This document shows positions 1-64,000 of a stretch of DNA of 64,000 nucleotides, one piece after another; position 1 is the first letter of the stretch, and every line of letters starts with the position of its first letter. The position numbers were made by a program, and so were the translations under genes. The DNA comes from Elusimicrobia bacterium RIFOXYA2_FULL_47_53. GTDB lineage: Bacteria > Elusimicrobiota > Endomicrobiia > Endomicrobiales > XYA2-FULL-47-53. The notes beneath the pieces are model-generated. The model worked only from the letters and a program-made list of their open reading frames with translations. It did no database searches and was not told the origin of the DNA. Location: contig MGVE01000009.1 of assembly GCA_001800315.1 (NCBI GenBank), positions 11,295 to 75,294 on the forward strand, read 5' to 3'.

Positions 1-533
1 ACAAAGTTGCCGGCCGCCTCGTAAAGCTGAACCGGATGAAGGCTTATGCCAGTCGGAGCAAGCGCCGCGGAGCTTGTATATTCCACCGCCCAGGGAAGAT
101 GGCATTCCCTTCCGTAGCAGCAGCCCGCGAAAAAACAACCCAGCCTGCCGAACACATGCCCAAGCGCCACGGCAGGGGCGAAAATATCGGTTAGTTTCCA
201 GATATTTATTTTGCGGCGGGCGGCAAAAACAAATATGGCGCCGGCCGCGAAAACAAAACCGCCGTAGTAAACCAGCCCGCCCTGCCAGACTTTGAAAATG
301 TCAATTAAATTACCGGCGTATAAGTCCCATTCTACTACCACATAATTGAGGCGGGCGCCGATAATTCCGAATAGCACCGCGAACAGCACCGCGTCGTAGA
401 CGCTGTCTTTTGTGATGGAGAATCTGTTTGCCCGGCTCAGCATGTAGCGCAGGCCAAAAAACAAGCCTGCCGCCACGAGAAGCCCGTAGGTTCTTAAAGT
501 TACCGGCCCGAATTCAAAAATTGTTGGAAACAT
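1..533 (-). CDS. lgt: Prolipoprotein diacylglyceryl transferase, N-terminal part (the C-terminus runs off the window start)
   Basis: Absent from the ORF track because it is truncated. Translating from the ATG at complement(531..533) gives MFPTIFEFGPVTLRTYGLLVAAGLFFG...GRLGCFFAGCCYGRE...HPVQLYEAAGNF, which is Lgt-like. It lies next to lspA. Confidence 0.85.
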   Translation of the reverse strand, partial: MFPTIFEFGPVTLRTYGLLVAAGLFFGLRYMLSRANRFSITKDSVYDAVLFAVLFGIIGARLNYVVVEWDLYAGNLIDIFKVWQGGLVYYGGFVFAAGAIFVFAARRKINIWKLTDIFAPAVALGHVFGRLGCFFAGCCYGRECHLPWAVEYTSSAALAPTGISLHPVQLYEAAGNF

Positions 534-587
534 TATGCTGTCCGATACGCCGGCGAATAGCTTTGGCTCAGTAACGGCGCCGCCGCG

Positions 588-755
588 TTTAACCCGAATT
601 TTGCATTAGGCGCGAGAACCGAGGCGAACAAGGCAGAGGCTTTTTTGACTAAAAAAGAGGAAGCGTAGCGGTGACTACGGTTGAGCTTTTTTAGGATGAA
701 AAAGTCCCACAGGGTTTGACGAATTCCGTGTCCTGATGCAAAATTTGGGTTTAAA
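588..755. repeat. 168-bp long-palindrome intergenic element, copy 1 (copy 2 at 29078..29245)
   Basis: Terminal inverted repeats TTTAACCCGAATTTTGCATTAGG (588-610) and CCTGATGCAAAATTTGGGTTTAAA (732-755). The interior aligns by hand with 29078..29245. It ends flush with the lspA stop codon at 756. Confidence 0.8.
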
Positions 756-1217
756 TCACCGGGCTTCATTTTTCGGTTTGCCTGAAATCATAAAATCTAT
801 TATGAGGAGCACCGCGCCGATGGTTATACAGGAGTCAGCCACATTGAAAGCCGGCCAGTGGTATGAGCCGATACTAAAATCAATAAAATCAACGACGCCG
901 CCTCTCGCTATCCTGTCAATGAGATTGCCGACGGCTCCCGAAAATACAAGCAGAAGCGGAAGCTTAAGATACTGCGGCACCCGGCGCCTGTTTTTCAGAT
1001 ACCAAAGCAAGGCTACGGAAACAGCTGTAAACGAGAACAGGGTAAAGACTGTGTTTGAGCCGCTAAAACCTCTGAACATGCTGAAAGCCACGCCGGTATT
1101 GACTACATAAACCAGGTTTAAAAAAGGCGCGAGCGTCAGGCTTTCTCCCTGGAACAAATTAGCCGTAACCAGGTATTTTGTCAGCTGATCTAAACCGATC
1201 AACGCGCCTGAATACAA
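756..1217 (-). CDS. lspA: Lipoprotein signal peptidase II
   Basis: LspA motifs VVNTGVAFSMF and WPAFNVADS plus 4 hydrophobic segments. The track start is TTG, not ATG, so the exact start is uncertain. Confidence 0.9.
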   Translation of the reverse strand: MYSGALIGLDQLTKYLVTANLFQGESLTLAPFLNLVYVVNTGVAFSMFRGFSGSNTVFTLFSFTAVSVALLWYLKNRRRVPQYLKLPLLLVFSGAVGNLIDRIARGGVVDFIDFSIGSYHWPAFNVADSCITIGAVLLIIDFMISGKPKNEAR

Positions 1218-1233
1218 AATAAATTTTTTCAGT

Positions 1234-4020
1234 TTATTCCCCCTTGGGAGCGGACTTTTCCAGCTCGCTTACGCAGCGCGGGCAGAGGTTTTCTGAGAAT
1301 TTATTATTTTTACTGACATCTTCTTTATGGCGCCAGCATCTCTGGCATTTTTCACGGGTGGATTTTGAGGCGGAAACATCCTGAGTTTCGCCTTCCTTTA
1401 TAGCCGCGTCCCAGGTGCCGATTGAAAGTGAAACCGTCTCGGCGTCAACATTATATTTTGAGGCAAAACCTTTTTCCAGAACAACCTCGGCGCGGGCTTC
1501 AAGGTTTGAACCGATCTCCTTGTTTTTTCGCAGAGCCTCAAAAGCCGTCATGGCTTTTTCCCTCAGTTCAAAAAGCTTCGCCCATTTCTCCAGATCCGCA
1601 GCTGAGATTTTAAGCGATTCATCGTATTTCGGGAATTCCGCAAGAAAAACCGAGTCCGGCAGGCGGTTGTCGGAACTTCTCATTTCCTGCCAGGCCTCTT
1701 CCGCGGTAAAGGAAAGTATCGGAGCGACGAGCCTTATGATAACAGAGCTTATCTCGTAAAGCGCGCTCTGGGCGCTTCTTCTGTTAAGCGAGTCCGTTCC
1801 GTCGCAGTAAAGCGTGTCTTTGAGTGCGTCAAGGTAAAATCCGCTCAAAAATACCGTGCAGAAATTGTTTATGGAACCCGCCGCTTTGTGAAACTCATAG
1901 GTTTCATAGGCTGCCGAGACTTCCTTTATGAGGTCCTGCAGGCGGCTCAAGGCGAAGCGGTCAATCTGTCGCATTTGAGCGAGCGGAAGACGGGTTTGGT
2001 CATTTAGGCCGTAGATATTTCCCATCAGAAAACGCAGGGTATTGCGGATTTTGCGGTACGAATCAATTAAGCCTTTAAGTATTTCCTGCGATATTCTTAT
2101 ATCCTCGCGGTAATCGCTGGTGGAAACCCAGAGCCTGAGAATGTCGGCTCCGTATTTCTCTATTATCTCGCCGGGCAGAATAACATTCCCGACTGACTTG
2201 GACATTTTCTTGCCTTCTCCGTCCACCACGAAACCGTGGGTCAGAACAGTCTTATACGGAGCCTGGCCTCTTAGAGCGACAGCCGGCATGAGCGAGGTCT
2301 GGAACCAGCCTCTATGCTGGTCGCTTCCCTCAAGGTACATGTCCGCGGGAAGCCTCAGCGAATCAAAGTTTCCGCTGGCCAGCACCGCCTCGGAAGATAC
2401 GCCGGAATCAAACCAGACATCAAGGATATCTTCCTCTTTTCTGAAAGTTTTTCCGGAACATTTAGAACATTGAGGATTGTGCCCCGCAAGAAGTTCTTCC
2501 GCGGTTTTCTCAAACCATATATCGGCGCCTTTTTCGGAGAAAAGCGAAGCGATATGAGAGATTATTTTATCGTCAACAACTGGCTCGCCGCACTCGGTAC
2601 AGTAAAAAATCGGTATCGGCACGCCCCAGAGCCGCTGGCGGCTTAAGCACCAGTCGGGCCTGGTCTCCAGCATGCCCGTCATGCGGTTTTGGCCGTAAGC
2701 CGGAACCCAACTGACTTTGCCCGCGGCCTCAAGCAGCCGGGCGCGAAGGTTATTATGCTCAACGCTCATAAACCACTGCGGCGTGGCCCTGAATATCACG
2801 GCCTTTTTGCAGCGCCAGCAGTGCGGATAGGAGTGCTCAAATTTTTCGTCAAATAAAAGCGCGCCAAGGCCTTTAAGTTTTTCCACAATAAGCGGATTGG
2901 CGGCGAAAACCTTATGCCCTTTAAATTCCGGCACCTCGTCGGTGAAAATTCCGCGGTCGTTAACCGGAGAAATAATATCAAGCTTGTACTTAAGGCCCAC
3001 GGCATAGTCTTCCTGGCCGTGGCCCGGGGCGATATGCACCACGCCCGTGCCGTCCTCAAGGGTTACATAATCGGCGAGAACTCCCTTTGATTCGCGTTCA
3101 ACCAGAGGGTTTTTGCAAATTATCCCTTCAAGGTCCTTGCCGCCGAAACCGCTGAGAATTTTATATTCCGAAGCTCCAATTTTTTCGGCTACGACCGGCA
3201 GAAGCTTTTTTGAAAGCACAAGCAGTTCCCTGGAGCCGTCGCTGCCTTTAAGTTCGGCATTCACATAATCGGACTCGGGATGGAAAGCCAGGGCGACATT
3301 GGCGGGCAGGGTCCACGGGGTAGTCGTCCAGATTAAAACGCTGGTATCTTTTTCAAGCTTTACCGGAGAAGAAACTACTTTAAACTTAACATAAACCGAA
3401 TGGGAAATATGGTTGGCGTATTCCACTTCGGCGTCGGCGAGGGCGGTTTCGCAGGTCGGGCACCAGTAAACCGGTTTTTTCTGCCTGAATATGTAGCCTT
3501 CTTTGGCGAGCCTGCCGAAAACTCCGGCTATCGCCCCTTCATATTTCGGGTCCAGCGTCAGGTACGGCTTTTCCCAGTCGCCGAGCACCCCGAGGCGTTT
3601 GAATTCGTTTCTCTGAATGTCTATAAATTTTTTCGCGAAAGCCGCGGCCTGTTTGCGGAAGGCCACTCTTTCCACCTTGTGCTTGTCAAGTTTCATGTCC
3701 TTGAGGCACTGCTGTTCAATGGGCAGGCCGTGGCAGTCCCAACCGGGAGTATAAGGAGCGTCAAAACCCGACATTGCCTTGTGTTTTATTATTATGTCTT
3801 TAAGAATTTTATTTAGAGAGGTCCCGAGGTGTATGTGGCCGTTGGCGTAGGGCGGGCCGTCATGAAGCACAAACACGGGCCTGCCGGAATTTTTTTCCCG
3901 CATCTTATGATAGATTTTTTTATCATCCCACTCTTTCTGAAAAACGGGCTCGCGGGCGGGAAGGTTCGCCTTCATCTGGAAATTAGTCTGCGGGAGATTT
4001 ACTGTTTTTGAATAATCCAT
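1234..4020 (-). CDS. ileS: Isoleucyl-tRNA synthetase
   Basis: 928 aa. HIGH-type motif [16 protein letters not shown] motif, and C-terminal Cys pairs (CQRCW...CPRC) typical of the IleS zinc finger. Confidence 0.97.
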
Positions 4021-4027
4021 GATAGTT

Positions 4028-5056
4028 TTATTTTTGCCTCAATGCTTTTTTTATTTCTCCGGGCTTAAAAACCCCGTTCTCGGTTATTATGGCCGTTATC
4101 AGCCCGGCGGGCGTGACATCAAAAGCCGGGTGGCAGGCTATCGTGCCCTTGGGAGCTATGAGCCTGTCGTTTACATAAAGCACTTCCTTTACCGAACGCT
4201 CTTCTATGACTATCCTGCCGCCGTTTGAGGTTTTTGGGTCAATCGTTGAAACCGGCGCGGCCACATAAAATGGGACTTTATGGTATCTGGCAAGTATTGA
4301 CAGAGAGTAGGTGCCTATCTTGTTGGCGGCGTCGCCGTTGGCGGCTATGCGGTCGGCTCCGACTATAACAGCTCCAATCCCGCAGGTTTTCATAATGTGG
4401 CCCGCCATATTGTCGGTCAAAAGCCTGTAAGGAATCTTCTCCTGTTTCATTTCCCACGCGGTGAGCCTGGCTCCCTGAAGATAGGGGCGGGTTTCATCAA
4501 CATATACCAATTTAATTTTGCCCTGGCTGTAGGCGGAGCGGATAACTCCAAGAGCGGTGCCGTAACCGGCCGTCGCGAGAGCGCCCGCGTTGCAGTGGGT
4601 AATAACCATGGAATTTTTCTTAAGAAGCGCGGCGCCGTAGCTCCCGATCCTTTTGTTTACAGAAATATCTTCGTCGTAGACCTCAAGAGCCTCCCTGACA
4701 AGCCGGGACTTGAGCCCCTCGGGAGTTCCCGAGAAACCGTCCACGATATCTTCAATTCTCTTAAGGGCCCAGAAAAGATTAACGGCTGTCGGCCGGCTTG
4801 AGGCAAGCCTTCCGGCGGCTTTCAAAAGATAGGATTTCATGGCCGAAAGAGACTTAAAATCTTTTTCAAGCGCCGCGAGCGCCATGCCAAACGCCGCCGC
4901 CACGCCAATAGCGGGCGCGCCGCGGATAATCATATCCTTAATGGCACGGTAAACGGATTCATAATTCCCGCATTCCACATAGCGTATCCTGGAAGGCAGG
5001 AGCAGCTGGTTTAATATGTATACTCTGTTGTTTTTCCAATAAAGCGTTCTTATCAT
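4028..5056 (-). CDS. mtnA: Methylthioribose-1-phosphate isomerase (eIF-2B alpha/beta/delta-like family)
   Basis: 342 aa with full-length MtnA-like sequence ([13 protein letters not shown]..., [18 protein letters not shown]). Confidence 0.88.
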
Positions 5057-6131
5057 AAATCGCCTCTATCCGCTGTGATTACCCTAAACTTTTTTTGAAC
5101 GGCTGAAAAATTTAATGACTTCTTGAAATGGAATGACTACATTTTTTACAACGAGATTCTTCGCCCGCCACAGCGGACTCAGAACGACGGCGTTTTGTGG
5201 ATTCCGGACAAAACATTTTAAGCTATAAGTTTTAAGTTGTAAGTTATAAGTGAACGACGCTTCTGTGTCGTCATCCCAGAGGCAGTAATCTGGGATCCAC
5301 TTCCTTGAGTCATTAACAAAATGCCATTGTTCTGGATTCCGGACGGAAACTCTCCGGAATGACGGCGTGTAGCGCTTCTGTGTCGTCATCCCAGAGGCAG
5401 TAGTCTGGGATCCAGCCTTTACAGACTGTGTGGCAATGTCATCCTGAGCGTTAGCGAAGGATCGCGAAGTTATTGTTACCATAGAGATGCTTCACTGCGT
5501 TCAGCATGACAGCAACTCAAAGTCCTCGTTAATGGCAGTTATGACACAGTCTGTTAGTCTTACTTCTGGATTCCGGAGTGGCGGCCCAATGCTTTGAATA
5601 AAATCAGCCGGCCTCCCAGGCGAATGCGAAGCATTCTTCACCCGTCCAAAGACGGGTGATTTTTCGCCGCGGGACAGAAACTCTCCGGAATGACGGCACA
5701 GTTGTGACTTAAGCCTTTAAGGGGCTTTTGGGTTGCGTACCCCTTCCGAGCCGATTATGAGCAAAAGAATTTTTGGAGGCCTTCAGTCTTGCCTGTTTGA
5801 CCTGCCGACAAGGCAGGGAGTTTGCAAGACTGCCAAAATACTTTTGCGAATGGCTCGCGGGTGGCGAGTTTCTTTATTATCGTTCTTTGCTCGCCCAAAG
5901 AAAGTTAAAATCAGGTGTCGGGAATGACGACACTTTACGGAACGCGCGGCAAGCTGCGCAGCTACGGAATCATTTTTACTACGGGATTGCTTCTCTCCCT
6001 GCGGGAGATCGCAATGACGCGGCCTTATTAAGGCTCTTGGACAGCCGTGCCAAAACTATCTTTAAAATAAAAACGCAAAACGCGAATAAAATCTATCCGC
6101 ATCTTGCCGTCAAACCGCCAGCCGAAATGCT
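5057..6131. repeat. Coding-free mosaic of nested stem-loop repeat modules (locus A of six)
   Basis: 1075 bp with no credible ORF. It is built from modules that recur at 20410-20624, 25904-26274, 40410-40761, 45985-46593 and 54520-54810. See findings for module coordinates. Confidence 0.9.
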
Positions 6132-6395
6132 CTAAGGGATGGTTTCCAGGACTTCCTCAAGCTCTTCTTCCGAACGGCCGCATATCTCTATTGTTTTTTC
6201 GCGGCCCCGCTCGCCTTTTCTCAGCAGGACCATGCTTTTCTTCACTTCAAAAAACTCGGCAAGAAACTCGCAGAGCTCGCAGTTCGCCTTTCCTTCAACC
6301 GCGGGCGCCGATACTTTTACCCTTAAGATGGAGCCAATTCTTCCGACAACCTCGTTTTTCTTTGCGTTAGGGATTACTCTGACTTTTATTATCAT
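6132..6395 (-). CDS. DUF167 / YggU family protein
   Basis: 87 aa. VRVIPNAKKNEV...LRVKVSAPAVEGKAN resembles the YggU family, and it sits in the conserved yggS-proC neighbourhood. Confidence 0.75.
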   Translation of the reverse strand: MIIKVRVIPNAKKNEVVGRIGSILRVKVSAPAVEGKANCELCEFLAEFFEVKKSMVLLRKGERGREKTIEICGRSEEELEEVLETIP

Positions 6396-6415
6396 TAAAT
6401 AAATACCCCTTTTGC

Positions 6416-7222
6416 TTACCTGGCTAGTTCGCCGGCTCTTTTTTTAGCTTTTTTCATCGCGTTTTTAAATATCCCGGGAAGTTTGTTTTCCTGCATATAT
6501 TTTACCGCGGCCTCGGTCGTTCCGCCAGGAGAAGTTACCTTCATCCGCAGCTCGCGCGCGGAGACGCCGTCGCCCCGGAGCATCGCGGCCGCGCCAGCGA
6601 TCGTCTGCCTGGCAAGCTCCGAAGCCGTTTTGCCGTCCAGACCCATTTCTAAGCCGGCCTCTTCCATTAACTGAGCGACATAAAAAATATACGCGGGCCC
6701 CGAACCCGAAAGAGCGGTAACGGCGTTAAGTTTTGATTCGGGAACAATGACGGCAAGCCCCGCGGAGGCAAATATTCCCCGGGCGGCGCTTAAGGCTTTT
6801 TTGCCGGCGGATTTCCCTTTTGAAATTCCGGCCGCGCCCATTGAAACCAGCGCGGGAGTATTAGGCATGACCCTGACAACAGCGGTTCCTTCAGGCAAAT
6901 AGTTTTCAATGAACTTAGTGGTTATGCCTGCCGCTATTGAAATAACCAGGCTGTCTTTGTTTATGAACCGGCCGCAATAGCTCAGAAGTTCTTCCATCTG
7001 CTGAGGCTTGACGGCCAGCAGAACAATTTTGCCCTCGGCGCAGGCCCTGGCCGGATCAGGCTCAACCGCGACACCGTATTTTTTGCGGATATAAGCGAGC
7101 CTTTTGCCGTTAATATCCGAAGCTAATATTTCGGATCTTTTATATTTAGCGTTACTTAAAAGCGCGTTTATTACGGCCTCAGCCATATTTCCTGCGCCTA
7201 TAAAAACTATTTTCTTACCCAT
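6416..7222 (-). CDS. proC: Pyrroline-5-carboxylate reductase
   Basis: 268 aa. N-terminal Rossmann motif FIGAGNMAEA and C-terminal P5CR dimerisation region (SPGGTTEAA). Confidence 0.93.
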   Translation of the reverse strand: MGKKIVFIGAGNMAEAVINALLSNAKYKRSEILASDINGKRLAYIRKKYGVAVEPDPARACAEGKIVLLAVKPQQMEELLSYCGRFINKDSLVISIAAGITTKFIENYLPEGTAVVRVMPNTPALVSMGAAGISKGKSAGKKALSAARGIFASAGLAVIVPESKLNAVTALSGSGPAYIFYVAQLMEEAGLEMGLDGKTASELARQTIAGAAAMLRGDGVSARELRMKVTSPGGTTEAAVKYMQENKLPGIFKNAMKKAKKRAGELAR

Positions 7223-7907
7223 TGTATTTCCGCTCTCCGAAAATCGCGCTGCCTACCCTGACCATCGTGGAGCCTTCCTCTATGGCTGACTCAAAATCTC
7301 CCGACATCCCCATGGATAATATCTCAAAACTTTCAAAATCCCGCTTACATGAATCAAAAATTGATTTTAACCGCGCGAAATACGGCCTAGCATTTTCTCT
7401 GTCATCAAAATACGGGGCCATACCCATTATTCCGCGCAACCTTATGTTGGATAAATTCCGGGCCTGAGCGATAAAATCCCGCACTGCTTCCGGAGCCAGC
7501 CCGAACTTTGTGTTTTCAGCTGAAACCTTGACCTCAATAAGGCAGTCCTGAACTTTGCCCGAGGCGGCCGCGCACGAATTTATCTCCGTTGCAAGCCTAA
7601 GGCTGTCAACCGACTGTATTAAATCAAAGAGCTCAACGGCTTTTTTCGCCTTATTTGTCTGAAGATGCCCGATAAAATGTTTTCTGACTTCTATATTTCC
7701 GGCTGAGATCAGGCTGAATTTTACCTGGGCTTCCTGTATTTTATTCTCGCCGATGTCTTTAATGCCGAGAGATATAGCTTCGCTGACCGTAACCGCCGGA
7801 ACGGTCTTCGTAACTCCGATCAGGGTTACTGAACCGGGCTCCCTGCCCGCTTTTTGGCAAGCGGCAGCTATCCTGCCGATAACTGAATTGATATTATCTT
7901 TTAGCAT
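7215..7907 (-). CDS. yggS: PLP-binding YggS/PROSC family protein
   Basis: Alanine-racemase-N-like barrel with the PLP lysine context LIGVTKTVP. The start is moved to the ATG at 7907 (MLKDNINS...) because the track start at 7958 is TTG and would overlap the groEL terminator. Confidence 0.85.
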   Translation of the reverse strand: MLKDNINSVIGRIAAACQKAGREPGSVTLIGVTKTVPAVTVSEAISLGIKDIGENKIQEAQVKFSLISAGNIEVRKHFIGHLQTNKAKKAVELFDLIQSVDSLRLATEINSCAAASGKVQDCLIEVKVSAENTKFGLAPEAVRDFIAQARNLSNIRLRGIMGMAPYFDDRENARPYFARLKSIFDSCKRDFESFEILSMGMSGDFESAIEEGSTMVRVGSAIFGERKYNG

Positions 7908-7920
7908 TTCTGGATTCGTA

Positions 7921-7929
7921 ATTATAGCA
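7921..7929 (-). promoter_or_regulatory. Candidate extended -10 promoter (TGCTATAAT) for yggS-proC
   Basis: The minus strand reads TGCTATAAT, 13 nt upstream of the ATG at 7907. No good -35 and no SD, so the leader would be very short. Confidence 0.35.
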
Positions 7930-7952
7930 TATTTTTCAATATAAATAAAGAA

Positions 7953-7983
7953 CCCCAAACAGCCGGTTTACGGCTATTTGGGG
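7953..7983 (-). terminator. Intrinsic terminator after groEL
   Basis: The minus strand reads CCCCAAATAGCCGTAAACCGGCTGTTTGGGG (long GC-rich hairpin) followed by TTCTTTATTTAT. Confidence 0.7.
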
Positions 7984-8024
7984 CCCATTTTATCTGTTAT
8001 TTGCTGTTCGTTTTATCCCTGATT

Positions 8025-9653
<1,629 letters not shown>

Positions 9654-9668
9654 TCACCTCAGGTAATT

Positions 9669-9956
9669 TTATTCTATTATTCCAAGGATATCGTCCTGAT
9701 GCATAATCAGGTGTTCAACATCCTCTATCTTAACTTCCGTGCCGGAATACTTTCCGTAAAGCACTTTGTCGCCGACCTTTAAATCCATGGGGATAAGCTT
9801 GCCGTCGTCTCCGATTTTTCCCTTTCCTACCGCAACCACTTCTCCTTCCTGCGGCTTTTCTTTGGCCGTGTCAGGAATAATAATTCCGCCTTTTTTGACT
9901 TCTTTCTGCTCCAGCGGTTTTACAAGAACCCTGTCTCCTAACGGTCTCATTTTCAT
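9669..9956 (-). CDS. groES: Co-chaperonin GroES
   Basis: Starts [14 protein letters not shown] at the ATG at 9956, preceded by GGAGGTGA. The track ORF has a spurious TTG-initiated extension. Confidence 0.97.
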
Positions 9957-10043
9957 ACCGTTCACCTCCTGTTGGATTTTATAAACTGCTAAAAGTGCCG
10001 TATTGACGCCTCCATTTTCACGGAACAGCGGGCGCAAATTAAA

Positions 10044-10070
10044 TTAGCACTCGCTTTTAGCAAGTGCTAA
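10044..10070. promoter_or_regulatory. CIRCE operator (HrcA binding site)
   Basis: TTAGCACTC-GCTTTTAGC-AAGTGCTAA matches the CIRCE consensus TTAGCACTC-N9-GAGTGCTAA with one mismatch. It sits between the promoter and groES. Confidence 0.9.
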
Positions 10071-10099
10071 TTATAACAAAATCTATAAAATTTTGTCAA
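10070..10099 (-). promoter_or_regulatory. Sigma-70-type promoter of groES-groEL
   Basis: The minus strand reads TTGACA (10099-10094), N18, TATAAT (10075-10070), with TGT immediately upstream of the -10 (extended -10). It abuts CIRCE. Confidence 0.8.
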
Positions 10100-10200
10100 G
10101 CGGCTGAAAAAATATTTTTTCAGCGCCCCTGCCGCGAAAAATCCCGACGGAAAAATAAATATTTTAAAAAACTGCCCGCGTTTCGCGCAACCCGGCTATT

Positions 10201-10941
10201 TCAAAATTTTATGCCAAGCCCCATATTGTACCCCATGCCGCCGTTCACAAAACCGCCGCCAATATGCAGGTATGTGAAAGGAACCAGGCTTAAATTTATT
10301 CCCGCTTCGGCCCTGACGCCGCTGGCGCTGCCCGTAAGGCTCGTAATGGAAGAATCGGGAGTAATCGTGGTGGAATCCATGCCGACAAGCACATATGGAT
10401 CAACGATCGGTATGTTAAATGAAATTACACCGGCCGCGCTGATTGTCGCGGCTTTAAATTTGTTGGCATCCGACTTTACATCCAGGTTATTATACAGGAC
10501 CTGAACGGAAATGGAAGGAAAAAGCGGTATATTTTCCTTAAGAAGGCCGTATCTTATTCCCAAGCCAGTCATATTCGCGCCTGAATATGCCACATATCTG
10601 CCTATAAGGTCCAGCTTGCCCGGCAGGCCTATTTCAGCCTGCAGCATCGGCAAAGCTATAGCGTCAAGACCTGCGGCCTTGACTATCTTATTGTCATCTG
10701 AAACCGATTTGCCGGATATATGAATTCCTACATCAAACCCCGGAAACCCGAGCGCCTTGCCCTGATGGCAGGCCGCGCCGCCGATAACCGCCCCGAGGTC
10801 AGCGGCGAAACTGTCCAGATTCTTCTGAATAAGGCTTGTTGCTCCTGTTAAATTGCTTGTGAATTCATCAAAAAATGACGCTGAAAACCCTCTTCCGGCT
10901 ACAAAAAACATTAAAATTACCATCAACATGAGCTTTTTCAT
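10201..10941 (-). CDS. Predicted outer-membrane beta-barrel protein (uncharacterised)
   Basis: AGGAGG then ATG at 10941. Signal peptide MKKLMLMVILMFFVAGRGFSA, Gly/Ala-rich alternating pattern, C-terminal ...GLGIKF (aromatic terminus). Confidence 0.6.
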   Translation of the reverse strand: MKKLMLMVILMFFVAGRGFSASFFDEFTSNLTGATSLIQKNLDSFAADLGAVIGGAACHQGKALGFPGFDVGIHISGKSVSDDNKIVKAAGLDAIALPMLQAEIGLPGKLDLIGRYVAYSGANMTGLGIRYGLLKENIPLFPSISVQVLYNNLDVKSDANKFKAATISAAGVISFNIPIVDPYVLVGMDSTTITPDSSITSLTGSASGVRAEAGINLSLVPFTYLHIGGGFVNGGMGYNMGLGIKF

Positions 10942-11060
10942 ATTTTGCCTCCTGTATTTAATAAACATATTGAAAATTCAACACTATCTAAACAATGTGT
11001 CCCATGGACAATAATTATTAGCGGGAGATATCAACATCTTTATCCACAAAACTCACCACC

Positions 11061-11846
11061 CTAAGCTCTTCCTTTTTCCCAGATAAGCCTTATCCCCTCA
11101 AGAGTGAGTTCATTTACTATGTGTTTCACCTCTCTGATCTCGGGTATAATAAGCTGCGCAAGCCCTCCGGTTGCTATTACTTTTGGCTTACCCCCCATCT
11201 CGGCCGATATATTGCTCAAAAGCTCCTTAATCAGCCCTACATACCCATGGTATATGCCCGACTGAATGCTGGCGGCGGTGGTTTTGCCGATGGCTTTCAG
11301 GGGCTTTGCTATGCTGACAAGCGGAAGTTTTGCCGTCCTTTTTGCCAGCGATTCCGCGGATATCATCGGACCCGGAGCTATAGCTCCGCCCATATACTCG
11401 CCTTTTTTGTTTATGCAGTCAAAAGTTGTGGCTGTGCCAAAATCAATAATAATAAGGTTAGCGCCGAAAAACTCCTTGCCGGCCACCGCGTTGGCTATCC
11501 TGTCGGCGCCCACATCGGCCGGATTTGTATAAAGCACATTCATGGGAAGTTTTTCTTTACAGCAGACGAAGAATGCCTTCTGTTTTAAATATTCCCTGGA
11601 AACCTCGGCAAAGACGCTGTCCAGAACGGGCACGACGCTGGCAACCGCGACGGCCCTGATATCGGAAACATTTATGGCGGCGTAATGGAAAAAATCCAGA
11701 ATCTGGGTTCCGTATTCATCGGAGGTATTGGACTTAACCGTGGAAAGCCTCCAGATTTTTGACGGTCCCCGTTTGCTGCGGCCGCCGTCAAATTCAAAAA
11801 GACCGAGCGTAATATTAGTATTGCCTATATCTATGGCTAAAAACAT
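11061..11846 (-). CDS. coaX: Type III pantothenate kinase
   Basis: MFLAIDIGNTNITLG, DVGADRIANAV and IIIDFGTATT are CoaX motifs. Confidence 0.92.
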   Translation of the reverse strand: MFLAIDIGNTNITLGLFEFDGGRSKRGPSKIWRLSTVKSNTSDEYGTQILDFFHYAAINVSDIRAVAVASVVPVLDSVFAEVSREYLKQKAFFVCCKEKLPMNVLYTNPADVGADRIANAVAGKEFFGANLIIIDFGTATTFDCINKKGEYMGGAIAPGPMISAESLAKRTAKLPLVSIAKPLKAIGKTTAASIQSGIYHGYVGLIKELLSNISAEMGGKPKVIATGGLAQLIIPEIREVKHIVNELTLEGIRLIWEKGRA

Positions 11847-12374
11847 TTATGCGTTCCTCCGGAATAAATCCCCGCCGGCCGCGTCGTTCGCGACTATGAC
11901 GGGAAAATCAACGACTTCAAATTTATAAACCGCTTCGGGGCCCAGGTCCTCAAAAGCCACCACCTCGGATTTTTTGACTTTTGAAGACAACAAAGCCGCC
12001 ACGCCGCCAGTCGCGGCAAGATACACGGCGCCGAACTCTTTTAAGGCGTCTCTTACTTCCTGCGCTCTCGGTCCCTTGCCAATTGAAGCTTTAAGCCCCA
12101 TTGACAAAAGTTTTGGCGTAAACTTATCCATCCGCGAAGAGGTGGTGGGGCCGCAGGGGCCGGCGGCACTTCCGGGCTTTGCCGGAGCGGGGCCGCAATA
12201 ATATATTATGGATTTCTCCATGTCAACGGGAAGAGGCCTGCCGCTTTCAATAAGCCCCATGAAGCGCTTGTGAGCGGCGTCACGGGCGGTATAGATGATA
12301 CCGCTTAATAAAATTTTATCTCCGGCTTTTAACTGCGCGGCTTTTGATATTAACTGTTCGGTTGTCAGGTTCAT
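11847..12374 (-). CDS. Class I (Fe-S) fumarate hydratase / tartrate dehydratase, beta subunit
   Basis: 175 aa. GPTTSSRMD and ATGGVAALL are typical of the FumA C-terminal/TtdB family. Confidence 0.88.
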   Translation of the reverse strand: MNLTTEQLISKAAQLKAGDKILLSGIIYTARDAAHKRFMGLIESGRPLPVDMEKSIIYYCGPAPAKPGSAAGPCGPTTSSRMDKFTPKLLSMGLKASIGKGPRAQEVRDALKEFGAVYLAATGGVAALLSSKVKKSEVVAFEDLGPEAVYKFEVVDFPVIVANDAAGGDLFRRNA

Positions 12375-12510
12375 GATAGTATTAAATTAACTCTTTGTGT
12401 ACTCCCTTGACAAAAACATAAAATTCTGCTAATTTCATATTGACGAGTAAGTCCTTGTGCGTGGGGTTCCGTATGGTTCCTCGTAAATAGCGCTCAAGGC
12501 TTTGTCATTT

Positions 12511-13149
12511 TCAGGCAAACAGCGATTTTTCTTCCCTCACCTTGTCGGAAATAATTTTGTAATACGAATCATCTTTTTTTTCAATCTTCCTGAATACAGC
12601 CCAGCAAACGAAATCCACTATCTGTAGGCATTTTTCCTGCGAAGGAGTCCGTATTTCAATTGAAATCATACGCTGATGATTTGAATTTATCTGTTTGTTC
12701 AGATACTCCTTAAAATTCTCATTAAGAAATTTGTTTGTTTCTCTTTTTGACGCTATCAGGGTAATATTATCCAGAGGTATTAGTTTTTTCGTGTAAATCC
12801 TGTCCAACAAGATATTTACAACATAATTGTAAAAAACATGCTTCTCATTATGAAACCTTGTGTATACCTTTTTTTTGTCAAGATAAATTGAAATTATTGA
12901 CACATCTTTTTGAGCCAGCAAAGAAAGCAATCGTTCTCTTGTTTTTGGGTGTTCCTTAACACAATGCAACACTCCGCTGTGATGTCTTATCTCTTTATTG
13001 CTTAAAATAGAAAATACTTTTTTAACTATTTTCTCAACAGGCCTTTTATCATTAACAAAGAGACAGGAAACAACAAAATAATGCGATGTTTTAACCTTAT
13101 CAAAATCAAAGCCCAAATCACCACTTTCATCCAGAAAAATATACGACAA
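12511..13149 (-). CDS. DUF3800-like protein (uncharacterised), AT-rich insertion between the fumarase subunits
   Basis: 212 aa. N-terminal YIFLDESGDLGF (DUF3800-type DE motif). TTG start with GGGGGGA 5 nt upstream. Sample lines give ~30-40% GC versus ~50% in the flanks. Confidence 0.65.
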   Translation of the reverse strand: MSYIFLDESGDLGFDFDKVKTSHYFVVSCLFVNDKRPVEKIVKKVFSILSNKEIRHHSGVLHCVKEHPKTRERLLSLLAQKDVSIISIYLDKKKVYTRFHNEKHVFYNYVVNILLDRIYTKKLIPLDNITLIASKRETNKFLNENFKEYLNKQINSNHQRMISIEIRTPSQEKCLQIVDFVCWAVFRKIEKKDDSYYKIISDKVREEKSLFA

Positions 13150-13167
13150 GCTATCCCCCCAACGCTG

Positions 13168-14007
13168 TCAAATTATTCCCGTTATCCTTCTGCAGGAGTG
13201 GCACTGCATGCTTACCGCGACCGGCAGAGAGGCTATGTGGCAGGGAGCCGGCTCTATGTGCACGGCCAGGGCCGTTGTCCTGCCGCCCAGGCCCATGGGG
13301 CCGATACCCAGTTCGTTAATATCTTTTAGAAGTTCTTTTTCTTTTGCCTCGTAGCCAGCGTTTTTGGCTCCGGAACCGATTTCGCGCAGGAGGGCTTTCT
13401 TTGCCAGCTTCGCCACACCGGAAAAACTTCCTCCGATACCAACACCGACTACAAGCGGCGGACAGGAGTTGACTCCCTTTTCCCTGATCAGCTCAAGAAT
13501 AAAATCCTTTATGTCCTGCCAGGAAGCCGAGGGCGTGAACATTTTAAGGGCGCTGGCATTTTCACTGCCGCCGCCCTTTGGCAGAATGGTTATCTCTATT
13601 TTTTCGCCAGGCGCGGAATCAATATACAACTGGACCGGAGTGTTGTTCAAAGTGTTTTTTCTCTCAAAGGGGTCATTGACTATTGATGTCCTGAGATAGC
13701 CGCCGGTGTACCCCTGCGCGACGCCATTATTGACAGCCTCTTCCAAAGTGCCGCCGGTTACCGCGACGCCGCCCCCAAGCTTAATAAAAACCTCCGCGAT
13801 ACCGGTGTCCTGGCAAAGAGCGATCTCATTTTTCGTGGCGCTCCGGGCGTTTTGCAGAATTTCGCCTAAAATGTCGCGGGCCGATCCGTTTTCTTTCTGA
13901 TAGGCGGCCTCTATTGAGCGCCAGACATCCCCGGGCAGAAAATAATTCGCCTGCTGGCAAAGTTTCGCCACGGCTTCGGATATTTTTTTAGCTTCCACCT
14001 GCCTCAT
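13168..14007 (-). CDS. Class I (Fe-S) fumarate hydratase / tartrate dehydratase, alpha subunit
   Basis: 279 aa. ALCQDTGIAEVF and cluster cysteines are consistent with the FumA N-terminal/TtdA family. Confidence 0.88.
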   Translation of the reverse strand: MRQVEAKKISEAVAKLCQQANYFLPGDVWRSIEAAYQKENGSARDILGEILQNARSATKNEIALCQDTGIAEVFIKLGGGVAVTGGTLEEAVNNGVAQGYTGGYLRTSIVNDPFERKNTLNNTPVQLYIDSAPGEKIEITILPKGGGSENASALKMFTPSASWQDIKDFILELIREKGVNSCPPLVVGVGIGGSFSGVAKLAKKALLREIGSGAKNAGYEAKEKELLKDINELGIGPMGLGGRTTALAVHIEPAPCHIASLPVAVSMQCHSCRRITGII

Positions 14008-14018
14008 ACTTTTCCTTC

Positions 14019-15344
14019 TTACGGTTTAATAAAACCTTTTTTCATCATGTTCTGGGTTATCGCGCGGCTGCGGGTAATCATCGCCTTTGCCTGGCTGTAT
14101 ATTTTTGAGCGCGAAAGTTTTATATCAGCTATCTGCTGTTCAATGGCCTTCATTCCTACGGCAGCCGCGACCCTCGGATAGACATCCCAGTCATCCATCG
14201 TGGGAAGTATCTGAGTGGGTTTAAGCCTGCTTTCTTTAATGCAGGCAGCGAGTTCTAACGCGGCCGTAATGCACATCTCGTCGGTTATCGTGGAGGCTCT
14301 GACATCAAGCGTCCCGCGGAAAACGCCCGGGAAACCCAGCGAGTTATTCACCTGGTTTGGAAAATCGCTTCTGCCGGTGGCCACGATAAAAGCTCCCGCC
14401 TCTTTGGCTTCCCAGGGCCATATTTCGGGCACGGGATTAGCGCAAACGAAGACGATGGGATTCGGCGCCATCTTTTTTATCCATTCTTTTTTTATAACTC
14501 CGGGCCCGGGCGCCGAAAGAGCTATTACGGCATCGGCATTCTCAAGCGCCTCGGCCGTGCCGCCGACAATATTCTGGCCATTTGTTATGCGGCACATCTC
14601 CCATTTTTCATGATACCCCGATTTTAATTCTGTCCTGCCGCGGTGAAGAGTGCCTTCGGAATCCGTCATCACTATTTTCAGCGGGTCGGCGCCGAATTTC
14701 ATCAGCAAACTCGCTATCCTGATATTCGCCGCGCCGGCTCCGACAAGAGTTATCTTTACCGATGATATTTTTTTCTTAGCCAGCTTAAGTGCATTGATAA
14801 ATCCCGCGAGGGTCACAAGCGCGGTTCCCTGCTGGTCATCGTGCCACACCGGTATGCGGCATTCTTTTCTGAGCCTGTTTAATATGGGGAAGCACTTGGG
14901 CTGTTCTATATCCTCTAAATTAATCCCGCCGAAGGAAGGCTGCAGGATTTTAACGGTCTCAATGATTTTATCCTGGTCTTTAGTGTCAAGACAAATGGGA
15001 AAAGCGTCCACCGCACCGAGATACTTAAACAACAGCGCCTTGCCTTCCATAACCGGCAGGCCGGCCTCAGGGCCTATGTTGCCAAGCCCCAGCACCCTTG
15101 TTCCGTCAGAAACTATCGCTATAGTGTTCCATTTATTCGTGAACTCGTACACAAGCTCCGGATTGGCGTAAATGTCTTTGCAGACCGCGGCCACCCCCGG
15201 GCTGTACCATACGGCGAAATCGTCAAAGCTCTTCACGCGGCACTTTGGCAGAATTTCTATTTTACCTTTATAATATGGGTGCAGTTTCCTGGCCAGTTTA
15301 GACGGTTTTTCAGCCGCCTTAAGCAGTTTGTTCACATTTTTCAT
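14019..15344 (-). CDS. NAD(P)-dependent malic enzyme (short form)
   Basis: 441 aa. YSPGVA, VSDGTRVLGLGNIG and the LVGAGAANI Rossmann motif. Confidence 0.92.
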   Translation of the reverse strand: MKNVNKLLKAAEKPSKLARKLHPYYKGKIEILPKCRVKSFDDFAVWYSPGVAAVCKDIYANPELVYEFTNKWNTIAIVSDGTRVLGLGNIGPEAGLPVMEGKALLFKYLGAVDAFPICLDTKDQDKIIETVKILQPSFGGINLEDIEQPKCFPILNRLRKECRIPVWHDDQQGTALVTLAGFINALKLAKKKISSVKITLVGAGAANIRIASLLMKFGADPLKIVMTDSEGTLHRGRTELKSGYHEKWEMCRITNGQNIVGGTAEALENADAVIALSAPGPGVIKKEWIKKMAPNPIVFVCANPVPEIWPWEAKEAGAFIVATGRSDFPNQVNNSLGFPGVFRGTLDVRASTITDEMCITAALELAACIKESRLKPTQILPTMDDWDVYPRVAAAVGMKAIEQQIADIKLSRSKIYSQAKAMITRSRAITQNMMKKGFIKP

Positions 15345-15372
15345 TAATTATCCCTTTCCCTAAAAAATATAA

Positions 15373-15396
15373 CGAACGGGGGATTTTTCCCGTTCG
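15373..15396 (-). terminator. Intrinsic terminator after the GAF/HD-GYP gene
   Basis: The minus strand reads CGAACGGG-AAAAATCC-CCCGTTCG followed by TTATATTTTTTA. Confidence 0.65.
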
Positions 15397-15417
15397 CAGG
15401 CACTGATAAAACTCTAT

Positions 15418-16494
15418 TTATACGGCTGCTTCAAAAAATTCTTTCAGAAACAGACCGACTATCTCCGGATCAAACCTGGTTTCCTGCCCCAGTTTGAGCA
15501 TCGCTCTTACCTTCTCTTCAGCCAGGCCGCTCATCCTCATTTCATCAACCGCTTCCGCCACAGCCACTATCCTGGCGCCAAGCGGGATCGCCTCGCCTTT
15601 TATCCCGTCGGGATATCCGGTGCCGTCAAAATTTTCGTGATGATGCCGCACTATGGCAACCGCGCCTTTGAGGAGATTTATGTTTTTAATCATTTCCGAA
15701 CCAAGTTTGGGATGGTTTGTCTCGGCGTCGCGGCCGCGGACAGTCACTATGCCTTCGTTTATGGAAAGATCATCGTGGATATTTATAATTCCGATATCGT
15801 GCAAAAGCGCGCCGTAGTATATGTCTTTATAAACTTTCTCTGAAATCTTCATCTGCTTGGCAAGCGAAGTGGAAAGCTGGGCGACCCGCCAGGAATGGCC
15901 GGAGAGATTTTTGTTTTTAGACTCAATGGCCTGGGTGAGAATTTCAATTATATTAACAAAAAAGTTTCTCTGATCCTCGGAAGTCCTGGCGTTATTAATA
16001 CTGACCGCGGCGAGTGAAGCGACGCTTTCAAGCGCCGAGGTGTCATTGTCGTCAAATTCTCCGCCGCTGTTTTTATTGAGAACCTCAACAATACCGATAA
16101 GCTCTTTTTCTATCATCATGGGAACGCAGATTATTGACCTTGTAACGAAACCCGATGTTTTATCCATCAGGGCATTGAACCTGGGGTCCTTTGACACATC
16201 GTTTACTATCAAGGGCTTCTGTTCTTTAGCGACCAGCCCGGCTATTCCCTGGCCGACCTTAACTTTCATTTTCTGGACCACTCCGCCCTTTTCGCCGGTA
16301 GCGACCTTAAAGGAAAGCGTCTCCTTGTCGTCGTCAAGAAGCATTATGGATGACGCCTCGGCATCCAGCATTCTCTCAGCGACGCCGCCGATACGCTTGA
16401 GCAGGGCGTCCACATCAAGAATAGACGATATGCCTTTGGCTATATCAAATATTTCTTTTAAGCATTCAATTTTGGTTTTTGATTCTTTCGCCAT
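15418..16494 (-). CDS. GAF domain + HD-GYP c-di-GMP phosphodiesterase
   Basis: 358 aa. N-terminal GAF-like region, then LLHDIG and HHENFDGTGYPDG motifs. Confidence 0.88.
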   Translation of the reverse strand: MAKESKTKIECLKEIFDIAKGISSILDVDALLKRIGGVAERMLDAEASSIMLLDDDKETLSFKVATGEKGGVVQKMKVKVGQGIAGLVAKEQKPLIVNDVSKDPRFNALMDKTSGFVTRSIICVPMMIEKELIGIVEVLNKNSGGEFDDNDTSALESVASLAAVSINNARTSEDQRNFFVNIIEILTQAIESKNKNLSGHSWRVAQLSTSLAKQMKISEKVYKDIYYGALLHDIGIINIHDDLSINEGIVTVRGRDAETNHPKLGSEMIKNINLLKGAVAIVRHHHENFDGTGYPDGIKGEAIPLGARIVAVAEAVDEMRMSGLAEEKVRAMLKLGQETRFDPEIVGLFLKEFFEAAV

Positions 16495-16508
16495 TTTATT
16501 CTCCCGGC

Positions 16509-18233
16509 CTATTGCGCGACAGCCAGTATTTCCTCTACGGTAGTAAGTCCCATTGTAACTTTGACAAGGCCGTCTTCAAGCAGAGTCCTCATTCCGTTTT
16601 TGCGGGCAAGTTCTCTCACGGGGCCCGCCGCGATTTCCTTAAGCAGGAGCGCGCGGATCTGGTCGTCCATCACAAGCAGTTCGTGAATGCCGGCACGCCC
16701 TTTGTACCCGCCGTGGTTGCAGACATCGCAGCCGCGCCCTCTGTAAAATACCGCCTTGGAGGTGTCTATATTATTTTTGTGCAGATAGTCTATGTATTCC
16801 TTCTCCAGTTCAACCTTTTCCTTGCATTCGGGGCATATCCTTCTGACAAGCCTCTGGGCCAGTATGCACTCTATGGACGAGGAAATAAGAAAGCTCGGTA
16901 TGCCCATTTCGTGAAGTCGAGCCACGGCCGAGGGCGCGTCATTCGTATGTATGGTGGAAAACACAAGATGTCCAGTCATGGCGGCTTCCATAGCTATCTG
17001 GGCGGTTTCCTTATCTCTTATTTCTCCGACCATTATAACATCTGGGTCCTGCCTGAGGAAGGAACGCAGGGCCGCGGCAAAATCAAAACCAATTTCCTGC
17101 ACAACATTTACCTGAATAATTCCGGGCAGATTGTATTCCACGGGGTTTTCGGCCGTAAGAATTTTTGTGTCGGGAGAATTGATGGAGTTTAAAGCCGCGT
17201 AGAGAGTCGTGGATTTACCCGAACCGGTCGGGCCGCAGACCAATATCAGACCGTAAGGCTTTGAAAGCGAGGCCCTGAATTTTTCTATCGTATCCGGCAG
17301 AAAGCCCATCTTGTCCATATCCACCCTGACCGAGGCGCGGTCTAACACACGCATCACGCAGGATTCTCCGAAAACCGTGGGAACAATATTTACGCGGAAC
17401 TCAATGGGGTTGCCTTTCGCCATTACCTGAATGCGGCCGTCCTGGGGGCGGCGGCGTTCGGTTATATCCATCTGCTCCGTCATGATTTTTAGTTTTGCTA
17501 TTATGGCGTTTCTGTACGAGTACGGAACCTGGAACGGGGCCTCTCTGAGCGCTCCGTCCACCCTGTATCTTACCATAAAAGTTTTCTCAAACGGCTCTAT
17601 GTGAATATCGGAAGCCTTCTGCTGAAGCGCCCCGAGAATTATGGCGTTTACAAGCCTTTCAACTTCGGGAGCCGAGGCGTCAACTTCAGTAACTTCAACT
17701 TTCTGATCTTCTTTCTCGGCAAGCTTAATGTCATCGCTTGATTCTTCTTTCAGGGTTCCTATTATCTGGTCAAGCTTAACCGCTCCTGCAAGGCCGTAGG
17801 CCTTATCCAGGACTTTACTAATGTCTTCAGGCAGAGCAAGGTAAGGCTGAACCTCAAAATTAGTACGCAGCTGTATGTCTTCAATTACAAAAAAATCTTT
17901 GGGATCCGACATGGCCACAAAGAGGATATTATCTTCTTTGACAAAAGGGACGGCCCTGTGCCTTCTGGCGGCAGCCTCCGGTATTACTTTTACGGTCTCG
18001 GGGTCTATCTCAATCTCGTCAAGGTTCACGGCTTTCACGCCCCATTCCTGGGAAAGCGTGCGCAAGAGGTCCACGCGGCTCATCAAATTGATGCGGACCA
18101 CGACCGACTGCAGGGGTTCGTTTGTTTTTTTGGATTCTTCTGCTGCCAGGTTTAATTGTTCTTCGGTGAGAATTTTATTGTCAAAGAGTATTTCTTTGAC
18201 TGTTTTTCTGCGGACAGCACTTTTTGAGCTCAT
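16509..18233 (-). CDS. GspE/PilB-family secretion ATPase (type II secretion / type IV pilus)
   Basis: T2SSE_N-type N-domain, Walker A GPTGSGKST, tetracysteine CPECK...CDVC. The start is moved to the ATG at 18233 (MSSKSAV...). Confidence 0.9.
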   Translation of the reverse strand: MSSKSAVRRKTVKEILFDNKILTEEQLNLAAEESKKTNEPLQSVVVRINLMSRVDLLRTLSQEWGVKAVNLDEIEIDPETVKVIPEAAARRHRAVPFVKEDNILFVAMSDPKDFFVIEDIQLRTNFEVQPYLALPEDISKVLDKAYGLAGAVKLDQIIGTLKEESSDDIKLAEKEDQKVEVTEVDASAPEVERLVNAIILGALQQKASDIHIEPFEKTFMVRYRVDGALREAPFQVPYSYRNAIIAKLKIMTEQMDITERRRPQDGRIQVMAKGNPIEFRVNIVPTVFGESCVMRVLDRASVRVDMDKMGFLPDTIEKFRASLSKPYGLILVCGPTGSGKSTTLYAALNSINSPDTKILTAENPVEYNLPGIIQVNVVQEIGFDFAAALRSFLRQDPDVIMVGEIRDKETAQIAMEAAMTGHLVFSTIHTNDAPSAVARLHEMGIPSFLISSSIECILAQRLVRRICPECKEKVELEKEYIDYLHKNNIDTSKAVFYRGRGCDVCNHGGYKGRAGIHELLVMDDQIRALLLKEIAAGPVRELARKNGMRTLLEDGLVKVTMGLTTVEEILAVAQ

Positions 18234-18388
18234 AAGATACCCATCCCTAGGATAGATGCTGTTTAATAAACTCTTGACGGAAGCCCGGCCTCGGGCCTCA
18301 ACATGGATTATATATGAATTTGCCGCAAAAATCAACAAAAATATTGCTTAATTTTTGCCAACAAATAAGGAGCGAGTGGGTAAGCCGG

Positions 18389-19612
18389 TCAGTAGCTGTA
18401 GTTAAAGCTTATGCCGAAGGAATGTCCGTCGTAGTTGTAAGGCAGGTATTTTTCAAATTTCATGTTTGAAGTCTGGGACTGATAGCCGTAGTAGAATACC
18501 GTTCTTGTCACTTCATTGGGCTTTAAGGTAAAACCGGTGGAAACGATCATAAGGCTGTTGCCCTGAGTGCCGTCAACAAAATTGTTTTCCATGTCTCTGG
18601 GCGGACGGGCGGAGTAGAATCTCCAGTCCCATTCAGTATTAAAGAAATATTCCCATCTGGATCCGAGCATTACTGAAACCGGTATTACTATGCTCAACTC
18701 CTGGTAATCGTAGTATTTGCCGATATACTTCACCGGAACCGTTGATGTAGCCACCGTGAAATGCTGGTAATTCTGGTTTGATGTCTTTATTTTGTAGCCC
18801 AAAGACGGGGTCAGTACCAGCAGGTCCCATAATTTGCGCGTATAATCCGCTGAAAAAGCTATCGTCATATCTTTCTGCAGTTCGGCCGAATAATAGGTTC
18901 CGTCGGCTTGAATTGAATCTGTAATAACCTTCTGTTTCTGGTAATTGAGCATTGAAACATCAAGCCCGCCGTTAATATCCTTGTATGTGGCCTTCAGCCC
19001 CGCCTGAATAATGCCATGGTTCTGCTTGCCGGTAGAGGCCTCGGCGTCCTCGCCTCCCGTCTGAAATTCGGAGAGAAGGTCGGTATAGTTCGGGAATGAA
19101 AGAAAATGATACTGCAACTGAGCCGTGGCTTTTAAATCGGCGTTTATTTTCCTTTCCAGGCCAAGAGATCCCCCGGCGCGGTTGAAATCGTAAAGGCCGC
19201 TGCCCCACACCTCGTTTGTGCCGGTTCTTTTATACTCCGTCATGTAGTCAAACTGTGTTTTAAGCGTATACTCCGGCATGAAATTATAGTGGTGGCGCAA
19301 AACCATTATGTGATCCATGGCCCGGTCGGAGAATTTCTCCCCTTCCTGCTTGCGAAACCCGGGACCCGTATACTTTAATTCATAAAATCCTATTATCCGG
19401 TGTTTTTCGCTCGGCTGGACTATCAGTCCGAGATCGTTGACGAGATTTGCCGAAAACATCCAGTTGCCCTTATTGGGAACCGTTATGCCTTCGGTAAATG
19501 AAAGCGAGTAATAGGGGGCTATCTTCAGATCGGCCGCGACGGCGGAGGCGGACGCGAAAATAACCGCGGAAAGAAGTGATAATTTAATCAGCGTTCTCAT
19601 AGTTTTTTTCAT
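18389..19612 (-). CDS. Predicted outer-membrane beta-barrel protein (uncharacterised)
   Basis: 407 aa. Signal peptide ...ASASAVA, alternating beta-strand pattern, C-terminal FGISFNYSY. Confidence 0.6.
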   Translation of the reverse strand: MKKTMRTLIKLSLLSAVIFASASAVAADLKIAPYYSLSFTEGITVPNKGNWMFSANLVNDLGLIVQPSEKHRIIGFYELKYTGPGFRKQEGEKFSDRAMDHIMVLRHHYNFMPEYTLKTQFDYMTEYKRTGTNEVWGSGLYDFNRAGGSLGLERKINADLKATAQLQYHFLSFPNYTDLLSEFQTGGEDAEASTGKQNHGIIQAGLKATYKDINGGLDVSMLNYQKQKVITDSIQADGTYYSAELQKDMTIAFSADYTRKLWDLLVLTPSLGYKIKTSNQNYQHFTVATSTVPVKYIGKYYDYQELSIVIPVSVMLGSRWEYFFNTEWDWRFYSARPPRDMENNFVDGTQGNSLMIVSTGFTLKPNEVTRTVFYYGYQSQTSNMKFEKYLPYNYDGHSFGISFNYSY

Positions 19613-19614
19613 GA

Positions 19615-20367
19615 TCAGAAGTACCAGTGCCAGGCCAGGAACGGATGGAAGACAAACAGTCCTTCAGGGAAAATATCCATGCCGAGTTCCAGGTGTTTGT
19701 GAGACATCATTATTCTTGACACTATTTTTTTGTACTTAAACCCGTAAGCCGCCTGAGCCACAACGAAGGAATCTTTTCCCACCTCATGGCTGATACCGGT
19801 AAAAAAGAAGGTGTCGGCCACCTGGAAGCCCAAGGATGACATCTGGAAGGCTCCCATGACAACCGGGGTTGAAAGCTGGACATTCATGCTTATGGCGGAA
19901 TACTTGCCTCCGCCGAAAATCTTAGTTTTCTCTGTCGCGGCCCTGCTTATTATAAGCCCCACCGAATAATCGTTAAAAACCGGCTTAACGCTATTCCCGT
20001 CGTCAGAAGAAGGAATCGCCCTTAAGGCCAGCATATCTCCGTACATGCCCGAGATGTCCACCTGGGGTATATTCCCGTCAGCGTTAAGAAGTTTAACTTT
20101 TAAATTGAGGCTTCCCCAGGTCAGGGGAAAGAATGTCGGAAAGAAATTGAAACGAATCGCCCCGCGGCGTTTGGTGGGAACCGGAGAAAAATCCTCGTTG
20201 TCCGAGTGCAGGTTGAAGAAAAAGTCTCCCGGGTCGTCCAAAAATTTTAAACCGAGGTCTATCACTTCCTGAGGGACACCGGCGCCTGAATCAGCGGCGC
20301 GGGCCGGAGACAGAAAGGAAGCCGATATAAGAATAGAGAGCAGCAACGCCGTCTTTTTCATTGTCAT
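19615..20367 (-). CDS. Predicted secreted/outer-membrane protein (uncharacterised)
   Basis: The start is moved to the ATG at 20367 (MTMKKTALLLSILISASFLSPARA). C-terminal ...LAWHWYF. Confidence 0.55.
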   Translation of the reverse strand: MTMKKTALLLSILISASFLSPARAADSGAGVPQEVIDLGLKFLDDPGDFFFNLHSDNEDFSPVPTKRRGAIRFNFFPTFFPLTWGSLNLKVKLLNADGNIPQVDISGMYGDMLALRAIPSSDDGNSVKPVFNDYSVGLIISRAATEKTKIFGGGKYSAISMNVQLSTPVVMGAFQMSSLGFQVADTFFFTGISHEVGKDSFVVAQAAYGFKYKKIVSRIMMSHKHLELGMDIFPEGLFVFHPFLAWHWYF

Positions 20368-20409
20368 TATTCTACCAAAGGAAAATGTGCGTGTCAACCG
20401 ACTTTTCAA

Positions 20410-20624
20410 TCCTCAGCTGCTTCACGGGGTTTGACGGTTAAGACCTCACCGGATATGAAAGTCACCCTGAACGAAGTGAAGGGTCTCGTTTTTCATCCAA
20501 CGACGAGATTGCTTCTCTCCCTGCGGGAGATCGCAAGGACGGCGTTTGTGGATTCCGGACAGAACACTTCCGGAATGACGGCCTGTCCGAGATGGTGAGG
20601 CGCATCCTTAACGGAGGATTAGGA
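20410..20624. repeat. Stem-loop module mosaic, locus B
   Basis: Modules at 20461-20507 (GTCACCCTGAACGAAGTGAAGGGTCTCG...ACGACGAG), 20505-20540 (GAGATTGCTTCTCTCCCTGCGGGAGATCGCAAGGAC) and 20547-20580 (TGTGGATTCCGGACAGAACACTTCCGGAATGACG). Confidence 0.9.
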
Positions 20625-21080
20625 TCAATCCTTGTAAATCAACTTATTTATTATGCCGGCCAGAGGCACAAGCAGATAATCCGTCTGCCTGACAGAAATC
20701 CTTCTACCGTCGGGTTTAGACATAATTTCAAGCGCCTCCCTGGTGATGCGCAGAAGCGGAAGCACTATCTCATGAAGCATAAGATATAATATCGTGACGC
20801 TCAGCGACAGCATTATAACTATGTTTACCGCGGCTATAACGGCATAGGTGGAAATAAAACGGGAAACATCGCTGGATACGCCGGCGGGATTTAAACCGTA
20901 ATTCCCGAAACTGGCCTTTGTCATCAGGAACTTAATACCAAGAAGCAGGACCGCCGAGCTCAACAGTATCGCGGCGCTTATCGGCACAAGGGCCTTCACG
21001 AAAAGGCTGCGCAGAACTTTCTTGTCGCTCTCGGTTAGAGCTCTTTTTTTTCTTTTTTCCACGGTGTTTCTGTGGTTCAT
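20625..21080 (-). CDS. Small membrane protein, two TM segments plus a HAMP-like tail (uncharacterised)
   Basis: 151 aa. Basic N-terminus, two hydrophobic helices, then LPLLRITREALEIM..., which resembles the start of a HAMP linker. Confidence 0.45.
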   Translation of the reverse strand: MNHRNTVEKRKKRALTESDKKVLRSLFVKALVPISAAILLSSAVLLLGIKFLMTKASFGNYGLNPAGVSSDVSRFISTYAVIAAVNIVIMLSLSVTILYLMLHEIVLPLLRITREALEIMSKPDGRRISVRQTDYLLVPLAGIINKLIYKD

Positions 21081-21114
21081 TAGTGGCCTATCCTTATAAA
21101 ACGGGTTGCTAAAC

Positions 21115-21969
21115 TTAAATATTGACCAGATAAGTCAGGCCCGCGATAATTCTGTAGTCATAGGAGCGGAACTTCTCTTCACCCAGAGAAAGCCCGAATC
21201 CGAATTTAGTTTTAAGGCTTCCCCTGTTGTACCTGGCCCCTAAATCTAATTCCATCCTTGAACCCGAAGAACCGCTCTGAGCGGTTCCCGCAATGGAGGA
21301 CTGCCCTATACTTGAATATAAAAACTCAGCCAGCAGGCTGACGCTTTCTATTTTTTTGCAGGCAAATTCAGCTCCAATGCCCAGGGAAAGCACATCGCCC
21401 GGGTTTAACTTAACCTGCGAGGAGTCATCCGTGTATTCGGCCGTCAAATCGTATGAAAGGTTGGCATTTACGACGGCCGCCCCGAGATCTCTGCTTAAGG
21501 CCATCAACGGCGTTATATCATAACCCGCCCGGTATTTTTTCTCGCCGAACGGCAAAGCCAGGCTCAGGCCCGCGCCGAATTTATAATCGCCGTCCAGCAG
21601 GCTGATTTTGCCGCCAATTACCTGGTCGGCCAGGTATGCTTTTGAATCGGTGGACGAGGAGCCGCCGGCTTCGCTTTTTGTCGCGGCCGAAACATAGGGC
21701 ATCTGAAGAAATGCCTCAATTCTGTCGGTTACTCCGTACCTGCAGAAAAGCGGAGCGGACAACGAGGAGCTCGTGAGTTTGCTTAACTCGTTTCCGGCAT
21801 CATCAACAAAAATCGTATAGTCATGTCTGTAATTAATGTCCGTGAGTCCCAATTCAATGACATTGGCTCCTATCGTACTGCCGGCCTTTTCTAAAACCAG
21901 CGGCTCTGCCGATATAAACGAAGCTGCGCCGGATAAGAGAACTGCTGTTAACGCTAAAAATTTCTTCAT
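21115..21969 (-). CDS. Predicted outer-membrane beta-barrel protein (uncharacterised)
   Basis: 284 aa. Signal peptide MKKFLALTAVLLSGAASFISA and alternating beta pattern. Confidence 0.55.
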   Translation of the reverse strand: MKKFLALTAVLLSGAASFISAEPLVLEKAGSTIGANVIELGLTDINYRHDYTIFVDDAGNELSKLTSSSLSAPLFCRYGVTDRIEAFLQMPYVSAATKSEAGGSSSTDSKAYLADQVIGGKISLLDGDYKFGAGLSLALPFGEKKYRAGYDITPLMALSRDLGAAVVNANLSYDLTAEYTDDSSQVKLNPGDVLSLGIGAEFACKKIESVSLLAEFLYSSIGQSSIAGTAQSGSSGSRMELDLGARYNRGSLKTKFGFGLSLGEEKFRSYDYRIIAGLTYLVNI

Positions 21970-21986
21970 GCGATTATGCTCCTGAA

Positions 21987-22817
21987 TTACTGTATCTCAT
22001 GCCGCTCGCCTGCCGCGTCAAGATAATAACCCGTATAGTTGCCGACGGAAGCGTTAAATGTAAGGTAAACTCTCGCCACGATCTGGCTCTGGTAGAGAAT
22101 GTCGCCTTCGTGTTTATAAACGCCGCTCGCGTCCTTTGTGTAAGTAAATGTTCCTGAGTAGCCGCCTCCGGTGGAAACGAGCGAAGAGGTGCCCGATTTC
22201 GGAATTCCTATTTGTTGTCCGGCTATGATTGTCTGATCCATGGTAATGCCGGCGAGAGTCTCGGTAAACGATCCGCCCACAGGATCGGCAGAGGTTATGG
22301 TGCCAGACATCGTCTCGGCGCCCGCGGCGTCGCGGACAACATCAAACTCGCCGGACCAGCCGCCGTAAGTATAAGTTGTTGATATCCTGACCCTTATTCT
22401 TCTTATAGCCGTGCCCATAAATATCTGGGAGTCGGAAAGAACGCTGCCCGCGGCGTCCATAAGCTGAATTTTAATGGTTGATGTCACGCCGGTGTACTCT
22501 CTCCAGCCGTCGCCGTCGGTGTCGGCCGGCAATCCGCCCGCGGGGACTCTTGAAATGGATTCCAAAACGGGGGCAGGTATTCCTATCCCGCTTCCCATGG
22601 CGCCCGCCGCCGGGGCTATATTAGCCGACTGCAGCACAAAGGCCGCGGATTGAGCGGCTGCCGTGCTGCTGTCGCCGCTGGTTGTGGCCGCGCCCGCCGA
22701 TGATCCCGAAACCACGCTCGTGCCGACAAGCTTTTCCTTCGTCTTATTGTCACCGCAGGAAACCACCGCGAAAAGAAGCGGGAGAAGCGCAATGAGTGCC
22801 CGGTATTTTTGAAACAT
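21987..22817 (-). CDS. Predicted lipoprotein (uncharacterised)
   Basis: AGGAGG then ATG at 22817. Lipobox LLFAVVSC. Contains a DTDGDGW calcium-binding-like motif. Confidence 0.6.
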   Translation of the reverse strand: MFQKYRALIALLPLLFAVVSCGDNKTKEKLVGTSVVSGSSAGAATTSGDSSTAAAQSAAFVLQSANIAPAAGAMGSGIGIPAPVLESISRVPAGGLPADTDGDGWREYTGVTSTIKIQLMDAAGSVLSDSQIFMGTAIRRIRVRISTTYTYGGWSGEFDVVRDAAGAETMSGTITSADPVGGSFTETLAGITMDQTIIAGQQIGIPKSGTSSLVSTGGGYSGTFTYTKDASGVYKHEGDILYQSQIVARVYLTFNASVGNYTGYYLDAAGERHEIQ

Positions 22818-22912
22818 TATTTTTCCTCCTGCTGCCGTAACATGCAAAACAAAAACCAAACCGCTTTAACGGAATTTCTTAAGCGTTTTGGTTGTTGTCA
22901 TATGGTATTCAT

Positions 22913-24529
22913 TTAATTGTTAACATTATCCGCTGTATCGTTGTTTGAGTTGTCGTCCGATGAAGAGCTGCTGCCGAACTCTCCCATCTGGGTGGCCAGC
23001 TTTTGGGCGACGGCCAGAGCGAGATCCGGAGTAACTACAAGGTCAAGGTTGCCCTTTGCGAGGAAATCAGAACCGTCAAGTTTCCTGCAAAATGTTATCT
23101 CTTCGGCCGCGACCTGCTTCATTATGGTGAAGGGATTGTCTGACGAGGAAAGGAAGCCGCCGAGCGTCAGGATTCCGCCGTTATTGTTTATCGCGTAGGC
23201 CTCGGTGTAAAGCCTTACAAAATTCGTGCTCCCGTCCTTGGTAATTTTCAACTGGGGTGATATGGCCCAGACCCACATCTCGTCTTTATCGTTTCCGTCG
23301 CCGTCGGATCCTTCCTTAAACAGCGCGTTCGCGTCCTCCTGGGCGTCGTAAGCGGCATCAACCTTCCAGCCGTTAATATAGGTATTCATGACAAGCCCGT
23401 CTTCTTCAAGCGCTTTGCCATCCTCTTTAAGGCTGCCCTTTGGTTTCCAGTCTCCGGTAACCTTAAACTCGTCTTCCTGATTGGTCATTCTTACCTCAAC
23501 CATCTGAGGGTGAAGGTCTTTGTCCTTTGAGGCAATAAAACCAGGCCACTCCGTTATCTGCTCGGGAAGGGCCATATTCATTTTAATCTTTATATCCAGA
23601 ATATCCAGGCGCGCCGTGTTGGGAACCGCAAAACCCCAGCCCTGCCTGTTTGAATATACATAATCGCTTCTCTTTGTCAGGTTTAATATCTGAATCGTGC
23701 TGTTGTCCGGCCTTAAAAGGTGCTGTTCAACCCTGACAATGTTCCCGTGCACATCGCGCAGAGTCCTGCCGGAAGAGATATCGGATTCTTTTATTTCATT
23801 TGTTATTTCCCTTGTCACTTCTATGTCGGAACGCATATCGCCGACTATATCGCGCAGCTCCATGCGCAAATCGTTGAGTTCATCTTTTAAATTTTCTTTC
23901 TTCGCCTCTTTTTCTTTGTCCTTTTCCTGCCCCTGGTTTTCCGTGCCGTTGTCTTCCGCCCCTTCGTAACCCTGCCACTCCTGCTCTTCGGCGGCAACTT
24001 CTTCGGCGGTCATGGCCCTGGGCTCGGAGGGTTTGCCTGTGTCATCGGCACTGCTTAACTGCCCCTGGACTACATCAAGATTATTGCTAAAATTAAGGTC
24101 GCTGAAATTAACCTTGCCCTCTATAACGGCAAGAATACCTTCCCATGAAATTATGAACTCCGTTCCGCGCACCGAACAGACCGCCACCGGCGTCTTGACC
24201 TGGAATTTTTTGCCGGCAAGAAGTTTTACTCTGGCTCTTATCTTTCCCGCCAGCATGCTCAGGACGCTGCCGTCGCTGCCGGTAGAAATCTCCATCTCTG
24301 TGTTCTGCCTGACCCATACTCTCGTGTGTTCGTCCACTCTGAGTATGGCCTTGCTGTCCTGCATCGTCTTGATTTTATCTTTTTCCGATAAAAGCATGCC
24401 CTGTTTCGCTTCAGACCATTTCTGGTCGTGAAAAACGGCGGCAGAGCCCGAAAGGTACGAAAGCTTGACCTCCGAGAACGCCATGACCGGCAAAAGCAGC
24501 GCCGCAACTGTTATAAGTATTTTTTTCAT
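22913..24529 (-). CDS. FecR-domain secreted protein with acidic coiled region and large unknown C-terminal domain
   Basis: 538 aa. Signal peptide, FecR-like beta region (KTPVAVCSVRGTEF), an E/K/D-rich stretch, and a Ser/Asp/Asn-rich tail. Confidence 0.6.
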   Translation of the reverse strand: MKKILITVAALLLPVMAFSEVKLSYLSGSAAVFHDQKWSEAKQGMLLSEKDKIKTMQDSKAILRVDEHTRVWVRQNTEMEISTGSDGSVLSMLAGKIRARVKLLAGKKFQVKTPVAVCSVRGTEFIISWEGILAVIEGKVNFSDLNFSNNLDVVQGQLSSADDTGKPSEPRAMTAEEVAAEEQEWQGYEGAEDNGTENQGQEKDKEKEAKKENLKDELNDLRMELRDIVGDMRSDIEVTREITNEIKESDISSGRTLRDVHGNIVRVEQHLLRPDNSTIQILNLTKRSDYVYSNRQGWGFAVPNTARLDILDIKIKMNMALPEQITEWPGFIASKDKDLHPQMVEVRMTNQEDEFKVTGDWKPKGSLKEDGKALEEDGLVMNTYINGWKVDAAYDAQEDANALFKEGSDGDGNDKDEMWVWAISPQLKITKDGSTNFVRLYTEAYAINNNGGILTLGGFLSSSDNPFTIMKQVAAEEITFCRKLDGSDFLAKGNLDLVVTPDLALAVAQKLATQMGEFGSSSSSDDNSNNDTADNVNN

Positions 24530-24567
24530 ATTATTCCTCCGCCTGCTAAGTCTCTTTCCTCAGCCAA

Positions 24568-24596
24568 ATTATAATATATAGGTATAGAGGTGTCAA
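24568..24596 (-). promoter_or_regulatory. Consensus sigma-70 promoter for the FecR-domain operon
   Basis: The minus strand reads TTGACA (24596-24591), N17, TATAAT (24573-24568), about 38 nt upstream of the ATG at 24529. Confidence 0.8.
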
Positions 24597-24663
24597 TAAC
24601 CCGCTGATGTGCTTTTTGACACAGCAAAAACGAACAACCCGCCCGGGAGGTTTCCCGCGCGCC

Positions 24664-25767
24664 TCAGACTATTGATTCGCCGGTAGCTATGTCAAAAATG
24701 TGGATTTTATTGAGGTTTATGACCAGTTCCATAAGCTGGTTTGATTTTGCCTGGTTGTGAGCGTCAACTTTGCATACAATTGTATTTTTTCCGGTATTTA
24801 AATGCAGGAATATCTCGCTGCCCAGCGGTTCAACCACATCAACCGTCGCGCTGATAACATTGCCGTCCTTGTGTCCCAGTGTGTAAAAAAGCTTGTCATA
24901 CATATCTTCGGGCCTTATTCCCAGAAGAACCCTCTGCCCGATGTGGCGGACTATTCTTTCCCTGAACCCTTCCGGCAGTTTAATTTCAAATGTGCCTTCA
25001 TTGAGAAAAATGCTCTCGTCCCTTTTTACCACCTCGGCTTCAACGAAATTCATGGGCGGGCTTCCTACAAAGCCTGCCACAAACTTGTTGCGCGGGTTGT
25101 CGTAGAGTTTCAGGGGGCCGTCCACCTGCTGAATAGCTCCGTCTTTCATTATGCAGATTTTGTCTCCCATAGTCATGGCTTCCGTCTGGTCGTGCGTAAC
25201 ATATATAATGGTGCTCTGAAGGCGCTCATGCAGCTTCTTGAGTTCGGCCCTCATCTGCACCCTTAATTTCGCGTCTAAGTTTGAGAGGGGCTCGTCAAAT
25301 AAAAACACCTTGGGTTTGCGTACTATGGCCCGGCCTACCGCGACCCTCTGGCGCTGGCCGCCCGAAAGCTGTTTGGGCTTTCTCTCAAGCAGGTGCTGAA
25401 TGTTGAGGATCTCCGCCGCCTCTTTTACCCTTGAATCAATTTCATTTTTGCTGTAACCGCGCAGTTTCAGGCCAAAACCCATATTGTCGTAAACCGTCAT
25501 ATGGGGGTAAAGGGCATAATTCTGGAATACCATGGCGATATCCCTGTCTTTGGGAGGCAGGTCGTTGACTTTTCTGTCGCCAATATACACATCCCCGCTG
25601 GTAATCTCTTCAAGTCCCGCGACCATGCGCAGTGTCGTGGTCTTTCCGCAGCCCGAGGGCCCCACCAGTATACAGAACTCCCTGTCAGCTATTTCCATGG
25701 AGAAATCTTTTACAACTTCAATATCTCCGAACTTTTTGCAGATCTTGCTTAACATTACCCGAGCCAT
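24664..25767 (-). CDS. Sugar-type ABC transporter ATP-binding protein (MalK/UgpC/MsmK family), orphan
   Basis: 367 aa. GPSGCGKTT, LSGGQRQRVA and a C-terminal TOBE-like regulatory domain. No permease or binding-protein gene is nearby. Confidence 0.9.
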   Translation of the reverse strand: MARVMLSKICKKFGDIEVVKDFSMEIADREFCILVGPSGCGKTTTLRMVAGLEEITSGDVYIGDRKVNDLPPKDRDIAMVFQNYALYPHMTVYDNMGFGLKLRGYSKNEIDSRVKEAAEILNIQHLLERKPKQLSGGQRQRVAVGRAIVRKPKVFLFDEPLSNLDAKLRVQMRAELKKLHERLQSTIIYVTHDQTEAMTMGDKICIMKDGAIQQVDGPLKLYDNPRNKFVAGFVGSPPMNFVEAEVVKRDESIFLNEGTFEIKLPEGFRERIVRHIGQRVLLGIRPEDMYDKLFYTLGHKDGNVISATVDVVEPLGSEIFLHLNTGKNTIVCKVDAHNQAKSNQLMELVINLNKIHIFDIATGESIV

Positions 25768-25819
25768 GTTTATTATCTCCGGTGAAAAATCAATCAGAAT
25801 TAAAGAAAATGCTTACTGG

Positions 25820-25848
25820 ATTATATACTTTTTGTATGCCTTAGTCAA
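25820..25848 (-). promoter_or_regulatory. Near-consensus sigma-70 promoter for the orphan ABC ATPase
   Basis: The minus strand reads TTGACT (25848-25843), N17, TATAAT (25825-25820). Confidence 0.75.
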
Positions 25849-25903
25849 ACAACGCAGCGGGGCTTTAAGCCGGCCCAAATTGAACCAATTTAAAAAGCCT
25901 TAA

Positions 25904-26274
25904 TAATATCCTGCGAACCCGGAGGATGAGGCAATCTCGTAGTCAAAACGATTCCGTAGTTGCGGAGCTTGCCCTGCGTTTAAGGTAGTAGCGCGGCTTG
26001 TCGCGCGTTCCGTCGGATGCCGCCGTTCCGACACCTGATTTTAACTTTCTTTGGATGCGCAAAGAAAGTTAATAAAGAAACGCACCCCTAAGGCTATTCG
26101 TTTGAAATATTTCGGCACCTGCGGAACTCGCCCGCCAAAAGACCGGCGGACTCAGACAGTCCTCGCTGAAATCCCCGAAATATTTCTCACTCATGGACAG
26201 CCTTAAAGGGGAGCAGAAGGACAAATACTTGAATTATTTGTTTTGCTGCGAAAGCCAGTCTGAATGCGACAACG
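25904..26274. repeat. Stem-loop module mosaic, locus C (mostly inverted relative to locus A)
   Basis: 26031-26081 is the reverse complement of 5868-5918 (AACTTTCTTTG..GCGCAAAGAAAGTTA palindrome). 25950-25985 matches 5933-5970 inverted. Long hairpin at 26104-26186. Confidence 0.85.
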
Positions 26275-27642
26275 CTATTTTGGTTTTTCGCTCAATGATT
26301 TTGAGTATTCCTTTACGCCGTTGCGTCCGTTCGCCTTAACCCAGTAAAGCGCCTGATCGGCGGCCGACAACAGCTCCTCCATTGAAGGGCCGTCGTCAGG
26401 AAAATGGCTTACTCCTATGCTGATAGTGGCTTTGAAAATATCGCTCCCGCGCGAGAATTCCGCTTTTGCCACGGCCGCCCTGATGCTTTCGGCAAGAGCC
26501 AGGGTTTCCCTGGGCGTTATCATATGAAGCAGAATCATGAATTCCTCGCCGCCGTAACGGCCGACAAGGTCGCCGGGCCTCGCTTTGGCGGTAAACAGTT
26601 TAGCGAGAGACGCGAGCACCTCGTCTCCCACCACATGGCCGTAGGTATCGTTGATCTTCTTAAAATGGTCAATATCAAGCATTATTATGGAAAATTTGGT
26701 TTTATACCTTTCGGCCCTCTTTACCTCGGCGTCAAGCCTCTCTAAGAAGTATTCCCTGCGGTGCAGCCCGGTCAGGCCGTCAACGCGCGAGCGGTCTTTG
26801 ACCTCGGCGAAAAGCCTGGTGCGCACTATTCCCAGCGCGATGAGCGGAATAAATATAGCCCCCTCTTCAAGGTAGCGCGAGGAGTAATCCTGTTCAACGG
26901 TAAGAAATATCGCGGCAAGGAATTTTCTGTCCATTTTGACGGGCCAGAAAACCACCGCGTCTTTATCTATCCATTCCGGAGGGACAAGCACCTTAGGTTC
27001 GCTTTCTTTGAAAAATTTGGATTCCTCAACAAACTCCAGCCACTGATTCTTCTGCTCCGGATTTGAGAAAAGCAGCGGCTTCCAGCGGCTTTTTTCCCAG
27101 GAAAATATCGTAATGGTTTTTATGCCGGGCCTGTCAAGCAGTATCCTCTGCAAATGCTCTATGACCTCGCTTGTTTCCATGTGTTCCACCAGTTCCCTGC
27201 CGAGCACATAGAGTTTGTTAATTTTTTCAATCTCTCTTTCAAATTCCTTCCTCTCGCTTTTCAGCCTCGTGACATCGGACTGTAGCTGGGTGAGCCGTTC
27301 AAGAGCGGGGAAATAGCGCCTTCTGAAATCCTGTTCTTCAAGCGTTTTAACCCTCTTGAAATAAAACGGTATCACAACGGTGCCTATCAGAAACACGCAA
27401 AGCGAGGCACTTGTAAGGTTCAAAATAAAACCGCGATCCAGCAACAGCAGGGCCAGGGCGGCGCCGTTTAGAATGACAGCCGCCGACGGCAGGGCGAAAG
27501 AAGCAAACAGGCTGGCCAGAATAAGAAAGTATACCCAGACCTGCCTGAATTCACTTGAAGGCAGAACAAAGTATACCGCTCCGAAAAGCACGGTTATTAA
27601 AAAAACTTTAATGTACCTTAATATTTTATCTTTTGATCCCAT
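26275..27642 (-). CDS. Membrane-bound diguanylate cyclase (GGDEF)
   Basis: 455 aa. Multiple N-terminal TM helices. RPGDLVGRYGGEEF gives GGEEF plus an RxxD I-site at canonical spacing. Confidence 0.9.
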   Translation of the reverse strand: MGSKDKILRYIKVFLITVLFGAVYFVLPSSEFRQVWVYFLILASLFASFALPSAAVILNGAALALLLLDRGFILNLTSASLCVFLIGTVVIPFYFKRVKTLEEQDFRRRYFPALERLTQLQSDVTRLKSERKEFEREIEKINKLYVLGRELVEHMETSEVIEHLQRILLDRPGIKTITIFSWEKSRWKPLLFSNPEQKNQWLEFVEESKFFKESEPKVLVPPEWIDKDAVVFWPVKMDRKFLAAIFLTVEQDYSSRYLEEGAIFIPLIALGIVRTRLFAEVKDRSRVDGLTGLHRREYFLERLDAEVKRAERYKTKFSIIMLDIDHFKKINDTYGHVVGDEVLASLAKLFTAKARPGDLVGRYGGEEFMILLHMITPRETLALAESIRAAVAKAEFSRGSDIFKATISIGVSHFPDDGPSMEELLSAADQALYWVKANGRNGVKEYSKSLSEKPK

Positions 27643-27644
27643 AA

Positions 27645-29021
27645 TTACGCCGATATCACGACTTTGTTTCTTCCGTCGGACTTTGCCCTGTAGAGCGCCT
27701 CGTCCGAAAGGCTCAGAAGTTCTTTGTTGCCCTCTATTTTCTCGGCCAGTTTCGCCACTCCCACGCTGACGGTGATGCGCGCCTGCACGGGCTTAAAGCT
27801 CTCCACGGGCAGGAAAAACTTTTCGGTTTCCACCGCTTTTCTTATTGACTCGCAGACTTTAAAAGCCTCTCTTATGTCGGTCTGCATCATCATCACGGCG
27901 AACTCTTCTCCGCCGTAGCGGCACAGAAAATCGGTTTCTCTGAAGCGGTGCCTCAAAAGGTCCGAGAGCTGCCGCAAAACCGCGTCTCCCGCCATATGGC
28001 CGTAGGTATCGTTGATATCCTTAAAATGGTCTATGTCTATCAGGGCGACGCTCAACTGCAGCTGGTGCCTGTTGGACCTCTGGATTTCTTCGTCTAAGCG
28101 TTCCTTGAAATAGCGCTGGACATAAAGCCCGGTCAACCCGTCGGTTATCGCCAGCTCCTGGGTGCGTTTATACAGAAATACATTGTTAAGCGCCAGAGAG
28201 GCTATGCCGCCCAATATGGAAAGCAGGCGCAGGTCGGCTTCCGAAAATATCTCCGGCTGAGGAGAGGTTCCCTCAAGCATCCCCCACATATCATTTTCTA
28301 TTTCAAGCGGGATGGCGATCATTGACTGAAATTTGGGTTTTTCTATGCTGAACCTGGTGTCTTTGGAAAGATCGCTTATCATAAGCGGCAGTTTCTGCCG
28401 TTTGATATATTTCGCGAAAAGATCCCCCTGCATATTTCTCCTGATTTTCCACGAGCCCCTGCCGATAAACCTTGCCGCGGATTCGGTCAGAAGCGGCAGA
28501 ATTTTTTCTTCCTGAAGCGTTGTGCAGAATATCTGCACCATCTGGCCGAGAGATTTGTAGTCCGATATCTGTTTGGAAAGCCCGATTCTTTTATTCTTTA
28601 TGTCGGACATCTCCGAGACGAAATAAGACAACTTTGTCTCCAGCACCTCCTCCTGCTCGCGCATATTGTTCTGCTTATCCACATATTCCTGCTGATAATT
28701 CTTTATCGCGAAAAATACGCCCCAAAGCCAGACGACTTCCAGAAAATAGATGAGCGGATAGTAGCTCGTATGTGTCAGGACAACGCACATCATGCCTATC
28801 AGCGTCGCCAGGCCGAGCAGGATACTGCCGTAGAGCAGGCCGGAAAAGAGAAACAAAACGGTGAGAATAATCGCGCTAAGCGGAAAAATCAGAATGCCGG
28901 GCTGGGAAGATTTGATGAGGTTGTAAATCCAGACAAGAAAAGCAAAGCCGGAAAGTATGGGAACCGCGAGGCTTTGAATTATTTCAGAAACTACCTGTTC
29001 TTTTATCTCTTTAGAATCCAT
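27645..29021 (-). CDS. Membrane-bound GAF + diguanylate cyclase (GGDEF)
   Basis: N-terminal TM helices, a GAF-like region, and RETDFLCRYGGEEF (GGEEF plus I-site). The first ATG is at 29021; the track start at 29033 is TTG. Confidence 0.88.
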   Translation of the reverse strand: MDSKEIKEQVVSEIIQSLAVPILSGFAFLVWIYNLIKSSQPGILIFPLSAIILTVLFLFSGLLYGSILLGLATLIGMMCVVLTHTSYYPLIYFLEVVWLWGVFFAIKNYQQEYVDKQNNMREQEEVLETKLSYFVSEMSDIKNKRIGLSKQISDYKSLGQMVQIFCTTLQEEKILPLLTESAARFIGRGSWKIRRNMQGDLFAKYIKRQKLPLMISDLSKDTRFSIEKPKFQSMIAIPLEIENDMWGMLEGTSPQPEIFSEADLRLLSILGGIASLALNNVFLYKRTQELAITDGLTGLYVQRYFKERLDEEIQRSNRHQLQLSVALIDIDHFKDINDTYGHMAGDAVLRQLSDLLRHRFRETDFLCRYGGEEFAVMMMQTDIREAFKVCESIRKAVETEKFFLPVESFKPVQARITVSVGVAKLAEKIEGNKELLSLSDEALYRAKSDGRNKVVISA

Positions 29022-29077
29022 ATTTTGAATCAATTAAAAAACATTTTCCGGACTGAGAATTTCGGTTAAACAGGTTC

Positions 29078-29245
29078 TTTAAACCCGAATTTTGCAATAG
29101 AAGCGAGTACCGAGGCGAGCGAGGCCGAGGCTTTTGTGACGGAAAAAGTGAAAGCGATGCAGGGACATCGGTTGAGCTTTTTGCGGATACAAAAGTCCGA
29201 CATCGCTCGACGAATACCGCTCTCTATTGCAAAATTCGGGTTAAA
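29078..29245. repeat. 168-bp long-palindrome intergenic element, copy 2
   Basis: TIRs TTTAAACCCGAATTTTGCAATAG (29078-29100) and CTATTGCAAAATTCGGGTTAAA (29224-29245). Aligns with 588..755. Confidence 0.8.
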
Positions 29246-29299
29246 CTGACTCTATTCTAATCAATAAATATTATATTATCAAGGCATTTCTAAATGTTT

Positions 29300-30643
29300 T
29301 TACGCTCTTTTAAGGTAAACGACTGTCTCTACATGAAAGGTCTGGGGGAACATGTCCACCGGGACAATTTTGACGACCTCGTACCTGCCGCCAAGACAGA
29401 TAGCTTTGAGGTCTCTGGCAAGGGTGGACGGATTGCATGAAACATATACTATCTTGGCGGGCGCCTCAGCCGTTATAAACTCAATAATTTTGGGGGTCAA
29501 TCCGCTCCTGGGCGGATCAACCACCAGCGAATCAAACTCCAGCTCTTTGTTCAGCTTTACCCAGTTTTCAACGCTCCCTTCAACAAACTCAATATTTTCA
29601 ATTTTATTTAAAAGGCTGTTCTCGCGGGCGTTTTTTACGGCATCGGGAATTTGTTCCACGCCGTAGACGCGGCCGGTGCAGGGAGCCAGGACAAGTCCGA
29701 TTGTCCCCGTTCCGCAATAGAGGTCCAGCACCCGGTCGGTTTTTGCCCACGGCGCGATGTCAACAACCGTTTCATATAATTTTTCGCAGGCGTATGTGTT
29801 TGTCTGAAAAAATGAGAAGGGCGAAATATTAAATCCGTATTCTCTGTTTTTTACTATCAGCTTTTCATGGATTACCGGAGCGCCGGAGAGAAGCGTCAGC
29901 TCATCGGCGTAAACCGCGTCTGAGGGCCTGGAATTAACGGTCCAATAAACGCTGGCCGCCTTGTTCCCGAGCTCTTTAACCAGTGGAGCGAAGAATTCCG
30001 CGGAAACGGCGCCATCTTTATTTGTGACGATATTTACAAGAACCTCGGAACTTCTTTTTGCTTTCCGCAAAACGAGATGGCGGTAGAAACCCGACTGCAG
30101 CTTCTTATCGTAAACCGGTTTGCCGGAATTTTGGGCGAAGTCCATAACCGTATCAAATACGGACATCGTGTCTTTGTCGGCTATAAAACAGGGCGGAACC
30201 GGCACATAGCGGTTGAATTCTTTTTTAACATGCAGGCCCGCGAGGAGCCGACCGTCCTGGGCGAAAAAGCTGAACTCCATTTTATTCCTGTAGCCGAGCT
30301 CTTCCGGGCTCGGCACCGTGGCGCCTATCAGGGGCTCGTACTCTTTGAGCTGTTCGCATACATAGCTCCGCTTTATTTCAAGCTGGTTGGCATACCCCGT
30401 ATGCTGAAACGAACAGCCTCCGCAGAACCCGAACGAGGGGCAGACCGGGGCCCGCCTTATGGGCGAAGCGCTTAAAACCGAAAGCAGGATTGCTTCCTTG
30501 AAAGACTTCTTACTTTTAATAATTTTTACTTCCGCGGTTTCTCCCGGCAGGGCGCCGTCAAAGAAAACAGCCGTGCCGTCTTCTCCGCGCGCGAGCGCTT
30601 TACCCGGGTAAACAATTTTTTCCACTTTAACGGTTGATTTCAT
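29300..30643 (-). CDS. rlmD: 23S rRNA (uracil-C5)-methyltransferase RlmD/RumA family
   Basis: 447 aa. TRAM-like N-terminus, Fe-S cysteines CPSFGFCGGCSFQH, SAM motif DLYCGTGTIG, catalytic VSCNP. Confidence 0.88.
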   Translation of the reverse strand: MKSTVKVEKIVYPGKALARGEDGTAVFFDGALPGETAEVKIIKSKKSFKEAILLSVLSASPIRRAPVCPSFGFCGGCSFQHTGYANQLEIKRSYVCEQLKEYEPLIGATVPSPEELGYRNKMEFSFFAQDGRLLAGLHVKKEFNRYVPVPPCFIADKDTMSVFDTVMDFAQNSGKPVYDKKLQSGFYRHLVLRKAKRSSEVLVNIVTNKDGAVSAEFFAPLVKELGNKAASVYWTVNSRPSDAVYADELTLLSGAPVIHEKLIVKNREYGFNISPFSFFQTNTYACEKLYETVVDIAPWAKTDRVLDLYCGTGTIGLVLAPCTGRVYGVEQIPDAVKNARENSLLNKIENIEFVEGSVENWVKLNKELEFDSLVVDPPRSGLTPKIIEFITAEAPAKIVYVSCNPSTLARDLKAICLGGRYEVVKIVPVDMFPQTFHVETVVYLKRA

Positions 30644-30659
30644 TTATTTTTCCGGAAGG

Positions 30660-32942
30660 TTACTCAAAATTGAAGTTGCCGCCCGCCAAAACCTTGAGGC
30701 AGGCGTCCACCACTAAGGTATCGTAATACGAACCCCTGCGGGCGGTAATTTCTTCTATGGCCTTTTCCATGCCGAGGTTAGCCCTGTAAGGCCTGTGAAA
30801 CGCCATGGCTTCAACGACATCCGCCACGCCGATAATACGCGCTTCAAGCAAAATATCGTCTCCGGAAAGGCCCAGCGGGTATCCGGTGCCGTCTATCCGT
30901 TCGTGATGCTGAAGGACTATCTGCGCGACAGGCCAGGTGAAGGGAATTGTTTTAAGAATGTCATAACCCACTTTGGGGTGAATTTTTATAAGGCCCATTT
31001 CCAGATCCATGAGCTTTCCTGGCTTATTTAAAATTTCGGCGGGCACATATATCTTGCCGATATCGTGGAGCGTCGCGGAGACGCGTATTCCGTCAATCTT
31101 ATCCTGGGGCAGTTTCATTTCCCTTGCTATCGCGCAGGCCAGAAGCATCACCCTGTGCTGATGCCCCGCCGTGTAGGAATCCCTTTTCTCGGCTGTGGAG
31201 GCGAGGGCGTTTACGGTTTCCTCAAGAGTAATCTGCAGTTTTTTAAAACTTTTCTCAAGCTCTTCCTCAGCTTTTTTGTGCTCGGTTATATCCTTCATGG
31301 TTTCTATTGAGGCTATAAGCTCGCCCCTGGTGTTGTAAACGGGCGCCGCGTCAAAAACGATATACCTTTCCCTGCCGCCGAGATTTTTGAACCACTCCTC
31401 GCTATGAAGCCCCTCGGCCAGCACATCCGATCTTTCATAGCTCATATGGTAGCCGTCGGCGTCGCCGCTTTTTCCGTCAATGATAAGGTCCGCCAGCAGC
31501 GGCCTCTTCTGCGGATAAAATGCCTTCCAGTGCAGGTCGGTATTTACCATGCCGTGGTCGCCGGAACCGGTAAGTTTTTCGCAGGCCTTGTTCCATATTA
31601 TTACTTTATGGTTCGCGTCCAGCACGAAGGCCGGAGTAGTGGAGCTCTGGATAAGTTTCGCGGAGAACTCCTTCTGTTCCAGGATGTCCTCTTCGGATTT
31701 TACGCGCTCGGTCATATCCACCATCGTTGTTCTGATACCCACGACCTCGCCTTTTATGTCGCGGTCAAGGGCGTCGTCTATGGAAACATATATTTTTGTG
31801 CCGTCTTTCTTAATGTAAACCCTGTTTTCCGACTTGCCGAACTGCCTGCCGGTGAGCTTCATCTGGAACCGCTCCCTGGCTTTTTCGCGCTGTTCAGGGA
31901 GAATAAAATCAAAAATATGTTTTCCCACCATCTCTTCGGGTTTATAGCCCAGCAATTTGCTCTCGGTCTGATTAACCCTGGTGATAACACCGTTTGAGTC
32001 AAGCGTATGGTAGGCGATAGGAGCGTTATCCCACAATTCTTTTAATCGTTCCTCGCTCTCCAGCAGAGCCCTGGATGTTGAATTCCGCTCAGTTATGTCT
32101 ATCAGCGAAACAAGGCTTCTTTTCGTGCCGGGTATCATGGTAACCGTAAGAAAAGTGTCGCGGACCGCTCCGTTTTTTGCCACAAAATGAGTTTCGTAAT
32201 TCCTCGGAGCGCTGCCAGGGTCCGTCCTCCTGGCCGCGTGGAAGCCCTTCATTTTTTCCAGATCGTCTTTGTGTATTATAGCGGTCCAGCTGATTTTACC
32301 TTCTATCTCGTTTTTCGTGTACCCGGAAAACTTCTCAAACTCGGCGTTTATAAGCGAGATTGTCGTGTCTTCTTCCACTATGGCCATCGCCGTTCCGGTA
32401 CTCTCAAAAAACGCCCTGTATTTCGCTTCGGAATCCTTTATGGTTTTCTCGGCGAGTTTTTGAAAAGTTATGTCTTCTCCGGAACTCAGGGTGCCGGCCG
32501 GCTGTCCGTTTTTGTCCTTGAGCAGGGAGACATACCAGGCGATATTCTTGCGCTCTCCGTTTTTACACAGCACGGGAAACTCAACATACTCGTTCGGCTT
32601 AAGGTCGCCGGAAATTATCATACGGAAAACCGACCTCGCCTCGGGCCTGACATCTTCCGGTATAAATGTTTCAAACCAGTTTTTGCCCAGGATTTCTTTT
32701 TCGCCGAGCCCTAATATTTCACTGCCTTTGCGGTTAATAAGGCTGACCGCCTCGTTTTTATCTATGGCAAGCAGAATCACGCTCGCGACATCAAGGTATC
32801 TCTGCGTTCTGTCTCTTTCCTGGCGCAGTTCTTCCTCAACGCGCTCGTGCCTGCCCTCAAGCTCTTCAAGCTCGGCAACGCGGGCCTTAAGCCGTTTGAT
32901 CTCTTCCTGCTGTTTGTCCTTTGCGGGTTTTTCGTTTTTCAT
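30660..32942 (-). CDS. Multi-PAS sensor with C-terminal HD-GYP phosphodiesterase
   Basis: 760 aa. N-terminal coiled coil, several PAS/PAC-like repeats, then TLHDIGK and QHHERIDGTGYPLG. Confidence 0.88.
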   Translation of the reverse strand: MKNEKPAKDKQQEEIKRLKARVAELEELEGRHERVEEELRQERDRTQRYLDVASVILLAIDKNEAVSLINRKGSEILGLGEKEILGKNWFETFIPEDVRPEARSVFRMIISGDLKPNEYVEFPVLCKNGERKNIAWYVSLLKDKNGQPAGTLSSGEDITFQKLAEKTIKDSEAKYRAFFESTGTAMAIVEEDTTISLINAEFEKFSGYTKNEIEGKISWTAIIHKDDLEKMKGFHAARRTDPGSAPRNYETHFVAKNGAVRDTFLTVTMIPGTKRSLVSLIDITERNSTSRALLESEERLKELWDNAPIAYHTLDSNGVITRVNQTESKLLGYKPEEMVGKHIFDFILPEQREKARERFQMKLTGRQFGKSENRVYIKKDGTKIYVSIDDALDRDIKGEVVGIRTTMVDMTERVKSEEDILEQKEFSAKLIQSSTTPAFVLDANHKVIIWNKACEKLTGSGDHGMVNTDLHWKAFYPQKRPLLADLIIDGKSGDADGYHMSYERSDVLAEGLHSEEWFKNLGGRERYIVFDAAPVYNTRGELIASIETMKDITEHKKAEEELEKSFKKLQITLEETVNALASTAEKRDSYTAGHQHRVMLLACAIAREMKLPQDKIDGIRVSATLHDIGKIYVPAEILNKPGKLMDLEMGLIKIHPKVGYDILKTIPFTWPVAQIVLQHHERIDGTGYPLGLSGDDILLEARIIGVADVVEAMAFHRPYRANLGMEKAIEEITARRGSYYDTLVVDACLKVLAGGNFNFE

Positions 32943-33140
32943 GTTTTTGTTCCGTCACTGATTATACGAAAATAATCTCATAACCTCAAGCCGCGCGCTA
33001 TGAATCAGCGGGATGTCCCACCTAAGCACTGTTTAATAAAAAACTGCATAACAGCAAGAATTATTTAAATGGCCGCCAAAATCATATAAACAGAACTGCT
33101 CTAATGCAATTTCCAGTAAATATGCCTTATTATTCAAGCC

Positions 33141-35858
33141 CTATTTTATTATAGCGATTTTCCCTATTTTCTTCTGGGCGCGGTTGTCCGGGTTGACTAT
33201 ATAATAAATATATACACCGGAGGCGACCTTCTCCCCACTATTATTTTGTGCGTTCCAGACTACAAGGCCGTCGCCGTCAGCTTCGCTGAATTCCGCGACA
33301 AGTTCGCCGGCGATATTGAATATATTTATATCGGCTTTTGCGGTTAGGTCCTTAAATACTATTCCGGCGCCATATGAGGTCCTGTCAAATTCTCCCCCGC
33401 TGCCAGGCTTGTAAGGGTTCGGAAAGACCTTAACATTATCCAGATCGGAGGAAGGCGCAATTACGCTTACAAGAGCGAACATTGAAAAATGGTTTATCTG
33501 CACCGAAACAGTCTTTGCGGCTTTGTCCAACGCGTATTCGGGTGATACTTGTACCCATTCCTGGCTTGCTTCATCAAAATTTAATATCCTTAAACCCTCT
33601 GCGCGCACGGGTGGTGCGGTATTGTCTATAATCTCATTATTGTCTGTGTCAGGATAGGCAAGCGTAAGCGTCATAGGTTTGTTGAATACAGAGACAGTTG
33701 AGCCGCCGATGTCGTAGTACTTCAGGTCAACGATGGAATCTTCCATCAAAATCTTATTCTTCAGCTTTAACTTATCAGCGCCAACTACAAGCTTTGCTCT
33801 CATTGCGGGTGCCGCGCTGTTTTTGGCATTTGCGTCAATTATTATATAGCCGTCGCAGGGAACCGCCCCTTCCGGAAGCAATACCTTAACCTCGCCAAAT
33901 GAAAGGTTGTCGGCTTTCTGTTCCTGCTGGCCTGATGTATTCGCGTGAATGAGCGTTATACCTGCAGGCAGCGGCTGGGTCCCGGCAGTTGCATATACAT
34001 TGCCGGTATCAATCCCGCTGATATTATAGGCGCAAATTGAATACTGATAAGTCGTGGCAAGCGATAACCCCGAATTACAATAAGTGTTAACATCCTGTTC
34101 TAAATCTGCCACAGCTGACCAAGTTGAGCCATCCATAGTTCGCTTTATCTTATAACCAGCAGCCGCACTTTTATCCCAGCTTAAAACAACACAGTGCCTG
34201 CCGTCAGTTGAGGTTTTGAAATTCGCAGGCGCTTGAGCCAGCGTAACAGCTTCCATCTGCGCTGCTGTTCCCTGTCCGTAATCGTTGTAAGGCTTAATAT
34301 ATCGCTGGTATTTTGTGTTTGGCGTAAGGCCGGACTCAAGCCAGGAAGTAGTGGCCTTATCCAGCTCCTGAAGCAGTGTATTGTCAGCTTTTGAGAATAT
34401 GCGGTATCCGCTAACCACGGCGGCATCGGTACTGTTCCATACCCAGGTTACGCTTGCGTCAGTCGCAAGCACAGCAGAAGCGCCGGATATCTCAGGAAAT
34501 GGTATGGGCGAAGTTACATCAAGCGATGCAGATGTGTTTGATGGCAGGTAATAGTAGCCGTCGCCGGCATATTCTACGGAAATATTGAATATATTCTGGT
34601 CAAGGTGTATCTCGGGATAAACTGTTGCTGTGCCGCTGCTGTTTGTTATGGCGGTATAGGATGTGTTGTTTATGGTAAATACTATTACCTGGTTGGCAAG
34701 TTCAGCTGAATCAAGCTTGGTAAGCGTTGCCTTAAATATCGCGGTTTCATGCTGCGGTACGGTAGTATCACCGGAATAGACAAGTTGTGTCTGGTTTGGC
34801 ACTACAGATACAATAGAGTTGGTTCTCGTTTCTTCCGGTACGCTTGGAAAATATACGGTTGCGTAATTTGTAATAGACGCTCCTGAAGCCATGCTCCCCT
34901 TTGCCGAAACAGTAATATCAAATTTTCCGCCTTGCCTTGAGCCGACCTCGCCTTCGTTATCCATATATACCGTTAAAAGCCGGGTATCGTCATCGTACTC
35001 ATACTCAAAAGTCGCGGCAGTTTCGGAACTTGTAAGGTAGTTTATGCGTTTGCAGTTGGAAACGATAACAGAAGAATCATCAATGTCCGTATCCAAAATA
35101 TCCGCAACATACACGCCATAGGCGATGCCTTCCCCTTCGTTTTCAAATTCCACGGTATAGGTGAGCGTCTGACCTGCAGAAATGCTGCCGTCAGGGCCGT
35201 ACATTATGTTAGGGTCGTGGGCAACACCAATAATACCAAGTATTTTTTTCCATATTTCGTCTTTCCCGTCACATTCATCTTTATTTTTATCTCTATTACT
35301 AAATATCTTTTCAAGATCCACTTCTTCACCATTATGGGTTACATGTATATCCAAATGAGAACCATCGCCATGTTCCGAGTACACACTTCCCGTATTTCCC
35401 ATCTCTGCAATTTGTGCGCCGCCAACAACCTCACTATCCCTCGATGGCAAGATACTATTATATTTTAAATGCCTGTATGATGATTTCCAGCCTCCGCCAT
35501 GATTAATATCAATATAATTCCCTTGCGCACGTTTTTTTGCATCATTTACTCCAGCATAGTTCGGATTAGTATACACGGTAGATTTATCCTCATCATTATC
35601 TAAATCATTTACAACCTCTTCCACAATACCATCTCCAAGAGAATATACTGGATCAGTAATAATACCATCAATATCCGTTGACCCATGTATTTTATTCTCA
35701 TGATTTACCCTTGGTTCATTAAAGCCACTTGTTATTTGATGATTAGAACCCCTATCTGTAGGCCAAAACACTTCAAAATCAGGCTGTGGAATATTCCCAG
35801 CAAAAAGAATTGAAGCTGGAATAATCATTAGAACAAAAAGCACTATTTTGTTTTTCAT
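33141..35858 (-). CDS. Secreted M23 peptidase with CARDB/DUF11-like, Ig-like and two FN3 domains and a T9SS-type (FlgD-Ig-like) C-terminal domain
   Basis: 905 aa. Signal peptide; M23 motifs HGSTDID (HxxxD) and SHLDIHV (HxH); FN3-like WVWNS...GYRIF and LSWDKS...GYKIKR; C-terminus VFPNPYKPG...INIFNIAGELV...ASGVYIYYIV...GKIAIIK. Confidence 0.8.
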   Translation of the reverse strand: MKNKIVLFVLMIIPASILFAGNIPQPDFEVFWPTDRGSNHQITSGFNEPRVNHENKIHGSTDIDGIITDPVYSLGDGIVEEVVNDLDNDEDKSTVYTNPNYAGVNDAKKRAQGNYIDINHGGGWKSSYRHLKYNSILPSRDSEVVGGAQIAEMGNTGSVYSEHGDGSHLDIHVTHNGEEVDLEKIFSNRDKNKDECDGKDEIWKKILGIIGVAHDPNIMYGPDGSISAGQTLTYTVEFENEGEGIAYGVYVADILDTDIDDSSVIVSNCKRINYLTSSETAATFEYEYDDDTRLLTVYMDNEGEVGSRQGGKFDITVSAKGSMASGASITNYATVYFPSVPEETRTNSIVSVVPNQTQLVYSGDTTVPQHETAIFKATLTKLDSAELANQVIVFTINNTSYTAITNSSGTATVYPEIHLDQNIFNISVEYAGDGYYYLPSNTSASLDVTSPIPFPEISGASAVLATDASVTWVWNSTDAAVVSGYRIFSKADNTLLQELDKATTSWLESGLTPNTKYQRYIKPYNDYGQGTAAQMEAVTLAQAPANFKTSTDGRHCVVLSWDKSAAAGYKIKRTMDGSTWSAVADLEQDVNTYCNSGLSLATTYQYSICAYNISGIDTGNVYATAGTQPLPAGITLIHANTSGQQEQKADNLSFGEVKVLLPEGAVPCDGYIIIDANAKNSAAPAMRAKLVVGADKLKLKNKILMEDSIVDLKYYDIGGSTVSVFNKPMTLTLAYPDTDNNEIIDNTAPPVRAEGLRILNFDEASQEWVQVSPEYALDKAAKTVSVQINHFSMFALVSVIAPSSDLDNVKVFPNPYKPGSGGEFDRTSYGAGIVFKDLTAKADINIFNIAGELVAEFSEADGDGLVVWNAQNNSGEKVASGVYIYYIVNPDNRAQKKIGKIAIIK

Positions 35859-35874
35859 AAGACCTATTTACTTA

Positions 35875-37179
35875 TTAATAAGCTCCATTAATATAAAACA
35901 ATTTACTCCTATTTTGATTAAAAGCGGTCTCGTAAGTAATAATTGAAGAACCATTGTCTGATGATTGAAAAACGCTACACAATCCAGCAAGATTTACCGA
36001 CCATATTTCCTCTCCACTTATATCGTACATTTCAATAACACTGCCTACGCTCTTAGATTTTACTGGATACTTTAACACAACAACATTTTTATCTTCTAAT
36101 GTTAAGAGATAATTGCCATTTATTTCATACCTAAAATCATTGTTATCAATTTTAGTCAAAATGCTTTCATTTTTATTTAGAATCAATATCTTCTCATTTA
36201 CCCCTCTTTTATCAATATTTTTATTTGCTTCAAATGATGTAAGATAATGTTTTCCCAGTCTATAACGAGTTTCATCAATCGGAGAAATAAAAGTTTCTCC
36301 TTTAAAATATGTCTTCTTTTTTTTCGATGTTTTTTCAACCAATATTCTCTTTTTGCCAATTTCGTATACTCTAAACACCCATTCCCGAGAATGCAGTTTT
36401 GGGGAGTCAAATATTGAACTGTCTATACTTGACAGATAGTTACCATTTACTTCGGAAATAATTCCAGCAACACTCATCACAACGCTTTTATCAATTGCAT
36501 ACAAATCACTATCTTTGATTATATATCGCCCATCTTTTGACATCCATGCCTGACTCTTAACATCTTTCCTATTTATTTTCCATAAAATATCACCTTTTGA
36601 ATTTAATAAATAATAATCGTCTTTCGGATCGCCAGATTCAGCAAGAACAGGGCTAATAAATATGTGTTTTCCATCCGGCGAAATAGCAGGATTACCCATT
36701 AAATCCAAAGACCACAACAAATCACCTTTTTCAGTAAAGAATAGTACTTTCCTTACATATCTTTCATCAAATATTTTCATTGACTTTTCTTCAACACTTC
36801 CAACCATTCTTGATTCTTGGACAATCTCACTCACTGTACATGCAACATATGCACCGTTTTTACTTATGACTGCATTGCTAATTACATAAACACCAGTCGA
36901 GTTTTTGTACTCAAATTCCCAAAGAACATTGCGATGACTATCCATTGCAATCAATTTACTACCGAAATAAGTGTTTTTCGTGCCACTATAATACATATCA
37001 TCTTTTATTGAATTAAATTGAGGTTCTATTGACACAAGGATCTTTGTTCCATCGCCACTAATTCCCATGGCATTAATTCGCGAAGGAAATTCTTTTTCCC
37101 ACAATATCCTCTCCGCAGAAAAAGCGCAAAAAGGCATACCAAAAATAAACACAAACAGTAAAAACGATTTCATTTTCAT
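35875..37179 (-). CDS. Secreted beta-propeller-like repeat protein (PQQ/BamB- or TolB-like repeats), uncharacterised
   Basis: 434 aa. Signal peptide ...FCAFSA and repeated S.DG..I / GD.LW motifs (ISGDGTKILVS, ISKNGAYVAC, ISPDGKHIFIS, MSKDGRYIIK). SD AGAGGAG. Very AT-rich. Confidence 0.55.
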   Translation of the reverse strand: MKMKSFLLFVFIFGMPFCAFSAERILWEKEFPSRINAMGISGDGTKILVSIEPQFNSIKDDMYYSGTKNTYFGSKLIAMDSHRNVLWEFEYKNSTGVYVISNAVISKNGAYVACTVSEIVQESRMVGSVEEKSMKIFDERYVRKVLFFTEKGDLLWSLDLMGNPAISPDGKHIFISPVLAESGDPKDDYYLLNSKGDILWKINRKDVKSQAWMSKDGRYIIKDSDLYAIDKSVVMSVAGIISEVNGNYLSSIDSSIFDSPKLHSREWVFRVYEIGKKRILVEKTSKKKKTYFKGETFISPIDETRYRLGKHYLTSFEANKNIDKRGVNEKILILNKNESILTKIDNNDFRYEINGNYLLTLEDKNVVVLKYPVKSKSVGSVIEMYDISGEEIWSVNLAGLCSVFQSSDNGSSIITYETAFNQNRSKLFYINGAY

Positions 37180-37191
37180 TAAAAACTCCTC

Positions 37192-40100
37192 TTAATCATG
37201 ATCTCCATCTGGATTATATGTTGGGAAAATGCCATCAGCAGCATCATTATCAAGCAGATATAAATCTGCGCTCAAAGGAGTTCCTTGAGGCAGACCCCAT
37301 AAGATTTTAAATTTTCCATTCAATTTTTTAACAGACTTTGCATCTATTAAGGATATATTCCACCGAACTACAGGACTAGAATAATAGTTATCATTTTCAT
37401 CCCAACAAGACAGATCATATTTTTTATGCTCACCTGAAGCTGCAATATAGGTACATTTTACTGGTGGGAATAGAACTATACTTTTGTTTGTTGCGGCAGC
37501 CAATCCATTATTCTTCACCTCAATAGTATAGGTAACTGTCTGTCCGGGGCTTGCGGCGCCGGGTCCAAACAGTTCAACTTCTATATCAGGTTGAGGCGAT
37601 TCGCCTATATCCAGTTTAGTCACGACAAACCACATGGATTTGGTTGTGCTGTTTTTCAATAATCCTGAAGCTGTGCCGAACATGGGGTTGTCCAGCATCA
37701 GCTTTAGCGTTATCTCTTCAGCGCTTATGGCATCGGCAAAGCCCCAACCCATGCCCGATAATCCGCCCCACTGGTAAGACAAAATAGTGAAGCCGTCCTT
37801 ATCGTATATATTGCCGGTATCGTTTATATAAACATTGGTCAGGATAGTTTTAATATTGCCCGTATATCCTCCGGCAAGCGTGCCCTGCGCCGATGTCTGC
37901 AGGAAGTTTAGTCCTGTATTTGCATATTCCTGCTGGCTATCATAGGTTAAGGAACCAACGAGGCGCAGCCTCCCGCTTGAAATGCTTCCGCCGCCCGTTG
38001 TATTAACACGGAACGACCATGTGGCAGCCAGTGTGTCGTAGGTGTTGCTGTTTGCTAAAGATTCCAAGAGGCAGCCGTCAAACGAACCGTCCACAACGCC
38101 TTCCATAACGCCTTTCAAATAGAGTTTTCTTTCAGTTGTGTTCAGATACGCCATACCATAGATTTGGCCCTGATAATTTACCCCGTCTAAAGTCCCGCTC
38201 CACGCGCCTTTATAGAAGCCCTTGTCCTTGTAGCCGCCGGTATTTATGGTAACTATAGCTATTGTGGATATATTTATACTCCCTGATAAAGTGCCACTTG
38301 CGGTAAGCGAGCCTTTTGCGGTTTTCACCAATATGGTTTCGGTAAGCTGTGATGTTGAAACATGTCCTACGGCTGAATTAGATATGCCGCTTGGCGAATC
38401 GGCTGAAACTGTAGGTACCATCTTCGTGCCAGCTTCGGCCTCAGGGTTGCCGCCGGTGCCTGCGGTAGTATTGATTGAACCTGAATAGGTTGAATTGTTA
38501 TAAAACACAGCTATCCTGCCGCCTGCACCACCTCCGGCAGAACTACCGGTATCGCCGTTGCCGCCGTTCGCGTTTATTACCCCGCTTCCAGCAAACTGAT
38601 CCGCAATAATATATATGCTTCCACCGCTTCCTCCACCACCGCCATTAGAACCTGAATGATAACCGCTAAAACCATTGGCGTTTATTGCGCCATCGTTTGT
38701 AAGAGTACCGTCAACTGTAAGTTTTACCTTGCCACCACCGGCGCCACCTAAAGCAAGACCGTTGCCGACACCGCCGCCTGAACCGAGATAGCTCGGACTC
38801 ATCATACTTCCGTAAGAGAGGCCGCCTGCTCCGCTTGATGTGCCTCCGTTTCCGCCGTAACCGCCGCCCGCACCGTCTATACCGGCTGTACCGCCACCTG
38901 CGCCTTCGCCGTTAGAATATGTAACACCGTCGCCGCCATGATATCCCATGCCGTTCACATTTATCTGGCCGCCGGAATTTATTGTAAGGTTACCGTTGAC
39001 TGTAATATCAAATTCCGGGTCTGCTGCTGAGTGGCTCACAAGACCGCCGGAATATACAGTCATATTATTCACCGTTAGCCCCGAGTTAACATAAAGCACC
39101 CCTGATGAGTTTATGCTTGCCGCGCCGGTTATATTGAACTGACCTGCGCCTATATATATAGTCGCACCGTTTGAAAGGTTCAGGTCTGCTATGGATGAAG
39201 TGCCGGAACTGTAAAATATGCCGTTGTTGTCAAGGTTAAGCGCCGACGCGGTAAGCGTTGAAGTGGATTGGAGCACGCATTTATTTTCAGCGATAATATT
39301 GTCAAATTGGCCGCAAAGATAAGTGATGCCGCCTATTTTGTTGTTATTATTTACAAACACATCGCCGTAGGATTGTGATGTGCTTTTTTTGTATATCGTA
39401 CCCGCGCCGCCGCGGTTGGCATCGTTATTACCGCTGTATGCTGAAATAGCATAAGCTGAATTGTCCGTCGTGTAATACAGCGCTATCCTGCCGCCAGCTC
39501 CGCCGCCATTGTAAGTATCTCCACCAGGCCCGCCGTTAGCTTTGATACTACCATCCCCGCTTAGAGTGTTAGCTAAAATATATACGCAGCCGCCAGAACC
39601 GCCACCGCCATAACCGGGGAAGTTTGCTCCGCCGTTTGCACCGTTTGCGGTAATTATTCCACTATTAAATATTTCGCCAGTTGCAACTATCTTTATTCTG
39701 CCGCCGCCTGCTCCCCCGCCGGCATTACCGCTTCCAACACCGCCACCGGATCCAAAATCAGTTGGATTTGCAATACTTCCATAAGATATTCCACCATAGC
39801 CGTAGGCTTCCCATGAGCGGTAAATACCTATACCTCCGACACCTCCATAACCTGCCCCACCGGCACAAGTTGCTGCAGTTCCACCGCCAGAGCCTTCACC
39901 ATTAATTATTGAAGACCCGTTGCCGCCCCGATACCCTGCGCCGTCAGCACTTATTTTACCAGTTGCACTTATTGTTATTGAGGAGCATATGAGTTCAAGC
40001 CAGCCGCTTGTGCCAGAACCGATATAAGAACGGACATTTAAGGTGCCGTCAATCTGTACAAAGCTCGCATAGGTATGGGTTCCGCTTGAAGTGTAGGTTT

Positions 40101-40302
40101 CGCCGACAGGTATGATAAGATAGTTTGTGGTATCAGTAATTACAGAGAAGCCGCTTTGCGGAAAAATCACCTGAAAGAATAGAACCGTTGAAAATAAAAA
40201 AAATCCGTAAAGCTTTTTAGCGTGCTTTACAGGATAAAACAATGCTTTGAATTTCTTATGGAAACTTGCCAACGCCTTGCACCCCACGCTCTTATCCCCC
40301 AC
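37192..40302 (-). CDS. Large secreted glycine-rich beta-helix-like protein with an internal ~190-aa duplication and a C-terminal CARDB/DUF11-like domain
   Basis: 1036 aa. Hydrophobic signal-like segment KKLYGFFLFSTVLFFQVIFPQSG. Two modules with GGAGGGRI(K/A), GGGGSGG and ANGG.G motifs. C-terminal PGQTVTYTIEVKNNG. The start codon is uncertain (GTG at 40302, no early ATG). Confidence 0.65.
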   Translation of the reverse strand: MGDKSVGCKALASFHKKFKALFYPVKHAKKLYGFFLFSTVLFFQVIFPQSGFSVITDTTNYLIIPVGETYTSSGTHTYASFVQIDGTLNVRSYIGSGTSGWLELICSSITISATGKISADGAGYRGGNGSSIINGEGSGGGTAATCAGGAGYGGVGGIGIYRSWEAYGYGGISYGSIANPTDFGSGGGVGSGNAGGGAGGGRIKIVATGEIFNSGIITANGANGGANFPGYGGGGSGGCVYILANTLSGDGSIKANGGPGGDTYNGGGAGGRIALYYTTDNSAYAISAYSGNNDANRGGAGTIYKKSTSQSYGDVFVNNNNKIGGITYLCGQFDNIIAENKCVLQSTSTLTASALNLDNNGIFYSSGTSSIADLNLSNGATIYIGAGQFNITGAASINSSGVLYVNSGLTVNNMTVYSGGLVSHSAADPEFDITVNGNLTINSGGQINVNGMGYHGGDGVTYSNGEGAGGGTAGIDGAGGGYGGNGGTSSGAGGLSYGSMMSPSYLGSGGGVGNGLALGGAGGGKVKLTVDGTLTNDGAINANGFSGYHSGSNGGGGGSGGSIYIIADQFAGSGVINANGGNGDTGSSAGGGAGGRIAVFYNNSTYSGSINTTAGTGGNPEAEAGTKMVPTVSADSPSGISNSAVGHVSTSQLTETILVKTAKGSLTASGTLSGSINISTIAIVTINTGGYKDKGFYKGAWSGTLDGVNYQGQIYGMAYLNTTERKLYLKGVMEGVVDGSFDGCLLESLANSNTYDTLAATWSFRVNTTGGGSISSGRLRLVGSLTYDSQQEYANTGLNFLQTSAQGTLAGGYTGNIKTILTNVYINDTGNIYDKDGFTILSYQWGGLSGMGWGFADAISAEEITLKLMLDNPMFGTASGLLKNSTTKSMWFVVTKLDIGESPQPDIEVELFGPGAASPGQTVTYTIEVKNNGLAAATNKSIVLFPPVKCTYIAASGEHKKYDLSCWDENDNYYSSPVVRWNISLIDAKSVKKLNGKFKILWGLPQGTPLSADLYLLDNDAADGIFPTYNPDGDHD

Positions 40303-40320
40303 ACATTTTAGACACTTAGC

Positions 40321-40349
40321 TATATATAATAATCGCGTTTCATTGTCAA
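40321..40349 (-). promoter_or_regulatory. Sigma-70-type promoter for the three-gene secreted-protein operon
   Basis: The minus strand reads TTGACA (40349-40344), N17, TATATA (40326-40321). Confidence 0.65.
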
Positions 40350-40409
40350 ATATTTGTGCGCCCCCTAACCCTCAGACAGCACCTGAGGCGTGACGGCGAA
40401 GATTTTACC

Positions 40410-40761
40410 GTACCTGTAAAGTCACACTGAACGAAGTGAAGGGTCTCGTTTTTTATCCAACGACGAGATTCTTCTCTCCCTGCGGGAGATCAGAACAACG
40501 ACAACGACACAACGAGATTGCTTCGTTCCTCGCAATGACATCCTTTTGTGGATTCCGGACAGAACAATTCCGGAATGACAGCGTGTGGCGCTTTTGTGTC
40601 GTCATACCAGCGGACAGACTGTGTGGCAATGTCATCCTGCATGACAACAACTCAAAGCCCTCGTTAATGGCAGTTATGACACAGTCTGGGAAGCTGGTAT
40701 CCAGTGGTTTTTCTGGATCCCAGACTGGACATTTCCGGGATGACAGACTGGCTTTGTGATA
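40410..40761. repeat. Stem-loop module mosaic, locus D
   Basis: Modules at 40421-40467, 40465-40500 and 40547-40580. The arms ATACCAGC (40604-40611) and GCTGGTAT (40693-40700) enclose a 75-nt palindromic unit at 40614-40688. Confidence 0.9.
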
Positions 40762-41628
40762 TTAAGCCTTTAAAGGGCTTTTTTGCTTTCTCCACTTTTT
40801 AAGTTTTGAAAGATTTTCAAGATCCGCGGTTTCGGAATCCTTCGGCGTTTCAAGAATGCCCGCCTCGGCAATATCCTTGACGCGTTCAATAAAATACTTG
40901 AAACCTTCCGCCCCTATATAACCTTTCGCTATGTGTTCGTGCCTGTCTCTCCGCGAGGAAAGCGGAGCCATTGAATCGTTGAAATGAACGCACTTTAAAT
41001 ATTTAAGCCCTATCAGGGAATCAAATTCCGAGAGAGCCTTGTCTATGCCTTTCGCGCAGGATATATCGTAACCGGCGGCGAAAGCGTGCGCGGTGTCAAA
41101 ACAGACCCCGATTCGTTTCTTATTTTTTATGCCGTCAATCATTGCGGCAATCTCTTGAAAGGCGCTCCCCATTCTTCTGCCGCCTCCGGCCGTGTTTTCC
41201 AAAAGCAGGGAGACATCGCCGGCTGACTCTTCAAAAGCCTTATTGACGGCATCCACGACTTTTTTGATGCCGGTTTCGCGGGTCGCGGTTTCGGAATACG
41301 CGCCGGGATGAATTACAAGGTAATCGGCACGCAAAATATCGGAAACGGTAAGGTCGTCAATAAGCGCCTTTAAGGACATTGCGTAGAGTTTTTGCTTTGA
41401 GGTCGCAATATTTGGCAGGTAAGGAGTATGCACGACAAGCGGAGCTATCCCGCTCCGGTTCCGGGAAGCCTTAAATTCCCTGATATCTCCCTCGGGCGGC
41501 ATTGTCATGCGCCACATGCGAGGGCTTCTGGTAAATATCTGCATGGCTTCGCATTCAATATTTTTGGCTTCCTCAAGCGCGCCCGGCAGGCCTTTCCTTA
41601 ACGAACAGTGAACTCCGAATCTGATCAT
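40762..41628 (-). CDS. nfo: Endonuclease IV (AP endonuclease family 2)
   Basis: 288 aa TIM-barrel with VVHTPYLPN, LVIHPG, LLENTAG, CFDTAH and HFNDS. Confidence 0.9.
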   Translation of the reverse strand: MIRFGVHCSLRKGLPGALEEAKNIECEAMQIFTRSPRMWRMTMPPEGDIREFKASRNRSGIAPLVVHTPYLPNIATSKQKLYAMSLKALIDDLTVSDILRADYLVIHPGAYSETATRETGIKKVVDAVNKAFEESAGDVSLLLENTAGGGRRMGSAFQEIAAMIDGIKNKKRIGVCFDTAHAFAAGYDISCAKGIDKALSEFDSLIGLKYLKCVHFNDSMAPLSSRRDRHEHIAKGYIGAEGFKYFIERVKDIAEAGILETPKDSETADLENLSKLKKWRKQKSPLKA

Positions 41629-41852
41629 TTCGTATTATCCTTAAGCGGTTTCAGCATGTTTTCCAGTCCGCCCTCTTTTAATTCAAGTATTTCTTTCATC
41701 AGCGCGCCCAGCCGGCCCTTGGGAAACCCTTTTCTCGCAAACCAGATAAAATAATGCTCAGGCACATCAATAAGCCGCCAGTTGGAATATTTTCCAAAAG
41801 GCATACGCGCGTTGGCGAGATCAATGAGGTGCTTTTTGTCCATATCAACCAT
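41625..41852 (-). CDS. DUF3820 family protein
   Basis: 75 aa. MPFGKYSNWRLIDVPEHYFIWFARKGFPKGRLG matches the DUF3820 pattern. ATGA overlap with nfo. Confidence 0.7.
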   Translation of the reverse strand: MVDMDKKHLIDLANARMPFGKYSNWRLIDVPEHYFIWFARKGFPKGRLGALMKEILELKEGGLENMLKPLKDNTK

Positions 41853-42267
41853 ATTGCCGTATATGATACTCTTTTATGAGCATAAGATAAAGGCTGGCAA
41901 CTGACGGGCATGAAGGTTGTGAGGCAGGATATACCGGGGGAGGCGTAAAAGCTGGCGGACTGCTTTATACTATCGTAATAGGGTTAACCGTGTGAGAATA
42001 AAATATAATCTGGAGTAAGGAGTGTTTATAATTTGGGCGAGTTTTCTAAAACATTAAAAATATCGGGATTATTTAATGCCTCGGTCAAATCTTTTTTTGT
42101 CATAAAACCATTGTTTTTAAAGTAAGAAAGTTGTTTGTATTTTTGTTGGCTACTATGGTTCGACTTATCAATCACTCGCCTTAGCTTCTTTCCCCATAGG
42201 TTCCTATTATGTCTTTGTTTGGCGATTAGCCAATAATGAGCCCTTTGTTAGCCGTATTAGCCGATTA

Positions 42268-43629
42268 TTAGCCCTTTAGCTTGTATATAGTTCCCCGACC
42301 GGTTACCCCTACCCTGACAAGAACTTGCTTGCTAACCATATCTTTTAGGTCAATAGTAGCCATAGGTTTTGAAATATCCGTCAATTCTTGATATTGCTTA
42401 TTCGTTATCTTTCCTTTTTCTTTAACATAGGCGACAGCTTTTATCTGTCTTTCGTTAAGGCCAAGCTTTTGCAAGTTCTCTTCAGTATGGGTGTCCTTTG
42501 AGAATGTTATCTGAAAGCCTTTTTGGCGTTCTTTTATGGCCGGGATAGGAACTTCTGCATCGTTGCATAGATGAACCATTTTACCTATACCGCTCCCCCA
42601 CTGTTCAATGAATTCAATGTCAAAGAAGACCTTTGCAATTCCCTTGTTTCGTGTATCGGAATCATGCGTCTTAAATAAATCTTCTACGGAAACATTAGGT
42701 GCTAATCCTCCGGGATTCCATATCTCAAGCCGGTCATCGTGTATTCGTACGCTTATATTGGAAGAAACGAGATAATCTCTGTGACATACGGCATTGATAA
42801 GAGCTTCCCTAATAGCGTCAAGCGGATAATCCCAAACATTTTTACGCCGCGGCTCGCCAGTCATTACAAATTTAACGCTTATGTTCTTTTTGATAAAATC
42901 CATCGCCAAATCTACCTGGTCAATTAATGTTCCCTCAACCATGTCATCATCAATTACAAGCGACTCATTCTTGAATCTTCCGCAATGGATTACTGCCTGT
43001 TGTACATACCTCATCGGACGCTTGCCAAAAAGAAGCAGGGCGGCCCAGGCAGGAACACCATCTTTGATAAACTCAAGTTTTTTCAATATCTCTAAGACAG
43101 TTTCATCTTTGGGGATTTTTCGGCGGCCGGTTTCATTGGCAGTATCTCTATATGCAAACACTTTTTTTTCATCTATGTCTTTTAAGGAATATCCTGCGGC
43201 TTGAGTTAAATCCCAGCTCATATCAAGCGACTTATAGTGCATATCGGCGATTTCTTGCGGGGTCATCAAGCGGTTGCTGTTCTTAACCCTTCTAAAGCAC
43301 TTACCCTTAATAGCTACGGGCTTAATGGGGCATTCTTTAATAGTGATAACTGCGATGATTTTATTGTCAACGGTAAGTTGCTCTACATCGGGGATTACGC
43401 GGGGATTGCTTGCTTGGGTGATCTGGTTTATCCAATCGTTTATGGTTTCTTTGCCAATCTGAATTCCTTTTATTGTGCCATTGTCTGAGACACCTACTAT
43501 AATGGTACCGCCTTTGGAATTAGAAAACGCCCCGGCAGTTTCTACGGCCTCTCTGTCGAAGCTTTCTTTGAAGTCCAATGTCTCGGACTCACCCTTGCTA
43601 ATGATTACTTTAAGTTCTTCCGGTGTCAT
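42268..43629 (-). CDS. AlbA_2 (Schlafen-like) + HATPase_c_4 + wHTH protein (often annotated RecG-like putative DNA-binding protein)
   Basis: 453 aa. GESETLDFKESF...AFSNSKGGTIIVGV (AlbA_2), REALINAVCHRDY...RLEIWNPGGL (HATPase_c_4-like), and a C-terminal wHTH. The sampled line gives ~38% GC. Confidence 0.75.
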   Translation of the reverse strand: MTPEELKVIISKGESETLDFKESFDREAVETAGAFSNSKGGTIIVGVSDNGTIKGIQIGKETINDWINQITQASNPRVIPDVEQLTVDNKIIAVITIKECPIKPVAIKGKCFRRVKNSNRLMTPQEIADMHYKSLDMSWDLTQAAGYSLKDIDEKKVFAYRDTANETGRRKIPKDETVLEILKKLEFIKDGVPAWAALLLFGKRPMRYVQQAVIHCGRFKNESLVIDDDMVEGTLIDQVDLAMDFIKKNISVKFVMTGEPRRKNVWDYPLDAIREALINAVCHRDYLVSSNISVRIHDDRLEIWNPGGLAPNVSVEDLFKTHDSDTRNKGIAKVFFDIEFIEQWGSGIGKMVHLCNDAEVPIPAIKERQKGFQITFSKDTHTEENLQKLGLNERQIKAVAYVKEKGKITNKQYQELTDISKPMATIDLKDMVSKQVLVRVGVTGRGTIYKLKG

Positions 43630-43781
43630 AGTTACCCTACGAATATGATTTTACATTTTTTATATGTCTTTGGCAACAAAACGCAAAATACGGATAGACT
43701 AATTCTCAGACAGAGCCGGGGCTAAGACTGGGCTTAAAATCGGGCTTTTTCAATTGACTCAAATATTGTATAATCTGCCCT

Positions 43782-45614
43782 ATGAACACAAGAATACTGT
43801 TTCTGGCCTATGTTTTACTATCCCATTTTGCCGCGACTGCGTGTTTCGCGTCGGAAGGCACGGCTGACGAAAAGGCGTTGCCGGCAACAAAGAGCTACGC
43901 CGGCGCGGGTATTCCGTTTAATATAGCCCATCCGAAAGAAGGCCAGCAGCTGCCATACCTGAAATCTTCCTTTGTTTTCGGTTCCGCCGATCCGCGCGGC
44001 AAACTCTACATTAACGGCGCGGAGACTCCAATCTTTGAAAGCGGCGGATTTCTTGCCATGGTTCCATATTCAACCGGAACTTTCTCAATAATCGCCGAAC
44101 TGAAAATATTTGAGAGCTCCAAAACAATTACAAGAACTATATTTGTGGCTCCCCCCGCGGAAACACCTCCCGCCTCGCCCTTAACCCTTATTTCGTCTAA
44201 ACCGGAAATGGACTTATCTCTCAGGACGGGAGAAACATTTATTATTGAATGCAGGGGCAGCCCCGGGGCTAATGCATTGGCCAAAATTAAAGGCTCCAAA
44301 GGAGTAATTAATTTAAGCGAAACGGCACCAGGCTCCGGGATTTACCGTTTTCTTTACAGGATTAAGCCGGGCGATAATTTCAAGGACTCCGAGATCTCCG
44401 TAACGCTTGAGAATAAAAAGGGCAGAAAATCCATTGTCGCCTCCGGAAAAATATCTAAACTTGAACCGGATTCGTTCTGGCAGGCGGAGGTTTCAGCCGA
44501 TAACGCTGTTGTCCGTTCCGGTTACGCTTTAACGCCTGCGGATAAGGCGGGATATGTTTTATTTCCTCCCCAGGGAACAAAGTTTCTTGTCACGGGCAGG
44601 CGCGGCCAGGAACTGGAAGTGCGTTTAAATCAGGCCCGCAGCGGCTGGATCGGAGAAACCGAGGTCAGGCCCGCCGGCCATAGCACCCCCAGGATAACCA
44701 GCGGCAATTTAATTGTCAGCTACCAAAAACCGAATTCGCTGCTGCGCTTATATCTTGGCGCGAAGCCGCCCTTTGAAGTTACGGCTTCTCCCGCGGAGGA
44801 CAAGATTGACATAAGGTTTTTCGGAGTGGTTTCAAACACGGACTGGATAAATTACGAGTCCACTTCTTCCATAATAAGTTTTGTTGAGTGGTTTCAGGAT
44901 GACACGGAGACATTCCGAGTGACACTGCACTTAAAAGAGACTAACTGGTGGGGCTACGACGCGAGGTTTGAAAACGGAAGTTTTGTTTTTGAGATCCGCC
45001 GGCCCGAAAAAATCCCGGCCGCTGATTCAACCCTAAAAGGCATTATGGTAGCCATTGACGCGGGACACGGGCCCGAAACAGGGGCCGTGGGCCCAACGGG
45101 CCTTGAAGAAAAAAATGTAAACCTTAGTATCGCGCTTTCGCTTGAAAAAATGCTTTTAGCACAGGGGGCGGAAGTAACTATGATTCGCAGAGGGAATGAA
45201 CCGGTAAGCCTTTACGATAGAATAAGAAAAGCCCAGAACATCAAAGCCGATATGCTGATAAGCATCCACAACAACGCGCTTCCCGAGGGGCAGAACCCGC
45301 TGGTAAAAAACGGGTTCGGCGCGTATTATTACTACCCGCAAAGTTTCGCGCTTGCCCAGGAGATTCATGATTCTCTGGCAAAAGCATTTTCTTCTTCATA
45401 TTCAAAGTACCCGCTGAGAGACGACGGACTTTACTACGGCAACCTCGCTCTCGCCAGGGTTCCGCAGATGCCTGCGGTGCTTGTTGAGTGCGCTTACATA
45501 ATCGTGCCGCGCGAGGAATCGCTGCTTAGAAACGCGGGATTTCAAAATGCCTGCGCGCAGGCTATAACTTCCGGTATAAAAAAGTTTGTCGCGGCTAAGA
45601 AAAAGCGGAAGTAA
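43782..45614 (+). CDS. N-acetylmuramoyl-L-alanine amidase (Amidase_3) with a long N-terminal domain
   Basis: 610 aa. Signal peptide and a C-terminal IMVAIDAGHGPETGAVGP...ADMLISIHNNA amidase_3 core. Confidence 0.88.
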   Translation: MNTRILFLAYVLLSHFAATACFASEGTADEKALPATKSYAGAGIPFNIAHPKEGQQLPYLKSSFVFGSADPRGKLYINGAETPIFESGGFLAMVPYSTGTFSIIAELKIFESSKTITRTIFVAPPAETPPASPLTLISSKPEMDLSLRTGETFIIECRGSPGANALAKIKGSKGVINLSETAPGSGIYRFLYRIKPGDNFKDSEISVTLENKKGRKSIVASGKISKLEPDSFWQAEVSADNAVVRSGYALTPADKAGYVLFPPQGTKFLVTGRRGQELEVRLNQARSGWIGETEVRPAGHSTPRITSGNLIVSYQKPNSLLRLYLGAKPPFEVTASPAEDKIDIRFFGVVSNTDWINYESTSSIISFVEWFQDDTETFRVTLHLKETNWWGYDARFENGSFVFEIRRPEKIPAADSTLKGIMVAIDAGHGPETGAVGPTGLEEKNVNLSIALSLEKMLLAQGAEVTMIRRGNEPVSLYDRIRKAQNIKADMLISIHNNALPEGQNPLVKNGFGAYYYYPQSFALAQEIHDSLAKAFSSSYSKYPLRDDGLYYGNLALARVPQMPAVLVECAYIIVPREESLLRNAGFQNACAQAITSGIKKFVAAKKKRK

Positions 45615-45696
45615 AAATAATTCGGATCACTCTGAAGGGTTTGGAAGGTTATATTTAAGGGACTTCCCTTTTTAGAAAGTCCCCAAAATACAAATT

Positions 45697-45741
45697 TTAT
45701 TTCTTTTTCGCTTTCTTTTTTGCTTTTTTCTTTGCAGCCAT
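45697..45741 (-). CDS. Candidate 14-codon micro-ORF MAAKKKAKKKAKKK
   Basis: ATG at complement(45739..45741), preceded by GGAGGTGAT with 8 nt between GGAGG and the ATG. Stop TAA at 45697-45699. Too short for the ORF track. Confidence 0.35.
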   Translation of the reverse strand: MAAKKKAKKKAKKK

Positions 45742-45775
45742 CCCGATCACCTCCCTGTTGTGACACTTATCGGAA

Positions 45776-45880
45776 ATAAAAAAGCCACGCAATAAAACTG
45801 CGCGGCCAATGCTATCGGGTTATTTTCGTCGTAATTATTTCTATTCGAAAAATTGTCATTCATGCCCCTTTCAAGTTTCT
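45776..45880 (-). ncRNA. Candidate ~105-nt small RNA (promoter-to-terminator unit)
   Basis: Promoter TTGTTA (45915-45910), N17, TATAAT (45892-45887), with a predicted start near 45880. Internal 6-bp stem 45846-45851/45823-45828. Terminator GCCGCGCA-GTTTTAT-TGCGTGGC (45806-45784) plus TTTTTTATTT. Confidence 0.45.
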
Positions 45881-45886
45881 GAAATA

Positions 45887-45915
45887 ATTATACATCATAT
45901 TTTTTAATATAACAA
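45887..45915 (-). promoter_or_regulatory. Sigma-70-type promoter of the candidate sRNA
   Basis: The minus strand reads TTGTTA-N17-TATAAT inside a very AT-rich stretch (45840-45960). Confidence 0.55.
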
Positions 45916-45984
45916 TAATTTATTTTAAATTTTTTATTTATTTTTTGTGTTTGCGCGCGAACCTGGGCAGTTCTCCGGTAAGAA

Positions 45985-46593
45985 GGCGGGGTTATTCTGA
46001 TTATAACTTTCTTTGAACGCGCAAAGATAGTAAGTAAAGAAACTTGCGACGCCTCACCATCTCGGACCGGCCGTCATTCCAGAAATGTTCTGTCTGGAAT
46101 CCAGAACAATGGCATTTTATTAATGACTCAAAGAAGTGGATCCCAGACTACTACCTCTGGGATGACGACACAAACTAGTCTGTCATCCCTACCCCCGATT
46201 GCGGCACTTGAGGGCAAACTCCAGCAGGGATCCAGAAAAACCTCTGGATACCAGCTTCTGCTGGTATGACGACACGAAGAAGTTCGCCGTTCACTTATAA
46301 CTTGAGTCAATTGAAAAAGTGTTTCAGGCCGTCTTTGCGAGGAGCGCAACGACGCGGCAATCTCGTCGTTCCCGACGGAAAAGCGAGATTGCTTCACCCT
46401 GCGGGCTCGCAATGACAGGGTCTAATTAAGGGTTTTTCAATTGACTCAACTTACAACTTACATCTTAAAACTTATTACTTAAAATATTCTGTCCGGAATC
46501 CACAAACGCCGTCATTGTGATCTTCCGCAGGGAGATAATATTCTCGTCGTTTGAGGAAAAACGAGACCCTTCACTTCGCTCAGGGTGACTTTA
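45985..46593. repeat. Stem-loop module mosaic, locus E (mostly inverted copies)
   Basis: 46071-46172 is the reverse complement of 5263-5365 (10 mismatches in ~101 nt by hand). 46228-46273, 46511-46551 and 46543-46589 are inverted copies of modules seen at loci B, D and F. Confidence 0.9.
46302..46449. mobile_element. 148-bp MITE-like unit bounded by 18-20-bp TIRs (TTGAGTCAATTGAAAAAG / GGGTTTTTCAATTGACTCAA)
   Basis: Left TIR 46302-46319, right TIR 46430-46449 (reverse complement, 1-2 mismatches). The interior carries hairpin modules and has no coding capacity. Confidence 0.6.
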
Positions 46594-46660
46594 TATGTCT
46601 GATGAAATCTTCACCGGCAGGCATGGGCTCTATCCGAGGATTAGGGGATCTGGAGTATGC

Positions 46661-46689
46661 TTGACTAAAACCTGCTATTTATATAGAAT
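46661..46689 (+). promoter_or_regulatory. Sigma-70-type promoter ~345 nt upstream of tRNA-Leu
   Basis: TTGACT (46661-46666), N17, TAGAAT (46684-46689). Confidence 0.55.
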
Positions 46690-46808
46690 CTCACAGTCAA
46701 GCCGAATTGAAAACTATAACAATATATGTATGCCGAGGTGTCCGCCACTACTGCGGGCGGATTTGCTTCACCAACTGCTTCCGCAGTTGGTTCCTTGAAT
46801 ATTATAGA

Positions 46809-46976
46809 TTGAGTCAATTGAAAAAGCCTGTTTCAGGAGCGAAATTTTGGGCTTTGTGCCGAGGCAAGGCGGCCGAAGCGAGCATATGCTCCACGGAGTA
46901 TATGTAAACTGAGGACAACGAAGCCGCAGGCCAAAGGCCGAAATTGCAGCCCGAAAGAGGTTTTTCAACTGACTCA
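46809..46976. mobile_element. 168-bp MITE-like unit with the same TIR family
   Basis: Left TIR TTGAGTCAATTGAAAAAGCC (46809-46828), right TIR GAGGTTTTTCAACTGACTCA (46957-46976). The first ~30 nt match unit 46302-46449. Confidence 0.6.
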
Positions 46977-47032
46977 GAGAAGTTACAGTGTGCGGTTATC
47001 TGACAAGCTAATCAAACAAAAAATAGTTTATT

Positions 47033-47119
47033 GCCGAGGTGGCGGAACTGGCAGACGCGTCAGACTCAAAATCTGAAGTCACTTTGGGTGGCGTGTGGGT
47101 TCAACTCCCACCCTCGGCA
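47033..47119 (+). tRNA. tRNA-Leu (anticodon CAA)
   Basis: Hand-folded cloverleaf: acceptor GCCGAGG/CCTCGGC plus A; anticodon stem TCAGA/TCTGA with loop CTCAAAA; long variable arm; T arm GTGGG-TTCAACT-CCCAC. No encoded CCA. Followed by T7. Confidence 0.92.
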
Positions 47120-47141
47120 TTTTTTTAATCTATAGTTTTTA

Positions 47142-47825
47142 CTAAATACCAAGAAGTTCCCCGACAGGAATAATTTCATATCCTCTTTTTTTGAGCTCTT
47201 CAATAATCAGCGGCAGCGCTTCAACAGTGCTCTCTCTTTTCACTCCTCCGTCATGCATAAGAAAAATCGCGCCGGGCTTGATGTTTTTAATATATTCCGC
47301 GGCCAGCTCGCTGCCGGTCATTTTCTTCCAGTCGCAGCCGAAACTCCAGTTTACAAGAACCATGTCATGCCTTCCGGCGACTTCCCGCACCCAGGGTTTC
47401 ACGAATCCATAGGGCATACGCATCAGCCGCGGCTTAAGGCCCGATATTTTTTCCAAAGCGGCATTGGCCCGGGCTATCTCCCCGGACAAAAGCTCTTCCT
47501 TGTCATCTTTTTTATACGAGTAGAAATTAGGATGCGTGTACGAGTGAGCGCCCACCTCGTGGCCGTCATTATAGACGCTTTTTACAATTTCGGACCTCGC
47601 GGCGGCCAGCTGGCCTTCCATAAAAAAAGTGGCTTTGATATTGCCGGCTTTTAGAATTTCCAAAATTTTGGGCGTAAATTTTCCCGGGCCATCATCAAAA
47701 GTCAGAGCTACGGCTTTTCTGTCTTTGTTCCCCTGGGCGAAAAACGGCGCCATTTTCTGTTCCGAGTTTACTTCCGCGGAAATAACCGCGGCTAAAACAA
47801 ACAATAAAAACACAGTTTTTTTCAT
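47142..47825 (-). CDS. Polysaccharide deacetylase (NodB homology domain), secreted
   Basis: The start is moved to the ATG at 47825 (MKKTVFLLFVLAAVISA), giving an ATGA overlap with the upstream permease. Motifs ALTFDDGP and GAHSYTHP. Confidence 0.88.
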   Translation of the reverse strand: MKKTVFLLFVLAAVISAEVNSEQKMAPFFAQGNKDRKAVALTFDDGPGKFTPKILEILKAGNIKATFFMEGQLAAARSEIVKSVYNDGHEVGAHSYTHPNFYSYKKDDKEELLSGEIARANAALEKISGLKPRLMRMPYGFVKPWVREVAGRHDMVLVNWSFGCDWKKMTGSELAAEYIKNIKPGAIFLMHDGGVKRESTVEALPLIIEELKKRGYEIIPVGELLGI

Positions 47826-49468
47826 CTTTGCCCCGATTCTAAAGATTTCAGGCCGAAGCGGAGCGGCAGGACTACCGCAATGAGATTGACCGCTAACAGC
47901 CCGCCGGCAACCCACGGAAGTCCGTACGAAAGATTCCGCGCGCTGTAATAATTCTGTATGGGTATCGCCCATAAGCCCATATTCACAAGAAGATAAAAAA
48001 GAGCGGAGACCATAAAAAGCAGGCCGCCCGGCGAAGACTCTATCTCGGAAACATTCGTGGAATCATATTTTGGGAAAATTGAACCCAGCCCCACCGCCAT
48101 GGAACACAGGCCAAGGCCCATAATTGTGACAGCAAGCGCGAATATGGCCGTAAGGGCCATGTCTGCTTTTAGAATGAAGCCGGAAAAAATTACGAGCGAG
48201 GAGCCGAAAATCACCATAGGGAGCGAACCATAAACAAGTTTTTCAAAAATAAATTTTGCCGGAGAAAACGGGAAAGAACGGACAAGCCAGAGGCTCTCGC
48301 CTTCAAGGCTGACCGAAGGAAATACGAACCTCAGAGCGACCGCCGAGAGCATGAAACCTATAAGGCCGAGGTTAAAATATGTCACGAGGTTTTGAATATA
48401 TAAGGTTTCAAGCGGAAGCTTGTAGAGGCTGAAAAGATAAACCACAATCAGCGCGCCCAGCAAAACCAGCTGAGACCATTGGCTGGCGTCCCTGAAGAAA
48501 ATCGTGAGATCTTTTCTGAAGAACGCCTGCAAAGGCATTCTTTTTACATAGGAGTTCGTTCGTCTTTGTCCGGATCCCCCAAAAATCTGAGCCGAAGCCC
48601 AGCCTTCAAAATAATATTTTCTGGCAAATAAAATAAGCGTGGCAAATAACAACGCCGCGCAGCCGTACAGAAGCGCCGAATTCAAAGCAACACCTTTAAG
48701 CGATCCCGCGGAGGAAGCAAGAATGCCCGCGGTAAGCCACCAGGAGGGAAGATAAGGCGCGGTCGGAGCATCCAGATAACGAAGGTATTGCGATACCAGC
48801 TCCAGAGCGTCGGGCCTTAAAAGCCGTTCCGGCTGAAGAAATCTCAGCAGAATATATATGCCAGTCACAAACATTACTCCCGAGAAAAGCAAAATATCCC
48901 TCGTCTTTCTTCTGGGAAGCAGTTTCATAAGTATCAGGCACAAAAAAATTCCCAGGCTCCCTGATATAACCAGGAACGGAACTGTCAGGACAAACCCGGA
49001 GACATAAAACCAAAACGAGAGATGCTTTACGGACCCGAGCGCCCCCACAAACGGGATTAGCAAAAGCAGTACCATCCAGGAAGAATAAAATATCGTTTCA
49101 AACGCTTTGTAAACAAATATCCCGCGTACCCCCAAAGGTTTTGTCATAAGCCACGGAAGGTCCCTGCTGGAAAATAGCGTATTAAACGAAGCTATAAGGC
49201 TTGAAATAATTACCATGGAAAACGATGTCAGAAAAACGAGCGCGAGGAGTTTATTGGTCAGCAGAGGGCCAATCAACTGAACAGAATTGAGCTCCTTTAA
49301 CAGGCGCCAGGCTCCGGCGTAAATACCCAGAATAAAAGCGCAGGCGGTTATCAGCATCAAGGCCGCCTTTATCTCCCCGCCGAGGCTCATGCGGACAATC
49401 TTGTTCCTGATGCTTTTTAATTTAATTGAAAGAATGATTTTCATATTTTGAGCAATTTTAAAAACCAA
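47822..49468 (-). CDS. Polytopic membrane protein, putative ABC exporter permease
   Basis: 548 aa with ~12 hydrophobic segments. Lies directly downstream of an ABC ATPase. Confidence 0.6.
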   Translation of the reverse strand: MVFKIAQNMKIILSIKLKSIRNKIVRMSLGGEIKAALMLITACAFILGIYAGAWRLLKELNSVQLIGPLLTNKLLALVFLTSFSMVIISSLIASFNTLFSSRDLPWLMTKPLGVRGIFVYKAFETIFYSSWMVLLLLIPFVGALGSVKHLSFWFYVSGFVLTVPFLVISGSLGIFLCLILMKLLPRRKTRDILLFSGVMFVTGIYILLRFLQPERLLRPDALELVSQYLRYLDAPTAPYLPSWWLTAGILASSAGSLKGVALNSALLYGCAALLFATLILFARKYYFEGWASAQIFGGSGQRRTNSYVKRMPLQAFFRKDLTIFFRDASQWSQLVLLGALIVVYLFSLYKLPLETLYIQNLVTYFNLGLIGFMLSAVALRFVFPSVSLEGESLWLVRSFPFSPAKFIFEKLVYGSLPMVIFGSSLVIFSGFILKADMALTAIFALAVTIMGLGLCSMAVGLGSIFPKYDSTNVSEIESSPGGLLFMVSALFYLLVNMGLWAIPIQNYYSARNLSYGLPWVAGGLLAVNLIAVVLPLRFGLKSLESGQR

Positions 49469-49532
49469 TTTGAGTCCGCTGGGAAACCTCTTTCGGGCCG
49501 TTTTTGCGGAGAGTTAGAACAGCGCCGGCCGG

Positions 49533-50282
49533 CTACAGCAACTCAAGCAGTTCGCTGTACCGGCTTCCGCCCGTGAGATGCAGGAACAGCTCTTCAAGGG
49601 TGCCTTCCTGCCGCGCCCTTTTTTTGAGTTCCTCAACGGTGCCAAGAGCTATTATTCTTCCATTTTGAATAATTCCTATCCTGTGGGCAAGCCTCTCGGC
49701 GATTTCAAGCACATGCGTGCACATAAACACAGCTACACCTTTGGCTGAAAGGCGCGTAATAATTTCTTTGACCATTTTCGCGCTCTTGGGATCAAGGCCC
49801 ACCAGCGGCTCGTCAAGAAAAATAACCTTGGGCTGGTGAAGCAAAACGCTCGCGAGAACTAGTTTCTGTTTCATGCCGTGCGAGTAGGCCTCTATCATCT
49901 CTCCGGCCCAGGGTGAAAGTTCAAACATGGACAGCAGTTCAGGGATCCGCTGCTTTTGTTCGTCTATTCCCACCTTATATATGTCTCCGACAAGCCTCAT
50001 GAACTCAAAACCCGTAAGATGAGGGTAAACATAAGGCTGATCCGAAACAAAACCGGTTATTGACTTTGCTTCAATCGGGTTTTTTCGCAAATCAAAATTA
50101 CCGATAACCGCCGACCCGGCCGTCGGCTGAAGTATGCCGGTAAACAGCTTGACCGTAGTGGTCTTTCCGGCTCCGTTAGGGCCGAGAAAAGCGAATATCT
50201 CGCCGGGCGGTATCTCAATGTTTAAATTGTCCACCGCCGTAAGGCTTCCGAATTTCCTGGTAAGGTTAACGGCTTTAATCAT
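49533..50282 (-). CDS. ABC transporter ATP-binding protein (ABC-2/DrrA-like)
   Basis: GPNGAGKTT, a signature-like YSHGMKQKL, and FLDEP. Confidence 0.9.
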   Translation of the reverse strand: MIKAVNLTRKFGSLTAVDNLNIEIPPGEIFAFLGPNGAGKTTTVKLFTGILQPTAGSAVIGNFDLRKNPIEAKSITGFVSDQPYVYPHLTGFEFMRLVGDIYKVGIDEQKQRIPELLSMFELSPWAGEMIEAYSHGMKQKLVLASVLLHQPKVIFLDEPLVGLDPKSAKMVKEIITRLSAKGVAVFMCTHVLEIAERLAHRIGIIQNGRIIALGTVEELKKRARQEGTLEELFLHLTGGSRYSELLELL

Positions 50283-50866
50283 GATAAAAAGGCCTTCGCG
50301 AATGAAGTCAGCACCATAGCGGAGGTGAGAGGCATCCAGAAATTATCGTTTAGCGGCCACGGCATGACCTCTATGGATGTCGCCACGAGCGCTCCCCAGA
50401 ACGCAAGCGGCCAGTCAAGGAAGAACATTCCGATCCCGAAACAAACCGCGAAACAGGCTATACTGCCTTCAATGGTTTTTTCGTTGAGTATTTTATTTTT
50501 GCCGTGCCGGCGCCCGACAAGCGCCGCCACCGCGTCGCCGAAAGCCAGGTAAAGCAGGCTTGCGGTTACTATATTTTTGTCCTGGAAAATTAGCATGGTA
50601 AAAAACGAACCGGAGAAAGTCCAAAGCAGGCCGCTGATCTGCGTCTCTTCCTCCTTTCTATGCACGCCTCCGAGGACATTGAGTATCCATTTGTTCAGCC
50701 TTGAGTTATTGAGGCGGAGCGCCTCCGTGACCGCTATCGCGAAAATCAAAATTCCCATAGCCTGCAGAACCAGAATCCTGGGAAGGAACCAATAGGCCGC
50801 GATATACAATAAGATAAGAAAATGGAACAGTTTTCTTTTTACTTCATCCTGGCTAAAAAATCCCAT
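50279..50866 (-). CDS. CTP_transf_1-superfamily membrane protein (dolichol/phytol-kinase-like), tentative
   Basis: About 195 aa with 5-6 TM helices. GDAVAALVGRRHGK resembles the polyprenol kinase / CDS family. First plausible ATG at 50866. Confidence 0.4.
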   Translation of the reverse strand: MGFFSQDEVKRKLFHFLILLYIAAYWFLPRILVLQAMGILIFAIAVTEALRLNNSRLNKWILNVLGGVHRKEEETQISGLLWTFSGSFFTMLIFQDKNIVTASLLYLAFGDAVAALVGRRHGKNKILNEKTIEGSIACFAVCFGIGMFFLDWPLAFWGALVATSIEVMPWPLNDNFWMPLTSAMVLTSFAKAFLS

Positions 50867-51549
50867 AGCAAAACCGCCTTTGCATAAAGCATACTGCAAA
50901 TCAACAGAGTGGTGTTGTAACTGCCGGCAAAAAAGCTTTTGAGAGCAACCGAACCCGGAAAAACTAACTTTAAAAGAACCGGAAGCATAATGAAGTTAAC
51001 AGTTGCTATAAAAATTGAGGAAAAAAATATTCCGTAGAGCTTCAGGTCGCTTTGTCCCTGCTTTAGGGCAAAATGAGTCAGGCTGAAATGAAACGCCAGG
51101 CTAAAACCCATGGCGAAAATAAAATACGGCTGGTAATCCCCCAGTTTCCAGAATTTGGCTCCGACAGCGTACACTATCATCAGGACAACGCTGTAGAACG
51201 GAACAAAATAGGGAGCCAGCGAAATCAAAACATTGGTTTTTGAAAGAATTACGCTTCCCCCGGAAGATGAAACCTTAAAACTCTTGAGCTTCGCTCCGCT
51301 GATAATTCCGGCCAGCGCGTGAGTAAGCTCATGGGCGAAAACATAAAGCCTCACGGGCTTGGGGAAAAATGCCTGGAAAATAAAATAGGAGCCCAGCCCG
51401 CCCCAGAAGGGCAGGGTGCTGTAATCGGCCTTTCCGGCGAAATCCGCCACCAACCCGGTAAAACGCCAGACCAGAGCGGCCGCGACCGGCAGCATAAATA
51501 CAGCTATGATAAACCGCGCTAAAGCAGGCGCTCTTTTGCTGAATTTCAT
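50839..51549 (-). CDS. Membrane zincin-like protein with HExxH (DUF3267/M50-like), tentative
   Basis: 236 aa with several TM helices and FAHELTHALAG (HExxH). Confidence 0.45.
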   Translation of the reverse strand: MKFSKRAPALARFIIAVFMLPVAAALVWRFTGLVADFAGKADYSTLPFWGGLGSYFIFQAFFPKPVRLYVFAHELTHALAGIISGAKLKSFKVSSSGGSVILSKTNVLISLAPYFVPFYSVVLMIVYAVGAKFWKLGDYQPYFIFAMGFSLAFHFSLTHFALKQGQSDLKLYGIFFSSIFIATVNFIMLPVLLKLVFPGSVALKSFFAGSYNTTLLICSMLYAKAVLLWDFLARMK

Positions 51550-51622
51550 ATATAAAATAGACTGAATTTTTGCTTATTTTATTGATTTTTTAGTTTAGCA
51601 ACTTTGCGTGGCAAAGTCAATA

Positions 51623-51651
51623 TTGACACGAGGTTTCCAATTGCATATAAT
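51623..51651 (+). promoter_or_regulatory. Consensus sigma-70 promoter for the PAS-GGDEF-HD-GYP gene
   Basis: TTGACA (51623-51628), N17, TATAAT (51646-51651). The perfect palindrome ACTTTGC-GTG-GCAAAGT (51601-51617) lies just upstream. Confidence 0.8.
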
Positions 51652-51706
51652 ATTTACGCTAAGCCGAAGCTGAGCCGTCCTGCGGCAACGGACAAACTTA
51701 ATTATC

Positions 51707-53314
51707 ATGAAAAAATCTCCCGCAAAAAGCGCTTCTTCTGCCGAAACTCTTCATAAATCAATTTTTGAAAACCTTCCGGACATGTCCATTATTATTGATC
51801 CTGCCGATTATAGCATCGTTGACGCTAACAAAAACTACTTAAACAAAGAAGGCCTGAGCCGCGAGGATATAGCAGGAAAGAAGTGTTATGACATTACCCA
51901 TAAAAGAACCTCCCCCTGCCGCGGCCCTTCCGATAAATGCCCCATGAAAGCGACGCTAAAAAACGGGGAGATTTCCTCCACGCGACACATTCACTTTGAT
52001 AAAAAATACAATCCATATTATGTTGAAGTCGTCACGACTCCCGTCAAAGACCCGATACGCGGCAAAAACTATATTTTGCACATTTCAAGGAACCTTCCGG
52101 CCACCGAGAATGCGGGAGGCAGGCACGACAAATCATACCTTGACCGCCTGAAATCGCTTATAGTAAAAGATCCCCTGACCGGGGCCTTCAATTACCGCTA
52201 TCTCATGGAACGCCTGCCCATAGAGATCAGCCGCGCGCGCCGCTACGAACACCCGTTTTCGGTAGCGATAATTGATATAGACTTTTTCAAGTCTATCAAC
52301 GACGCTTACGGGCATCTCGCCGGTGACAGGGTAATAGAAGAATTTGCCGGTTTTCTTTCCGGCATTCTCAGGAACAGCGATGTGCTCACCCGCATGGGAG
52401 GTGAGGAGTTTACGGTTCTCATGCCTCATTCCGACGAAGCGGCCTCTCAAAGGATGGCAAACAGGATACTTGAGGCTCTCGGCACGCATGTCTTTGACAA
52501 ATCGGAAAATTCCATAAAAGTAAAAGCCAGCATCGGCATAGCCTGCCTTTCGGATAAAATTTTTGACAAGCTCGGAAAGAAAATGCTTGAAGCGGCCGAC
52601 AACGCCCTGAGACGGGCAAAAAACGCCGGAGGCAACACCGTTGTCCTTTCCAGCGAATACTACGCCGGAGACGAAGAAGCAGGCGCGGCAAAAACACCCG
52701 AGCTGGAAGTTGATAAGCTGAAGAAAAAAATACAGAAGATGACCGAACGCGTGGACAGAGTGGTGCTGGAGTCTATTTACGCGTTTTCAAAATCGCTTAA
52801 AAGCCGCGATTACTACGCCCCTAACAATTCCGAGGAGATGGTCAGCCTGGCCATGCGCATAGGCAGAAGGCTCGGCCTGGACCAGGCGACACTCAACAAC
52901 CTGGAAATGGGTGCGATGCTGCACGATATAGGCAAAATCGGAATAAGCGAGCAGATTCTCGGCAAAAAAGGAAGGCTGACGCCGCAGGAATTCAACGCCA
53001 TAAAAGTTCACCCCAAGGTTGGCGCCGAAATTATAAAGGCGATTCAGTTTCTTAAAGATGTCGTGCCCATGGTTCTTTATCACCATGAGCGCTTTGACGG
53101 CAAAGGATACCCCTACGGCCTTAAGGGAGACGAGATACTTACGGCGGCAAGAATAATCGGAGTTCTGGACGCGTACCAGTCACTGATATCCGATAGGCCG
53201 TTTAGAAAGGCCTACTCCAGCAGAAAAGCCCTGGAAATAATTAAAAAAGAAAGCGGAACCCGTTTTGACAAAGAAATAGTGAATATTCTTTTGGAGTTAT
53301 TGAAGCAAAAATAA
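51707..53314 (+). CDS. PAS + GGDEF + HD-GYP tandem c-di-GMP turnover protein
   Basis: 535 aa. RNSDVLTRMGGEEF (GGEEF plus I-site), MLHDIGK, YHHERFDGKGYPYG. Confidence 0.9.
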   Translation: MKKSPAKSASSAETLHKSIFENLPDMSIIIDPADYSIVDANKNYLNKEGLSREDIAGKKCYDITHKRTSPCRGPSDKCPMKATLKNGEISSTRHIHFDKKYNPYYVEVVTTPVKDPIRGKNYILHISRNLPATENAGGRHDKSYLDRLKSLIVKDPLTGAFNYRYLMERLPIEISRARRYEHPFSVAIIDIDFFKSINDAYGHLAGDRVIEEFAGFLSGILRNSDVLTRMGGEEFTVLMPHSDEAASQRMANRILEALGTHVFDKSENSIKVKASIGIACLSDKIFDKLGKKMLEAADNALRRAKNAGGNTVVLSSEYYAGDEEAGAAKTPELEVDKLKKKIQKMTERVDRVVLESIYAFSKSLKSRDYYAPNNSEEMVSLAMRIGRRLGLDQATLNNLEMGAMLHDIGKIGISEQILGKKGRLTPQEFNAIKVHPKVGAEIIKAIQFLKDVVPMVLYHHERFDGKGYPYGLKGDEILTAARIIGVLDAYQSLISDRPFRKAYSSRKALEIIKKESGTRFDKEIVNILLELLKQK

Positions 53315-53327
53315 ATATTTAAGGGGT

Positions 53328-54482
53328 ATGCGCATGAGGTCAGGAATTGTTTTTTGTTTCGCTGTGTTCGCGGCACTTTTGTCGGGGCTTTCGGAAAATC
53401 TCCGGGCCGATGAAGGCTGGGGTTCCACTCCGGGCCTTTACGCCGTATTCAGCACGACAAAGGGAGAAATCGTCTGCAAACTTTACGAGAAAGAAACGCC
53501 AAAAACCGTGGCGAACTTCACCGAACTAGCCGAGGGCAGGAGAGAATTCATTGACCCTAAAACCGGCCAGAAAACCACAGGAAAGTTTTACGACGGCCTG
53601 ATTTTTCACAGGGTAATACCGAATTTTATGATACAGGGAGGCTGCCCGCTCGGTAACGGAATGGGCGGCCCGGGGTACCGGTTTGAGGATGAATTTGTGC
53701 CCGGCCTAAATTTTGACATTCCGGGCAGGCTTGCCATGGCAAACTCCGGCCCAAACACAAACGGGTCGCAGTTTTTTATAACCGAAGTCGCGACTCCATG
53801 GCTTAATTCGCGCCACACGATTTTCGGCCAGGTAGTCGCCGGCCAGAGTATCGTAAATCTCATCGCCAGGGTTAAGAGAGGCCAGGCCGACAGGCCGGTT
53901 GAACCGGTGGTATTGAAAAAATTAACTATCAAAAGAATCGGCGGAACACAGGAAACGAACGCTCCGGTAAAAACAGGGCCCACGGCATTGCTTATAGTAG
54001 CTCCGGAAATGTATAACGAAGAAGAATATGACAAAACCAGGCAGGCGCTTGTAAATGCCGGTGTAACGGTTGTAACGGCAAGCCTTAAAAAAGGCGCTCT
54101 TTCCGGAATGTCCGGAGGCACCGCGGAAAGCGAGCTGTTAATAACCGATGTTAAAACCAACGAGTACGACGCGGTTGTCTTCATAGGCGGTGAAGGCTCG
54201 CAGGTTTACTGGGCCAACCAGCAGGCGCATCAGATAGCCAAAGACTCGTATGCCCGGAACAAAATAGTCGCTGCTATTTGCCTGGCGCCCGGAACGCTCT
54301 CAAACGCGGGGCTTCTGAAGGGTAAAAGGGTCACGGGCTTCATGAGCCTTCAGGCCGAGTTTCAAAAAGCCGGAGCCCAGTACAGCGACAAACCGGTGGA
54401 GAAGGACGGAAATATAATCACGGGTTCCGGCCCGGAAGCTTCCGAGGCTTTCGGCAGCGCCGTAGCCGAAGCTCTTAAATAA
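53328..54482 (+). CDS. Secreted cyclophilin-type peptidyl-prolyl isomerase fused to a DJ-1/PfpI domain
   Basis: 384 aa. Signal peptide. FHRVIPNFMIQGG...MANSGPNTNGSQFFIT (cyclophilin), then VVFIGGEG...IVAAICLAPGTL...ITGSGP (DJ-1/PfpI-like). Confidence 0.8.
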   Translation: MRMRSGIVFCFAVFAALLSGLSENLRADEGWGSTPGLYAVFSTTKGEIVCKLYEKETPKTVANFTELAEGRREFIDPKTGQKTTGKFYDGLIFHRVIPNFMIQGGCPLGNGMGGPGYRFEDEFVPGLNFDIPGRLAMANSGPNTNGSQFFITEVATPWLNSRHTIFGQVVAGQSIVNLIARVKRGQADRPVEPVVLKKLTIKRIGGTQETNAPVKTGPTALLIVAPEMYNEEEYDKTRQALVNAGVTVVTASLKKGALSGMSGGTAESELLITDVKTNEYDAVVFIGGEGSQVYWANQQAHQIAKDSYARNKIVAAICLAPGTLSNAGLLKGKRVTGFMSLQAEFQKAGAQYSDKPVEKDGNIITGSGPEASEAFGSAVAEALK

Positions 54483-54519
54483 AAAAAGTCCATGCGGGAA
54501 CGAAGCAACAGTTCTTTTC

Positions 54520-54810
54520 ACGCATGGGACTCGTCATACCAGCGGAAGCCGGTAACCAGTGGTTTTTCTGGATCCCTGTGTGTGCTCACATCTCGCACCC
54601 GTTGCAAGCTTGTGCGGCTTATTCGCCGCACTGCAGCTACAGGGATGACAAACTTTACGGAACGCGCAGCAAGCTGCGCAACTACAAAACCAACTAACCG
54701 CGAGCCTGCTTCTCTCCCTGCGGGAGATCGCAATGACAGGGCCTTATTAGGGGTTTTTCAATTGACTCAACCGATAACTAATAACTTATATCTTATAACT
54801 TCAAACTTAT
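54520..54810. repeat. Stem-loop module mosaic, locus F
   Basis: Modules at 54533-54576, 54653-54684, 54705-54736, TIR-type module at 54750-54770, and an AT-rich ATAACTTATA tract at 54771-54815 that runs into the stop of the next gene. Confidence 0.88.
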
Positions 54811-56187
54811 TCAATACTTATAAGAGCTTCCCCCGATAAATTCCCTTACCAGAGAATTTTTAGGTATCGCGGAGAAATCTTCCAGCCCCAGCACTCCCTC
54901 CAGCAGGCCGTAAACGCGTTTTGCCCTTATATAGGCGTCAAGTTTTTTGGGGTCTTTTTCGTATTTACCTATTATCCCGGGAAAACCGTCAAAAAGATAT
55001 TTCTTGTACACGGGCAGTTCGTAAGGCATGGCTCCGTTAAAAACATAGTCGGCTTTGTTTATAAACGGCACGATGTATTTTTTCTCGCTTCTCCTAACAT
55101 AATGCCAGTGTCCGACCGTGCGCTCCGGATCGTATGAACGGTGCAGGGAATCGCGCACCATGCGCCGCAGCATTCTTAAGTCGGCCCAGCGCACAAACTC
55201 GTTATTGGAATCTCTTATCTGGCAAAGCGCCTCAATATAAAATTTAAATTTCATCTCATGAGGCACGCTTGAAGTCATTTCCGGGAAAAGGCCGTGCAGG
55301 CTGTCTATAAGAAGTATCTCGTTTTCTTTAAGCTTGAACTCGCGGGCATCCAGAGTCCGCCTGCCGGTTTTAAAATTATATTCGGGCATCAGGACTTTTT
55401 TGCCCTGGAGGAGAGCAAAGAGGTGCTCGTTGACAAGGCCCAGGTCCAACGCCTGCGGGCTTTCAAAATCATAATCTCCGTACTCGTCTTTTGGATGCTG
55501 GTCCAGGTTCTTGAAATAATTATCCAGGTTTAAGGCGACAAACTTCAGGCCTTTTTCACGCAGTTTTTCTCCGATTTTGGCGGTAGTCGTGGTTTTGCCC
55601 GAAGAAGAGGGTCCGGCCACTATAACCATCCTGATGCCATGCCTGCCGCTTATTATTCTATCCGCGACTTTACCGATCTCGTCATGGTAGGATTTTTCGG
55701 AATCTTTCACAAGTTTGGCGAATTTACCGTCAATTATGGTTTTGTTGAGTTTTTCAACGCTATCGCAGCCGTGGTCCACATTCCAGGTAAAAACCTTCCA
55801 CAAAACCTTGTAGGGCACATTGTCCTCAGCAGCGATTCTGGAAGACTTTTCTTCGCGGAGTTTCGCGTGCTCGGCTCTGTAAAGTATATAAGCCTTAGCG
55901 GTTTTATAATGGCCGTTTTCAACCAGCACTTTCTCAATAAGGTCCTGTATCTCCTCAACACTGGGAACGGAACCGGAGGGATAAGCCCTGTTAATCAGCG
56001 CTATAACCTGTTTGGTAAGTTTTTCCGCAAGTTCTCTGTTAGATCCGCCCACATCAACCGCGGCGCGGAAAATAGAGTCGGATATTTTGTGCGCGTCAAA
56101 GGCAACGAGGCGGCCGTCGCGTTTTATAACGCTTTCAATTTTGAGCCTGCTGATTTCCTTTTCGGGAAAAAGATATTCTAAGTTCAT
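54811..56187 (-). CDS. ATP-cone domain fused to a uridine-kinase/phosphoribulokinase-type P-loop kinase
   Basis: ATP-cone (VIKRDGRLVAFDAHKISDSI...YILYRAEH), then Walker A VAGPSSSGKTTT and a PRK/UDK-like fold. The ATG at 56187 is preferred over the TTG at 56220. Confidence 0.75.
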   Translation of the reverse strand: MNLEYLFPEKEISRLKIESVIKRDGRLVAFDAHKISDSIFRAAVDVGGSNRELAEKLTKQVIALINRAYPSGSVPSVEEIQDLIEKVLVENGHYKTAKAYILYRAEHAKLREEKSSRIAAEDNVPYKVLWKVFTWNVDHGCDSVEKLNKTIIDGKFAKLVKDSEKSYHDEIGKVADRIISGRHGIRMVIVAGPSSSGKTTTTAKIGEKLREKGLKFVALNLDNYFKNLDQHPKDEYGDYDFESPQALDLGLVNEHLFALLQGKKVLMPEYNFKTGRRTLDAREFKLKENEILLIDSLHGLFPEMTSSVPHEMKFKFYIEALCQIRDSNNEFVRWADLRMLRRMVRDSLHRSYDPERTVGHWHYVRRSEKKYIVPFINKADYVFNGAMPYELPVYKKYLFDGFPGIIGKYEKDPKKLDAYIRAKRVYGLLEGVLGLEDFSAIPKNSLVREFIGGSSYKY

Positions 56188-56197
56188 TATAGGCGGG

Positions 56198-56671
56198 TTA
56201 TTCCAGCATGTAATCTTCAAACGGTATATTTTTACTCTTTAATTCCTGTTTCCATAATTCGCGGGCTTTAGGCATTTTCTCGCGCGACAGCTTCACCCAC
56301 TTTGATTCCGGCGGAGAAAAAAGCTCAACCGCGGTCTGGTACCAAACATACGCGTATTTTATGGAGCTGTCGGACATTTTCTGCTTGAGGTCAAATTCCA
56401 TTATCTCCAGCTCGCGGGCATAATCTTCTTTTGAAAGCTTGCCCGACGCGAGTTTTTTGCTTAGCTTCTCTTTCTTGGCTTCAAATTCCGCCTTAAGCGC
56501 TGTTTCTTTCGCTTTTGGGTTTTCATGCCAGCCCCAGAACTTTTCCCCTTCCAGGTATGCCGAACGGGCGCGCAAAACCACATCCGTGTAAATCATCGCG
56601 TACACCGCGGCAACGCAGAACAGCGCGGCCGCCGAAATCCTGAACCATTTTTTTTGAAGCAACTCTTTCAT
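56198..56671 (-). CDS. N-terminally membrane-anchored protein, uncharacterised
   Basis: GGAGAG then ATG at 56671 (MKELLQKKWFRISAAALFCVAAVYAMIY), followed by a Lys/Glu-rich helical region. Confidence 0.5.
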   Translation of the reverse strand: MKELLQKKWFRISAAALFCVAAVYAMIYTDVVLRARSAYLEGEKFWGWHENPKAKETALKAEFEAKKEKLSKKLASGKLSKEDYARELEIMEFDLKQKMSDSSIKYAYVWYQTAVELFSPPESKWVKLSREKMPKARELWKQELKSKNIPFEDYMLE

Positions 56672-56694
56672 TTTACTCTCCAGCGGCCAAAGGC

Positions 56695-57765
56695 CTATTT
56701 TACCGACAGCTTCCACAAAAGGAAAGTGTCTATTATTGACCAGACCAGCGAAAGGAAAAATATAATATCCAGCAGGATAAAGAAATTGTTTGATAAAAAC
56801 TCCCGCGCCGAGTTATAGGACTGCTCTATCCGCTCAATTTTTACCTCAACGGTTTTGTGAAGCTCTTCGGTGTTAAAAACCTTGTTCACATTCTGGAATA
56901 CCGTGCGCAGGTGCCAGTCCGATTCCACCTTGGGTATGCTGGTAATGACATTGTACAGGGAATCAACGATGCTTATTTTATCCTTGTCAAAACCCAGCGC
57001 CTCTTCGGAAAATGTCTGGTAGGCCTGCAGAATCTGCCAGAATTTATAATACGGGGGAAGGTTTTCCAGAAGCTGCTGGCTTACATCCATCTCATGGTCA
57101 AGAATAAAGTTGTAGGAGCGCATGGACCAGTACTGGGCATAGGCGAGCTTTATCATTTCAAGGATGGACGAAGCCTCCCTTGAGTAGACCAAAGCGCCGA
57201 ACCGTTTAATAAGTATTATTTCTTTTTCGTAGTAGCCGTAATTAACGAGTTTTTCTTTCTCCAGAACATAGTTGGAAAGAGAGTCGTAATCCGGCTCGCC
57301 GGCCAGAAAGCCGAACAGGGCCTTGTGATTTTTCCAGATATATGTCTCGGCATCCTCCGTCACCTGCTCTTTGAGCTCAACAATGGGGAATATCTCGCCT
57401 TCGGTCAGGCGTTTTTCGTAACTGTGTATGGAATATTTCAGGGCCCGCTGAATCAGGCCGTCAACCAGCGACTGACAATATGTAATAATCCCGGTTTTTC
57501 CGGCTCGTATTTTTTCAATATTGCACGAGAGAGAGGCAAGATATTTTAAATCCTCTTCCACCTCAAAAGATATCTGTATTATACCGACGCCGAACTTGTA
57601 AACCTGGGTGGAAAACTCGGCCTGGGGAAAAATCCTGCCTTCAAAGGATATTGTGCCCATCTTGCGGGCTGAAATCTCTTTAAAAAATTCAGTCGTGTCC
57701 TTGCCGGTAAAATCCAGCTCAAGGCCCATATCAAACGGGAAAAGAAGGCAGACCTTTGAACTCAT
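56695..57765 (-). CDS. Uncharacterised protein with a single C-terminal TM helix (possibly DUF155/RMD1- or CorA-N-like)
   Basis: 356 aa. The only hydrophobic segment is at the C-terminus (FFILLDIIFFLSLVWSIIDTFLLW). ATGA overlap with the upstream gene. Confidence 0.4.
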   Translation of the reverse strand: MSSKVCLLFPFDMGLELDFTGKDTTEFFKEISARKMGTISFEGRIFPQAEFSTQVYKFGVGIIQISFEVEEDLKYLASLSCNIEKIRAGKTGIITYCQSLVDGLIQRALKYSIHSYEKRLTEGEIFPIVELKEQVTEDAETYIWKNHKALFGFLAGEPDYDSLSNYVLEKEKLVNYGYYEKEIILIKRFGALVYSREASSILEMIKLAYAQYWSMRSYNFILDHEMDVSQQLLENLPPYYKFWQILQAYQTFSEEALGFDKDKISIVDSLYNVITSIPKVESDWHLRTVFQNVNKVFNTEELHKTVEVKIERIEQSYNSAREFLSNNFFILLDIIFFLSLVWSIIDTFLLWKLSVK

Positions 57766-59003
57766 TTGCTTTCCTCCGGAGCCCTGCTCTTAAAGGAAAT
57801 TGTAAAGATTTTCTCCCTGCCTTTTGCCTCAAAGGTAACCGTGCCTCCCAGAAGCTCCGCCAGGTGGCGGGACTGCGACAGTATCATATTCCTATAACCG
57901 CTCCTGGTATCCCAGACGGGGAGGAACAGGCTCTCAATCTCTTCAGGCTTTATCGCGGGCGCGTTATCTTTAAAGGAACACGATAAAACATCGCCCTGCC
58001 TGGCCACAGTTATATCAAGTTTAGTCGCGGGCCCTGAAACTTCCAGGTAATTATCAACCAGGCATGAAAGGGCCTCATAGGCTATTTTTGGATCCAGCGA
58101 GAGTTCGGCAATGCTTTTTGTTTCCGGCCAGATTATCCTTGTTTTTTTTCTGCTCTGCTGTTCCGCAAAACGGGCCTTGAGCTTCTCAAAAACAGCGGAG
58201 AGGTCAACTTTCTCGTATTTTGGTTCCACTTCTTTCAGCATCCCCAGGTAGAGTTCAAGCACTTTGGTGATTTCCCTGCTGGTGGTGCAGGCGTTTTCAA
58301 TATCGGCCTTGTTTTCAATGTTTTCGTGCCCGGCAACGCGGGATTTCTCTATGCGCTCAAGACAGAGCTGGGCGTTGACGCTTATTATACTCGCCATGGC
58401 ATGGACCCGCGAGATCACATTCTTGTATTCCCTGACAAACTCCGTTCTGCCCTCTTTTTTTCCTCTCGCGACAGACTGCTCCAGCTCAAGGCGTTTTTTC
58501 TCAAGCAGAGCTATCTGCTCGGAGTGCTTTTTATCAAACTCGGAAAGTTTATCCGTAATACTCTTAATGTCGGATTCGTGCCGCTTTCTCTCTTTTTCTC
58601 TTGCCATAAGCGACGATTCAAAATCCTGCCTTAATTTTTCTTTTTCAACGCTCAGATCGTCAACTTTACGCAAAGCCGAGTCAAGGCCTTGTTTCACCGC
58701 CAGAAGCTGGTCGCGCAGAAACTTGTTCTCGGCGGCTTTCTCAAGAAGCTTCGCCTCCACTCCGACCGGCCCGACGCCAGAAATGCTCCTGAGAGTCTCG
58801 TTTTCATCCCGCAGAGACTCCGACTTATTGTTTTCCCTCTCGAGGGCTTCTCTCAGCGCGGAATCGTACTCCTCAAGCGCCGATATAAAAGCCTTAACGG
58901 CATCCTCTCCAAGCGCGGGAGTGGCCCTCTTAATCAAATAATTTTTAAGGCCTTCAAATTCTTTTTTCATCTTATCCAGGCTGTTCATAGTATTGGTTAT
59001 CAT
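57762..59003 (-). CDS. Soluble coiled-coil histidine-kinase-like protein (HATPase_c), no TM and no receiver
   Basis: 413 aa. Long coiled-coil N-half, candidate H-box ISRVHAMASII, N-box-like LVDNYLEV, G-box-like FKDNAPAI and LLGGTVTFE. ATGA overlaps on both sides. Confidence 0.6.
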   Translation of the reverse strand: MITNTMNSLDKMKKEFEGLKNYLIKRATPALGEDAVKAFISALEEYDSALREALERENNKSESLRDENETLRSISGVGPVGVEAKLLEKAAENKFLRDQLLAVKQGLDSALRKVDDLSVEKEKLRQDFESSLMAREKERKRHESDIKSITDKLSEFDKKHSEQIALLEKKRLELEQSVARGKKEGRTEFVREYKNVISRVHAMASIISVNAQLCLERIEKSRVAGHENIENKADIENACTTSREITKVLELYLGMLKEVEPKYEKVDLSAVFEKLKARFAEQQSRKKTRIIWPETKSIAELSLDPKIAYEALSCLVDNYLEVSGPATKLDITVARQGDVLSCSFKDNAPAIKPEEIESLFLPVWDTRSGYRNMILSQSRHLAELLGGTVTFEAKGREKIFTISFKSRAPEESK

Positions 59004-61036
59004 ATTTTCCCCGTCAGGCTGTTCCCCACCGATGAAATATAGGAGTTTATTCTTTTGAAATTGTCTATGAGGTCTAAGTGTACGCTTGAGGTTTCAAGGC
59101 TCTCTGCCAGCCCCGAGTGCAGCCTGCTTATGTGTTTTTTTCTGAGCGATGATTCGTATACATTTATATTCGCCTTGGTTTCGGCGACAAGCTTGGCAAG
59201 CTCAAGGTTGTTGTCTTTTAGCGCGGTTATGGCTTTTTCAAGATTATCCGTAATCTTCGCGTGTATAGCCACGATGTCCTGCCAGCCCTCGTCGGAGAAC
59301 CAGAGGTTATTTTCAAGCTTTTTTCGCGCGAGCGCGAGCACATTTTTATCAATTATATCGCCGATGGTCTCAATGTCGGCGGTGATATACAGAAGCATTA
59401 TCTCCTGAGCGGACTGCTCTTCGTTCATCAGCCCGCCCTGGCCAATTTTTGTAAGATATTTTACAATGGCGTTCCTGAGCATATCAACCCTGAAATCCAT
59501 AAGAGAAACCGTTTCGCGGAGCTTCAGGTCCCGCTCGTCAAACACCTTAAGGGACTCCCTGAGCATCACAAGGACAATCTCGGCTTCCCTGATAACTTCC
59601 TTTCTCGCCTGTTCAAGCGCCAGAGACGGCGTCTCAAGCAGTATATCGTCAAGATATTTGGGGCCGAAGGGTTTTTCCTCCTCTCCCGAGGGAAAGGCTT
59701 TCAGCAAAAGGTCCCTGGCCGCGGGCAGAAAAGGCAGGAAAATAAGGGCGTTAATTACCGCGCTTAAAGTGTGGGCCATGGCTATCTGGCGGGCCACATC
59801 AAAGGTCGCGAAAAATGTGGAAGTAAACCATTTCACGAAATAGACCCAGGCCGGCTCACCGTGAAAGGTTACGAACGAAAGGAATGGATAAATCAGCAGC
59901 ACTCCCGCGCTCTGATGCAAAACATGCCACAGCGCGGCCCGTTTGCCTTCGCGGCCGCGGCCTATGGAGGCGAGCGCCGCGGTAAAACAGGTTCCTATCT
60001 GGGCGCCGAGATTTATAGGTATGGCCTGGCGCAGATCAATGGCTCCCGCGAGCGCCAGGGCTATGACTATTACGGCAGTCGCTCCGCTGGAGTGAATAAG
60101 CATGGTAAATACCAGCCCGATGAAAATTCCAAACAACGGATTGGATACGCTCTCCATGGCCTGCATAAACGGAGCATATTCTCTCAGAGGAGCGAGCATA
60201 TCGGCTATCACCCGCATGCTAAGGAAAATTATCCCGAGGCCTAAAATAACATGGCCTGCCTGAATCCATTTTTTTGTCTTTGAAAAAAATGAAATATAGA
60301 AACCAAGGCCGGCTATCAGCACGGCGTAGTCTGTCAGCTTGAAAGCCACCAGCTGGGCGGTTATGGTAGAGCCTATTTCAGCGCCCATGGTCACGGCCAT
60401 GGTCTGATAAAATGTCAGAAGGCCGGCGCTGACCAGGCTCACTTCCAGAAGAATCGTGGCGGTGCTTGACTGGTTAAACATAGTTACAAGCAGGCCCGTC
60501 CCCATTCCCCTTAAGGGATTTTTCGTCAGATATATCAGCAGTTCCCTGAGCTTAGTGCCGGCTATTTTTGTAAGGGCGTCGTTTATATAGAACATCCCAA
60601 AAAGGAAAAGCCCGAGCCCGCCCACAAGTTCAAGAAAAAGAATCATGAGCCAATTTTTGTTTCGGGAGGAAGCCTTGAAGATGACGGGGCTGGGAAAAGC
60701 CTCTTTCGTGGAAGCCCTGATGAGTATGTCTCCGTAAAACCCCCGCGCAATATTGAGCCTGGTTGCGGCGAGGCCGAGCGAATCGGTTATGGCGACGGGA
60801 CTGGAAAAACTGAAGTTGTCGGCATGCTTATCATCAATAACCGAAAACACCACCGGCACCCCGGCAAGCGGCGCGCCCTTTTCCGAGACAATCTTAACGC
60901 AAAAATCCTCCGGCAGGGGATACCCGGCAATTCCTATCTGATTGTTCCCGGAAACAACCTCTATTTTCTGGGAGGCATCGGCGGAAAACGCGAACAGCAG
61001 CGCGCAAAGCAGGGATAGAAATATTTTTATTTTCAT
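59000..61036 (-). CDS. Na/Pi cotransporter (NaPi-II family) with C-terminal PhoU-like repeats and an N-terminal Ig-like periplasmic domain
   Basis: 678 aa. Signal peptide plus a Big-like segment (IEVVSGNNQIG...VVFSV), NaPi repeats (LFLFGMFYINDALTKIAG...), and PhoU-type ITADIETIGDIIDKN. Confidence 0.82.
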   Translation of the reverse strand: MKIKIFLSLLCALLFAFSADASQKIEVVSGNNQIGIAGYPLPEDFCVKIVSEKGAPLAGVPVVFSVIDDKHADNFSFSSPVAITDSLGLAATRLNIARGFYGDILIRASTKEAFPSPVIFKASSRNKNWLMILFLELVGGLGLFLFGMFYINDALTKIAGTKLRELLIYLTKNPLRGMGTGLLVTMFNQSSTATILLEVSLVSAGLLTFYQTMAVTMGAEIGSTITAQLVAFKLTDYAVLIAGLGFYISFFSKTKKWIQAGHVILGLGIIFLSMRVIADMLAPLREYAPFMQAMESVSNPLFGIFIGLVFTMLIHSSGATAVIVIALALAGAIDLRQAIPINLGAQIGTCFTAALASIGRGREGKRAALWHVLHQSAGVLLIYPFLSFVTFHGEPAWVYFVKWFTSTFFATFDVARQIAMAHTLSAVINALIFLPFLPAARDLLLKAFPSGEEEKPFGPKYLDDILLETPSLALEQARKEVIREAEIVLVMLRESLKVFDERDLKLRETVSLMDFRVDMLRNAIVKYLTKIGQGGLMNEEQSAQEIMLLYITADIETIGDIIDKNVLALARKKLENNLWFSDEGWQDIVAIHAKITDNLEKAITALKDNNLELAKLVAETKANINVYESSLRKKHISRLHSGLAESLETSSVHLDLIDNFKRINSYISSVGNSLTGKI

Positions 61037-61422
61037 TTTATTTTAAAAGGCTTCGGCAGAAACGAGCTGAGGCGGCTTATTCTGATTTCACCGTTTCCGG
61101 AGGCGGAAATAACCGGAATATCGCCTTTCGCGAACTCCTGCAGCACCTGGAGGCACGCGCCGCAGGGGACAGGTTCGTGTTTTCCGGAAATAAAAAGCGC
61201 GACGGCTTCTATTTTACGGTTTCCCGACGAGACAGCCGAGGCTACGGCGTTTCGTTCGGCGCAGGCCGTCAAGCCGTAAGAGGCGTTTTCCACATTTGCG
61301 GCTGAAAAGATTTTGCCGCCGGCATAAACCGCCGCTCCGACCTTAATCCCGGAATAGGGGCTGTAAGAATTTTTTGCCGCGTTTTTCGCGGCCGAAAGCA
61401 ATTTCGCTCTGTTAACAGGCAT
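61033..61422 (-). CDS. cdd: Cytidine deaminase
   Basis: 129 aa. CAERNAV and PCGACLQVL zinc-binding motifs. Confidence 0.92.
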   Translation of the reverse strand: MPVNRAKLLSAAKNAAKNSYSPYSGIKVGAAVYAGGKIFSAANVENASYGLTACAERNAVASAVSSGNRKIEAVALFISGKHEPVPCGACLQVLQEFAKGDIPVISASGNGEIRISRLSSFLPKPFKIK

Positions 61423-61450
61423 TATGCCTCCATAGCAAAGGTGTTGCCGC

Positions 61451-62362
61451 TTATTTCAGCACTTCAAAATGAGTCAGTTTCTTAAACTGGTGAAATCTAT
61501 CGGTTATCTTCTCCCAGTCAAGCGAGCGCAGCTTGTTGAGGCTGAAATCCTCAACATTGAAAGAAGCCATCACGCTTCCGAATACAATGGCCCTTCTTAA
61601 ATCGTGATCCTCCAGGCTCCTGCATTTCGCGAGATAGCCCATAAAACCGCCGGCAAACGAGTCGCCCGCTCCGGTGGGGTCAAACACCTTTTCAAGAGGA
61701 TAGGCGGGCGCGGAAAAAATATGGTTACGGCCGACGAAAAGCGCGCCGTACTCGCCCCTTTTAATCACCAGAGCCTTCGGGCCCCAGGAAAATATTTTCT
61801 TTGAGGCTTTTACCAGATTAGATTCCCCGGCGAGCTCTCTGACCTCGGCCTCATTTATAACAAGAATATCAACTTTTTTCAGCGTCTTAATAAGCTGCGG
61901 CTTTTTTGAAGATATCCAGTAATTCATGGTGTCGCAGGCTACAAGTTTAGGATTTTTTACCTGTTTTAAAACCTCCAGCTGAAGCTCCGGGTCTATATTG
62001 CCAAGGAACACATATTCGCTTTTCTTGTACTGCTCAGGTATATTCGGTGAGAAATGAGCGAAAACATTAAGCTGGGTATCAAGGGTTTCGGCCTGGTTTA
62101 AATCATAGGTGTACTGCCCCTTCCAGCGGAAAGTTTTCCCCTTCACCTTTTGAAGCCCGCTTAAGTCAATGTCGTGTTTTTTCAGCACATCCAGATATTT
62201 TTTCGGGAAATCCTCTCCTATGACCGCCACCAGCTTGACGGGGCTGAAGTAGGACGCGGAAACCGAAAAATATGTCGCCGAACCGCCCAAAGCGTTATCA
62301 ATTTTTCCAAAAGGCGTTTTGACCGAATCCATCGCCACCGAACCGACAACAAGAATGCTCAT
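61451..62362 (-). CDS. PfkB-family carbohydrate/nucleoside kinase
   Basis: 303 aa. DPTGAGDSFAGGF and the N-terminal GSVAMD motif. Confidence 0.85.
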   Translation of the reverse strand: MSILVVGSVAMDSVKTPFGKIDNALGGSATYFSVSASYFSPVKLVAVIGEDFPKKYLDVLKKHDIDLSGLQKVKGKTFRWKGQYTYDLNQAETLDTQLNVFAHFSPNIPEQYKKSEYVFLGNIDPELQLEVLKQVKNPKLVACDTMNYWISSKKPQLIKTLKKVDILVINEAEVRELAGESNLVKASKKIFSWGPKALVIKRGEYGALFVGRNHIFSAPAYPLEKVFDPTGAGDSFAGGFMGYLAKCRSLEDHDLRRAIVFGSVMASFNVEDFSLNKLRSLDWEKITDRFHQFKKLTHFEVLK

Positions 62363-62391
62363 CTAACTCTCCCTGTATATGATTTTGCTGC

Positions 62392-62422
62392 TTATACCAT
62401 GTTTATGGTATATTTATACCAT
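62392..62422. promoter_or_regulatory. Candidate operator: TTATACCAT direct repeat with a central inverted ATGGTATA
   Basis: TTATACCAT (62392-62400), ATGGTAT (62405-62411), TTATACCAT (62414-62422), 30-60 nt upstream of the pfkB ATG. Confidence 0.45.
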
Positions 62423-62531
62423 AACACATATTATTTTGAAGTTTCACAGCCCCGAACAGAATAGATGTAAATACATTCGCGCATCGGCAAACTTCGCCTA
62501 TTAACCCATTTATCCAGGATGAGCAATCGCG

Positions 62532-62717
62532 CTAAAAGCCTTTTTCCTTTAATTTAAACCATGCCTTCCTGCTCTTTTCCGGCATAGTATTAAAAAGAAA
62601 ATCATTAAGTTTCTGCATTTCAGCTAACCGTTGCTCCGGAGTCAACGATAAACAGCGTTTAATATATTCCTTATCAACGAGTTGTCCGCCTCTATTATTT
62701 GCCTTTTTTGCTGGCAT
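62532..62717 (-). CDS. Small helical protein, partner of the nucleotidyltransferase (uncharacterised)
   Basis: About 61 aa from the ATG at 62717 (MPAKKANNRGG...TPEQRLAEMQKLNDFL...). Overlaps the NTase stop by 23 nt. Confidence 0.45.
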   Translation of the reverse strand: MPAKKANNRGGQLVDKEYIKRCLSLTPEQRLAEMQKLNDFLFNTMPEKSRKAWFKLKEKGF

Positions 62718-63195
62718 TGATAATCTCCTTAAGCGCCTCAACATCCGAGAGGTCACGGACACGGCCGGCATGAACCTTTAACCTGATAAGGTCTTCTATT
62801 GAAACAACGGGAACTTTTACACCCTGGTTCATCAGAGTAACTCGCTTTTCATATGCTTTATTGAAATCAATGAACTCTTCTATCATTATATCAATGCCTT
62901 CCATTTCGTTCTTGGGATTATACACGGAAAACACAATCATCCCTTTCTCTTTAATCCATTTGCCTCGTTTACTTTTATCGGCAAAATCATGGATATTAAC
63001 CGGAACTCTGGGCTTAAAACCAAGCTCCTGAAACAGTTGCATTAATTTGCCGACATTCTCATCGCTCATACGGAGCATAATATCAAGATCTGATGTCGCG
63101 CGAACGAAACCATATAAATTGACCGCTATCCCGCCGGCAACGAGGTATTTTATATCTCTTTTGTTAAGTTCGCTAAATATTCTTTTAAAGTCCAT
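62695..63195 (-). CDS. Pol-beta-superfamily nucleotidyltransferase (DUF2204/DUF6036/AbiEii-like minimal NTase)
   Basis: From the ATG at 63195: MDFKRIFSELNKRDIKYLVAGGIAVNLYGFVRATSDLDIML, which gives a GG...G..R.T.D.D NTase motif. The sampled line gives ~33% GC. Confidence 0.6.
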   Translation of the reverse strand: MDFKRIFSELNKRDIKYLVAGGIAVNLYGFVRATSDLDIMLRMSDENVGKLMQLFQELGFKPRVPVNIHDFADKSKRGKWIKEKGMIVFSVYNPKNEMEGIDIMIEEFIDFNKAYEKRVTLMNQGVKVPVVSIEDLIRLKVHAGRVRDLSDVEALKEIINASKKGK

Positions 63196-63297
63196 ATACC
63201 CGACCTGTTTCGTGACTACATACTTTATTAACAGCTCGCCAGTTTTCCACCTCCGAGGAATCCATTCGGCTGCCTCGGAGGTGTTCGGCGGCAAACT

Positions 63298-64000
63298 TTA
63301 TTTATAATACTTGCCCAGTATAGGCTCAAGCTTGGCGAGCGTTTCTTTGTTGATGGCTTCTTTTGAAGTCATAACCGCGAACTCAAGAGCCTTGCGGCAG
63401 GCACAGCTTTCGGCGCGTTTTATAAGACGGGGCAGAGCGTGTTTAATGAGCTTCTTTGAATTGGAAACATTCGCGTGCATATTCGCGAGCACCACATCCA
63501 CGGTAACTTCCTCGCCCTCTTTCCACACATCATAATCCGTCACAAGCCCTACCGTGGAATAGCATATCTCGGCTTCGCGCGCGAGTTTGGCCTCCGGCAC
63601 GGCCGTCATTCCGACTATGCTGAAACCGTGCTTGCGGTTGACCTCGGACTCGGCTCTGGTTGAAAACTGGGGGCCTTCAATGCAGACATAGGTTCCGCCG
63701 AAATGATGGTTAATGCCGAGCTCCTTGACCGACTGATGAAGAATGTCTCTCATTCCGTTGCAGAACGGCTCCGCTACTCCCACATGGCCGACTATTCCAT
63801 CGCCGAAGAAAGTAGACGGCCTGTTTCTCGTGCGGTCAAAAATCTGGTCGGGAATAAGGAAATCGCGGGGCTTTACATCCTCCCTGAGCGAGCCGCAGGC
63901 CGATATGGATATTATCTGCTCCACTCCAAGAGTTTTAAGCGCGTAAATATTGGCTCTGGCGTTCAGCTCCGAGGGCAGTATTCTGTGGCCGCGCCCGTGC
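63298..64000 (-). CDS. mtnP: S-methyl-5'-thioadenosine phosphorylase, C-terminal ~233 aa (the N-terminus runs off the window end)
   Basis: The frame is open to the window edge: HGRGHRILPSELNARANIYALKTLGVEQIISISACGSL...VGMTAVPEAKLAREAE, which is MTAP/PNP family. Confidence 0.88.
   Translation of the reverse strand, partial: HGRGHRILPSELNARANIYALKTLGVEQIISISACGSLREDVKPRDFLIPDQIFDRTRNRPSTFFGDGIVGHVGVAEPFCNGMRDILHQSVKELGINHHFGGTYVCIEGPQFSTRAESEVNRKHGFSIVGMTAVPEAKLAREAEICYSTVGLVTDYDVWKEGEEVTVDVVLANMHANVSNSKKLIKHALPRLIKRAESCACRKALEFAVMTSKEAINKETLAKLEPILGKYYK

Follow-up and report, generated by a model that had tools for sequence, protein, structure and literature searches.

The non-coding repeat arrays in the window, by which we mean the whole 64-kb stretch of Elusimicrobia DNA that was analyzed, are with good confidence identified as clustered CGTC-tagged REPs, with an Ssn-type nuclease as their likely partner. 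Six intergenic arrays amount to 2,970 nt or 4.6% of the window, in line with the roughly 5% estimated in a first-pass annotation made from the sequence. Repeat finding and a blastn-short self-search recovered all six loci of repeated modules reported there, with shared modules that stand in both orientations and in orders that vary between arrays. The self-matches are 16-107 nt long, with E-values from 6e-3 for the shortest ones (16-18 nt) to 1e-31, and all partners of array modules in the window were intergenic, none being coding DNA. The pentamer GTCAT/ATGAC, which had been described as the flank of small hairpin modules, was counted 30 times in the arrays, a density of 10.1 per kb vs. 1.29 per kb in the rest of the window, and is their joint most enriched 5-mer.

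The first array (5057..6131) lies between mtnA (4028-5056, minus strand) and a gene (6132-6416, minus strand) for which Pfam confirmed the DUF167 assignment. Its mosaic combines CGTC-tagged hairpins with decayed copies, filled hairpins, and further small repeats, and 79% of it is covered by other copies when compared with about 140 kb of same-organism DNA. The corresponding coverage is 67% for the second array (20410..20624), 83% for the fourth (40380..40761), 90% for the fifth (45985..46620, upstream of a tRNA-Leu at 47032-47120), and 82% for the sixth (54520..54810). In contrast to these five arrays with 67-90%, the third (25904..26274) is only weakly repetitive at 15% and is without an intact GTCAT hairpin. 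It contains a palindrome TTAACTTTCTTTG..CAAAGAAAGTTAA with a 13-bp stem (26041-26072). A detected copy is absent for approximately 10-33% of the five arrays and for 85% of the third. The stretch from 5564 to 5910 is partner-free within the window, while same-organism copies exist at 96% and 89% identity. Six example modules named beforehand were all present at positions that agreed to within 1-3 nt, but some copies of them proved incomplete or divergent: at 20505-20540 the copy ends GCAAGGAC, that at 40465-40500 is degenerate, and that at 40421 reads GTCACACTG. An additional short common element was seen at 43742-43762, 46802-46826, and 46957-46977.

That the arrays are an assembly artefact, or a hidden coding sequence in a non-standard code, has a negligible probability. 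Contig breaks are indeed frequent inside arrays, and within the third array several contigs break, with contig ends and an alternative junction at 26156-26253; one contig (L120) joins this array to another locus, which could be a rearrangement or a chimeric contig. However, six or more independent assemblies, drawn from NCBI, JGI, and ENA, contain the array sequence either identically or with no more than three mismatches, and its modules stand in both orientations and in differing orders. Gene callers do place ORFs in the first array, but inconsistently, and the array ORFs (5084-5482 on the minus strand; 5773-6135, 40436-40759, and 54492-54839 on the plus strand) gave no Pfam match, in agreement with the earlier view that these regions are coding-free. 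For annotation, this means that such arrays yield spurious ORFs and split metagenome contigs. An integron attC array was considered and rejected, with no R''/R' pairs (RYYYAAC .. GTTRRRY) and no cassette ORFs with a Pfam match in the arrays, and a CRISPR-like reading was rejected as well.

The core unit of the arrays begins with (C/T)GTC, continues with the 8-bp stem AT-N-CC-N-G-N, whose two complementary arms enclose a loop, and ends in a CCA tail, i.e., (C/T)GTC-AT.CC.G.-loop-.C.GG.AT-CCA. A search of the window for perfect hairpins (stem of at least 7 bp, loop of 3-14 nt) returned eight with an 8-bp AT.CC.G. stem, all of which lie in arrays and carry GTC on the 5' and CC on the 3' side. The strand-symmetric string AT.CC.G..C.GG.AT was counted nine times in the arrays vs. 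zero times in the remaining 61 kb. As the published SRM pattern does not match these hairpins, an architecture-based pattern was used in its place for a census, which gave 66 units in 139.6 kb of non-redundant same-organism DNA; the listing holds 67, one of them a spurious match in coding DNA. Among the 67 listed units, GTC is preceded by C in 46, by T in 19, and by A in 2, and the tails read CCAG (37), CCAC (17), or CCAT (10). Loops of 4 nt are found in 21 units, of 8 nt in 17, and of 9 nt in 28, and filled loops of 35-106 nt in eight genuine units (plus the one spurious coding-DNA match). Stems measure 8 bp, in a few cases 7 or 9, with an invariant A and T at positions 1 and 2.

Positions 1, 2, 4, 5, and 7 of the stem are constant together with the outer GTC and CCA, and the other stem positions differ between families and show compensating changes. 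Even units chosen solely by the flanks GTCAT..ATCC are nearly all fully complementary, with 97.8% and 98.9% paired cells and 12 and 13 double changes, and none of 500 shuffles equaled the observed values. One genome harbors seven or more stem families that covary, with loops of three discrete sizes. As ssDNA, the units fold with z between -2 and -4.8, and the same outer stem closes the filled units. Matching segments end within 4 nt of a hairpin edge in 40% of cases vs. 16% expected. The same hairpin architecture is kept across many phyla, and only the approximately 30-nt hairpin is common to them, as no longer modules were found in other phyla. The hairpin class also includes the Rickettsia RPE-4 and RPE-6 repeats.

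Within the window, the ATCCCAGA stem is present in GTC ATCCCAGA ggcagtaa TCTGGGAT CCA at 5270..5296 (plus strand, 8-nt loop, -6.5 kcal/mol, z -3.1), which belongs to the same stem family as the pair bracketing the nuclease gene discussed below (locus L250), and again with 8-nt loops at 5385..5411 (plus) and 46140..46166 (minus). The ATTCCGGA stem forms GTC ATTCCGGA gagtttccg TCCGGAAT CCA at 5336..5363 and recurs at 20552..20579 and 40552..40579, in each case on the minus strand and with a 9-nt loop. Further units are GTC ATCCCGGA aatgtccag TCTGGGAT CCA with one G-T pair (40717..40744, minus), a ATTCCAGA hairpin with a 9-nt loop (46073..46100, plus), and GTC ATACCAGC agaa GCTGGTAT CCA (46248..46270, minus), whose ssDNA fold reaches -7.5 kcal/mol and z -4.8 and whose 4-nt loop places it in the class with CGTC-1/dRS3-like geometry. 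The impression of many unrelated modules, which the first-pass annotation had conveyed, gave way on analysis: most reduce to this one architecture, its decayed copies, copies with loop inserts, and other small elements.

The longer modules are in part the same hairpins with 35-106 nt in the loop, and one insert is a MITE. The filled hairpin at 5570..5694 (minus strand), with GTC ATTCCGGAG, a 104-nt insert, and CTCCGGAAT CCA, has its empty counterpart at 5336..5363, and the entire unit recurs at L120 2195-2319; its ssDNA fold closes the outer stem (-32.3 kcal/mol, z -3.9). At 40601..40700 (plus), GTC ATACCAGC and GCTGGTAT CCA enclose an 81-nt loop that contains a 74-nt MITE-like insert, and the empty counterpart is the hairpin at 46248-46270. 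Two further filled units were found at 46182..46231 (plus; ATCCCT, 35-nt loop, AGGGAT CCA) and at 54572..54649 (minus; ATCCCTGT, 59-nt loop, ACAGGGAT CCA), and the 59-nt insert of the latter is also found between ATTCCTGC/GCAGGAAT stems at three other loci. The nested MITE-like element CAGACTGTGT...ACACAGTCTG (40615..40688) is bounded by terminal inverted repeats of 10 bp, with a 3-bp duplication (GGA) within the GGAA loop of its host hairpin, and a copy at L222 4254-4317 occupies the same type of site, again with a GGA duplication. Another copy of 132 nt (5422..5553) is flanked by a TTA duplication and broken up by a back-to-back pair of short hairpin units (5438-5466 and 5487-5510). The CAGACTGTGT element thus has the terminal inverted repeats and direct target duplication that define a MITE; no parent insertion sequence was found.

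These elements raise the question of whether the mosaic as a whole is mainly a graveyard of ordinary DDE-mobilized MITEs, with the hairpin arms as MITE ends. The clear element nested in the arrays would fit, as would an element of approximately 165 nt with 23-bp inverted ends elsewhere in the window, and filled hairpins do resemble an inverted repeat-cargo-inverted repeat arrangement. However, the stems vary while the outer GTC/CCA and stem positions 1, 2, 4, 5, and 7 are fixed, and this is the opposite of transposase-recognized ends beside variable target duplications. Most units are moreover 23-28 nt long and cargo-free, no transposase gene was seen adjoining the arrays, and the architecture is shared by many phyla. 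We thus regard the MITE graveyard as quite improbable.

Not all modules belong to the core class. The first-pass GATTGC..GCAATGAC module corresponds to a short-stem relative at 5986..6018 (minus strand) that reads GTC ATTGC, a loop with an inner hairpin TCTCCC..GGGAGA, and GCAAT C (ssDNA fold, z -2.2), with more copies at 20507-20541, 40517-40539, 46388-46416, and 54707-54737. The GTCACCCTGAACGAAGTGAAGGGTCTCG module named there corresponds to GTC ACCCT gaacgaagtga AGGGT CTC at 20461..20484 (plus strand), for which the fold is not significant (z +0.1), with more copies at 40421-40444 and 46566-46589 (minus). Such short-stem modules (GTCATTGC.., GTCACCCT..) fold weakly and may be something other than CGTC units. 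At 5194..5251 (minus), a half hairpin (GGATTCCGGAC plus loop) is fused to an AT-rich module with a promoter-like match, CTTACA-17-TAAAAT, directed at mtnA. This AT-rich module is found inverted at 46449-46506, and in locus L148 it precedes two minus-strand genes, 5-9 nt and approximately 45 nt ahead of their start codons.

Together with a terminator-like hairpin and T-run in the 5570..5694 insert (5638-5659, plus strand), this promoter-like match would suit a reading in which the hairpins are kept mainly as RNA elements, namely terminators, mRNA stabilizers, or small RNAs, and the arrays are regulatory. The arrays do lie between genes of the same transcription direction, and Di Nocera et al. 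argue for the transcription of many REPs (PMC3733652). However, the core units are without a T-run and appear in both orientations within one array, and the only match in the window at the Rfam gathering threshold is a tRNA. The oriented GTC and C flanks fit DNA recognition by a protein, and the Neisseria enzyme SsnA works on ssDNA, not on RNA (PMC11893778). A primarily regulatory function is therefore unlikely in our assessment, and it is compatible with the nuclease-linked explanation as a side effect.

The candidate partner was found in sibling bins of the same Elusimicrobia population, where a GIY-YIG gene lies at L148 2075-2362, identical to L250 10001-10288. Its product (P0001) has 95 aa and a single domain, PF01541 being the only Pfam match in the precomputed annotation, and is named 'GIY-YIG nuclease [Elusimicrobia bacterium RIFOXYA1_FULL_47_7]' at NCBI. 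The protein returned no match among PDB sequences and only a sub-threshold match in NCBIfam. The gene is located inside a Tad pilus operon, within arrays of window-type modules, and an inverted pair GTC-ATCCCAGA..TCTGGGAT-CCA brackets it with gaps of 6-12 nt on either side. Hairpins likewise bracket the homologues in Ignavibacteria (L254), Moraniibacteriota (L255), and Tardiphaga (L257), and at least one flanking hairpin stands beside the nuclease genes in L021, L054, and L199.

No ssn gene was detected in the window or in the flanks covered, approximately 6 kb upstream and 8 kb downstream of it. A metagenome scan with a 17-nt hairpin pattern gave mostly chance matches; window modules occurred in 5 of 120 loci, one of which (L148) has the nuclease gene. 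Nevertheless, several observations suggest that the ssn contig and the window come from the same genome: the bins are siblings, the accessions of a window protein (OGS09215.1) and of the nuclease (OGS09234.1) differ by 19, modules in common extend up to 300 nt at 94% identity, and modules of the ssn locus also occur in the window. The window proteins are likewise named Elusimicrobia bacterium, one of them RIFOXYA12_FULL_49_49.

What such an enzyme might do can be judged from Neisseria. SsnA binds its hairpin, the NTS (CGTCATTCCCGCGMAVGCGGGAATCYRG), only as ssDNA; the C directly after the palindrome is the most important nucleotide for binding, GTC before the palindrome matters most for cleavage, and the cut falls a few nucleotides upstream (PMC11893778). 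Cutting lowers the recombination of incoming repeat-bearing DNA (PMC11893778). The nucleotides critical in NTS, GTC on the 5' and C on the 3' side, are kept in the Elusimicrobia hairpins. By analogy, these hairpins are probably the recognition sites of a small Ssn-family GIY-YIG endonuclease with a single domain. We infer that this Ssn would cut them and may have a role in spreading them, with possible effects on recombination, transformation, or transcription. Only the ATCCCAGA family brackets the gene, and in Neisseria activity was abolished when the stem sequence was altered with the structure kept (PMC11893778); hence one enzyme may not serve all seven or more stem families. As only one nuclease gene was detected for at least seven stem families and three loop sizes, the organism offers a natural test of how stringent Ssn recognition is.

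The first-pass annotation had drawn a formal analogy to REP/BIME mosaics, and in the literature such hairpins are indeed classed under the CGTC-tagged REP super-family (PMC3733652). The RAYT partner implied by the analogy does not carry over, since the enzyme linked to this class is the GIY-YIG ssDNA nuclease Ssn (PMC11893778), a hairpin-bracketed version of which sits in the sibling bins. We also considered classical GTAG-tagged REP/BIME units moved by a RAYT (Y1 HUH) whose gene lies in another part of the genome. Such units would be expected to form clustered intergenic hairpins in both orientations with an unpaired head that is conserved, as seen here, and our search covered 220 kb of same-organism loci, which is part of the genome. 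However, the head reads (C/T)GTC instead of GTAG, GTAG..CTAC-type units are absent from the arrays, and an E. coli RayT query found no homologue in the window, as had been noted before, in the 220 kb of same-organism loci (approximately 140 kb non-redundant), or in the other loci compared. RAYT genes are reported never to be flanked by CGTC units, and CGTC REPs not to be RAYT-associated (PMC3733652), and the hairpins here bracket a GIY-YIG gene instead. Classical REP/BIME units moved by a RAYT are therefore a highly improbable explanation.

With regard to their origin, the mosaics were most likely built by three processes: hairpins of several stem families would accumulate, exchange between hairpins would set module boundaries at hairpin edges, and nested insertions would enter hairpin loops, including the small MITE with its terminal inverted repeats and 3-bp duplication. 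The differences between assemblies that were inspected contained no insertion/deletion polymorphism indicating mobility. Two candidates were rejected, the L001/L003 difference being a copy-number change of a 137-bp tandem unit and the L250/L251 difference an N-gap from scaffolding. The alternative L120 junction in the third array is likewise no demonstration of transposition.

A bolder and rather doubtful proposal is that the hairpin-ssn-hairpin cassette is a present or recent IS-like mobile element in which a GIY-YIG nuclease replaces the transposase, and that the solo hairpins, numbering in the hundreds, are its non-autonomous derivatives. Hairpins extruded on ssDNA would then be both cut sites and preferred landing sites, and because of this the arrays would grow; nested loop inserts and module boundaries at hairpin edges would be accounted for as well. 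If true, this would be a new mechanism for spreading small palindromic repeats and would answer a question posed in 2013, namely by what means CGTC REPs can multiply in the absence of a transposase. Apart from this proposal, the hairpin-nuclease pairing, biochemically characterized only in Neisseria and Wolbachia, would on sequence grounds now be placed in uncultivated groundwater Elusimicrobia, where NIME-like arrays occupy nearly 5% of a 64-kb stretch. The pairs of filled and empty hairpins and the MITE in a loop are concrete cases on which to ask whether loops are insertion or recombination hot spots.

For comparison with known systems, CGTC-tagged REPs are the first reference. They have a CGTC/TGTC (or CCTC) head, an 8-9 bp stem beginning with AT, and a CCA tail, with loops of 4 nt in family 1 and 5 nt in families 2-4 and other lengths in Bradyrhizobium; family CGTC-1 equals the Neisseria dRS3 (PMC3733652). 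The window units have this head, stem, and tail. Like CGTC-1 REPs, they combine an 8-bp AT stem with, in one of their three size classes, a 4-nt loop, and only this class has canonical loop geometry; several stem families likewise coexist per genome, with no RAYT association. Unlike in CGTC-1 REPs, the loop measures 8 or 9 nt in the majority of the units here and 35-106 nt in some. The survey reports CGTC repeats from five phyla, Elusimicrobia not being mentioned in the sections consulted, and describes grouped elements as rare except in Neisseria and Wolbachia (PMC3733652); the units described here are, by contrast, nearly all grouped.

The NTS/Ssn system shares with the Elusimicrobia loci the GTC-palindrome-C arrangement, a hairpin-bracketed gene, a high copy number, and a single-domain GIY-YIG protein (95 aa here, 94 aa for SsnA; PMC11893778). 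In contrast to SRMs, the ATCCCAGA, ATTCCGGA, ATACCAGC, and other stems as well as the longer loops fall outside the published pattern, HGTCWYN(0-2)YYVSBRHN(0-5)WNVSBRGN(0-2)RNCYNB (PMC11893778). This pattern matched the Neisseria NTS, used as a control, and also two L021 hairpins, but not a single Elusimicrobia hairpin, be it in the window, L148, L250, or L185; it gave three unrelated matches in the window (0.17 in shuffles) and none in the other three loci. Surveys based on the SRM pattern therefore probably underestimate the prevalence of the Ssn-hairpin system.

The REP/BIME/REPIN elements of E. coli and Pseudomonas resemble the arrays as small extragenic palindromes with an unpaired conserved head in clustered mosaics, and as repeats that flank their own cognate gene. 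They differ in the GTAG head and Y1 HUH transposase, which stand against the CGTC head and GIY-YIG nuclease found here. The exact 20-bp dRS3 (ATTCCCN8GGGAAT) of Neisseria is absent from the window and occurs once in the 139.6 kb of same-organism DNA (L185 1283-1302). Among known mosaics, the Neisseria NIME array is the nearest counterpart, rather than the E. coli BIME (PMC1797815). NIMEs have been described as Neisseria-specific (Parkhill 2000; Bentley 2007, PMC1797815). In both cases, the intergenic arrays consist of small palindromes in alternation with repeat segments of 20-200 nt that belong to many families. Loci also exchange array content, and further small elements have inserted themselves opportunistically. 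The arrays share the alternation with segments of about 50-150 bp by which NIMEs are defined. Unlike in NIMEs, many of the Elusimicrobia segments lie inside a split hairpin and not between two complete ones.

The six intergenic arrays of the window (R1, 5057-6131; R2, 20410-20624; R3, 25904-26274; R4, 40380-40761; R5, 45985-46620; R6, 54520-54810) sum to 2,970 nt, or 4.6% of its length, close to the approximately 5% of 64 kb proposed by the first-pass annotation. A repeat search and a blastn-short self-search recovered every module listed there, displaced by no more than a few nucleotides from its assigned position, and matches of 16-107 nt bore out that the modules occur in both orientations and in varying order. 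The E-values of these self-matches ranged from 6e-3 (shortest, 16-18 nt) to 1e-31, and all module partners within the window were intergenic. The arrays were also rightly described as free of coding sequence, as their internal ORFs had no Pfam match; the DUF167 gene beside an array was confirmed by Pfam, and an Rfam search of the window matched only a tRNA-Leu (47032-47120). The arrays contain 30 copies of the pentamer GTCAT/ATGAC (10.1 per kb vs. 1.29 per kb elsewhere in the window), which ties for the top 5-mer enrichment. After approximately 76 kb of further same-organism DNA was added, other copies covered 67-90% of five arrays and 15% of R3. The 17-mer TTTTTCAATTGACTCAA has five exact copies (43746-43762; 46302-46318, reverse complement; 46433-46449; 46809-46825, reverse complement; 54754-54770), two of which make 10-bp inverted ends flanking a 114-nt segment (46306-46445).

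The arrays are not an artefact of one assembly, a concern raised initially, because they recur with at most 3 mismatches in NCBI, JGI, and ENA contigs. The window was matched, identically or within that limit, in the NCBI bins GCA_001800235.1 and GCA_001800455.1, several JGI Rifle groundwater metagenomes, and ENA assemblies; its proteins carry the name 'Elusimicrobia bacterium', in one case 'RIFOXYA12_FULL_49_49'. Contig ends are frequent within arrays. The JGI contig Ga0208373_1000635 (1-4827 of our locus L120) tracks the window to 26253 in R3 and then diverges to a different locus with HMGL-like, CDP-OH transferase, PS decarboxylase, and TPR genes, rich in window-type modules, and three further contigs terminate at 26156-26240 in R3. 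The junction reflects either a true rearrangement at this array or a chimeric contig. Elsewhere in the window, the G+C content falls to 0.37-0.42 at 34001-38000 (genes 35875-37179 and 37192-40302) compared to approximately 0.48, and this stretch may be acquired DNA. A 64-nt stretch (26618-26681 and 27979-28042) is 86% identical between two neighbouring GGDEF-domain genes (26275-27642 and 27645-29033), which look like tandem paralogues.

The array modules largely reduce to one hairpin type, in which (C/T)GTC precedes an 8-bp stem AT.CC.G., followed by a loop and a CCA tail. The window has 71 perfect hairpins (stem of at least 7 bp, loop of 3-14 nt); the eight that have this 8-bp stem are all located in arrays, with GTC directly 5' and CC directly 3' in each case. 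The strand-symmetric pattern AT.CC.G..C.GG.AT occurred nine times in the arrays vs. zero times in the remaining 61 kb. When counted across 139.6 kb of non-redundant DNA from this organism, the hairpin units numbered 66; they are listed as 67 entries, of which one is a spurious match in coding DNA. The commonest stem families were ATCCCAGA (15 units), ATACCAGC and ATTCCGGA (10 each), ATTCCTGC (8), ATTCCAGA (6), ATTCCCGA (5), and ATCCCTGT (3), and rarer families were present besides these seven. Including the spurious entry, the tail was CCAG, CCAC, or CCAT in 64 of 67 entries, and the base 5' of GTC was C in 46, T in 19, and A in two. Units picked by their flanks alone (GTCAT...ATCC) formed three well-separated size groups (loops of 4, 8, and 9 nt) and were almost all fully complementary. 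In two alignments of distinct unit sequences, paired cells amounted to 97.8% and 98.9%, values that none of 500 shuffles reached; stem positions 3, 6, and 8 vary in both arms (12 and 13 cells, respectively), and little or no change is seen at positions 1, 2, 4, 5, and 7 (A, T, C, C, G). Folded as single-stranded DNA, the units gave the hairpin described above, at z-scores between -2.1 and -4.8. The short-stem modules GTCATTGC..GCAATC and GTCACCCT..AGGGTC have the GTC head in common with these units and fold weakly.

Several long modules are CGTC hairpins carrying additional DNA in the loop, and their outer stem still closes upon folding. Such filled hairpins lie at 5570-5694 (stem ATTCCGGAG, 104-nt loop including a terminator-like hairpin; empty counterpart at 5336-5363), 40601-40700 (stem ATACCAGC, 81-nt loop; empty counterpart at 46248-46270), 46182-46231 (stem ATCCCT, 35-nt loop), and 54572-54649 (stem ATCCCTGT, 59-nt loop), the last insert recurring at three other loci between ATTCCTGC/GCAGGAAT stems. 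The insert at 40601-40700 is MITE-like, CAGACTGTGT...ACACAGTCTG; its ends are inverted over 10 bp, and GGA is duplicated within the GGAA loop of the host hairpin. A second copy occupies the same kind of hairpin-loop site in another locus (L222), and a third, at 5422-5553, has a TTA duplication at its flanks and is interrupted by two short hairpin units. Of the ends of matches between arrays, 40% lie no more than 4 nt from a hairpin edge vs. 16% expected for random array positions, and half hairpins joined to other modules are also present, e.g., at 5194-5251. On the basis of these filled loops, nested copies, edge-biased boundaries, and half hairpins, the mosaics look like the outcome of repeated exchange and insertion at hairpins. 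The assembly differences examined held no polymorphism that would prove movement. Approximately 4.1-4.5 kb ahead of the window start, a 137-bp tandem unit inside another hairpin array (L001, 19146-19560) has one copy more in contig locus L001 than in L003, which reflects either copy-number variation or assembly collapse. An AT-rich module (..CTTATAACTTACAACTTAAAACTTAT..) at 5215-5251 (minus strand), 46449-46485 (plus strand), and 235-275 and 1855-1893 of the same-population locus L148 contains a promoter-like match, CTTACA-17-TAAAAT; the L148 copies lie 5-9 nt and approximately 45 nt upstream of two minus-strand start codons, and the module may be a portable promoter carried in arrays. A separate repeat of approximately 165 nt, with terminal inverted repeats of approximately 23 bp (TTTAAACCCGAATTTTGCATTAG ... 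CTAATGCAAAATTTGGGTTTAAA), has three copies of 77-91% identity (window 588-759 and 29079-29250; L185, a locus of the same organism, 1077-1249) and resembles a MITE with no relationship to the CGTC hairpins.

With regards to a partner enzyme, the absence of a RAYT gene from the window was correctly noted at first pass; an E. coli K-12 RayT query matched nothing in the same-organism loci or in the other loci covered. No GIY-YIG ORF was found in the window or its reachable flanks either. A 17-mer that includes loop sequence was scanned against metagenomes; its matches were mostly due to chance, but five loci with window-type modules were among them. One of them, L148 from a 367-kb contig, encodes a 95-aa GIY-YIG protein (2075-2362, minus strand), with a ATCCCAGA hairpin 2 nt past the stop codon, a second, inverted one 7 nt before the start, and window-type arrays around the gene. 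This protein (P0001) carries the name 'GIY-YIG nuclease [Elusimicrobia bacterium RIFOXYA1_FULL_47_7]' and is shared by the three sibling bins GCA_001800475.1, GCA_001800425.1, and GCA_001800205.1. At E ≤1e-10 it has 4,935 homologues, and PDB and NCBIfam sequence searches with it gave no useful match. Its gene lies inside a Tad-type/type II secretion-like pilus operon (7768-11423 of the second same-population locus, L250), with a T2SSE ATPase gene on one side and two T2SSF (membrane-platform) genes on the other. The intergenic spaces of this operon are packed with window-type modules. The nuclease locus probably belongs to the genome of the window, as suggested by shared naming, accession proximity (window protein OGS09215.1 and nuclease OGS09234.1 are 19 apart at NCBI), and common modules, the longest match being 300 nt (94% identity); no contig joining the two was found.

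The hairpin GGATTCCGGAC..TCCGGAATGAC, searched against one genome per species, was found at at least 113 loci, with approximately one expected by chance as estimated from the collection size. Among the matches listed were candidate phyla radiation, Chloroflexota, Nitrospirota, Bacteroidota, Zixibacteria, Elusimicrobia, and Alpha-, Gamma-, and Deltaproteobacteria, several bins having multiple copies. These genomes have only the hairpin in common with the window, not the longer modules. Nuclease homologues from Ignavibacteria, Moraniibacteriota, and Tardiphaga each sit within a bracket of two inverted hairpins whose GTC ends point outward, the stem being identical on the two sides of one gene and different between genomes, and at least one hairpin adjoins the GIY-YIG gene in three further loci (L021, L054, L199). 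These brackets reproduce the published association in independent data. In the Thioalkalispiraceae bin (L021, 1780-2000), five CGTC-type units with the differing stems ATGCCGGA, ATTCCGGC, ATACCGGC, and ATTCCGGA adjoin the GIY-YIG gene within 200 nt; therefore, small mixed-stem arrays around ssn are not peculiar to Elusimicrobia.

For comparison with published systems, most REPs belong to GTAG-tagged or CGTC-tagged super-families according to Di Nocera et al. (2013, PMC3733652), who describe the CGTC unit as a CGTC/TGTC head, a stem of 8-9 bp beginning with AT, a loop of 4-5 nt, and CCA as the tail. In the same paper, dRS3 is included in CGTC-1, clustering is described for Neisseria and Wolbachia, and CGTC repeats 'apparently lack a dedicated transposase' and never flank RAYT genes. 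The window hairpins agree with this description in head, stem, and tail, and those of the 4-nt class also in the loop. The initial analogy to REP/BIME elements was apt. The 28-nt NTS CGTCATTCCCGCGMAVGCGGGAATCYRG contains dRS3, and ssnA, a 94-aa single-domain GIY-YIG gene, is flanked by NTS-related SRM hairpins across bacteria (Chenal et al. 2025, PMC11893778). The enzyme, SsnA, binds this hairpin in single-stranded DNA only, cuts a few nucleotides upstream, and lowers transformation by repeat-carrying DNA; binding depends chiefly on the C after the palindrome, and cutting on the three nucleotides that precede the palindrome (PMC11893778). Exactly these critical nucleotides are retained in the window hairpins. 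However, the published degenerate SRM pattern matched the Neisseria controls and none of the Elusimicrobia hairpins, which are thus not SRMs by that operational definition. Whether one nuclease could serve at least seven stem families is uncertain, since altering the stem sequence while keeping the structure abolished SsnA activity (PMC11893778). A unit at 1280-1302 of L185, GTCATTCCCGCGGAAGCGGGAATCCAG, differs only slightly from the Neisseria NTS/dRS3 consensus and is the only exact dRS3 match in the 139.6 kb of same-organism DNA. The REP/RAYT framing of the first-pass annotation holds for the REP-like nature of the repeats but probably not for the partner, as a GIY-YIG gene is bracketed by the hairpins instead, and an Ssn-type nuclease is the probable partner. 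The closest relatives are dRS3/NTS and NIME, the latter consisting of dRS3 palindromes (ATTCCCN8GGGAAT) bordering more than 100 families of repeat segments and stated to be absent outside Neisseria (Bentley et al. 2007, PMC1797815). The repeats are well explained as real CGTC-tagged REP (dRS3/NTS-like) hairpins in NIME-like arrays of an Elusimicrobia genome.

Follow-up and report, generated by a model that had tools for sequence, protein, structure and literature searches.

CGTC-tagged repeat hairpins with paired stem substitutions in an Elusimicrobia genome, and their candidate association with an Ssn-type nuclease

The hairpin at 5333-5364 is a unit of the known class of CGTC-tagged REPs, whose stems are known to vary in the manner observed here, and paired substitution is the normal way in which this class of repeat varies. 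We consider it probable, by analogy with the SsnA nuclease of Neisseria, that the hairpin is a CGTC-tagged REP unit of the dRS3/NTS class whose pairing is kept through recognition of single-stranded DNA by an Ssn-type enzyme. The modules of this stretch of DNA are CGTC-tagged REP or NTS-like hairpins set in BIME-like mosaics, previously undescribed in this candidate-phylum genome. New to the class is a long-loop CGTC-type form, present in Elusimicrobia and in other uncultured phyla, that lies outside the published search pattern.

Tagged hairpins and their clusters

In the window (the whole 64,000-nucleotide stretch of DNA analysed), 14 units conform to the pattern (C/T)GTC + AT-N-CC-NNN + loop + complement + CCA, and they occur in both orientations (Table 1). 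The host is an uncultured Elusimicrobia MAG from the Rifle aquifer. Each unit is built from an unpaired (C/T)GTC tag, an 8-bp stem, a loop of 4 or 8-9 nt and an unpaired CCA tail, and the stem always starts with the pairs A-T and T-A, keeps C4 and C5 and usually has G7. The tag is CGTC in 10 of the 14 units and TGTC in the other four, while all 14 tails read CCAG or CCAC; the upstream GTC and the C directly after the palindrome are likewise present in 14/14. Short-loop tagged hairpins alone occur in 9 copies, against 0.01 expected from Markov-1 simulations. Together with the adjoining sequence of the same contigs there are about 18 units, with no fewer than seven stem types that pair perfectly (ATTCCGGA, ATTCCAGA, ATCCCAGA, ATCCCCGA, ATACCAGC, ATTCCTGC and ATCCCTGT) and, besides these, three imperfect units. 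Loops of 4 nt are confined to the ATACCAGC, ATTCCTGC and ATCCCTGT units.

All 14 units lie in six intergenic clusters, which also hold other short modules. Four clusters lie within co-directional gene runs, two lie between convergent genes and none lies between divergent genes. The hairpin at 5333-5364 forms an inverted pair with the unit at 5269-5299, with the tags facing outward and a spacer of 32-33 nt. On its other side it forms a head-to-head dimer, an arrangement that is repeated by the units at 40549-40580 and 40600. The loops of two units (5567-5695 and 40600-40703) are broken by other elements, and a third unit (54569-54650) contains a long loop module. In Escherichia coli, BIMEs are mosaic intergenic arrays in which palindromic units of alternating orientation are combined with other short modules, and their known partners are gyrase, IHF and Pol I. 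The mosaic intergenic arrays of the window resemble these BIMEs in organization but are unrelated to them in sequence.

Table 1. Tagged units of the window and the clusters that contain them
Feature	Position	Strand	Description
Hairpin under study	5333..5364	-	CGTC ATTCCGGA gagtttccg TCCGGAAT CCA; DNA fold -6.6 kcal/mol
Locus E unit	46072..46103	+	CGTC ATTCCAGA aatgttctg TCTGGAAT CCA; A:T replaces G:C; DNA fold -5.5 kcal/mol
Partner unit, composite module A	5269..5299	+	CGTC ATCCCAGA ggcagtaa TCTGGGAT CCA
Partner unit, composite module E	46137..46167	-	ATCCCAGA, 8-nt loop
ATCCCAGA unit	5384..5414	+	Head-to-head dimer with 5333-5364, the facing tags separated by a 19-nt spacer
ATTCCGGA unit	5567..5695	-	106-nt insert within the loop
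ATTCCGGA unit	20549..20580	-	Loop agtgttctg
ATTCCGGA unit	40549..40580	-	TGTC tag; loop attgttctg
ATACCAGC/GCTGGTAT unit	40600..40703	+	GGAA loop split by a 74-nt MITE-like element (40615-40688) with GGA target duplication
ATCCCGGA/TCTGGGAT unit	40714..40745	-	G.T wobble on the tag strand; folds, -4.3 kcal/mol
ATCCCTAC/GCAGGGAT unit	46181..46234	+	31-nt loop; 7/8 pairs
ATACCAGC agaa GCTGGTAT unit	46245..46271	-	4-nt loop, like family CGTC-1
Decayed ATACCAGC/GCCGGTAA unit	54532..54558	+	6/8 pairs
ATCCCTGT/ACAGGGAT unit	54569..54650	-	59-nt module within the loop
Cluster	5057..6131		Within a co-directional gene run
Cluster	20410..20624		Within a co-directional gene run
Cluster	25768..26274		Within a co-directional gene run
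Cluster	40303..40761		Within a co-directional gene run
Cluster	45615..47141		Between convergent genes
Cluster	54483..54810		Between convergent genes

The CGTC-tagged REPs described by Di Nocera, De Gregorio and Rocco in 2013 carry a CGTC or TGTC tag (variant CCTC), a CCA tail and a stem of 8-9 bp that 'almost invariably' opens with complementary AT (PMC3733652). They comprise subsets with different stems, form head-to-head dimers and large clusters, and sit between unidirectional or convergent genes. The survey found CGTC repeats in 5 phyla; Neisseria dRS3 constitutes family CGTC-1, with a loop of 4 nt, families CGTC-2 to 4 have loops of 5 nt, and the class also includes Rickettsia RPE-4/6 (PMC3733652). 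The same authors found no transposase linked to CGTC repeats and considered many REPs to be transcribed (PMC3733652).

The units of the window share with this class the CGTC or TGTC tag, the AT-starting 8-bp stem and the CCA tail, as well as the occurrence of several stems in one genome, head-to-head dimers and clusters. They are also extragenic, lie between co-directional or convergent genes and have no adjacent transposase. In contrast to the 4-5-nt loops of CGTC-1 to 4, the loop of the hairpin at 5333-5364 measures 9 nt and that of its partner 8 nt, and loops of this long form have a consensus of their own; we therefore place the hairpin in the CGTC superfamily but in none of its four families. 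Some units of the same genome do carry 4-nt loops, as in CGTC-1.

Paired substitution and covariation of the stem

Two copies of the module, 5263-5366 on the forward strand (locus A) and the reverse complement of 46070-46173 (locus E), align without gaps with 11 mismatches in 104 nt (~89% identity), of which 9 are transitions; this agrees with the alignment noted in the initial annotation, with its count of 10 in about 101 nt revised. The locus A hairpin (5336-5360) has the arms ATTCCGGA (5336-5343) and TCCGGAAT (5353-5360) around the 9-nt loop CGGAAACTC, and the locus E hairpin (reverse complement of 46076-46100) has the arms ATTCCAGA and TCTGGAAT around the 9-nt loop CAGAACATT. Only two stem positions differ, and they are the partners of a single pair, so that G:C becomes A:T and the stem stays intact, confirming the double substitution first seen by eye. 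Folded with DNA parameters, both versions form the 8-bp hairpin (energies in Table 1), which is lost in the one-sided G-to-A (A.C) intermediate, at -1.1 kcal/mol. Four mismatches fall inside the 9-nt loop of the hairpin and two inside the 8-nt loop of the neighbouring hairpin. The earlier description of a freely diverged loop fits these four mismatches but is too strong overall, because 9-nt loops keep the consensus A-T-G-Y-T-T-T-W-R across phyla (flank-anchored units among the matches listed).

When 11 random substitutions were simulated, at least one compensated pair arose with P = 5-13%, so a single compensated pair is suggestive only; the chance of obtaining a compensated pair while leaving all 16 stem pairs of the module unbroken was 0.2-0.5%. 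The ATTCCAGA/TCTGGAAT version is an amplified subtype found at no fewer than six loci in the lineage, and the ATTCCGGA version is also multi-copy. Between loci A and E the hairpin differs by 24% and the remaining module by about 6%. Because ATTCCAGA is multi-copy and the hairpin is so much more divergent than its surroundings, a single event in a master copy, or an exchange of the unit, may account for the G:C to A:T change in place of two substitutions at locus E itself. The unit at 40714-40745 has its G.T wobble at the very stem position of the G:C to A:T change, and we read it as a one-sided intermediate for this reason.

To follow the same pair through more copies, we aligned without gaps 9 copies of the composite module (9-nt-loop unit, 32-nt spacer and 8-nt-loop ATCCCAGA unit, tags outward) from the window and from metagenome or MAG loci that share the module set of this genome. 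The pair is A:T in five copies, G:C in three and C:G in one, and is unpaired in none. The copies together have 144 stem cells, of which just 2 are broken, and both the loops and the spacer are variable: loops and spacers have diverged by 10-25% while the stems of the same copies remain 98-99% paired. Contigs that carry the window sequence in other assemblies are all ~100% identical to it, and comparison of assemblies therefore reveals no variation in situ. The single difference between assemblies, of 137 nt, reflects tandem-repeat copy number.

A scan of GTDB representative genomes, with two stem pairs and the loop left free, returned at least 120 matching loci. The matches listed span more than 10 phyla, including Nitrospirota, Omnitrophota, Desulfobacterota, Ignavibacteria, Chloroflexota and Zixibacteria, and their free stem positions are Watson-Crick paired in 158/164 and 156/164 cases (96% and 95%). 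One of these positions is T:A in 71, C:G in 40, G:C in 39 and A:T in 8 of the 164 matches listed. Bystander copies, taken from the same loci by the flanks TGGAT...ATGAC alone, have 6/6 inner pairs in 70 of 114 cases, against 17.6 expected from partner shuffling. Anchoring by nothing but tag and tail gave 233 distinct units from the matches listed; every stem pair is intact in 187 of them, a single mismatch occurs in 26, and the perfect stems fall into 25 types. Mismatches on the tag strand comprise 15 G.T and 10 A.C, with no significant excess of G.T.

The formal count was made on 48 distinct 33-nt units chosen by their flanks only, six of them from this lineage. G2, T3 and C4 of the tag, like the C that follows the stem, are invariant in this set, but these columns are fixed by the flank filter. 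Overall, 98.4% of stem cells are paired. Five stem pairs have changed on both sides, with 40 double-changed cells compared with 6 unpaired and 6 G.T cells, and the covariation score is 0.347 against 0.095 +/- 0.014 after shuffling, a value reached in 0/500 shuffles. Slid registers leave only 12-53% of cells paired. Stem positions 1, 2, 4, 5 and, mostly, 7 are conserved in sequence; positions 3, 6 and 8 covary. At the pair that distinguishes loci A and E, followed through the nine copies of the composite module, stem-preserving changes are clearly more frequent than stem-breaking ones. The suggestion of selection on a folded nucleic acid is borne out in that the stem is constrained to stay paired. 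The further suggestion, that the modules are functional structures rather than debris, needs the qualification that the function may serve a selfish element and not the host.

A candidate Ssn-type partner

SsnA is a 94-aa single-domain GIY-YIG nuclease that binds and cuts the NTS, CGTCATTCCCGCGMAVGCGGGAATCYRG, the longer form of Neisseria dRS3 (Chenal et al. 2025, PMC11893778). Its activity is confined to single-stranded DNA and to one of the two strands; the RNA form is not bound. Binding depends critically on the C that follows the palindrome, and cutting on the 3 bases ahead of the palindrome; the loop may be lengthened or dispensed with, and activity is lost when the Neisseria palindrome is altered with its structure preserved (PMC11893778). 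Genes for ssn are typically flanked by the motif, and in Neisseria SsnA and the NTS have a role in natural transformation (PMC11893778).

The units of the window share with the NTS the oriented plan CGTC-AT-TCC...-AT-C-YRG, with GTC before and C after the palindrome, as well as a loop whose identity is unimportant. Their stems (TCCGGA, TCCAGA, CCCAGA and ACCAGC) differ from that of the NTS (TCCCGC), and their loops measure 8-9 nt instead of 4-5 nt, although certain types have 4 nt. None of four window units tested matches the SRM sequence HGTCWYN(0-2)YYVSBRHN(0-5)WNVSBRGN(0-2)RNCYNB (PMC11893778), and the three matches to this expression in the window are unrelated sequence. Because the SRM sequence is an operational search pattern, our claim is that the units would work like an SRM and be Ssn-associated, not that they are members of the published set.

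The genes of the window include no GIY-YIG (ssn) gene and no transposase. Elsewhere, GIY-YIG genes of about 95 aa (PF01541) adjoin units at 2/120 genome loci, among the matches listed, and at 8/119 metagenome loci. We compared 11 ssn-like loci, a set described as the 10 adjoining loci plus L132, L255 and L258. A tagged unit on the same strand lies upstream of the gene in 11/11, often 3-61 nt from the start, and a unit on the opposite strand lies 4-28 nt past the stop in most. The result is a unit-ssn-unit cassette of inverted units with tags outward, which is the arrangement of the gene-less module at 5269-5364.

One of these genes encodes P0126, a PF01541 protein of 95 aa with units 10 nt upstream and 4 nt downstream. 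Its locus (L167, identical to L255) lies between the T2SSE and T2SSF genes of a Tad operon and is surrounded by the window's own unit types and mosaic modules. The NCBI accessions of P0126 (OGS09234, OGS10411, OGS16716 and OGS26771) fall among the accessions of window proteins in three MAGs and directly beside them in a fourth; OGS10411 comes before OGS11084/11089, OGS15799/15830 come before OGS16716, and OGS26771 falls between OGS25987 and OGS27124. From the shared module types and the interleaved accessions, that is, from MAG binning and accession order, we infer that bins with different names represent a single population and that P0126 is encoded by the genome of the window. As with ssnA, a single-domain GIY-YIG gene of ~95 aa with the motif on both sides would thus be present in the same population. 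Residues Y7, Y18-I-G, R28 and E65 are invariant in the Ssn-like alignment, and Y7, Y18 and E65 match the spacing of Y6, Y17 and E64 of SsnA. These residues lend indirect support to P0126 as a putative member of the Ssn nuclease family (CDD cd10448), and its gene, flanked by the units, looks cognate to them.

The Ssn-like protein has only a weak match to the UPF0213 structure 1ZG2, and PADLOC and NCBIfam gave no specific name for the GIY-YIG protein. P0024 and P0127, the top homologues, were considered as the ssn of the window's genome and rejected, as they belong to other organisms. Clustering of 1,636 ORFs from the 120 listed loci yielded generic families only (response regulators, ABC-F); the 90-aa ORF cut-off and the 2/120 frequency masked the GIY-YIG gene in that analysis. 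We also considered whether the module at 5269-5364 is an internally deleted ssn cassette. When its spacer was compared with the cassette interior and ends, 765-1383 of 2000 shuffles scored just as well, and such an origin is unsupported because there is no significant sequence similarity and the architecture alone matches.

On the model of N. meningitidis SsnA, the tag strand would fold into the hairpin when the DNA is single-stranded, and the nuclease would bind the hairpin along with the GTC tag and the C that follows the stem, and would cut a few bases upstream. Some stem pairs may be read as structure and others as sequence. Copies with unpaired arms would lose recognition, and paired variants alone would persist or propagate, which we propose as the reason for the G:C to A:T pattern. 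The probable route is G:C to G.T to A:T, since the unit at 40714-40745 has G.T at this position and its fold is more stable than that of the A.C form. Several observations count against recognition by an Ssn-type enzyme: SsnA is sensitive to sequence (PMC11893778) whereas seven stem types would be served by a single enzyme in one genome; ssn is absent from the window, the SRM pattern is unmatched and loops are of 8-9 rather than 4-5 nt; G.T mismatches on the tag strand show no significant excess over A.C (15 and 10); and the units are probably transcribed, which would allow selection on RNA.

We speculate further that the hairpins with 8-9-nt loops are a distinct cross-phylum Ssn-associated lineage, and that gene-less pairs such as 5269-5364 are non-autonomous miniatures of the cassette, moved in trans by the GIY-YIG enzyme, a reading that we hold to be doubtful. 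If such miniatures are moved in trans, Ssn would be the long-missing mobilising enzyme of CGTC REPs. On this reading, stem positions 3, 6 and 8 would also be read as structure only and positions 1, 2, 4, 5 and 7 as sequence. The association between hairpin and Ssn is extended here to Elusimicrobia, Omnitrophota and other uncultured phyla, and the long-loop form is one that the published SRM search pattern missed. Within a single genome, one stem position occurs as G:C, A:T, C:G, T:A and G.T, a natural set of variants usable to separate the stem positions that Ssn reads as sequence from those that it reads as structure. Since the ssn cassette and the gene-less doublets are built alike, the way in which CGTC repeats spread becomes testable.

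Alternative explanations and related repeats

The initial annotation left open whether the folded molecule was RNA or single-stranded DNA recognised by a transposase. Single-stranded DNA is better supported than RNA as the constrained nucleic acid, and the known partner of the class is a GIY-YIG nuclease, with no transposase in the window or enriched near related copies at the 120 listed loci. In the classical proposal for REPs, the units would be transcribed with their neighbours and the hairpin would stabilise, process or terminate the transcript. We regard this as unlikely here, although each of the six clusters follows one gene or more and four sit within co-directional runs, many REPs are transcribed according to Di Nocera et al. 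(PMC3733652) and the sense strand carries the G.U of the one wobble unit in the window (40714-40745). Clusters in co-directional runs hold 5 sense and 3 antisense units, an unpaired tag and tail specific to one strand are conserved across more than 10 phyla (among the matches listed), and G.U is not in excess over A.C (15 and 10). The stem is followed by CCAGAA or CCAC and not by a T-run, and SsnA leaves the RNA form unbound (PMC11893778). Because the units are probably transcribed, selection at the RNA level is conceivable. An intrinsic terminator was rejected given the lack of a direct T-run; the terminator-like sites in 5000-6500 are other hairpins. A search of the whole window against Rfam at the gathering threshold matched only a tRNA at 47033-47119, and the hairpins were unmatched.

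The paired changes could also arise with no selection on folding, if subfamilies descend from palindromic masters, if intrastrand template switching produces both changes at once, or if CCGG is a deamination hot spot. The multi-copy state of both ATTCCAGA and ATTCCGGA would fit such an origin, as would the contrast in divergence between hairpin and module, which looks as if a unit had been swapped. The changes from CCGG to CCAG and from CCGG to CTGG are the products of deamination of the inner C, and CCGG is mildly under-represented (observed/expected 0.82) with CCAG/CTGG over-represented (1.19), so that tetranucleotide support is weak. Against this stand the contrast between diverged loops or spacers and paired stems in the same copies, the 25 perfect stem types, the occurrence of all four Watson-Crick pairs at one position and the rarity of one-sided changes even in copies picked regardless of pairing; transversion pairs also occur, which are beyond the reach of deamination. 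We therefore judge an origin without folding selection to be quite improbable. Less probable still is the transposase suggested at the outset, by which the units would be single-stranded DNA hairpins of the REP/REPIN-RAYT type moved by an IS200/IS605-like tyrosine (HUH) transposase. A general likeness to REPs, BIME-like clusters and the commonness of compensatory changes in REPIN hairpins (PMC3116915) speak for it, but the tag is CGTC and not GTAG, a Y1 transposase is absent among the window genes, its family is not enriched among the ORFs of the 120 listed loci, and the survey of Di Nocera et al. tied no transposase to CGTC repeats (PMC3733652).

Under the explanation that we prefer, recognition by an Ssn-type nuclease, the units share several features with the GTAG REPs and REPINs of Bertels and Rainey (2011, PMC3116915). 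Both kinds of repeat are short tagged palindromes that occur as inverted doublets and in clusters and whose hairpins show compensatory changes. As in the REPIN-RAYT system, a small, domesticated nuclease-like gene is flanked by its own repeats. The two differ in that REPIN-RAYT pairs a GTAG tag with an HUH tyrosine transposase, whereas the units described here carry CGTC and their putative enzyme belongs to the GIY-YIG superfamily.

Repeats beside the hairpin units

Two tandem repeats and a direct repeat were identified in the window and in the fetched loci (L001, which overlaps the window, and L255, from a MAG of the same population). The 137-nt tandem repeat lies just outside the window start and is present in three copies in some assemblies and two in another. 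The 344-nt tandem array is built of the composite hairpin module, in which two inverted CGTC-tagged units flank a spacer. The 172-nt direct repeat (77% identity) lies outside the hairpin clusters and is no part of them.

A second CGTC-tagged family has an inner hairpin, TCTCCC-gca-GGGAGA, within an outer stem, ATTGC...GCAAT. Half units consist of the 5' arm and loop only (for example, GGATTCCGGACAAAACATTTT), and the A variant (GGATTCCAGA) likewise occurs in this form. Degenerate TAAGTTATAAGT-like tracts are joined directly to half units in both the window and L001.

Positions of repeats and motifs (window unless stated)
Feature	Position
137-nt tandem repeat	L001 19147-19560
344-nt tandem array	L255 13075-13800
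172-nt direct repeat (D2)	588-759, 29079-29250
Second CGTC-tagged family (D1)	5988-6019, 20510-20541, 40469-40494, 46386-46415, 54707-54738; 46510-46538 (reverse complement)
Further GTCA(T/C)-tagged modules	5436-5462, 20461-20487
Half units	5194-5252, 46449-46506, 54771-54810; L001 19700-19760
MITE-like element	5422-5553, 40615-40688
ATTCCGGA unit	5567-5695
Terminator-like hairpin and T-run	5638-5659
Motif TTTTTCAATTGACTCAA (seven copies)	43742, 46429, 46957, 54750 (+); 29018, 46295, 46802 (-)

Insertions and recombinases

The MITE-like element is bounded by terminal inverted repeats 10 bp long (CAGACTGTGT/ACACAGTCTG) and flanked by target duplications of 3 bp (TTA at one site, GGA at the other). 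Its copy at 40615 is internally deleted and sits in the GGAA loop of a ATACCAGC hairpin unit, an arrangement reminiscent of IS elements that target REP loops. The loop of the ATTCCGGA unit holds a 106-nt insert, which splits the unit and carries a terminator-like hairpin with a T-run.

The CGTC-tagged dRS3 repeat of Neisseria is targeted by a phage recombinase (PMC11893778). On an unrelated metagenome contig (L260, 364-1401), an IS110-family transposase gene adjoins an ssn-like GIY-YIG gene. The phage recombinase that acts on dRS3 is an IS110-type enzyme.

A candidate promoter motif and scarce palindromes

The motif TTTTTCAATTGACTCAA, which contains TTGACT, is possibly a promoter element. One copy lies ~55 nt upstream of tRNA-Leu(CAA) (47032-47120), and another ~20 nt upstream of the start of an amidase gene (43782).

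Three 4-bp palindromes are extremely scarce across the whole 64-kb window, which suggests restriction-site avoidance: ACGT occurs once (at 35529), TCGA nine times and CTAG seven times, where base composition would predict about 247 occurrences of each.

What the first reader, a model, noticed from the sequence alone, without database searches (positions are those of the whole stretch)
12375..13167. AT-rich DUF3800 gene inserted between the alpha and beta subunits of the fumarase
The two fumarase subunit genes are normally adjacent. Here a 212-aa DUF3800-like ORF (YIFLDESGD motif) sits between them, 18 nt after the alpha-subunit stop and 136 nt before the beta-subunit start. Hand counts on sample lines give ~30-40% GC for the insert against ~50% for both flanks. 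This pattern suggests a horizontally acquired single-gene cargo that must be co-transcribed with a central-metabolism operon. DUF3800 has no established function. The insert is one of three compositionally foreign islets in this window, which makes an accessory role plausible (selfish, abortive-infection or defence), but that role is unproven.
Basis: partly seen in the sequence, partly recalled or inferred. Interest (0 to 1): 0.55.

Follow-up and report, generated by a model that had tools for sequence, protein, structure and literature searches.

The report
Nuclease gene with partner small RNA
The AT-rich gene that splits the fumarase operon is half of a widespread two-part cassette, an RNase H-like nuclease plus a conserved 70-nt structured RNA missing from the RNA-family catalogue, which looks like a toxin-antidote or defence module but is functionally untested.

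Summary
A 212-aa DUF3800 ORF (12511-13149, minus strand, 32.6% GC) lies between the fumarase alpha and beta genes (52-53% GC), with gaps of 18 and 136 nt.

The 136-nt "spacer" is not empty. On the opposite strand it carries a sigma70-type promoter and a ~70-nt structured RNA (12442-12511) that ends on the DUF3800 stop codon.

- **Pairing:** the RNA sits in this position in all 80 related loci fetched, from at least 15 phyla.
- **Structure:** 97.8% of cells pair, and 13 of 21 pairs show compensatory changes.
- **Catalogue:** no Rfam family reaches its threshold on it. Its layout matches the DUF3800-V RNA, and the window copy weakly resembles DUF3800-III.
- **Protein:** the model resembles archaeal RNase HII.
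- **Fumarase link:** incidental. Syntenic relatives have empty junctions, and one carries a different insert.
- **Age:** the insertion is old. The three fumarase-linked copies form a clade, yet they stay AT-rich.
- **Context elsewhere:** the cassette often sits inside restriction-modification operons, for example hsdS-cassette-hsdR.
- **Asymmetry:** intact RNA occurs without the gene. The gene never occurred without the RNA.

Best reading (about 0.45): a nuclease-plus-antidote-RNA addiction or defence cassette. The function remains untested.

The parts
13168..14007 (-). Class I fumarate hydratase alpha subunit (the upstream host gene).
   Evidence: Pfam Fumerase E 6e-102; NCBIfam NF004885 at 359.5 bits.
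13150..13167 (-). 18-nt junction carrying a purine-rich ribosome-binding stretch (GGGGGGA) ahead of the TTG start. No separate promoter was found, so DUF3800 is most likely read from the fumA transcript.
   Evidence: Sequence; promoter scan. Upstream regions are not conserved among 83 loci.
12511..13149 (-). DUF3800 protein, 212 aa, a predicted RNase HII-like nuclease. The conserved acidic residues D7, E8, D116, E137 and the Q176xxD179 motif are all present.
   Evidence: Pfam PF12686; family alignment A1; AlphaFold2 model with pLDDT 84.4; Foldseek best hits are RNase HII 1eke and 3p83, E 2e-5 to 2e-4, TM 0.54-0.58.
12442..12511 (+). Structured small RNA of about 70 nt, convergent with DUF3800. 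P1 pairs 12442-12447 with 12501-12506. The UAAGU bulge is at 12448-12452. P2 pairs 12453-12461 with 12491-12499. The P3 hairpin pairs 12463-12470 with 12475-12482, with a UU/UU internal loop and the GUAU loop at 12471-12474. The junction GUAAAUAG is at 12483-12490. The U tract at 12508-12511 overlaps the DUF3800 stop codon (12511-12513).
   Evidence: Covariance model R1 scores 89.4 bits, E 5e-19, and this is the only hit in the 64-kb window. Covariation over 77 sequences. The strand is fixed by 221 G-U pairs against 10 on the other strand. Weak Rfam DUF3800-III hit at 12437-12511 on the plus strand, 21.7 bits.
12407..12435 (+). Promoter of the small RNA. The -35 TTGACA is at 12407-12412, followed by a 17-nt spacer ending in TGc (extended -10), and the -10 TAATTT is at 12430-12435. 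The predicted transcription start falls at the first base of P1.
   Evidence: Sequence. The same layout is conserved: 59 of 78 loci match the consensus at 9 or more of 12 positions, and the -10 ends 5-8 nt before P1 in 61 of 78. The generic scan missed the window's copy because its -10 matches only 3 of 6 positions.
12375..12406 (-). Non-conserved AT-rich leader between the cassette and the fumB start codon. It is not alignable with the relative L002.
   Evidence: No usable fumB promoter was found.
11847..12374 (-). Fumarate hydratase beta subunit (the downstream host gene). It must be transcribed through the cassette.
   Evidence: Pfam Fumerase_C E 2e-57. In empty-site relatives it starts 4-15 nt after fumA.

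Best explanation
The insert is a self-contained two-gene cassette, and this part is shown. One gene encodes a DUF3800 protein with an RNase HII-like fold and an intact acidic active-site set. The other, tail-to-tail with it, encodes a ~70-nt structured RNA with its own sigma70-type promoter that is strong in most loci. That RNA starts at the base of its first helix and ends in a U tract lying on the protein's stop codon. The cassette is an accessory element that has moved between phyla. In this Elusimicrobia lineage it landed long ago between fumA and fumB, which appears to be a local insertion hotspot, and it has been kept there. How it works is inferred. The RNA binds and holds in check, or otherwise antagonises, the nuclease in the manner of a toxin-antidote pair. 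The abundant RNA keeps a weakly expressed nuclease latent. If RNA supply fails, for example through host transcription shut-off by a phage or loss of the locus, the nuclease is freed and damages nucleic acids. That would give either abortive-infection-type defence or plain addiction. In the window the nuclease has no detectable promoter of its own and would be read from the fumarase transcript. That transcript must also run on through the RNA gene, against its convergent promoter, to reach fumB.
For: Shown. (1) Obligate pairing from the protein side: all 80 loci found through the protein have exactly one RNA hit, always on the opposite strand directly after the stop codon, and none elsewhere in 465 kb. 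(2) The RNA is real: 97.8% of cells pair against at most 53% when partners are slid; 13 of 21 pairs carry compensatory changes; 0 of 500 shuffles reach the observed values; RNAalifold finds the same fold. (3) A conserved promoter, a start at P1 and a U-rich tail in 65 of 78 loci leave no room for a variable guide segment. (4) The fold resembles RNase HII and the DE...D...E...QxxD residues are conserved. Supporting the antidote and defence inference. (5) Asymmetry: a search starting from the RNA gave 57 loci with the gene, 3 with a divergent DUF3800, and about 16 with a full-scoring RNA (82-97 bits) and promoter but no intact gene. Five of those 16 keep only the last 17-46 codons, and one diversified group has a tyrosine recombinase gene in the gene's place. 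The gene was never seen without the RNA. (6) Neighbours are enriched for restriction-modification and other defence genes: upstream Methylase_S 4, N6_Mtase 4, N6_N4_Mtase 3 of 73; downstream ResIII 8, SWI2_SNF2 5, N6_Mtase 5, Eco57I 5, HSDR_N 3 of 72; PADLOC models mad2, MTase_I, REase_I, type IIG and PbeA. L011 and L024 read hsdS-cassette-hsdR. (7) The RNA promoter is near consensus while the protein gene has no conserved promoter, sometimes a non-ATG start, and GC3 below its neighbours in 69 of 79 loci. (8) From the literature: the DUF3800 domain is the predicted effector of type VII retrons and an accessory of some Cas12 and Cas13 loci, and other DUF3800 subfamilies each have their own RNA on either side and in either orientation. 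This favours a protein-RNA partnership over simple antisense control.
Against: There is no experiment on any DUF3800-RNA pair in the searchable literature. No PADLOC model matches the protein. Known RNA antitoxins of protein toxins (type III systems) are tandem repeats upstream of the toxin, not a single convergent gene. The RNA's loops are far more conserved than simple sequestration would seem to need, which hints at a more active role. The family is most frequent in small CPR genomes, and a third of the loci carry a DnaA box on the RNA promoter, which could point to a cell-cycle or housekeeping role. Genomes with solo RNAs could carry a DUF3800 gene elsewhere, since only a few kb were visible. 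The protein-first sample was the 80 best full-length hits, so protein-only loci among weaker hits are not excluded.
Confidence: 0.45

Rival explanations
1. Ribonucleoprotein enzyme. The RNA is a required cofactor, scaffold or specificity element of the nuclease, as in RNase P or the RNA partners of TnpB and IscB. The pair acts together on some nucleic-acid target, in defence or in housekeeping.
For: Strict co-occurrence and co-conservation of the two genes. RNA loops and junctions are nearly invariant across phyla. The RNase H fold is shared with RNA-guided nucleases. Weinberg et al. judged DUF3800-I-type RNAs to have features of 'sophisticated biochemical function'.
Against: The transcript is bounded by its promoter and U tract and has no variable single-stranded segment that could act as a guide. 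Intact RNAs persist, with compensatory changes, where the gene is truncated or gone, which is unexpected for a mere cofactor. At 212 aa the protein has no extra domains for guide handling.
Confidence: 0.2
2. Cis-antisense control only. The convergent RNA regulates the DUF3800 mRNA, and here the fumA-DUF3800-fumB transcript, by base-pairing with its 3' part or by transcriptional interference, with no protein-RNA complex. This would resemble type I toxin-antitoxin systems.
For: The RNA gene is fully complementary to the mRNA region just after the stop codon, and the promoters converge. The known DUF3800-V RNA in L088 has the same tail-to-tail layout, 7 nt after the stop.
Against: Antisense function needs complementarity, not a conserved three-helix fold. 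Here 221 G-U pairs hold on the RNA strand only, and unpaired loops are invariant. Other DUF3800 RNAs lie on either side and strand of their gene. Solo RNAs are maintained without a target gene in cis.
Confidence: 0.12
3. The cassette is itself a mobile element. DUF3800, which has an RNase H-like fold as transposases and RuvC-type nucleases do, would catalyse insertion or homing, with the RNA assisting.
For: The distribution across phyla and contexts is patchy. The fumA|fumB junction holds different inserts in different relatives. The cassette often sits inside operons with tiny gaps to the upstream gene.
Against: No terminal repeats, no target duplications and no conserved ends beyond the start codon and the RNA promoter were seen. 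There is a single copy per contig, and no near-identical copies were seen in different places. Family members are 53-88% identical to each other rather than recent copies. The three fumarase-linked copies form a clade, which fits vertical descent better than repeated homing.
Confidence: 0.08
4. One reading: a recently acquired single-gene cargo with a plain 136-nt spacer, or a protein with a role tied to fumarase.
For: The low GC and the position inside the operon.
Against: The spacer encodes the conserved RNA and its promoter. A relative with flanks only 60-78% identical has the cassette at the same site. Empty junctions exist in syntenic relatives, and none of the other 80 genome-scan loci has a fumarase gene within its fetched flanks (up to 3 kb each side).
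Confidence: 0.03

Closest known systems
DUF3800-associated RNA motifs DUF3800-I to -XI (Weinberg et al. 2017, PMC5737381; Rfam RF02962 DUF3800-III, RF02964 DUF3800-V, RF02968 DUF3800-IX, RF02969 DUF3800-I)
   Same: It is a covarying structured RNA encoded next to a DUF3800 gene. The recurrent UAA trinucleotide appears here in two internal loops, and a terminator-like U tract follows. DUF3800-V in L088 has the identical layout, on the opposite strand 7 nt after the stop codon. The window's copy gives a weak hit to DUF3800-III on the correct strand and span (21.7 bits).
   Different: No Rfam family reaches its gathering score on this element in the window or in 20 other loci, and a typical CPR copy (L035) gives no DUF3800-family hit even at E 10. 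It is therefore either an uncatalogued twelfth motif or a far variant of III. It belongs to a very conserved protein subfamily, 53-88% identical across phyla. The function of all these RNAs is unknown.
Type VII retrons (Mestre et al. 2020, PMC7736814)
   Same: A DUF3800 / RNase H2-like protein is paired with a dedicated non-coding nucleic acid in a presumed defence system.
   Different: No reverse transcriptase gene lies next to the cassette here or in the examples annotated. The retron DUF3800 proteins lack the Q of QxxD, whereas this subfamily keeps it.
TPR-DUF3800 accessory proteins of Cas12a2/Cas12a3 and some type VI-F loci (PMC10910872, PMC12669027)
   Same: The same domain is predicted to be an RNase H-fold nuclease and sits in an RNA-based immune locus.
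   Different: There is no TPR domain, no cas genes and no CRISPR array here. This is a stand-alone 212-aa protein with its own small RNA.
Latent nucleases embedded in type I restriction-modification operons, such as PrrC between hsdS and hsdR (from general knowledge, not tested here)
   Same: In L011 and L024 the cassette sits between hsdS and hsdR, the position prrC holds. The idea of a nuclease kept silent until infection is also shared.
   Different: The protein family is unrelated. Here the proposed silencer is an RNA encoded in the cassette, not the restriction enzyme. In the window the host operon is metabolic.
Type III toxin-antitoxin systems (ToxIN and similar) and RNA-controlled Abi systems such as AbiF of C. 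difficile (PMC12373285)
   Same: A protein nuclease is paired with a dedicated structured RNA antidote. The distribution is horizontally mobile and defence-linked.
   Different: Those antitoxin RNAs are tandem repeats upstream of the toxin on the same strand. Here there is a single RNA gene, convergent, with its own promoter.
Housekeeping RNase HII (rnhB)
   Same: The overall fold (Foldseek TM 0.54-0.58 to 1eke and 3p83) and an N-terminal D-E-x-G motif on the first strand.
   Different: There is no sequence-level match to any PDB chain with the family profile and no NCBIfam hit. The gene is accessory and patchily distributed, and it has an RNA partner.

Membership tests
Pfam DUF3800 (PF12686) | Score above the curated gathering threshold over the whole profile. 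| tested here: met
   48.5 bits against 21, profile positions 1-149 of 149.
Pfam DUF3800 (PF12686) | N-terminal DE motif and C-terminal QxxD motif (as described in PMC7736814). | tested here: met
   D7 is invariant and E8 is conserved in at least 90% of sequences; Q176 and D179 are invariant in 29 sequences, and all four are present in the window.
Pfam DUF3800 (PF12686) | RNase H-like fold. | tested here: met
   AlphaFold2 pLDDT 84.4. The top four Foldseek PDB hits are archaeal RNase HII chains, E 2e-5 to 2e-4.
DUF3800-associated RNA motifs (class of Weinberg 2017) | A conserved RNA secondary structure supported by covariation, encoded next to a DUF3800 gene. | tested here: met
   21 pairs, 13 with compensatory changes, 97.8% of cells paired, found in 80 of 80 loci.
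DUF3800-associated RNA motifs (class of Weinberg 2017) | A match to one of the eleven published models (Rfam) at its gathering score. | tested here: not met
   No hit at gathering in the window or in 20 loci. The best is DUF3800-III at 21.7 bits against 43.8, and L035 gives nothing.
Rfam RF02962 DUF3800-III | Gathering score of 43.8 bits. | tested here: not met
   21.7 bits, E 0.0096 in a 221-nt search. The strand and span are correct, so distant kinship is possible but membership is not shown.
Type III toxin-antitoxin system | Antitoxin RNA as tandem direct repeats upstream of the toxin gene on the same strand. | tested here: not met
   There is one RNA copy, downstream and convergent, in every locus.
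Type III toxin-antitoxin system | The toxin is neutralised by direct binding of the RNA, and the toxin is harmful alone. | not testable with these tools
   Only indirect evidence is available: the gene is never seen without the RNA, while the RNA is sometimes seen alone.
Type I toxin-antitoxin system | A small hydrophobic toxin peptide whose mRNA is bound by an antisense RNA. | tested here: not met
   The protein is a 212-aa soluble alpha/beta nuclease-like fold. The antisense overlap with the coding region is limited to the stop codon.
Type VII retron | A reverse transcriptase gene and msr-msd RNA adjacent to the DUF3800 protein. | tested here: not met
   The neighbours in the window are fumA, fumB, malic enzyme and CoaX. 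No reverse transcriptase appeared among the 25 most frequent neighbour families listed for each side.
Known anti-phage defence systems (PADLOC-DB v2) | A match of the protein to a model of a described system. | tested here: not met
   0 families at E up to 1.
RNase HII (rnhB) | Sequence membership (NCBIfam or PDB sequence match). | tested here: not met
   No NCBIfam hit. The family profile finds no PDB chain at E up to 10. The similarity is at fold level only.

The most novel reading that the evidence does not exclude
This is a minimal, very widespread (at least 500 species-level genomes in at least 15 phyla, most often in CPR bacteria) protein-RNA toxin-antidote or immunity system of a new type. 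A single ~70-nt structured RNA, absent from Rfam, directly restrains an RNase HII-like nuclease. In CPR lineages the antidote's promoter carries a DnaA box, which would tie release of the nuclease to the state of chromosome replication. If true, this would also give the first functional handle on the whole set of DUF3800 RNAs, unexplained since 2017.
Probability: 0.3. Interest if true: 0.8.

Novelty: new variant of a known kind. Interest (0 to 1): 0.62.

Why it matters
DUF3800 proteins and their eleven unrelated-looking partner RNAs have been an open puzzle since 2017. The domain also turns up as the presumed effector of type VII retrons and as an accessory of Cas12 and Cas13 loci.

This window leads to what may be the most conserved and most widespread DUF3800-RNA pair, and its RNA is not in Rfam. 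The pair comes with three new pieces of comparative evidence that can be tested at the bench:
- It is frequently nested inside restriction-modification operons.
- The gene never occurs without the RNA, while the RNA survives alone.
- In CPR bacteria a DnaA box sits at a fixed position on the RNA promoter.

The cassette is about 750 bp, small enough to synthesise and test for toxicity, rescue, RNA binding and phage defence.

For genome annotation the lesson is practical. The "intergenic" 136 nt is a gene. Low GC here does not mean recent arrival.

Tried and rejected
- **Rfam at E up to 10 over 3 kb** found nothing at the site. Only a 221-nt search let the weak DUF3800-III hit through the filters.
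- **Single-sequence folding** of the spacer on the gene's strand gave z = 0.02, so there is no thermodynamic signal. The RNA is visible only through comparison and lies on the other strand.
- **Fumarase-linked function** is rejected. Syntenic relatives have empty junctions, and no fumarase genes lie near the other 80 loci.
- **Phage cargo** is rejected for this subfamily. IMG/VR holds only relatives at 29% identity or less, although phrog_9243 matches at E 4e-20.
- **DnaA boxes as a sign of oriC** is rejected. There is a single box at a fixed offset, and box density further out equals background.
- **Terminal repeats or target duplications** around the window's insert were not seen when it was compared with L002 and the empty sites.
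- **The 233-aa ORF beside the DUF3800-IX RNA in L070** is not DUF3800-like (hhalign probability 0.2, no Pfam hit).
- **A PDB sequence search with the family profile** found nothing.
- **The supplement of the 2017 paper** is not held, so the published DUF3800-III description could not be read.
- **Gain and loss order** at the junction could not be resolved. The six syntenic genomes are about equally distant from each other, at 65-70% identity.
Full report
**What is at the site.** The window is from an Elusimicrobia metagenome-assembled genome (GCA_001800235.1, contig MGUZ01000001).
- On the minus strand the gene order is malic enzyme, fumarase alpha (13168-14007), a 212-aa ORF (12511-13149), fumarase beta (11847-12374) and type III pantothenate kinase.
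- The ORF matches Pfam DUF3800 over the whole profile (E 2e-12). It also matches phage family phrog_9243 (E 4e-20). It matches no PADLOC or NCBIfam model.
- The gaps are 18 and 136 nt.
- GC is 32.6% for the ORF (GC3 0.34), against 53% for fumA and 52.5% for fumB.

**The 136-nt spacer is a gene.** A relative (L002) has flanking proteins only 60-78% identical to the window's. It carries a 71%-identical DUF3800 at the same junction. The first ~70 nt after the stop codon are about 95% identical between the two.

A genome scan with a family alignment found at least 505 relatives, and I kept 80 loci from at least 15 phyla. CPR/Patescibacteria dominate. Ignavibacteria, Bacteroidota, Omnitrophota, Nitrospirota, Syntrophia, Gammaproteobacteria, Actinomycetota and others are also represented. 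Every locus has the same element directly after the stop codon.

An alignment of 77 distinct copies supports a three-helix rod:
- P1 of 6 bp, followed by a UAA(A/G/U)U bulge.
- P2 of 9 bp.
- A P3 hairpin with an internal loop.
- A (G/U)UAAAUAG junction. Two loci carry an extra hairpin inserted there.

The support is strong:
- 97.8% of cells pair, against at most 53% when partners are slid.
- 13 of 21 pairs carry compensatory changes.
- 0 of 500 shuffles reach the observed values, and RNAalifold predicts the same fold.
- The fold has 221 G-U pairs. These would be mismatches on the other strand, where pairing drops to 84.7%. The RNA is therefore on the strand opposite to DUF3800.
- A covariance model built from the alignment gives one hit in the window (12439-12518, plus strand, 89.4 bits). 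It gives exactly one hit per locus in the 80 loci.

**Transcript limits.** On the RNA strand, a TTGACA-17-TAnnnT promoter precedes the fold, often with an extended TG.
- 59 of 78 loci match the consensus at 9 or more of 12 positions.
- The -10 ends 5-8 nt before the first base of P1 in 61 of 78 loci.
- 65 of 78 loci have a U-rich tail right after P1.
- In the window the -35 is at 12407-12412 and the -10 at 12430-12435.
- P1 begins at 12442, and the U tract (12508-12511) overlaps the stop codon.
- The RNA is thus a compact ~70-nt transcript with no variable guide-like extension.
- The DUF3800 side has no conserved upstream sequence. In the window only a ribosome-binding stretch separates it from fumA.

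**Is the RNA known?** Weinberg et al. (2017) described eleven DUF3800-associated RNA motifs of unknown function.
- None reaches its gathering score on this element, in the window or in 20 other loci.
- In a narrow search the window copy gives a sub-threshold DUF3800-III hit on the right strand and span (21.7 against 43.8 bits).
- A typical CPR copy gives no DUF3800-family hit at all.
- A bona fide DUF3800-V RNA in a viral contig has the same tail-to-tail layout, 7 nt after the stop codon. It also shares a UAAnnCC theme after its basal helix.
- I therefore file the RNA as an uncatalogued member of this class, possibly a far variant of III. It is not a member of any existing Rfam family.

**The protein.**
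- The family is unusually conserved, with 53-88% pairwise identity and nearly all members 211-214 aa long.
- D7, D116, R117, E137, Q176 and D179 are invariant, and E8 is nearly so.
- The AlphaFold2 model (pLDDT 84.4) is most similar to archaeal RNase HII (1eke and 3p83; E 2e-5 to 2e-4, TM 0.54-0.58). Nothing else scores below E 0.07.
- This agrees with published predictions for retron- and Cas12-associated DUF3800 domains.
- There is no sequence-level match to solved structures.
- Assigning the acidic residues to a DEDD-type site is an inference from their positions on the fold.

**Relation to fumarase.** The link is incidental.
- Syntenic contigs from related Elusimicrobia keep the order MshE, GAF-HD, malic enzyme, fumA, fumB, CoaX. 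Three of them have fumA and fumB 4, 15 or 103 nt apart with no insert.
- A fourth carries a different 186-aa ORF at the same junction. That ORF is 25% GC, has no Pfam match and is flanked by inverted repeats.
- The junction is therefore a local insertion hotspot.
- The six genomes are about equally distant from each other (65-70% identity), so the order of gains and losses cannot be read.
- The three fumarase-linked DUF3800 proteins (window, P0002, P0003) are each other's best hits and form a clade. This favours one old insertion followed by descent and losses.
- The window and L002 copies nevertheless have among the largest GC3 deficits in the family (0.34 and 0.26, against 0.53-0.60 in the flanks). 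Family-wide, DUF3800 GC3 is below that of its neighbours in 69 of 79 loci, with a median deficit of 0.065.
- Low GC here is a persistent property of the gene, not a clock for arrival. I have no tested explanation for this.

**Contexts elsewhere.**
- The cassette usually lies co-directionally inside gene arrays (56 of 73 upstream and 60 of 72 downstream neighbours on the same strand). It often sits within 45 nt of the upstream gene or overlaps it.
- Immediate neighbours are strongly enriched for restriction-modification and related defence genes.
  - Upstream: Methylase_S 4, N6_Mtase 4, N6_N4_Mtase 3, and one AbiEii-type ATPase.
  - Downstream: ResIII 8, SWI2_SNF2 5, N6_Mtase 5, Eco57I 5, HSDR_N 3.
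  - PADLOC models on the downstream neighbours: mad2 6, MTase_I 4, REase_I 3, type IIG 3, PbeA 4.
- L011 and L024 read hsdS-cassette-hsdR. Other examples sit beside SNF2/PLD helicases, MmeI-type methylases and a Gp49/HigB-like gene.
- The remaining neighbours are ordinary housekeeping genes, as in the window.
- These family counts can overlap within a protein, so "roughly a fifth to a third of loci" is an estimate.
- Viral contigs hold only distant relatives, at 29% identity or less.

**Asymmetry between the partners.** I searched metagenomes with the RNA core alone.
- Of the loci with room for the gene, 57 have a close DUF3800 in the expected place, and three have a divergent one (24-39% identity).
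- About 16 have no intact gene. Five of these retain only the last 17-46 codons.
- A diversified group of contigs has a tyrosine recombinase gene where DUF3800 should be.
- These solo RNAs score as high as the paired ones (82-97 bits) and keep their promoters.
- In the protein-first set the gene never lacks the RNA.
- This is the pattern expected if the protein is harmful without the RNA and the RNA is harmless, or useful, alone.
- Two caveats apply. Only a few kb around each solo RNA were visible, and the protein-first set was the 80 best hits.

**Mechanism.**
- **Shown:** a conserved gene pair consisting of a nuclease-like protein and a structured, independently transcribed RNA.
- **Inferred, about 0.45:** the RNA is an antidote or governor of the nuclease, and the pair acts as an addiction or abortive-infection-type defence cassette. 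The evidence is the partner asymmetry, the contrast between a strong RNA promoter and a weakly signalled protein gene, the restriction-modification contexts, and the domain's presence in retron and CRISPR systems.
- **Rivals:** an obligate ribonucleoprotein enzyme (0.2); pure antisense control (0.12); a self-mobile element (0.08).
- **No experimental work** on any DUF3800-RNA pair was found.

**Consequence for the host operon (inference).**
- DUF3800 is probably translated from the fumA transcript.
- fumB now lies 136 nt further away, behind a convergent promoter, and must be reached by read-through.
- No convincing fumB promoter was found.
- The arrangement has evidently been tolerated for a long time.

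**Verdict.** It is a new variant of a known but unexplained kind.

Noticed in passing
Loci L005, L007, L023, L025, L028, L033, L035, L038, L049, L050, L060-L063, L065, L071, L074, L078, L082 and others; absent at window 12375-12406: In 26 of 79 loci, almost all CPR/Patescibacteria, a DnaA box (17 perfect, 9 with one mismatch; TTATCCACA or its complement) lies 45-63 nt upstream of P1, just 5' of the RNA promoter's -35, in either orientation. Background density is 0.35 boxes per kb, and no box clusters lie further out. It therefore looks like part of the cassette (DnaA-controlled RNA promoter) rather than proximity to oriC.
   Followed up: partly
L087:2843-3500 and L086:3398-3500 (same fumA|fumB junction in relatives): One relative has an unrelated 186-aa ORF between fumA and fumB. 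It is 25% GC, has no Pfam match and is flanked by inverted repeats (AGCGTAGAGCGTATAGC / GCTATACGCTCTACGCT). Another has a 103-nt spacer made of TAAGTTC-like tandem repeats. The junction appears to be an insertion hotspot in this clade.
   Followed up: partly
window 42268-43629 (-), 62695-63294 (-), 35875-37179 (-): The other AT-rich islets encode a Schlafen AlbA_2 + HATPase_c_4 protein, an AbiEii/DUF6036-type nucleotidyltransferase (a type IV toxin-like family), and a 434-aa protein with no Pfam match and a hydrophobic N-terminus. Two of the three are also defence or toxin-type accessory genes.
   Followed up: partly
L191, L194, L225, L228 (fragments in L192 and L201): A diversified set of metagenome contigs has an intact RNA and promoter, a few remnant codons of the DUF3800 3' end, and then a tyrosine recombinase (Phage_integrase, E 2e-32) in place of the nuclease gene. 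An integrative element may have used the 3' end of DUF3800 as its attachment site.
   Followed up: partly
L202:850-1142: Two RNA copies lie in tandem (79 and 49 bits). The weaker one is directly beside a divergent DUF3800 (39% identity). This suggests cassettes of different subfamilies stacking, or one replacing another.
   Followed up: no
L070:5204-5275 (-): A bona fide DUF3800-IX RNA (62.7 bits) lies 1.5 kb downstream of the cassette's own RNA. The ORF between them (4338-5039) is not DUF3800-like.
   Followed up: partly
L013:959-1046 and L048:3631-3730: Two copies of the RNA carry an extra GC-rich hairpin inserted in the junction between P3 and P2. This optional stem is typical of functional structured RNAs.
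   Followed up: no
L045, L064, L067, L070, L073, L082 (upstream of DUF3800): In several CPR loci a TATAAT-like hexamer ends only 7-10 nt before the DUF3800 ATG, suggesting leaderless or near-leaderless mRNAs. In other loci the gene overlaps or abuts the upstream gene.
   Followed up: no
Window 12511-13149 and L002:4001-4642: The cassette has apparently been resident since before the two lineages diverged (flanking proteins 60-78% identical), yet its GC3 remains 0.26-0.34 against 0.53-0.60 in the flanks. This is unexplained. Possible causes are selection for low expression, or replacement by recombination.
   Followed up: partly
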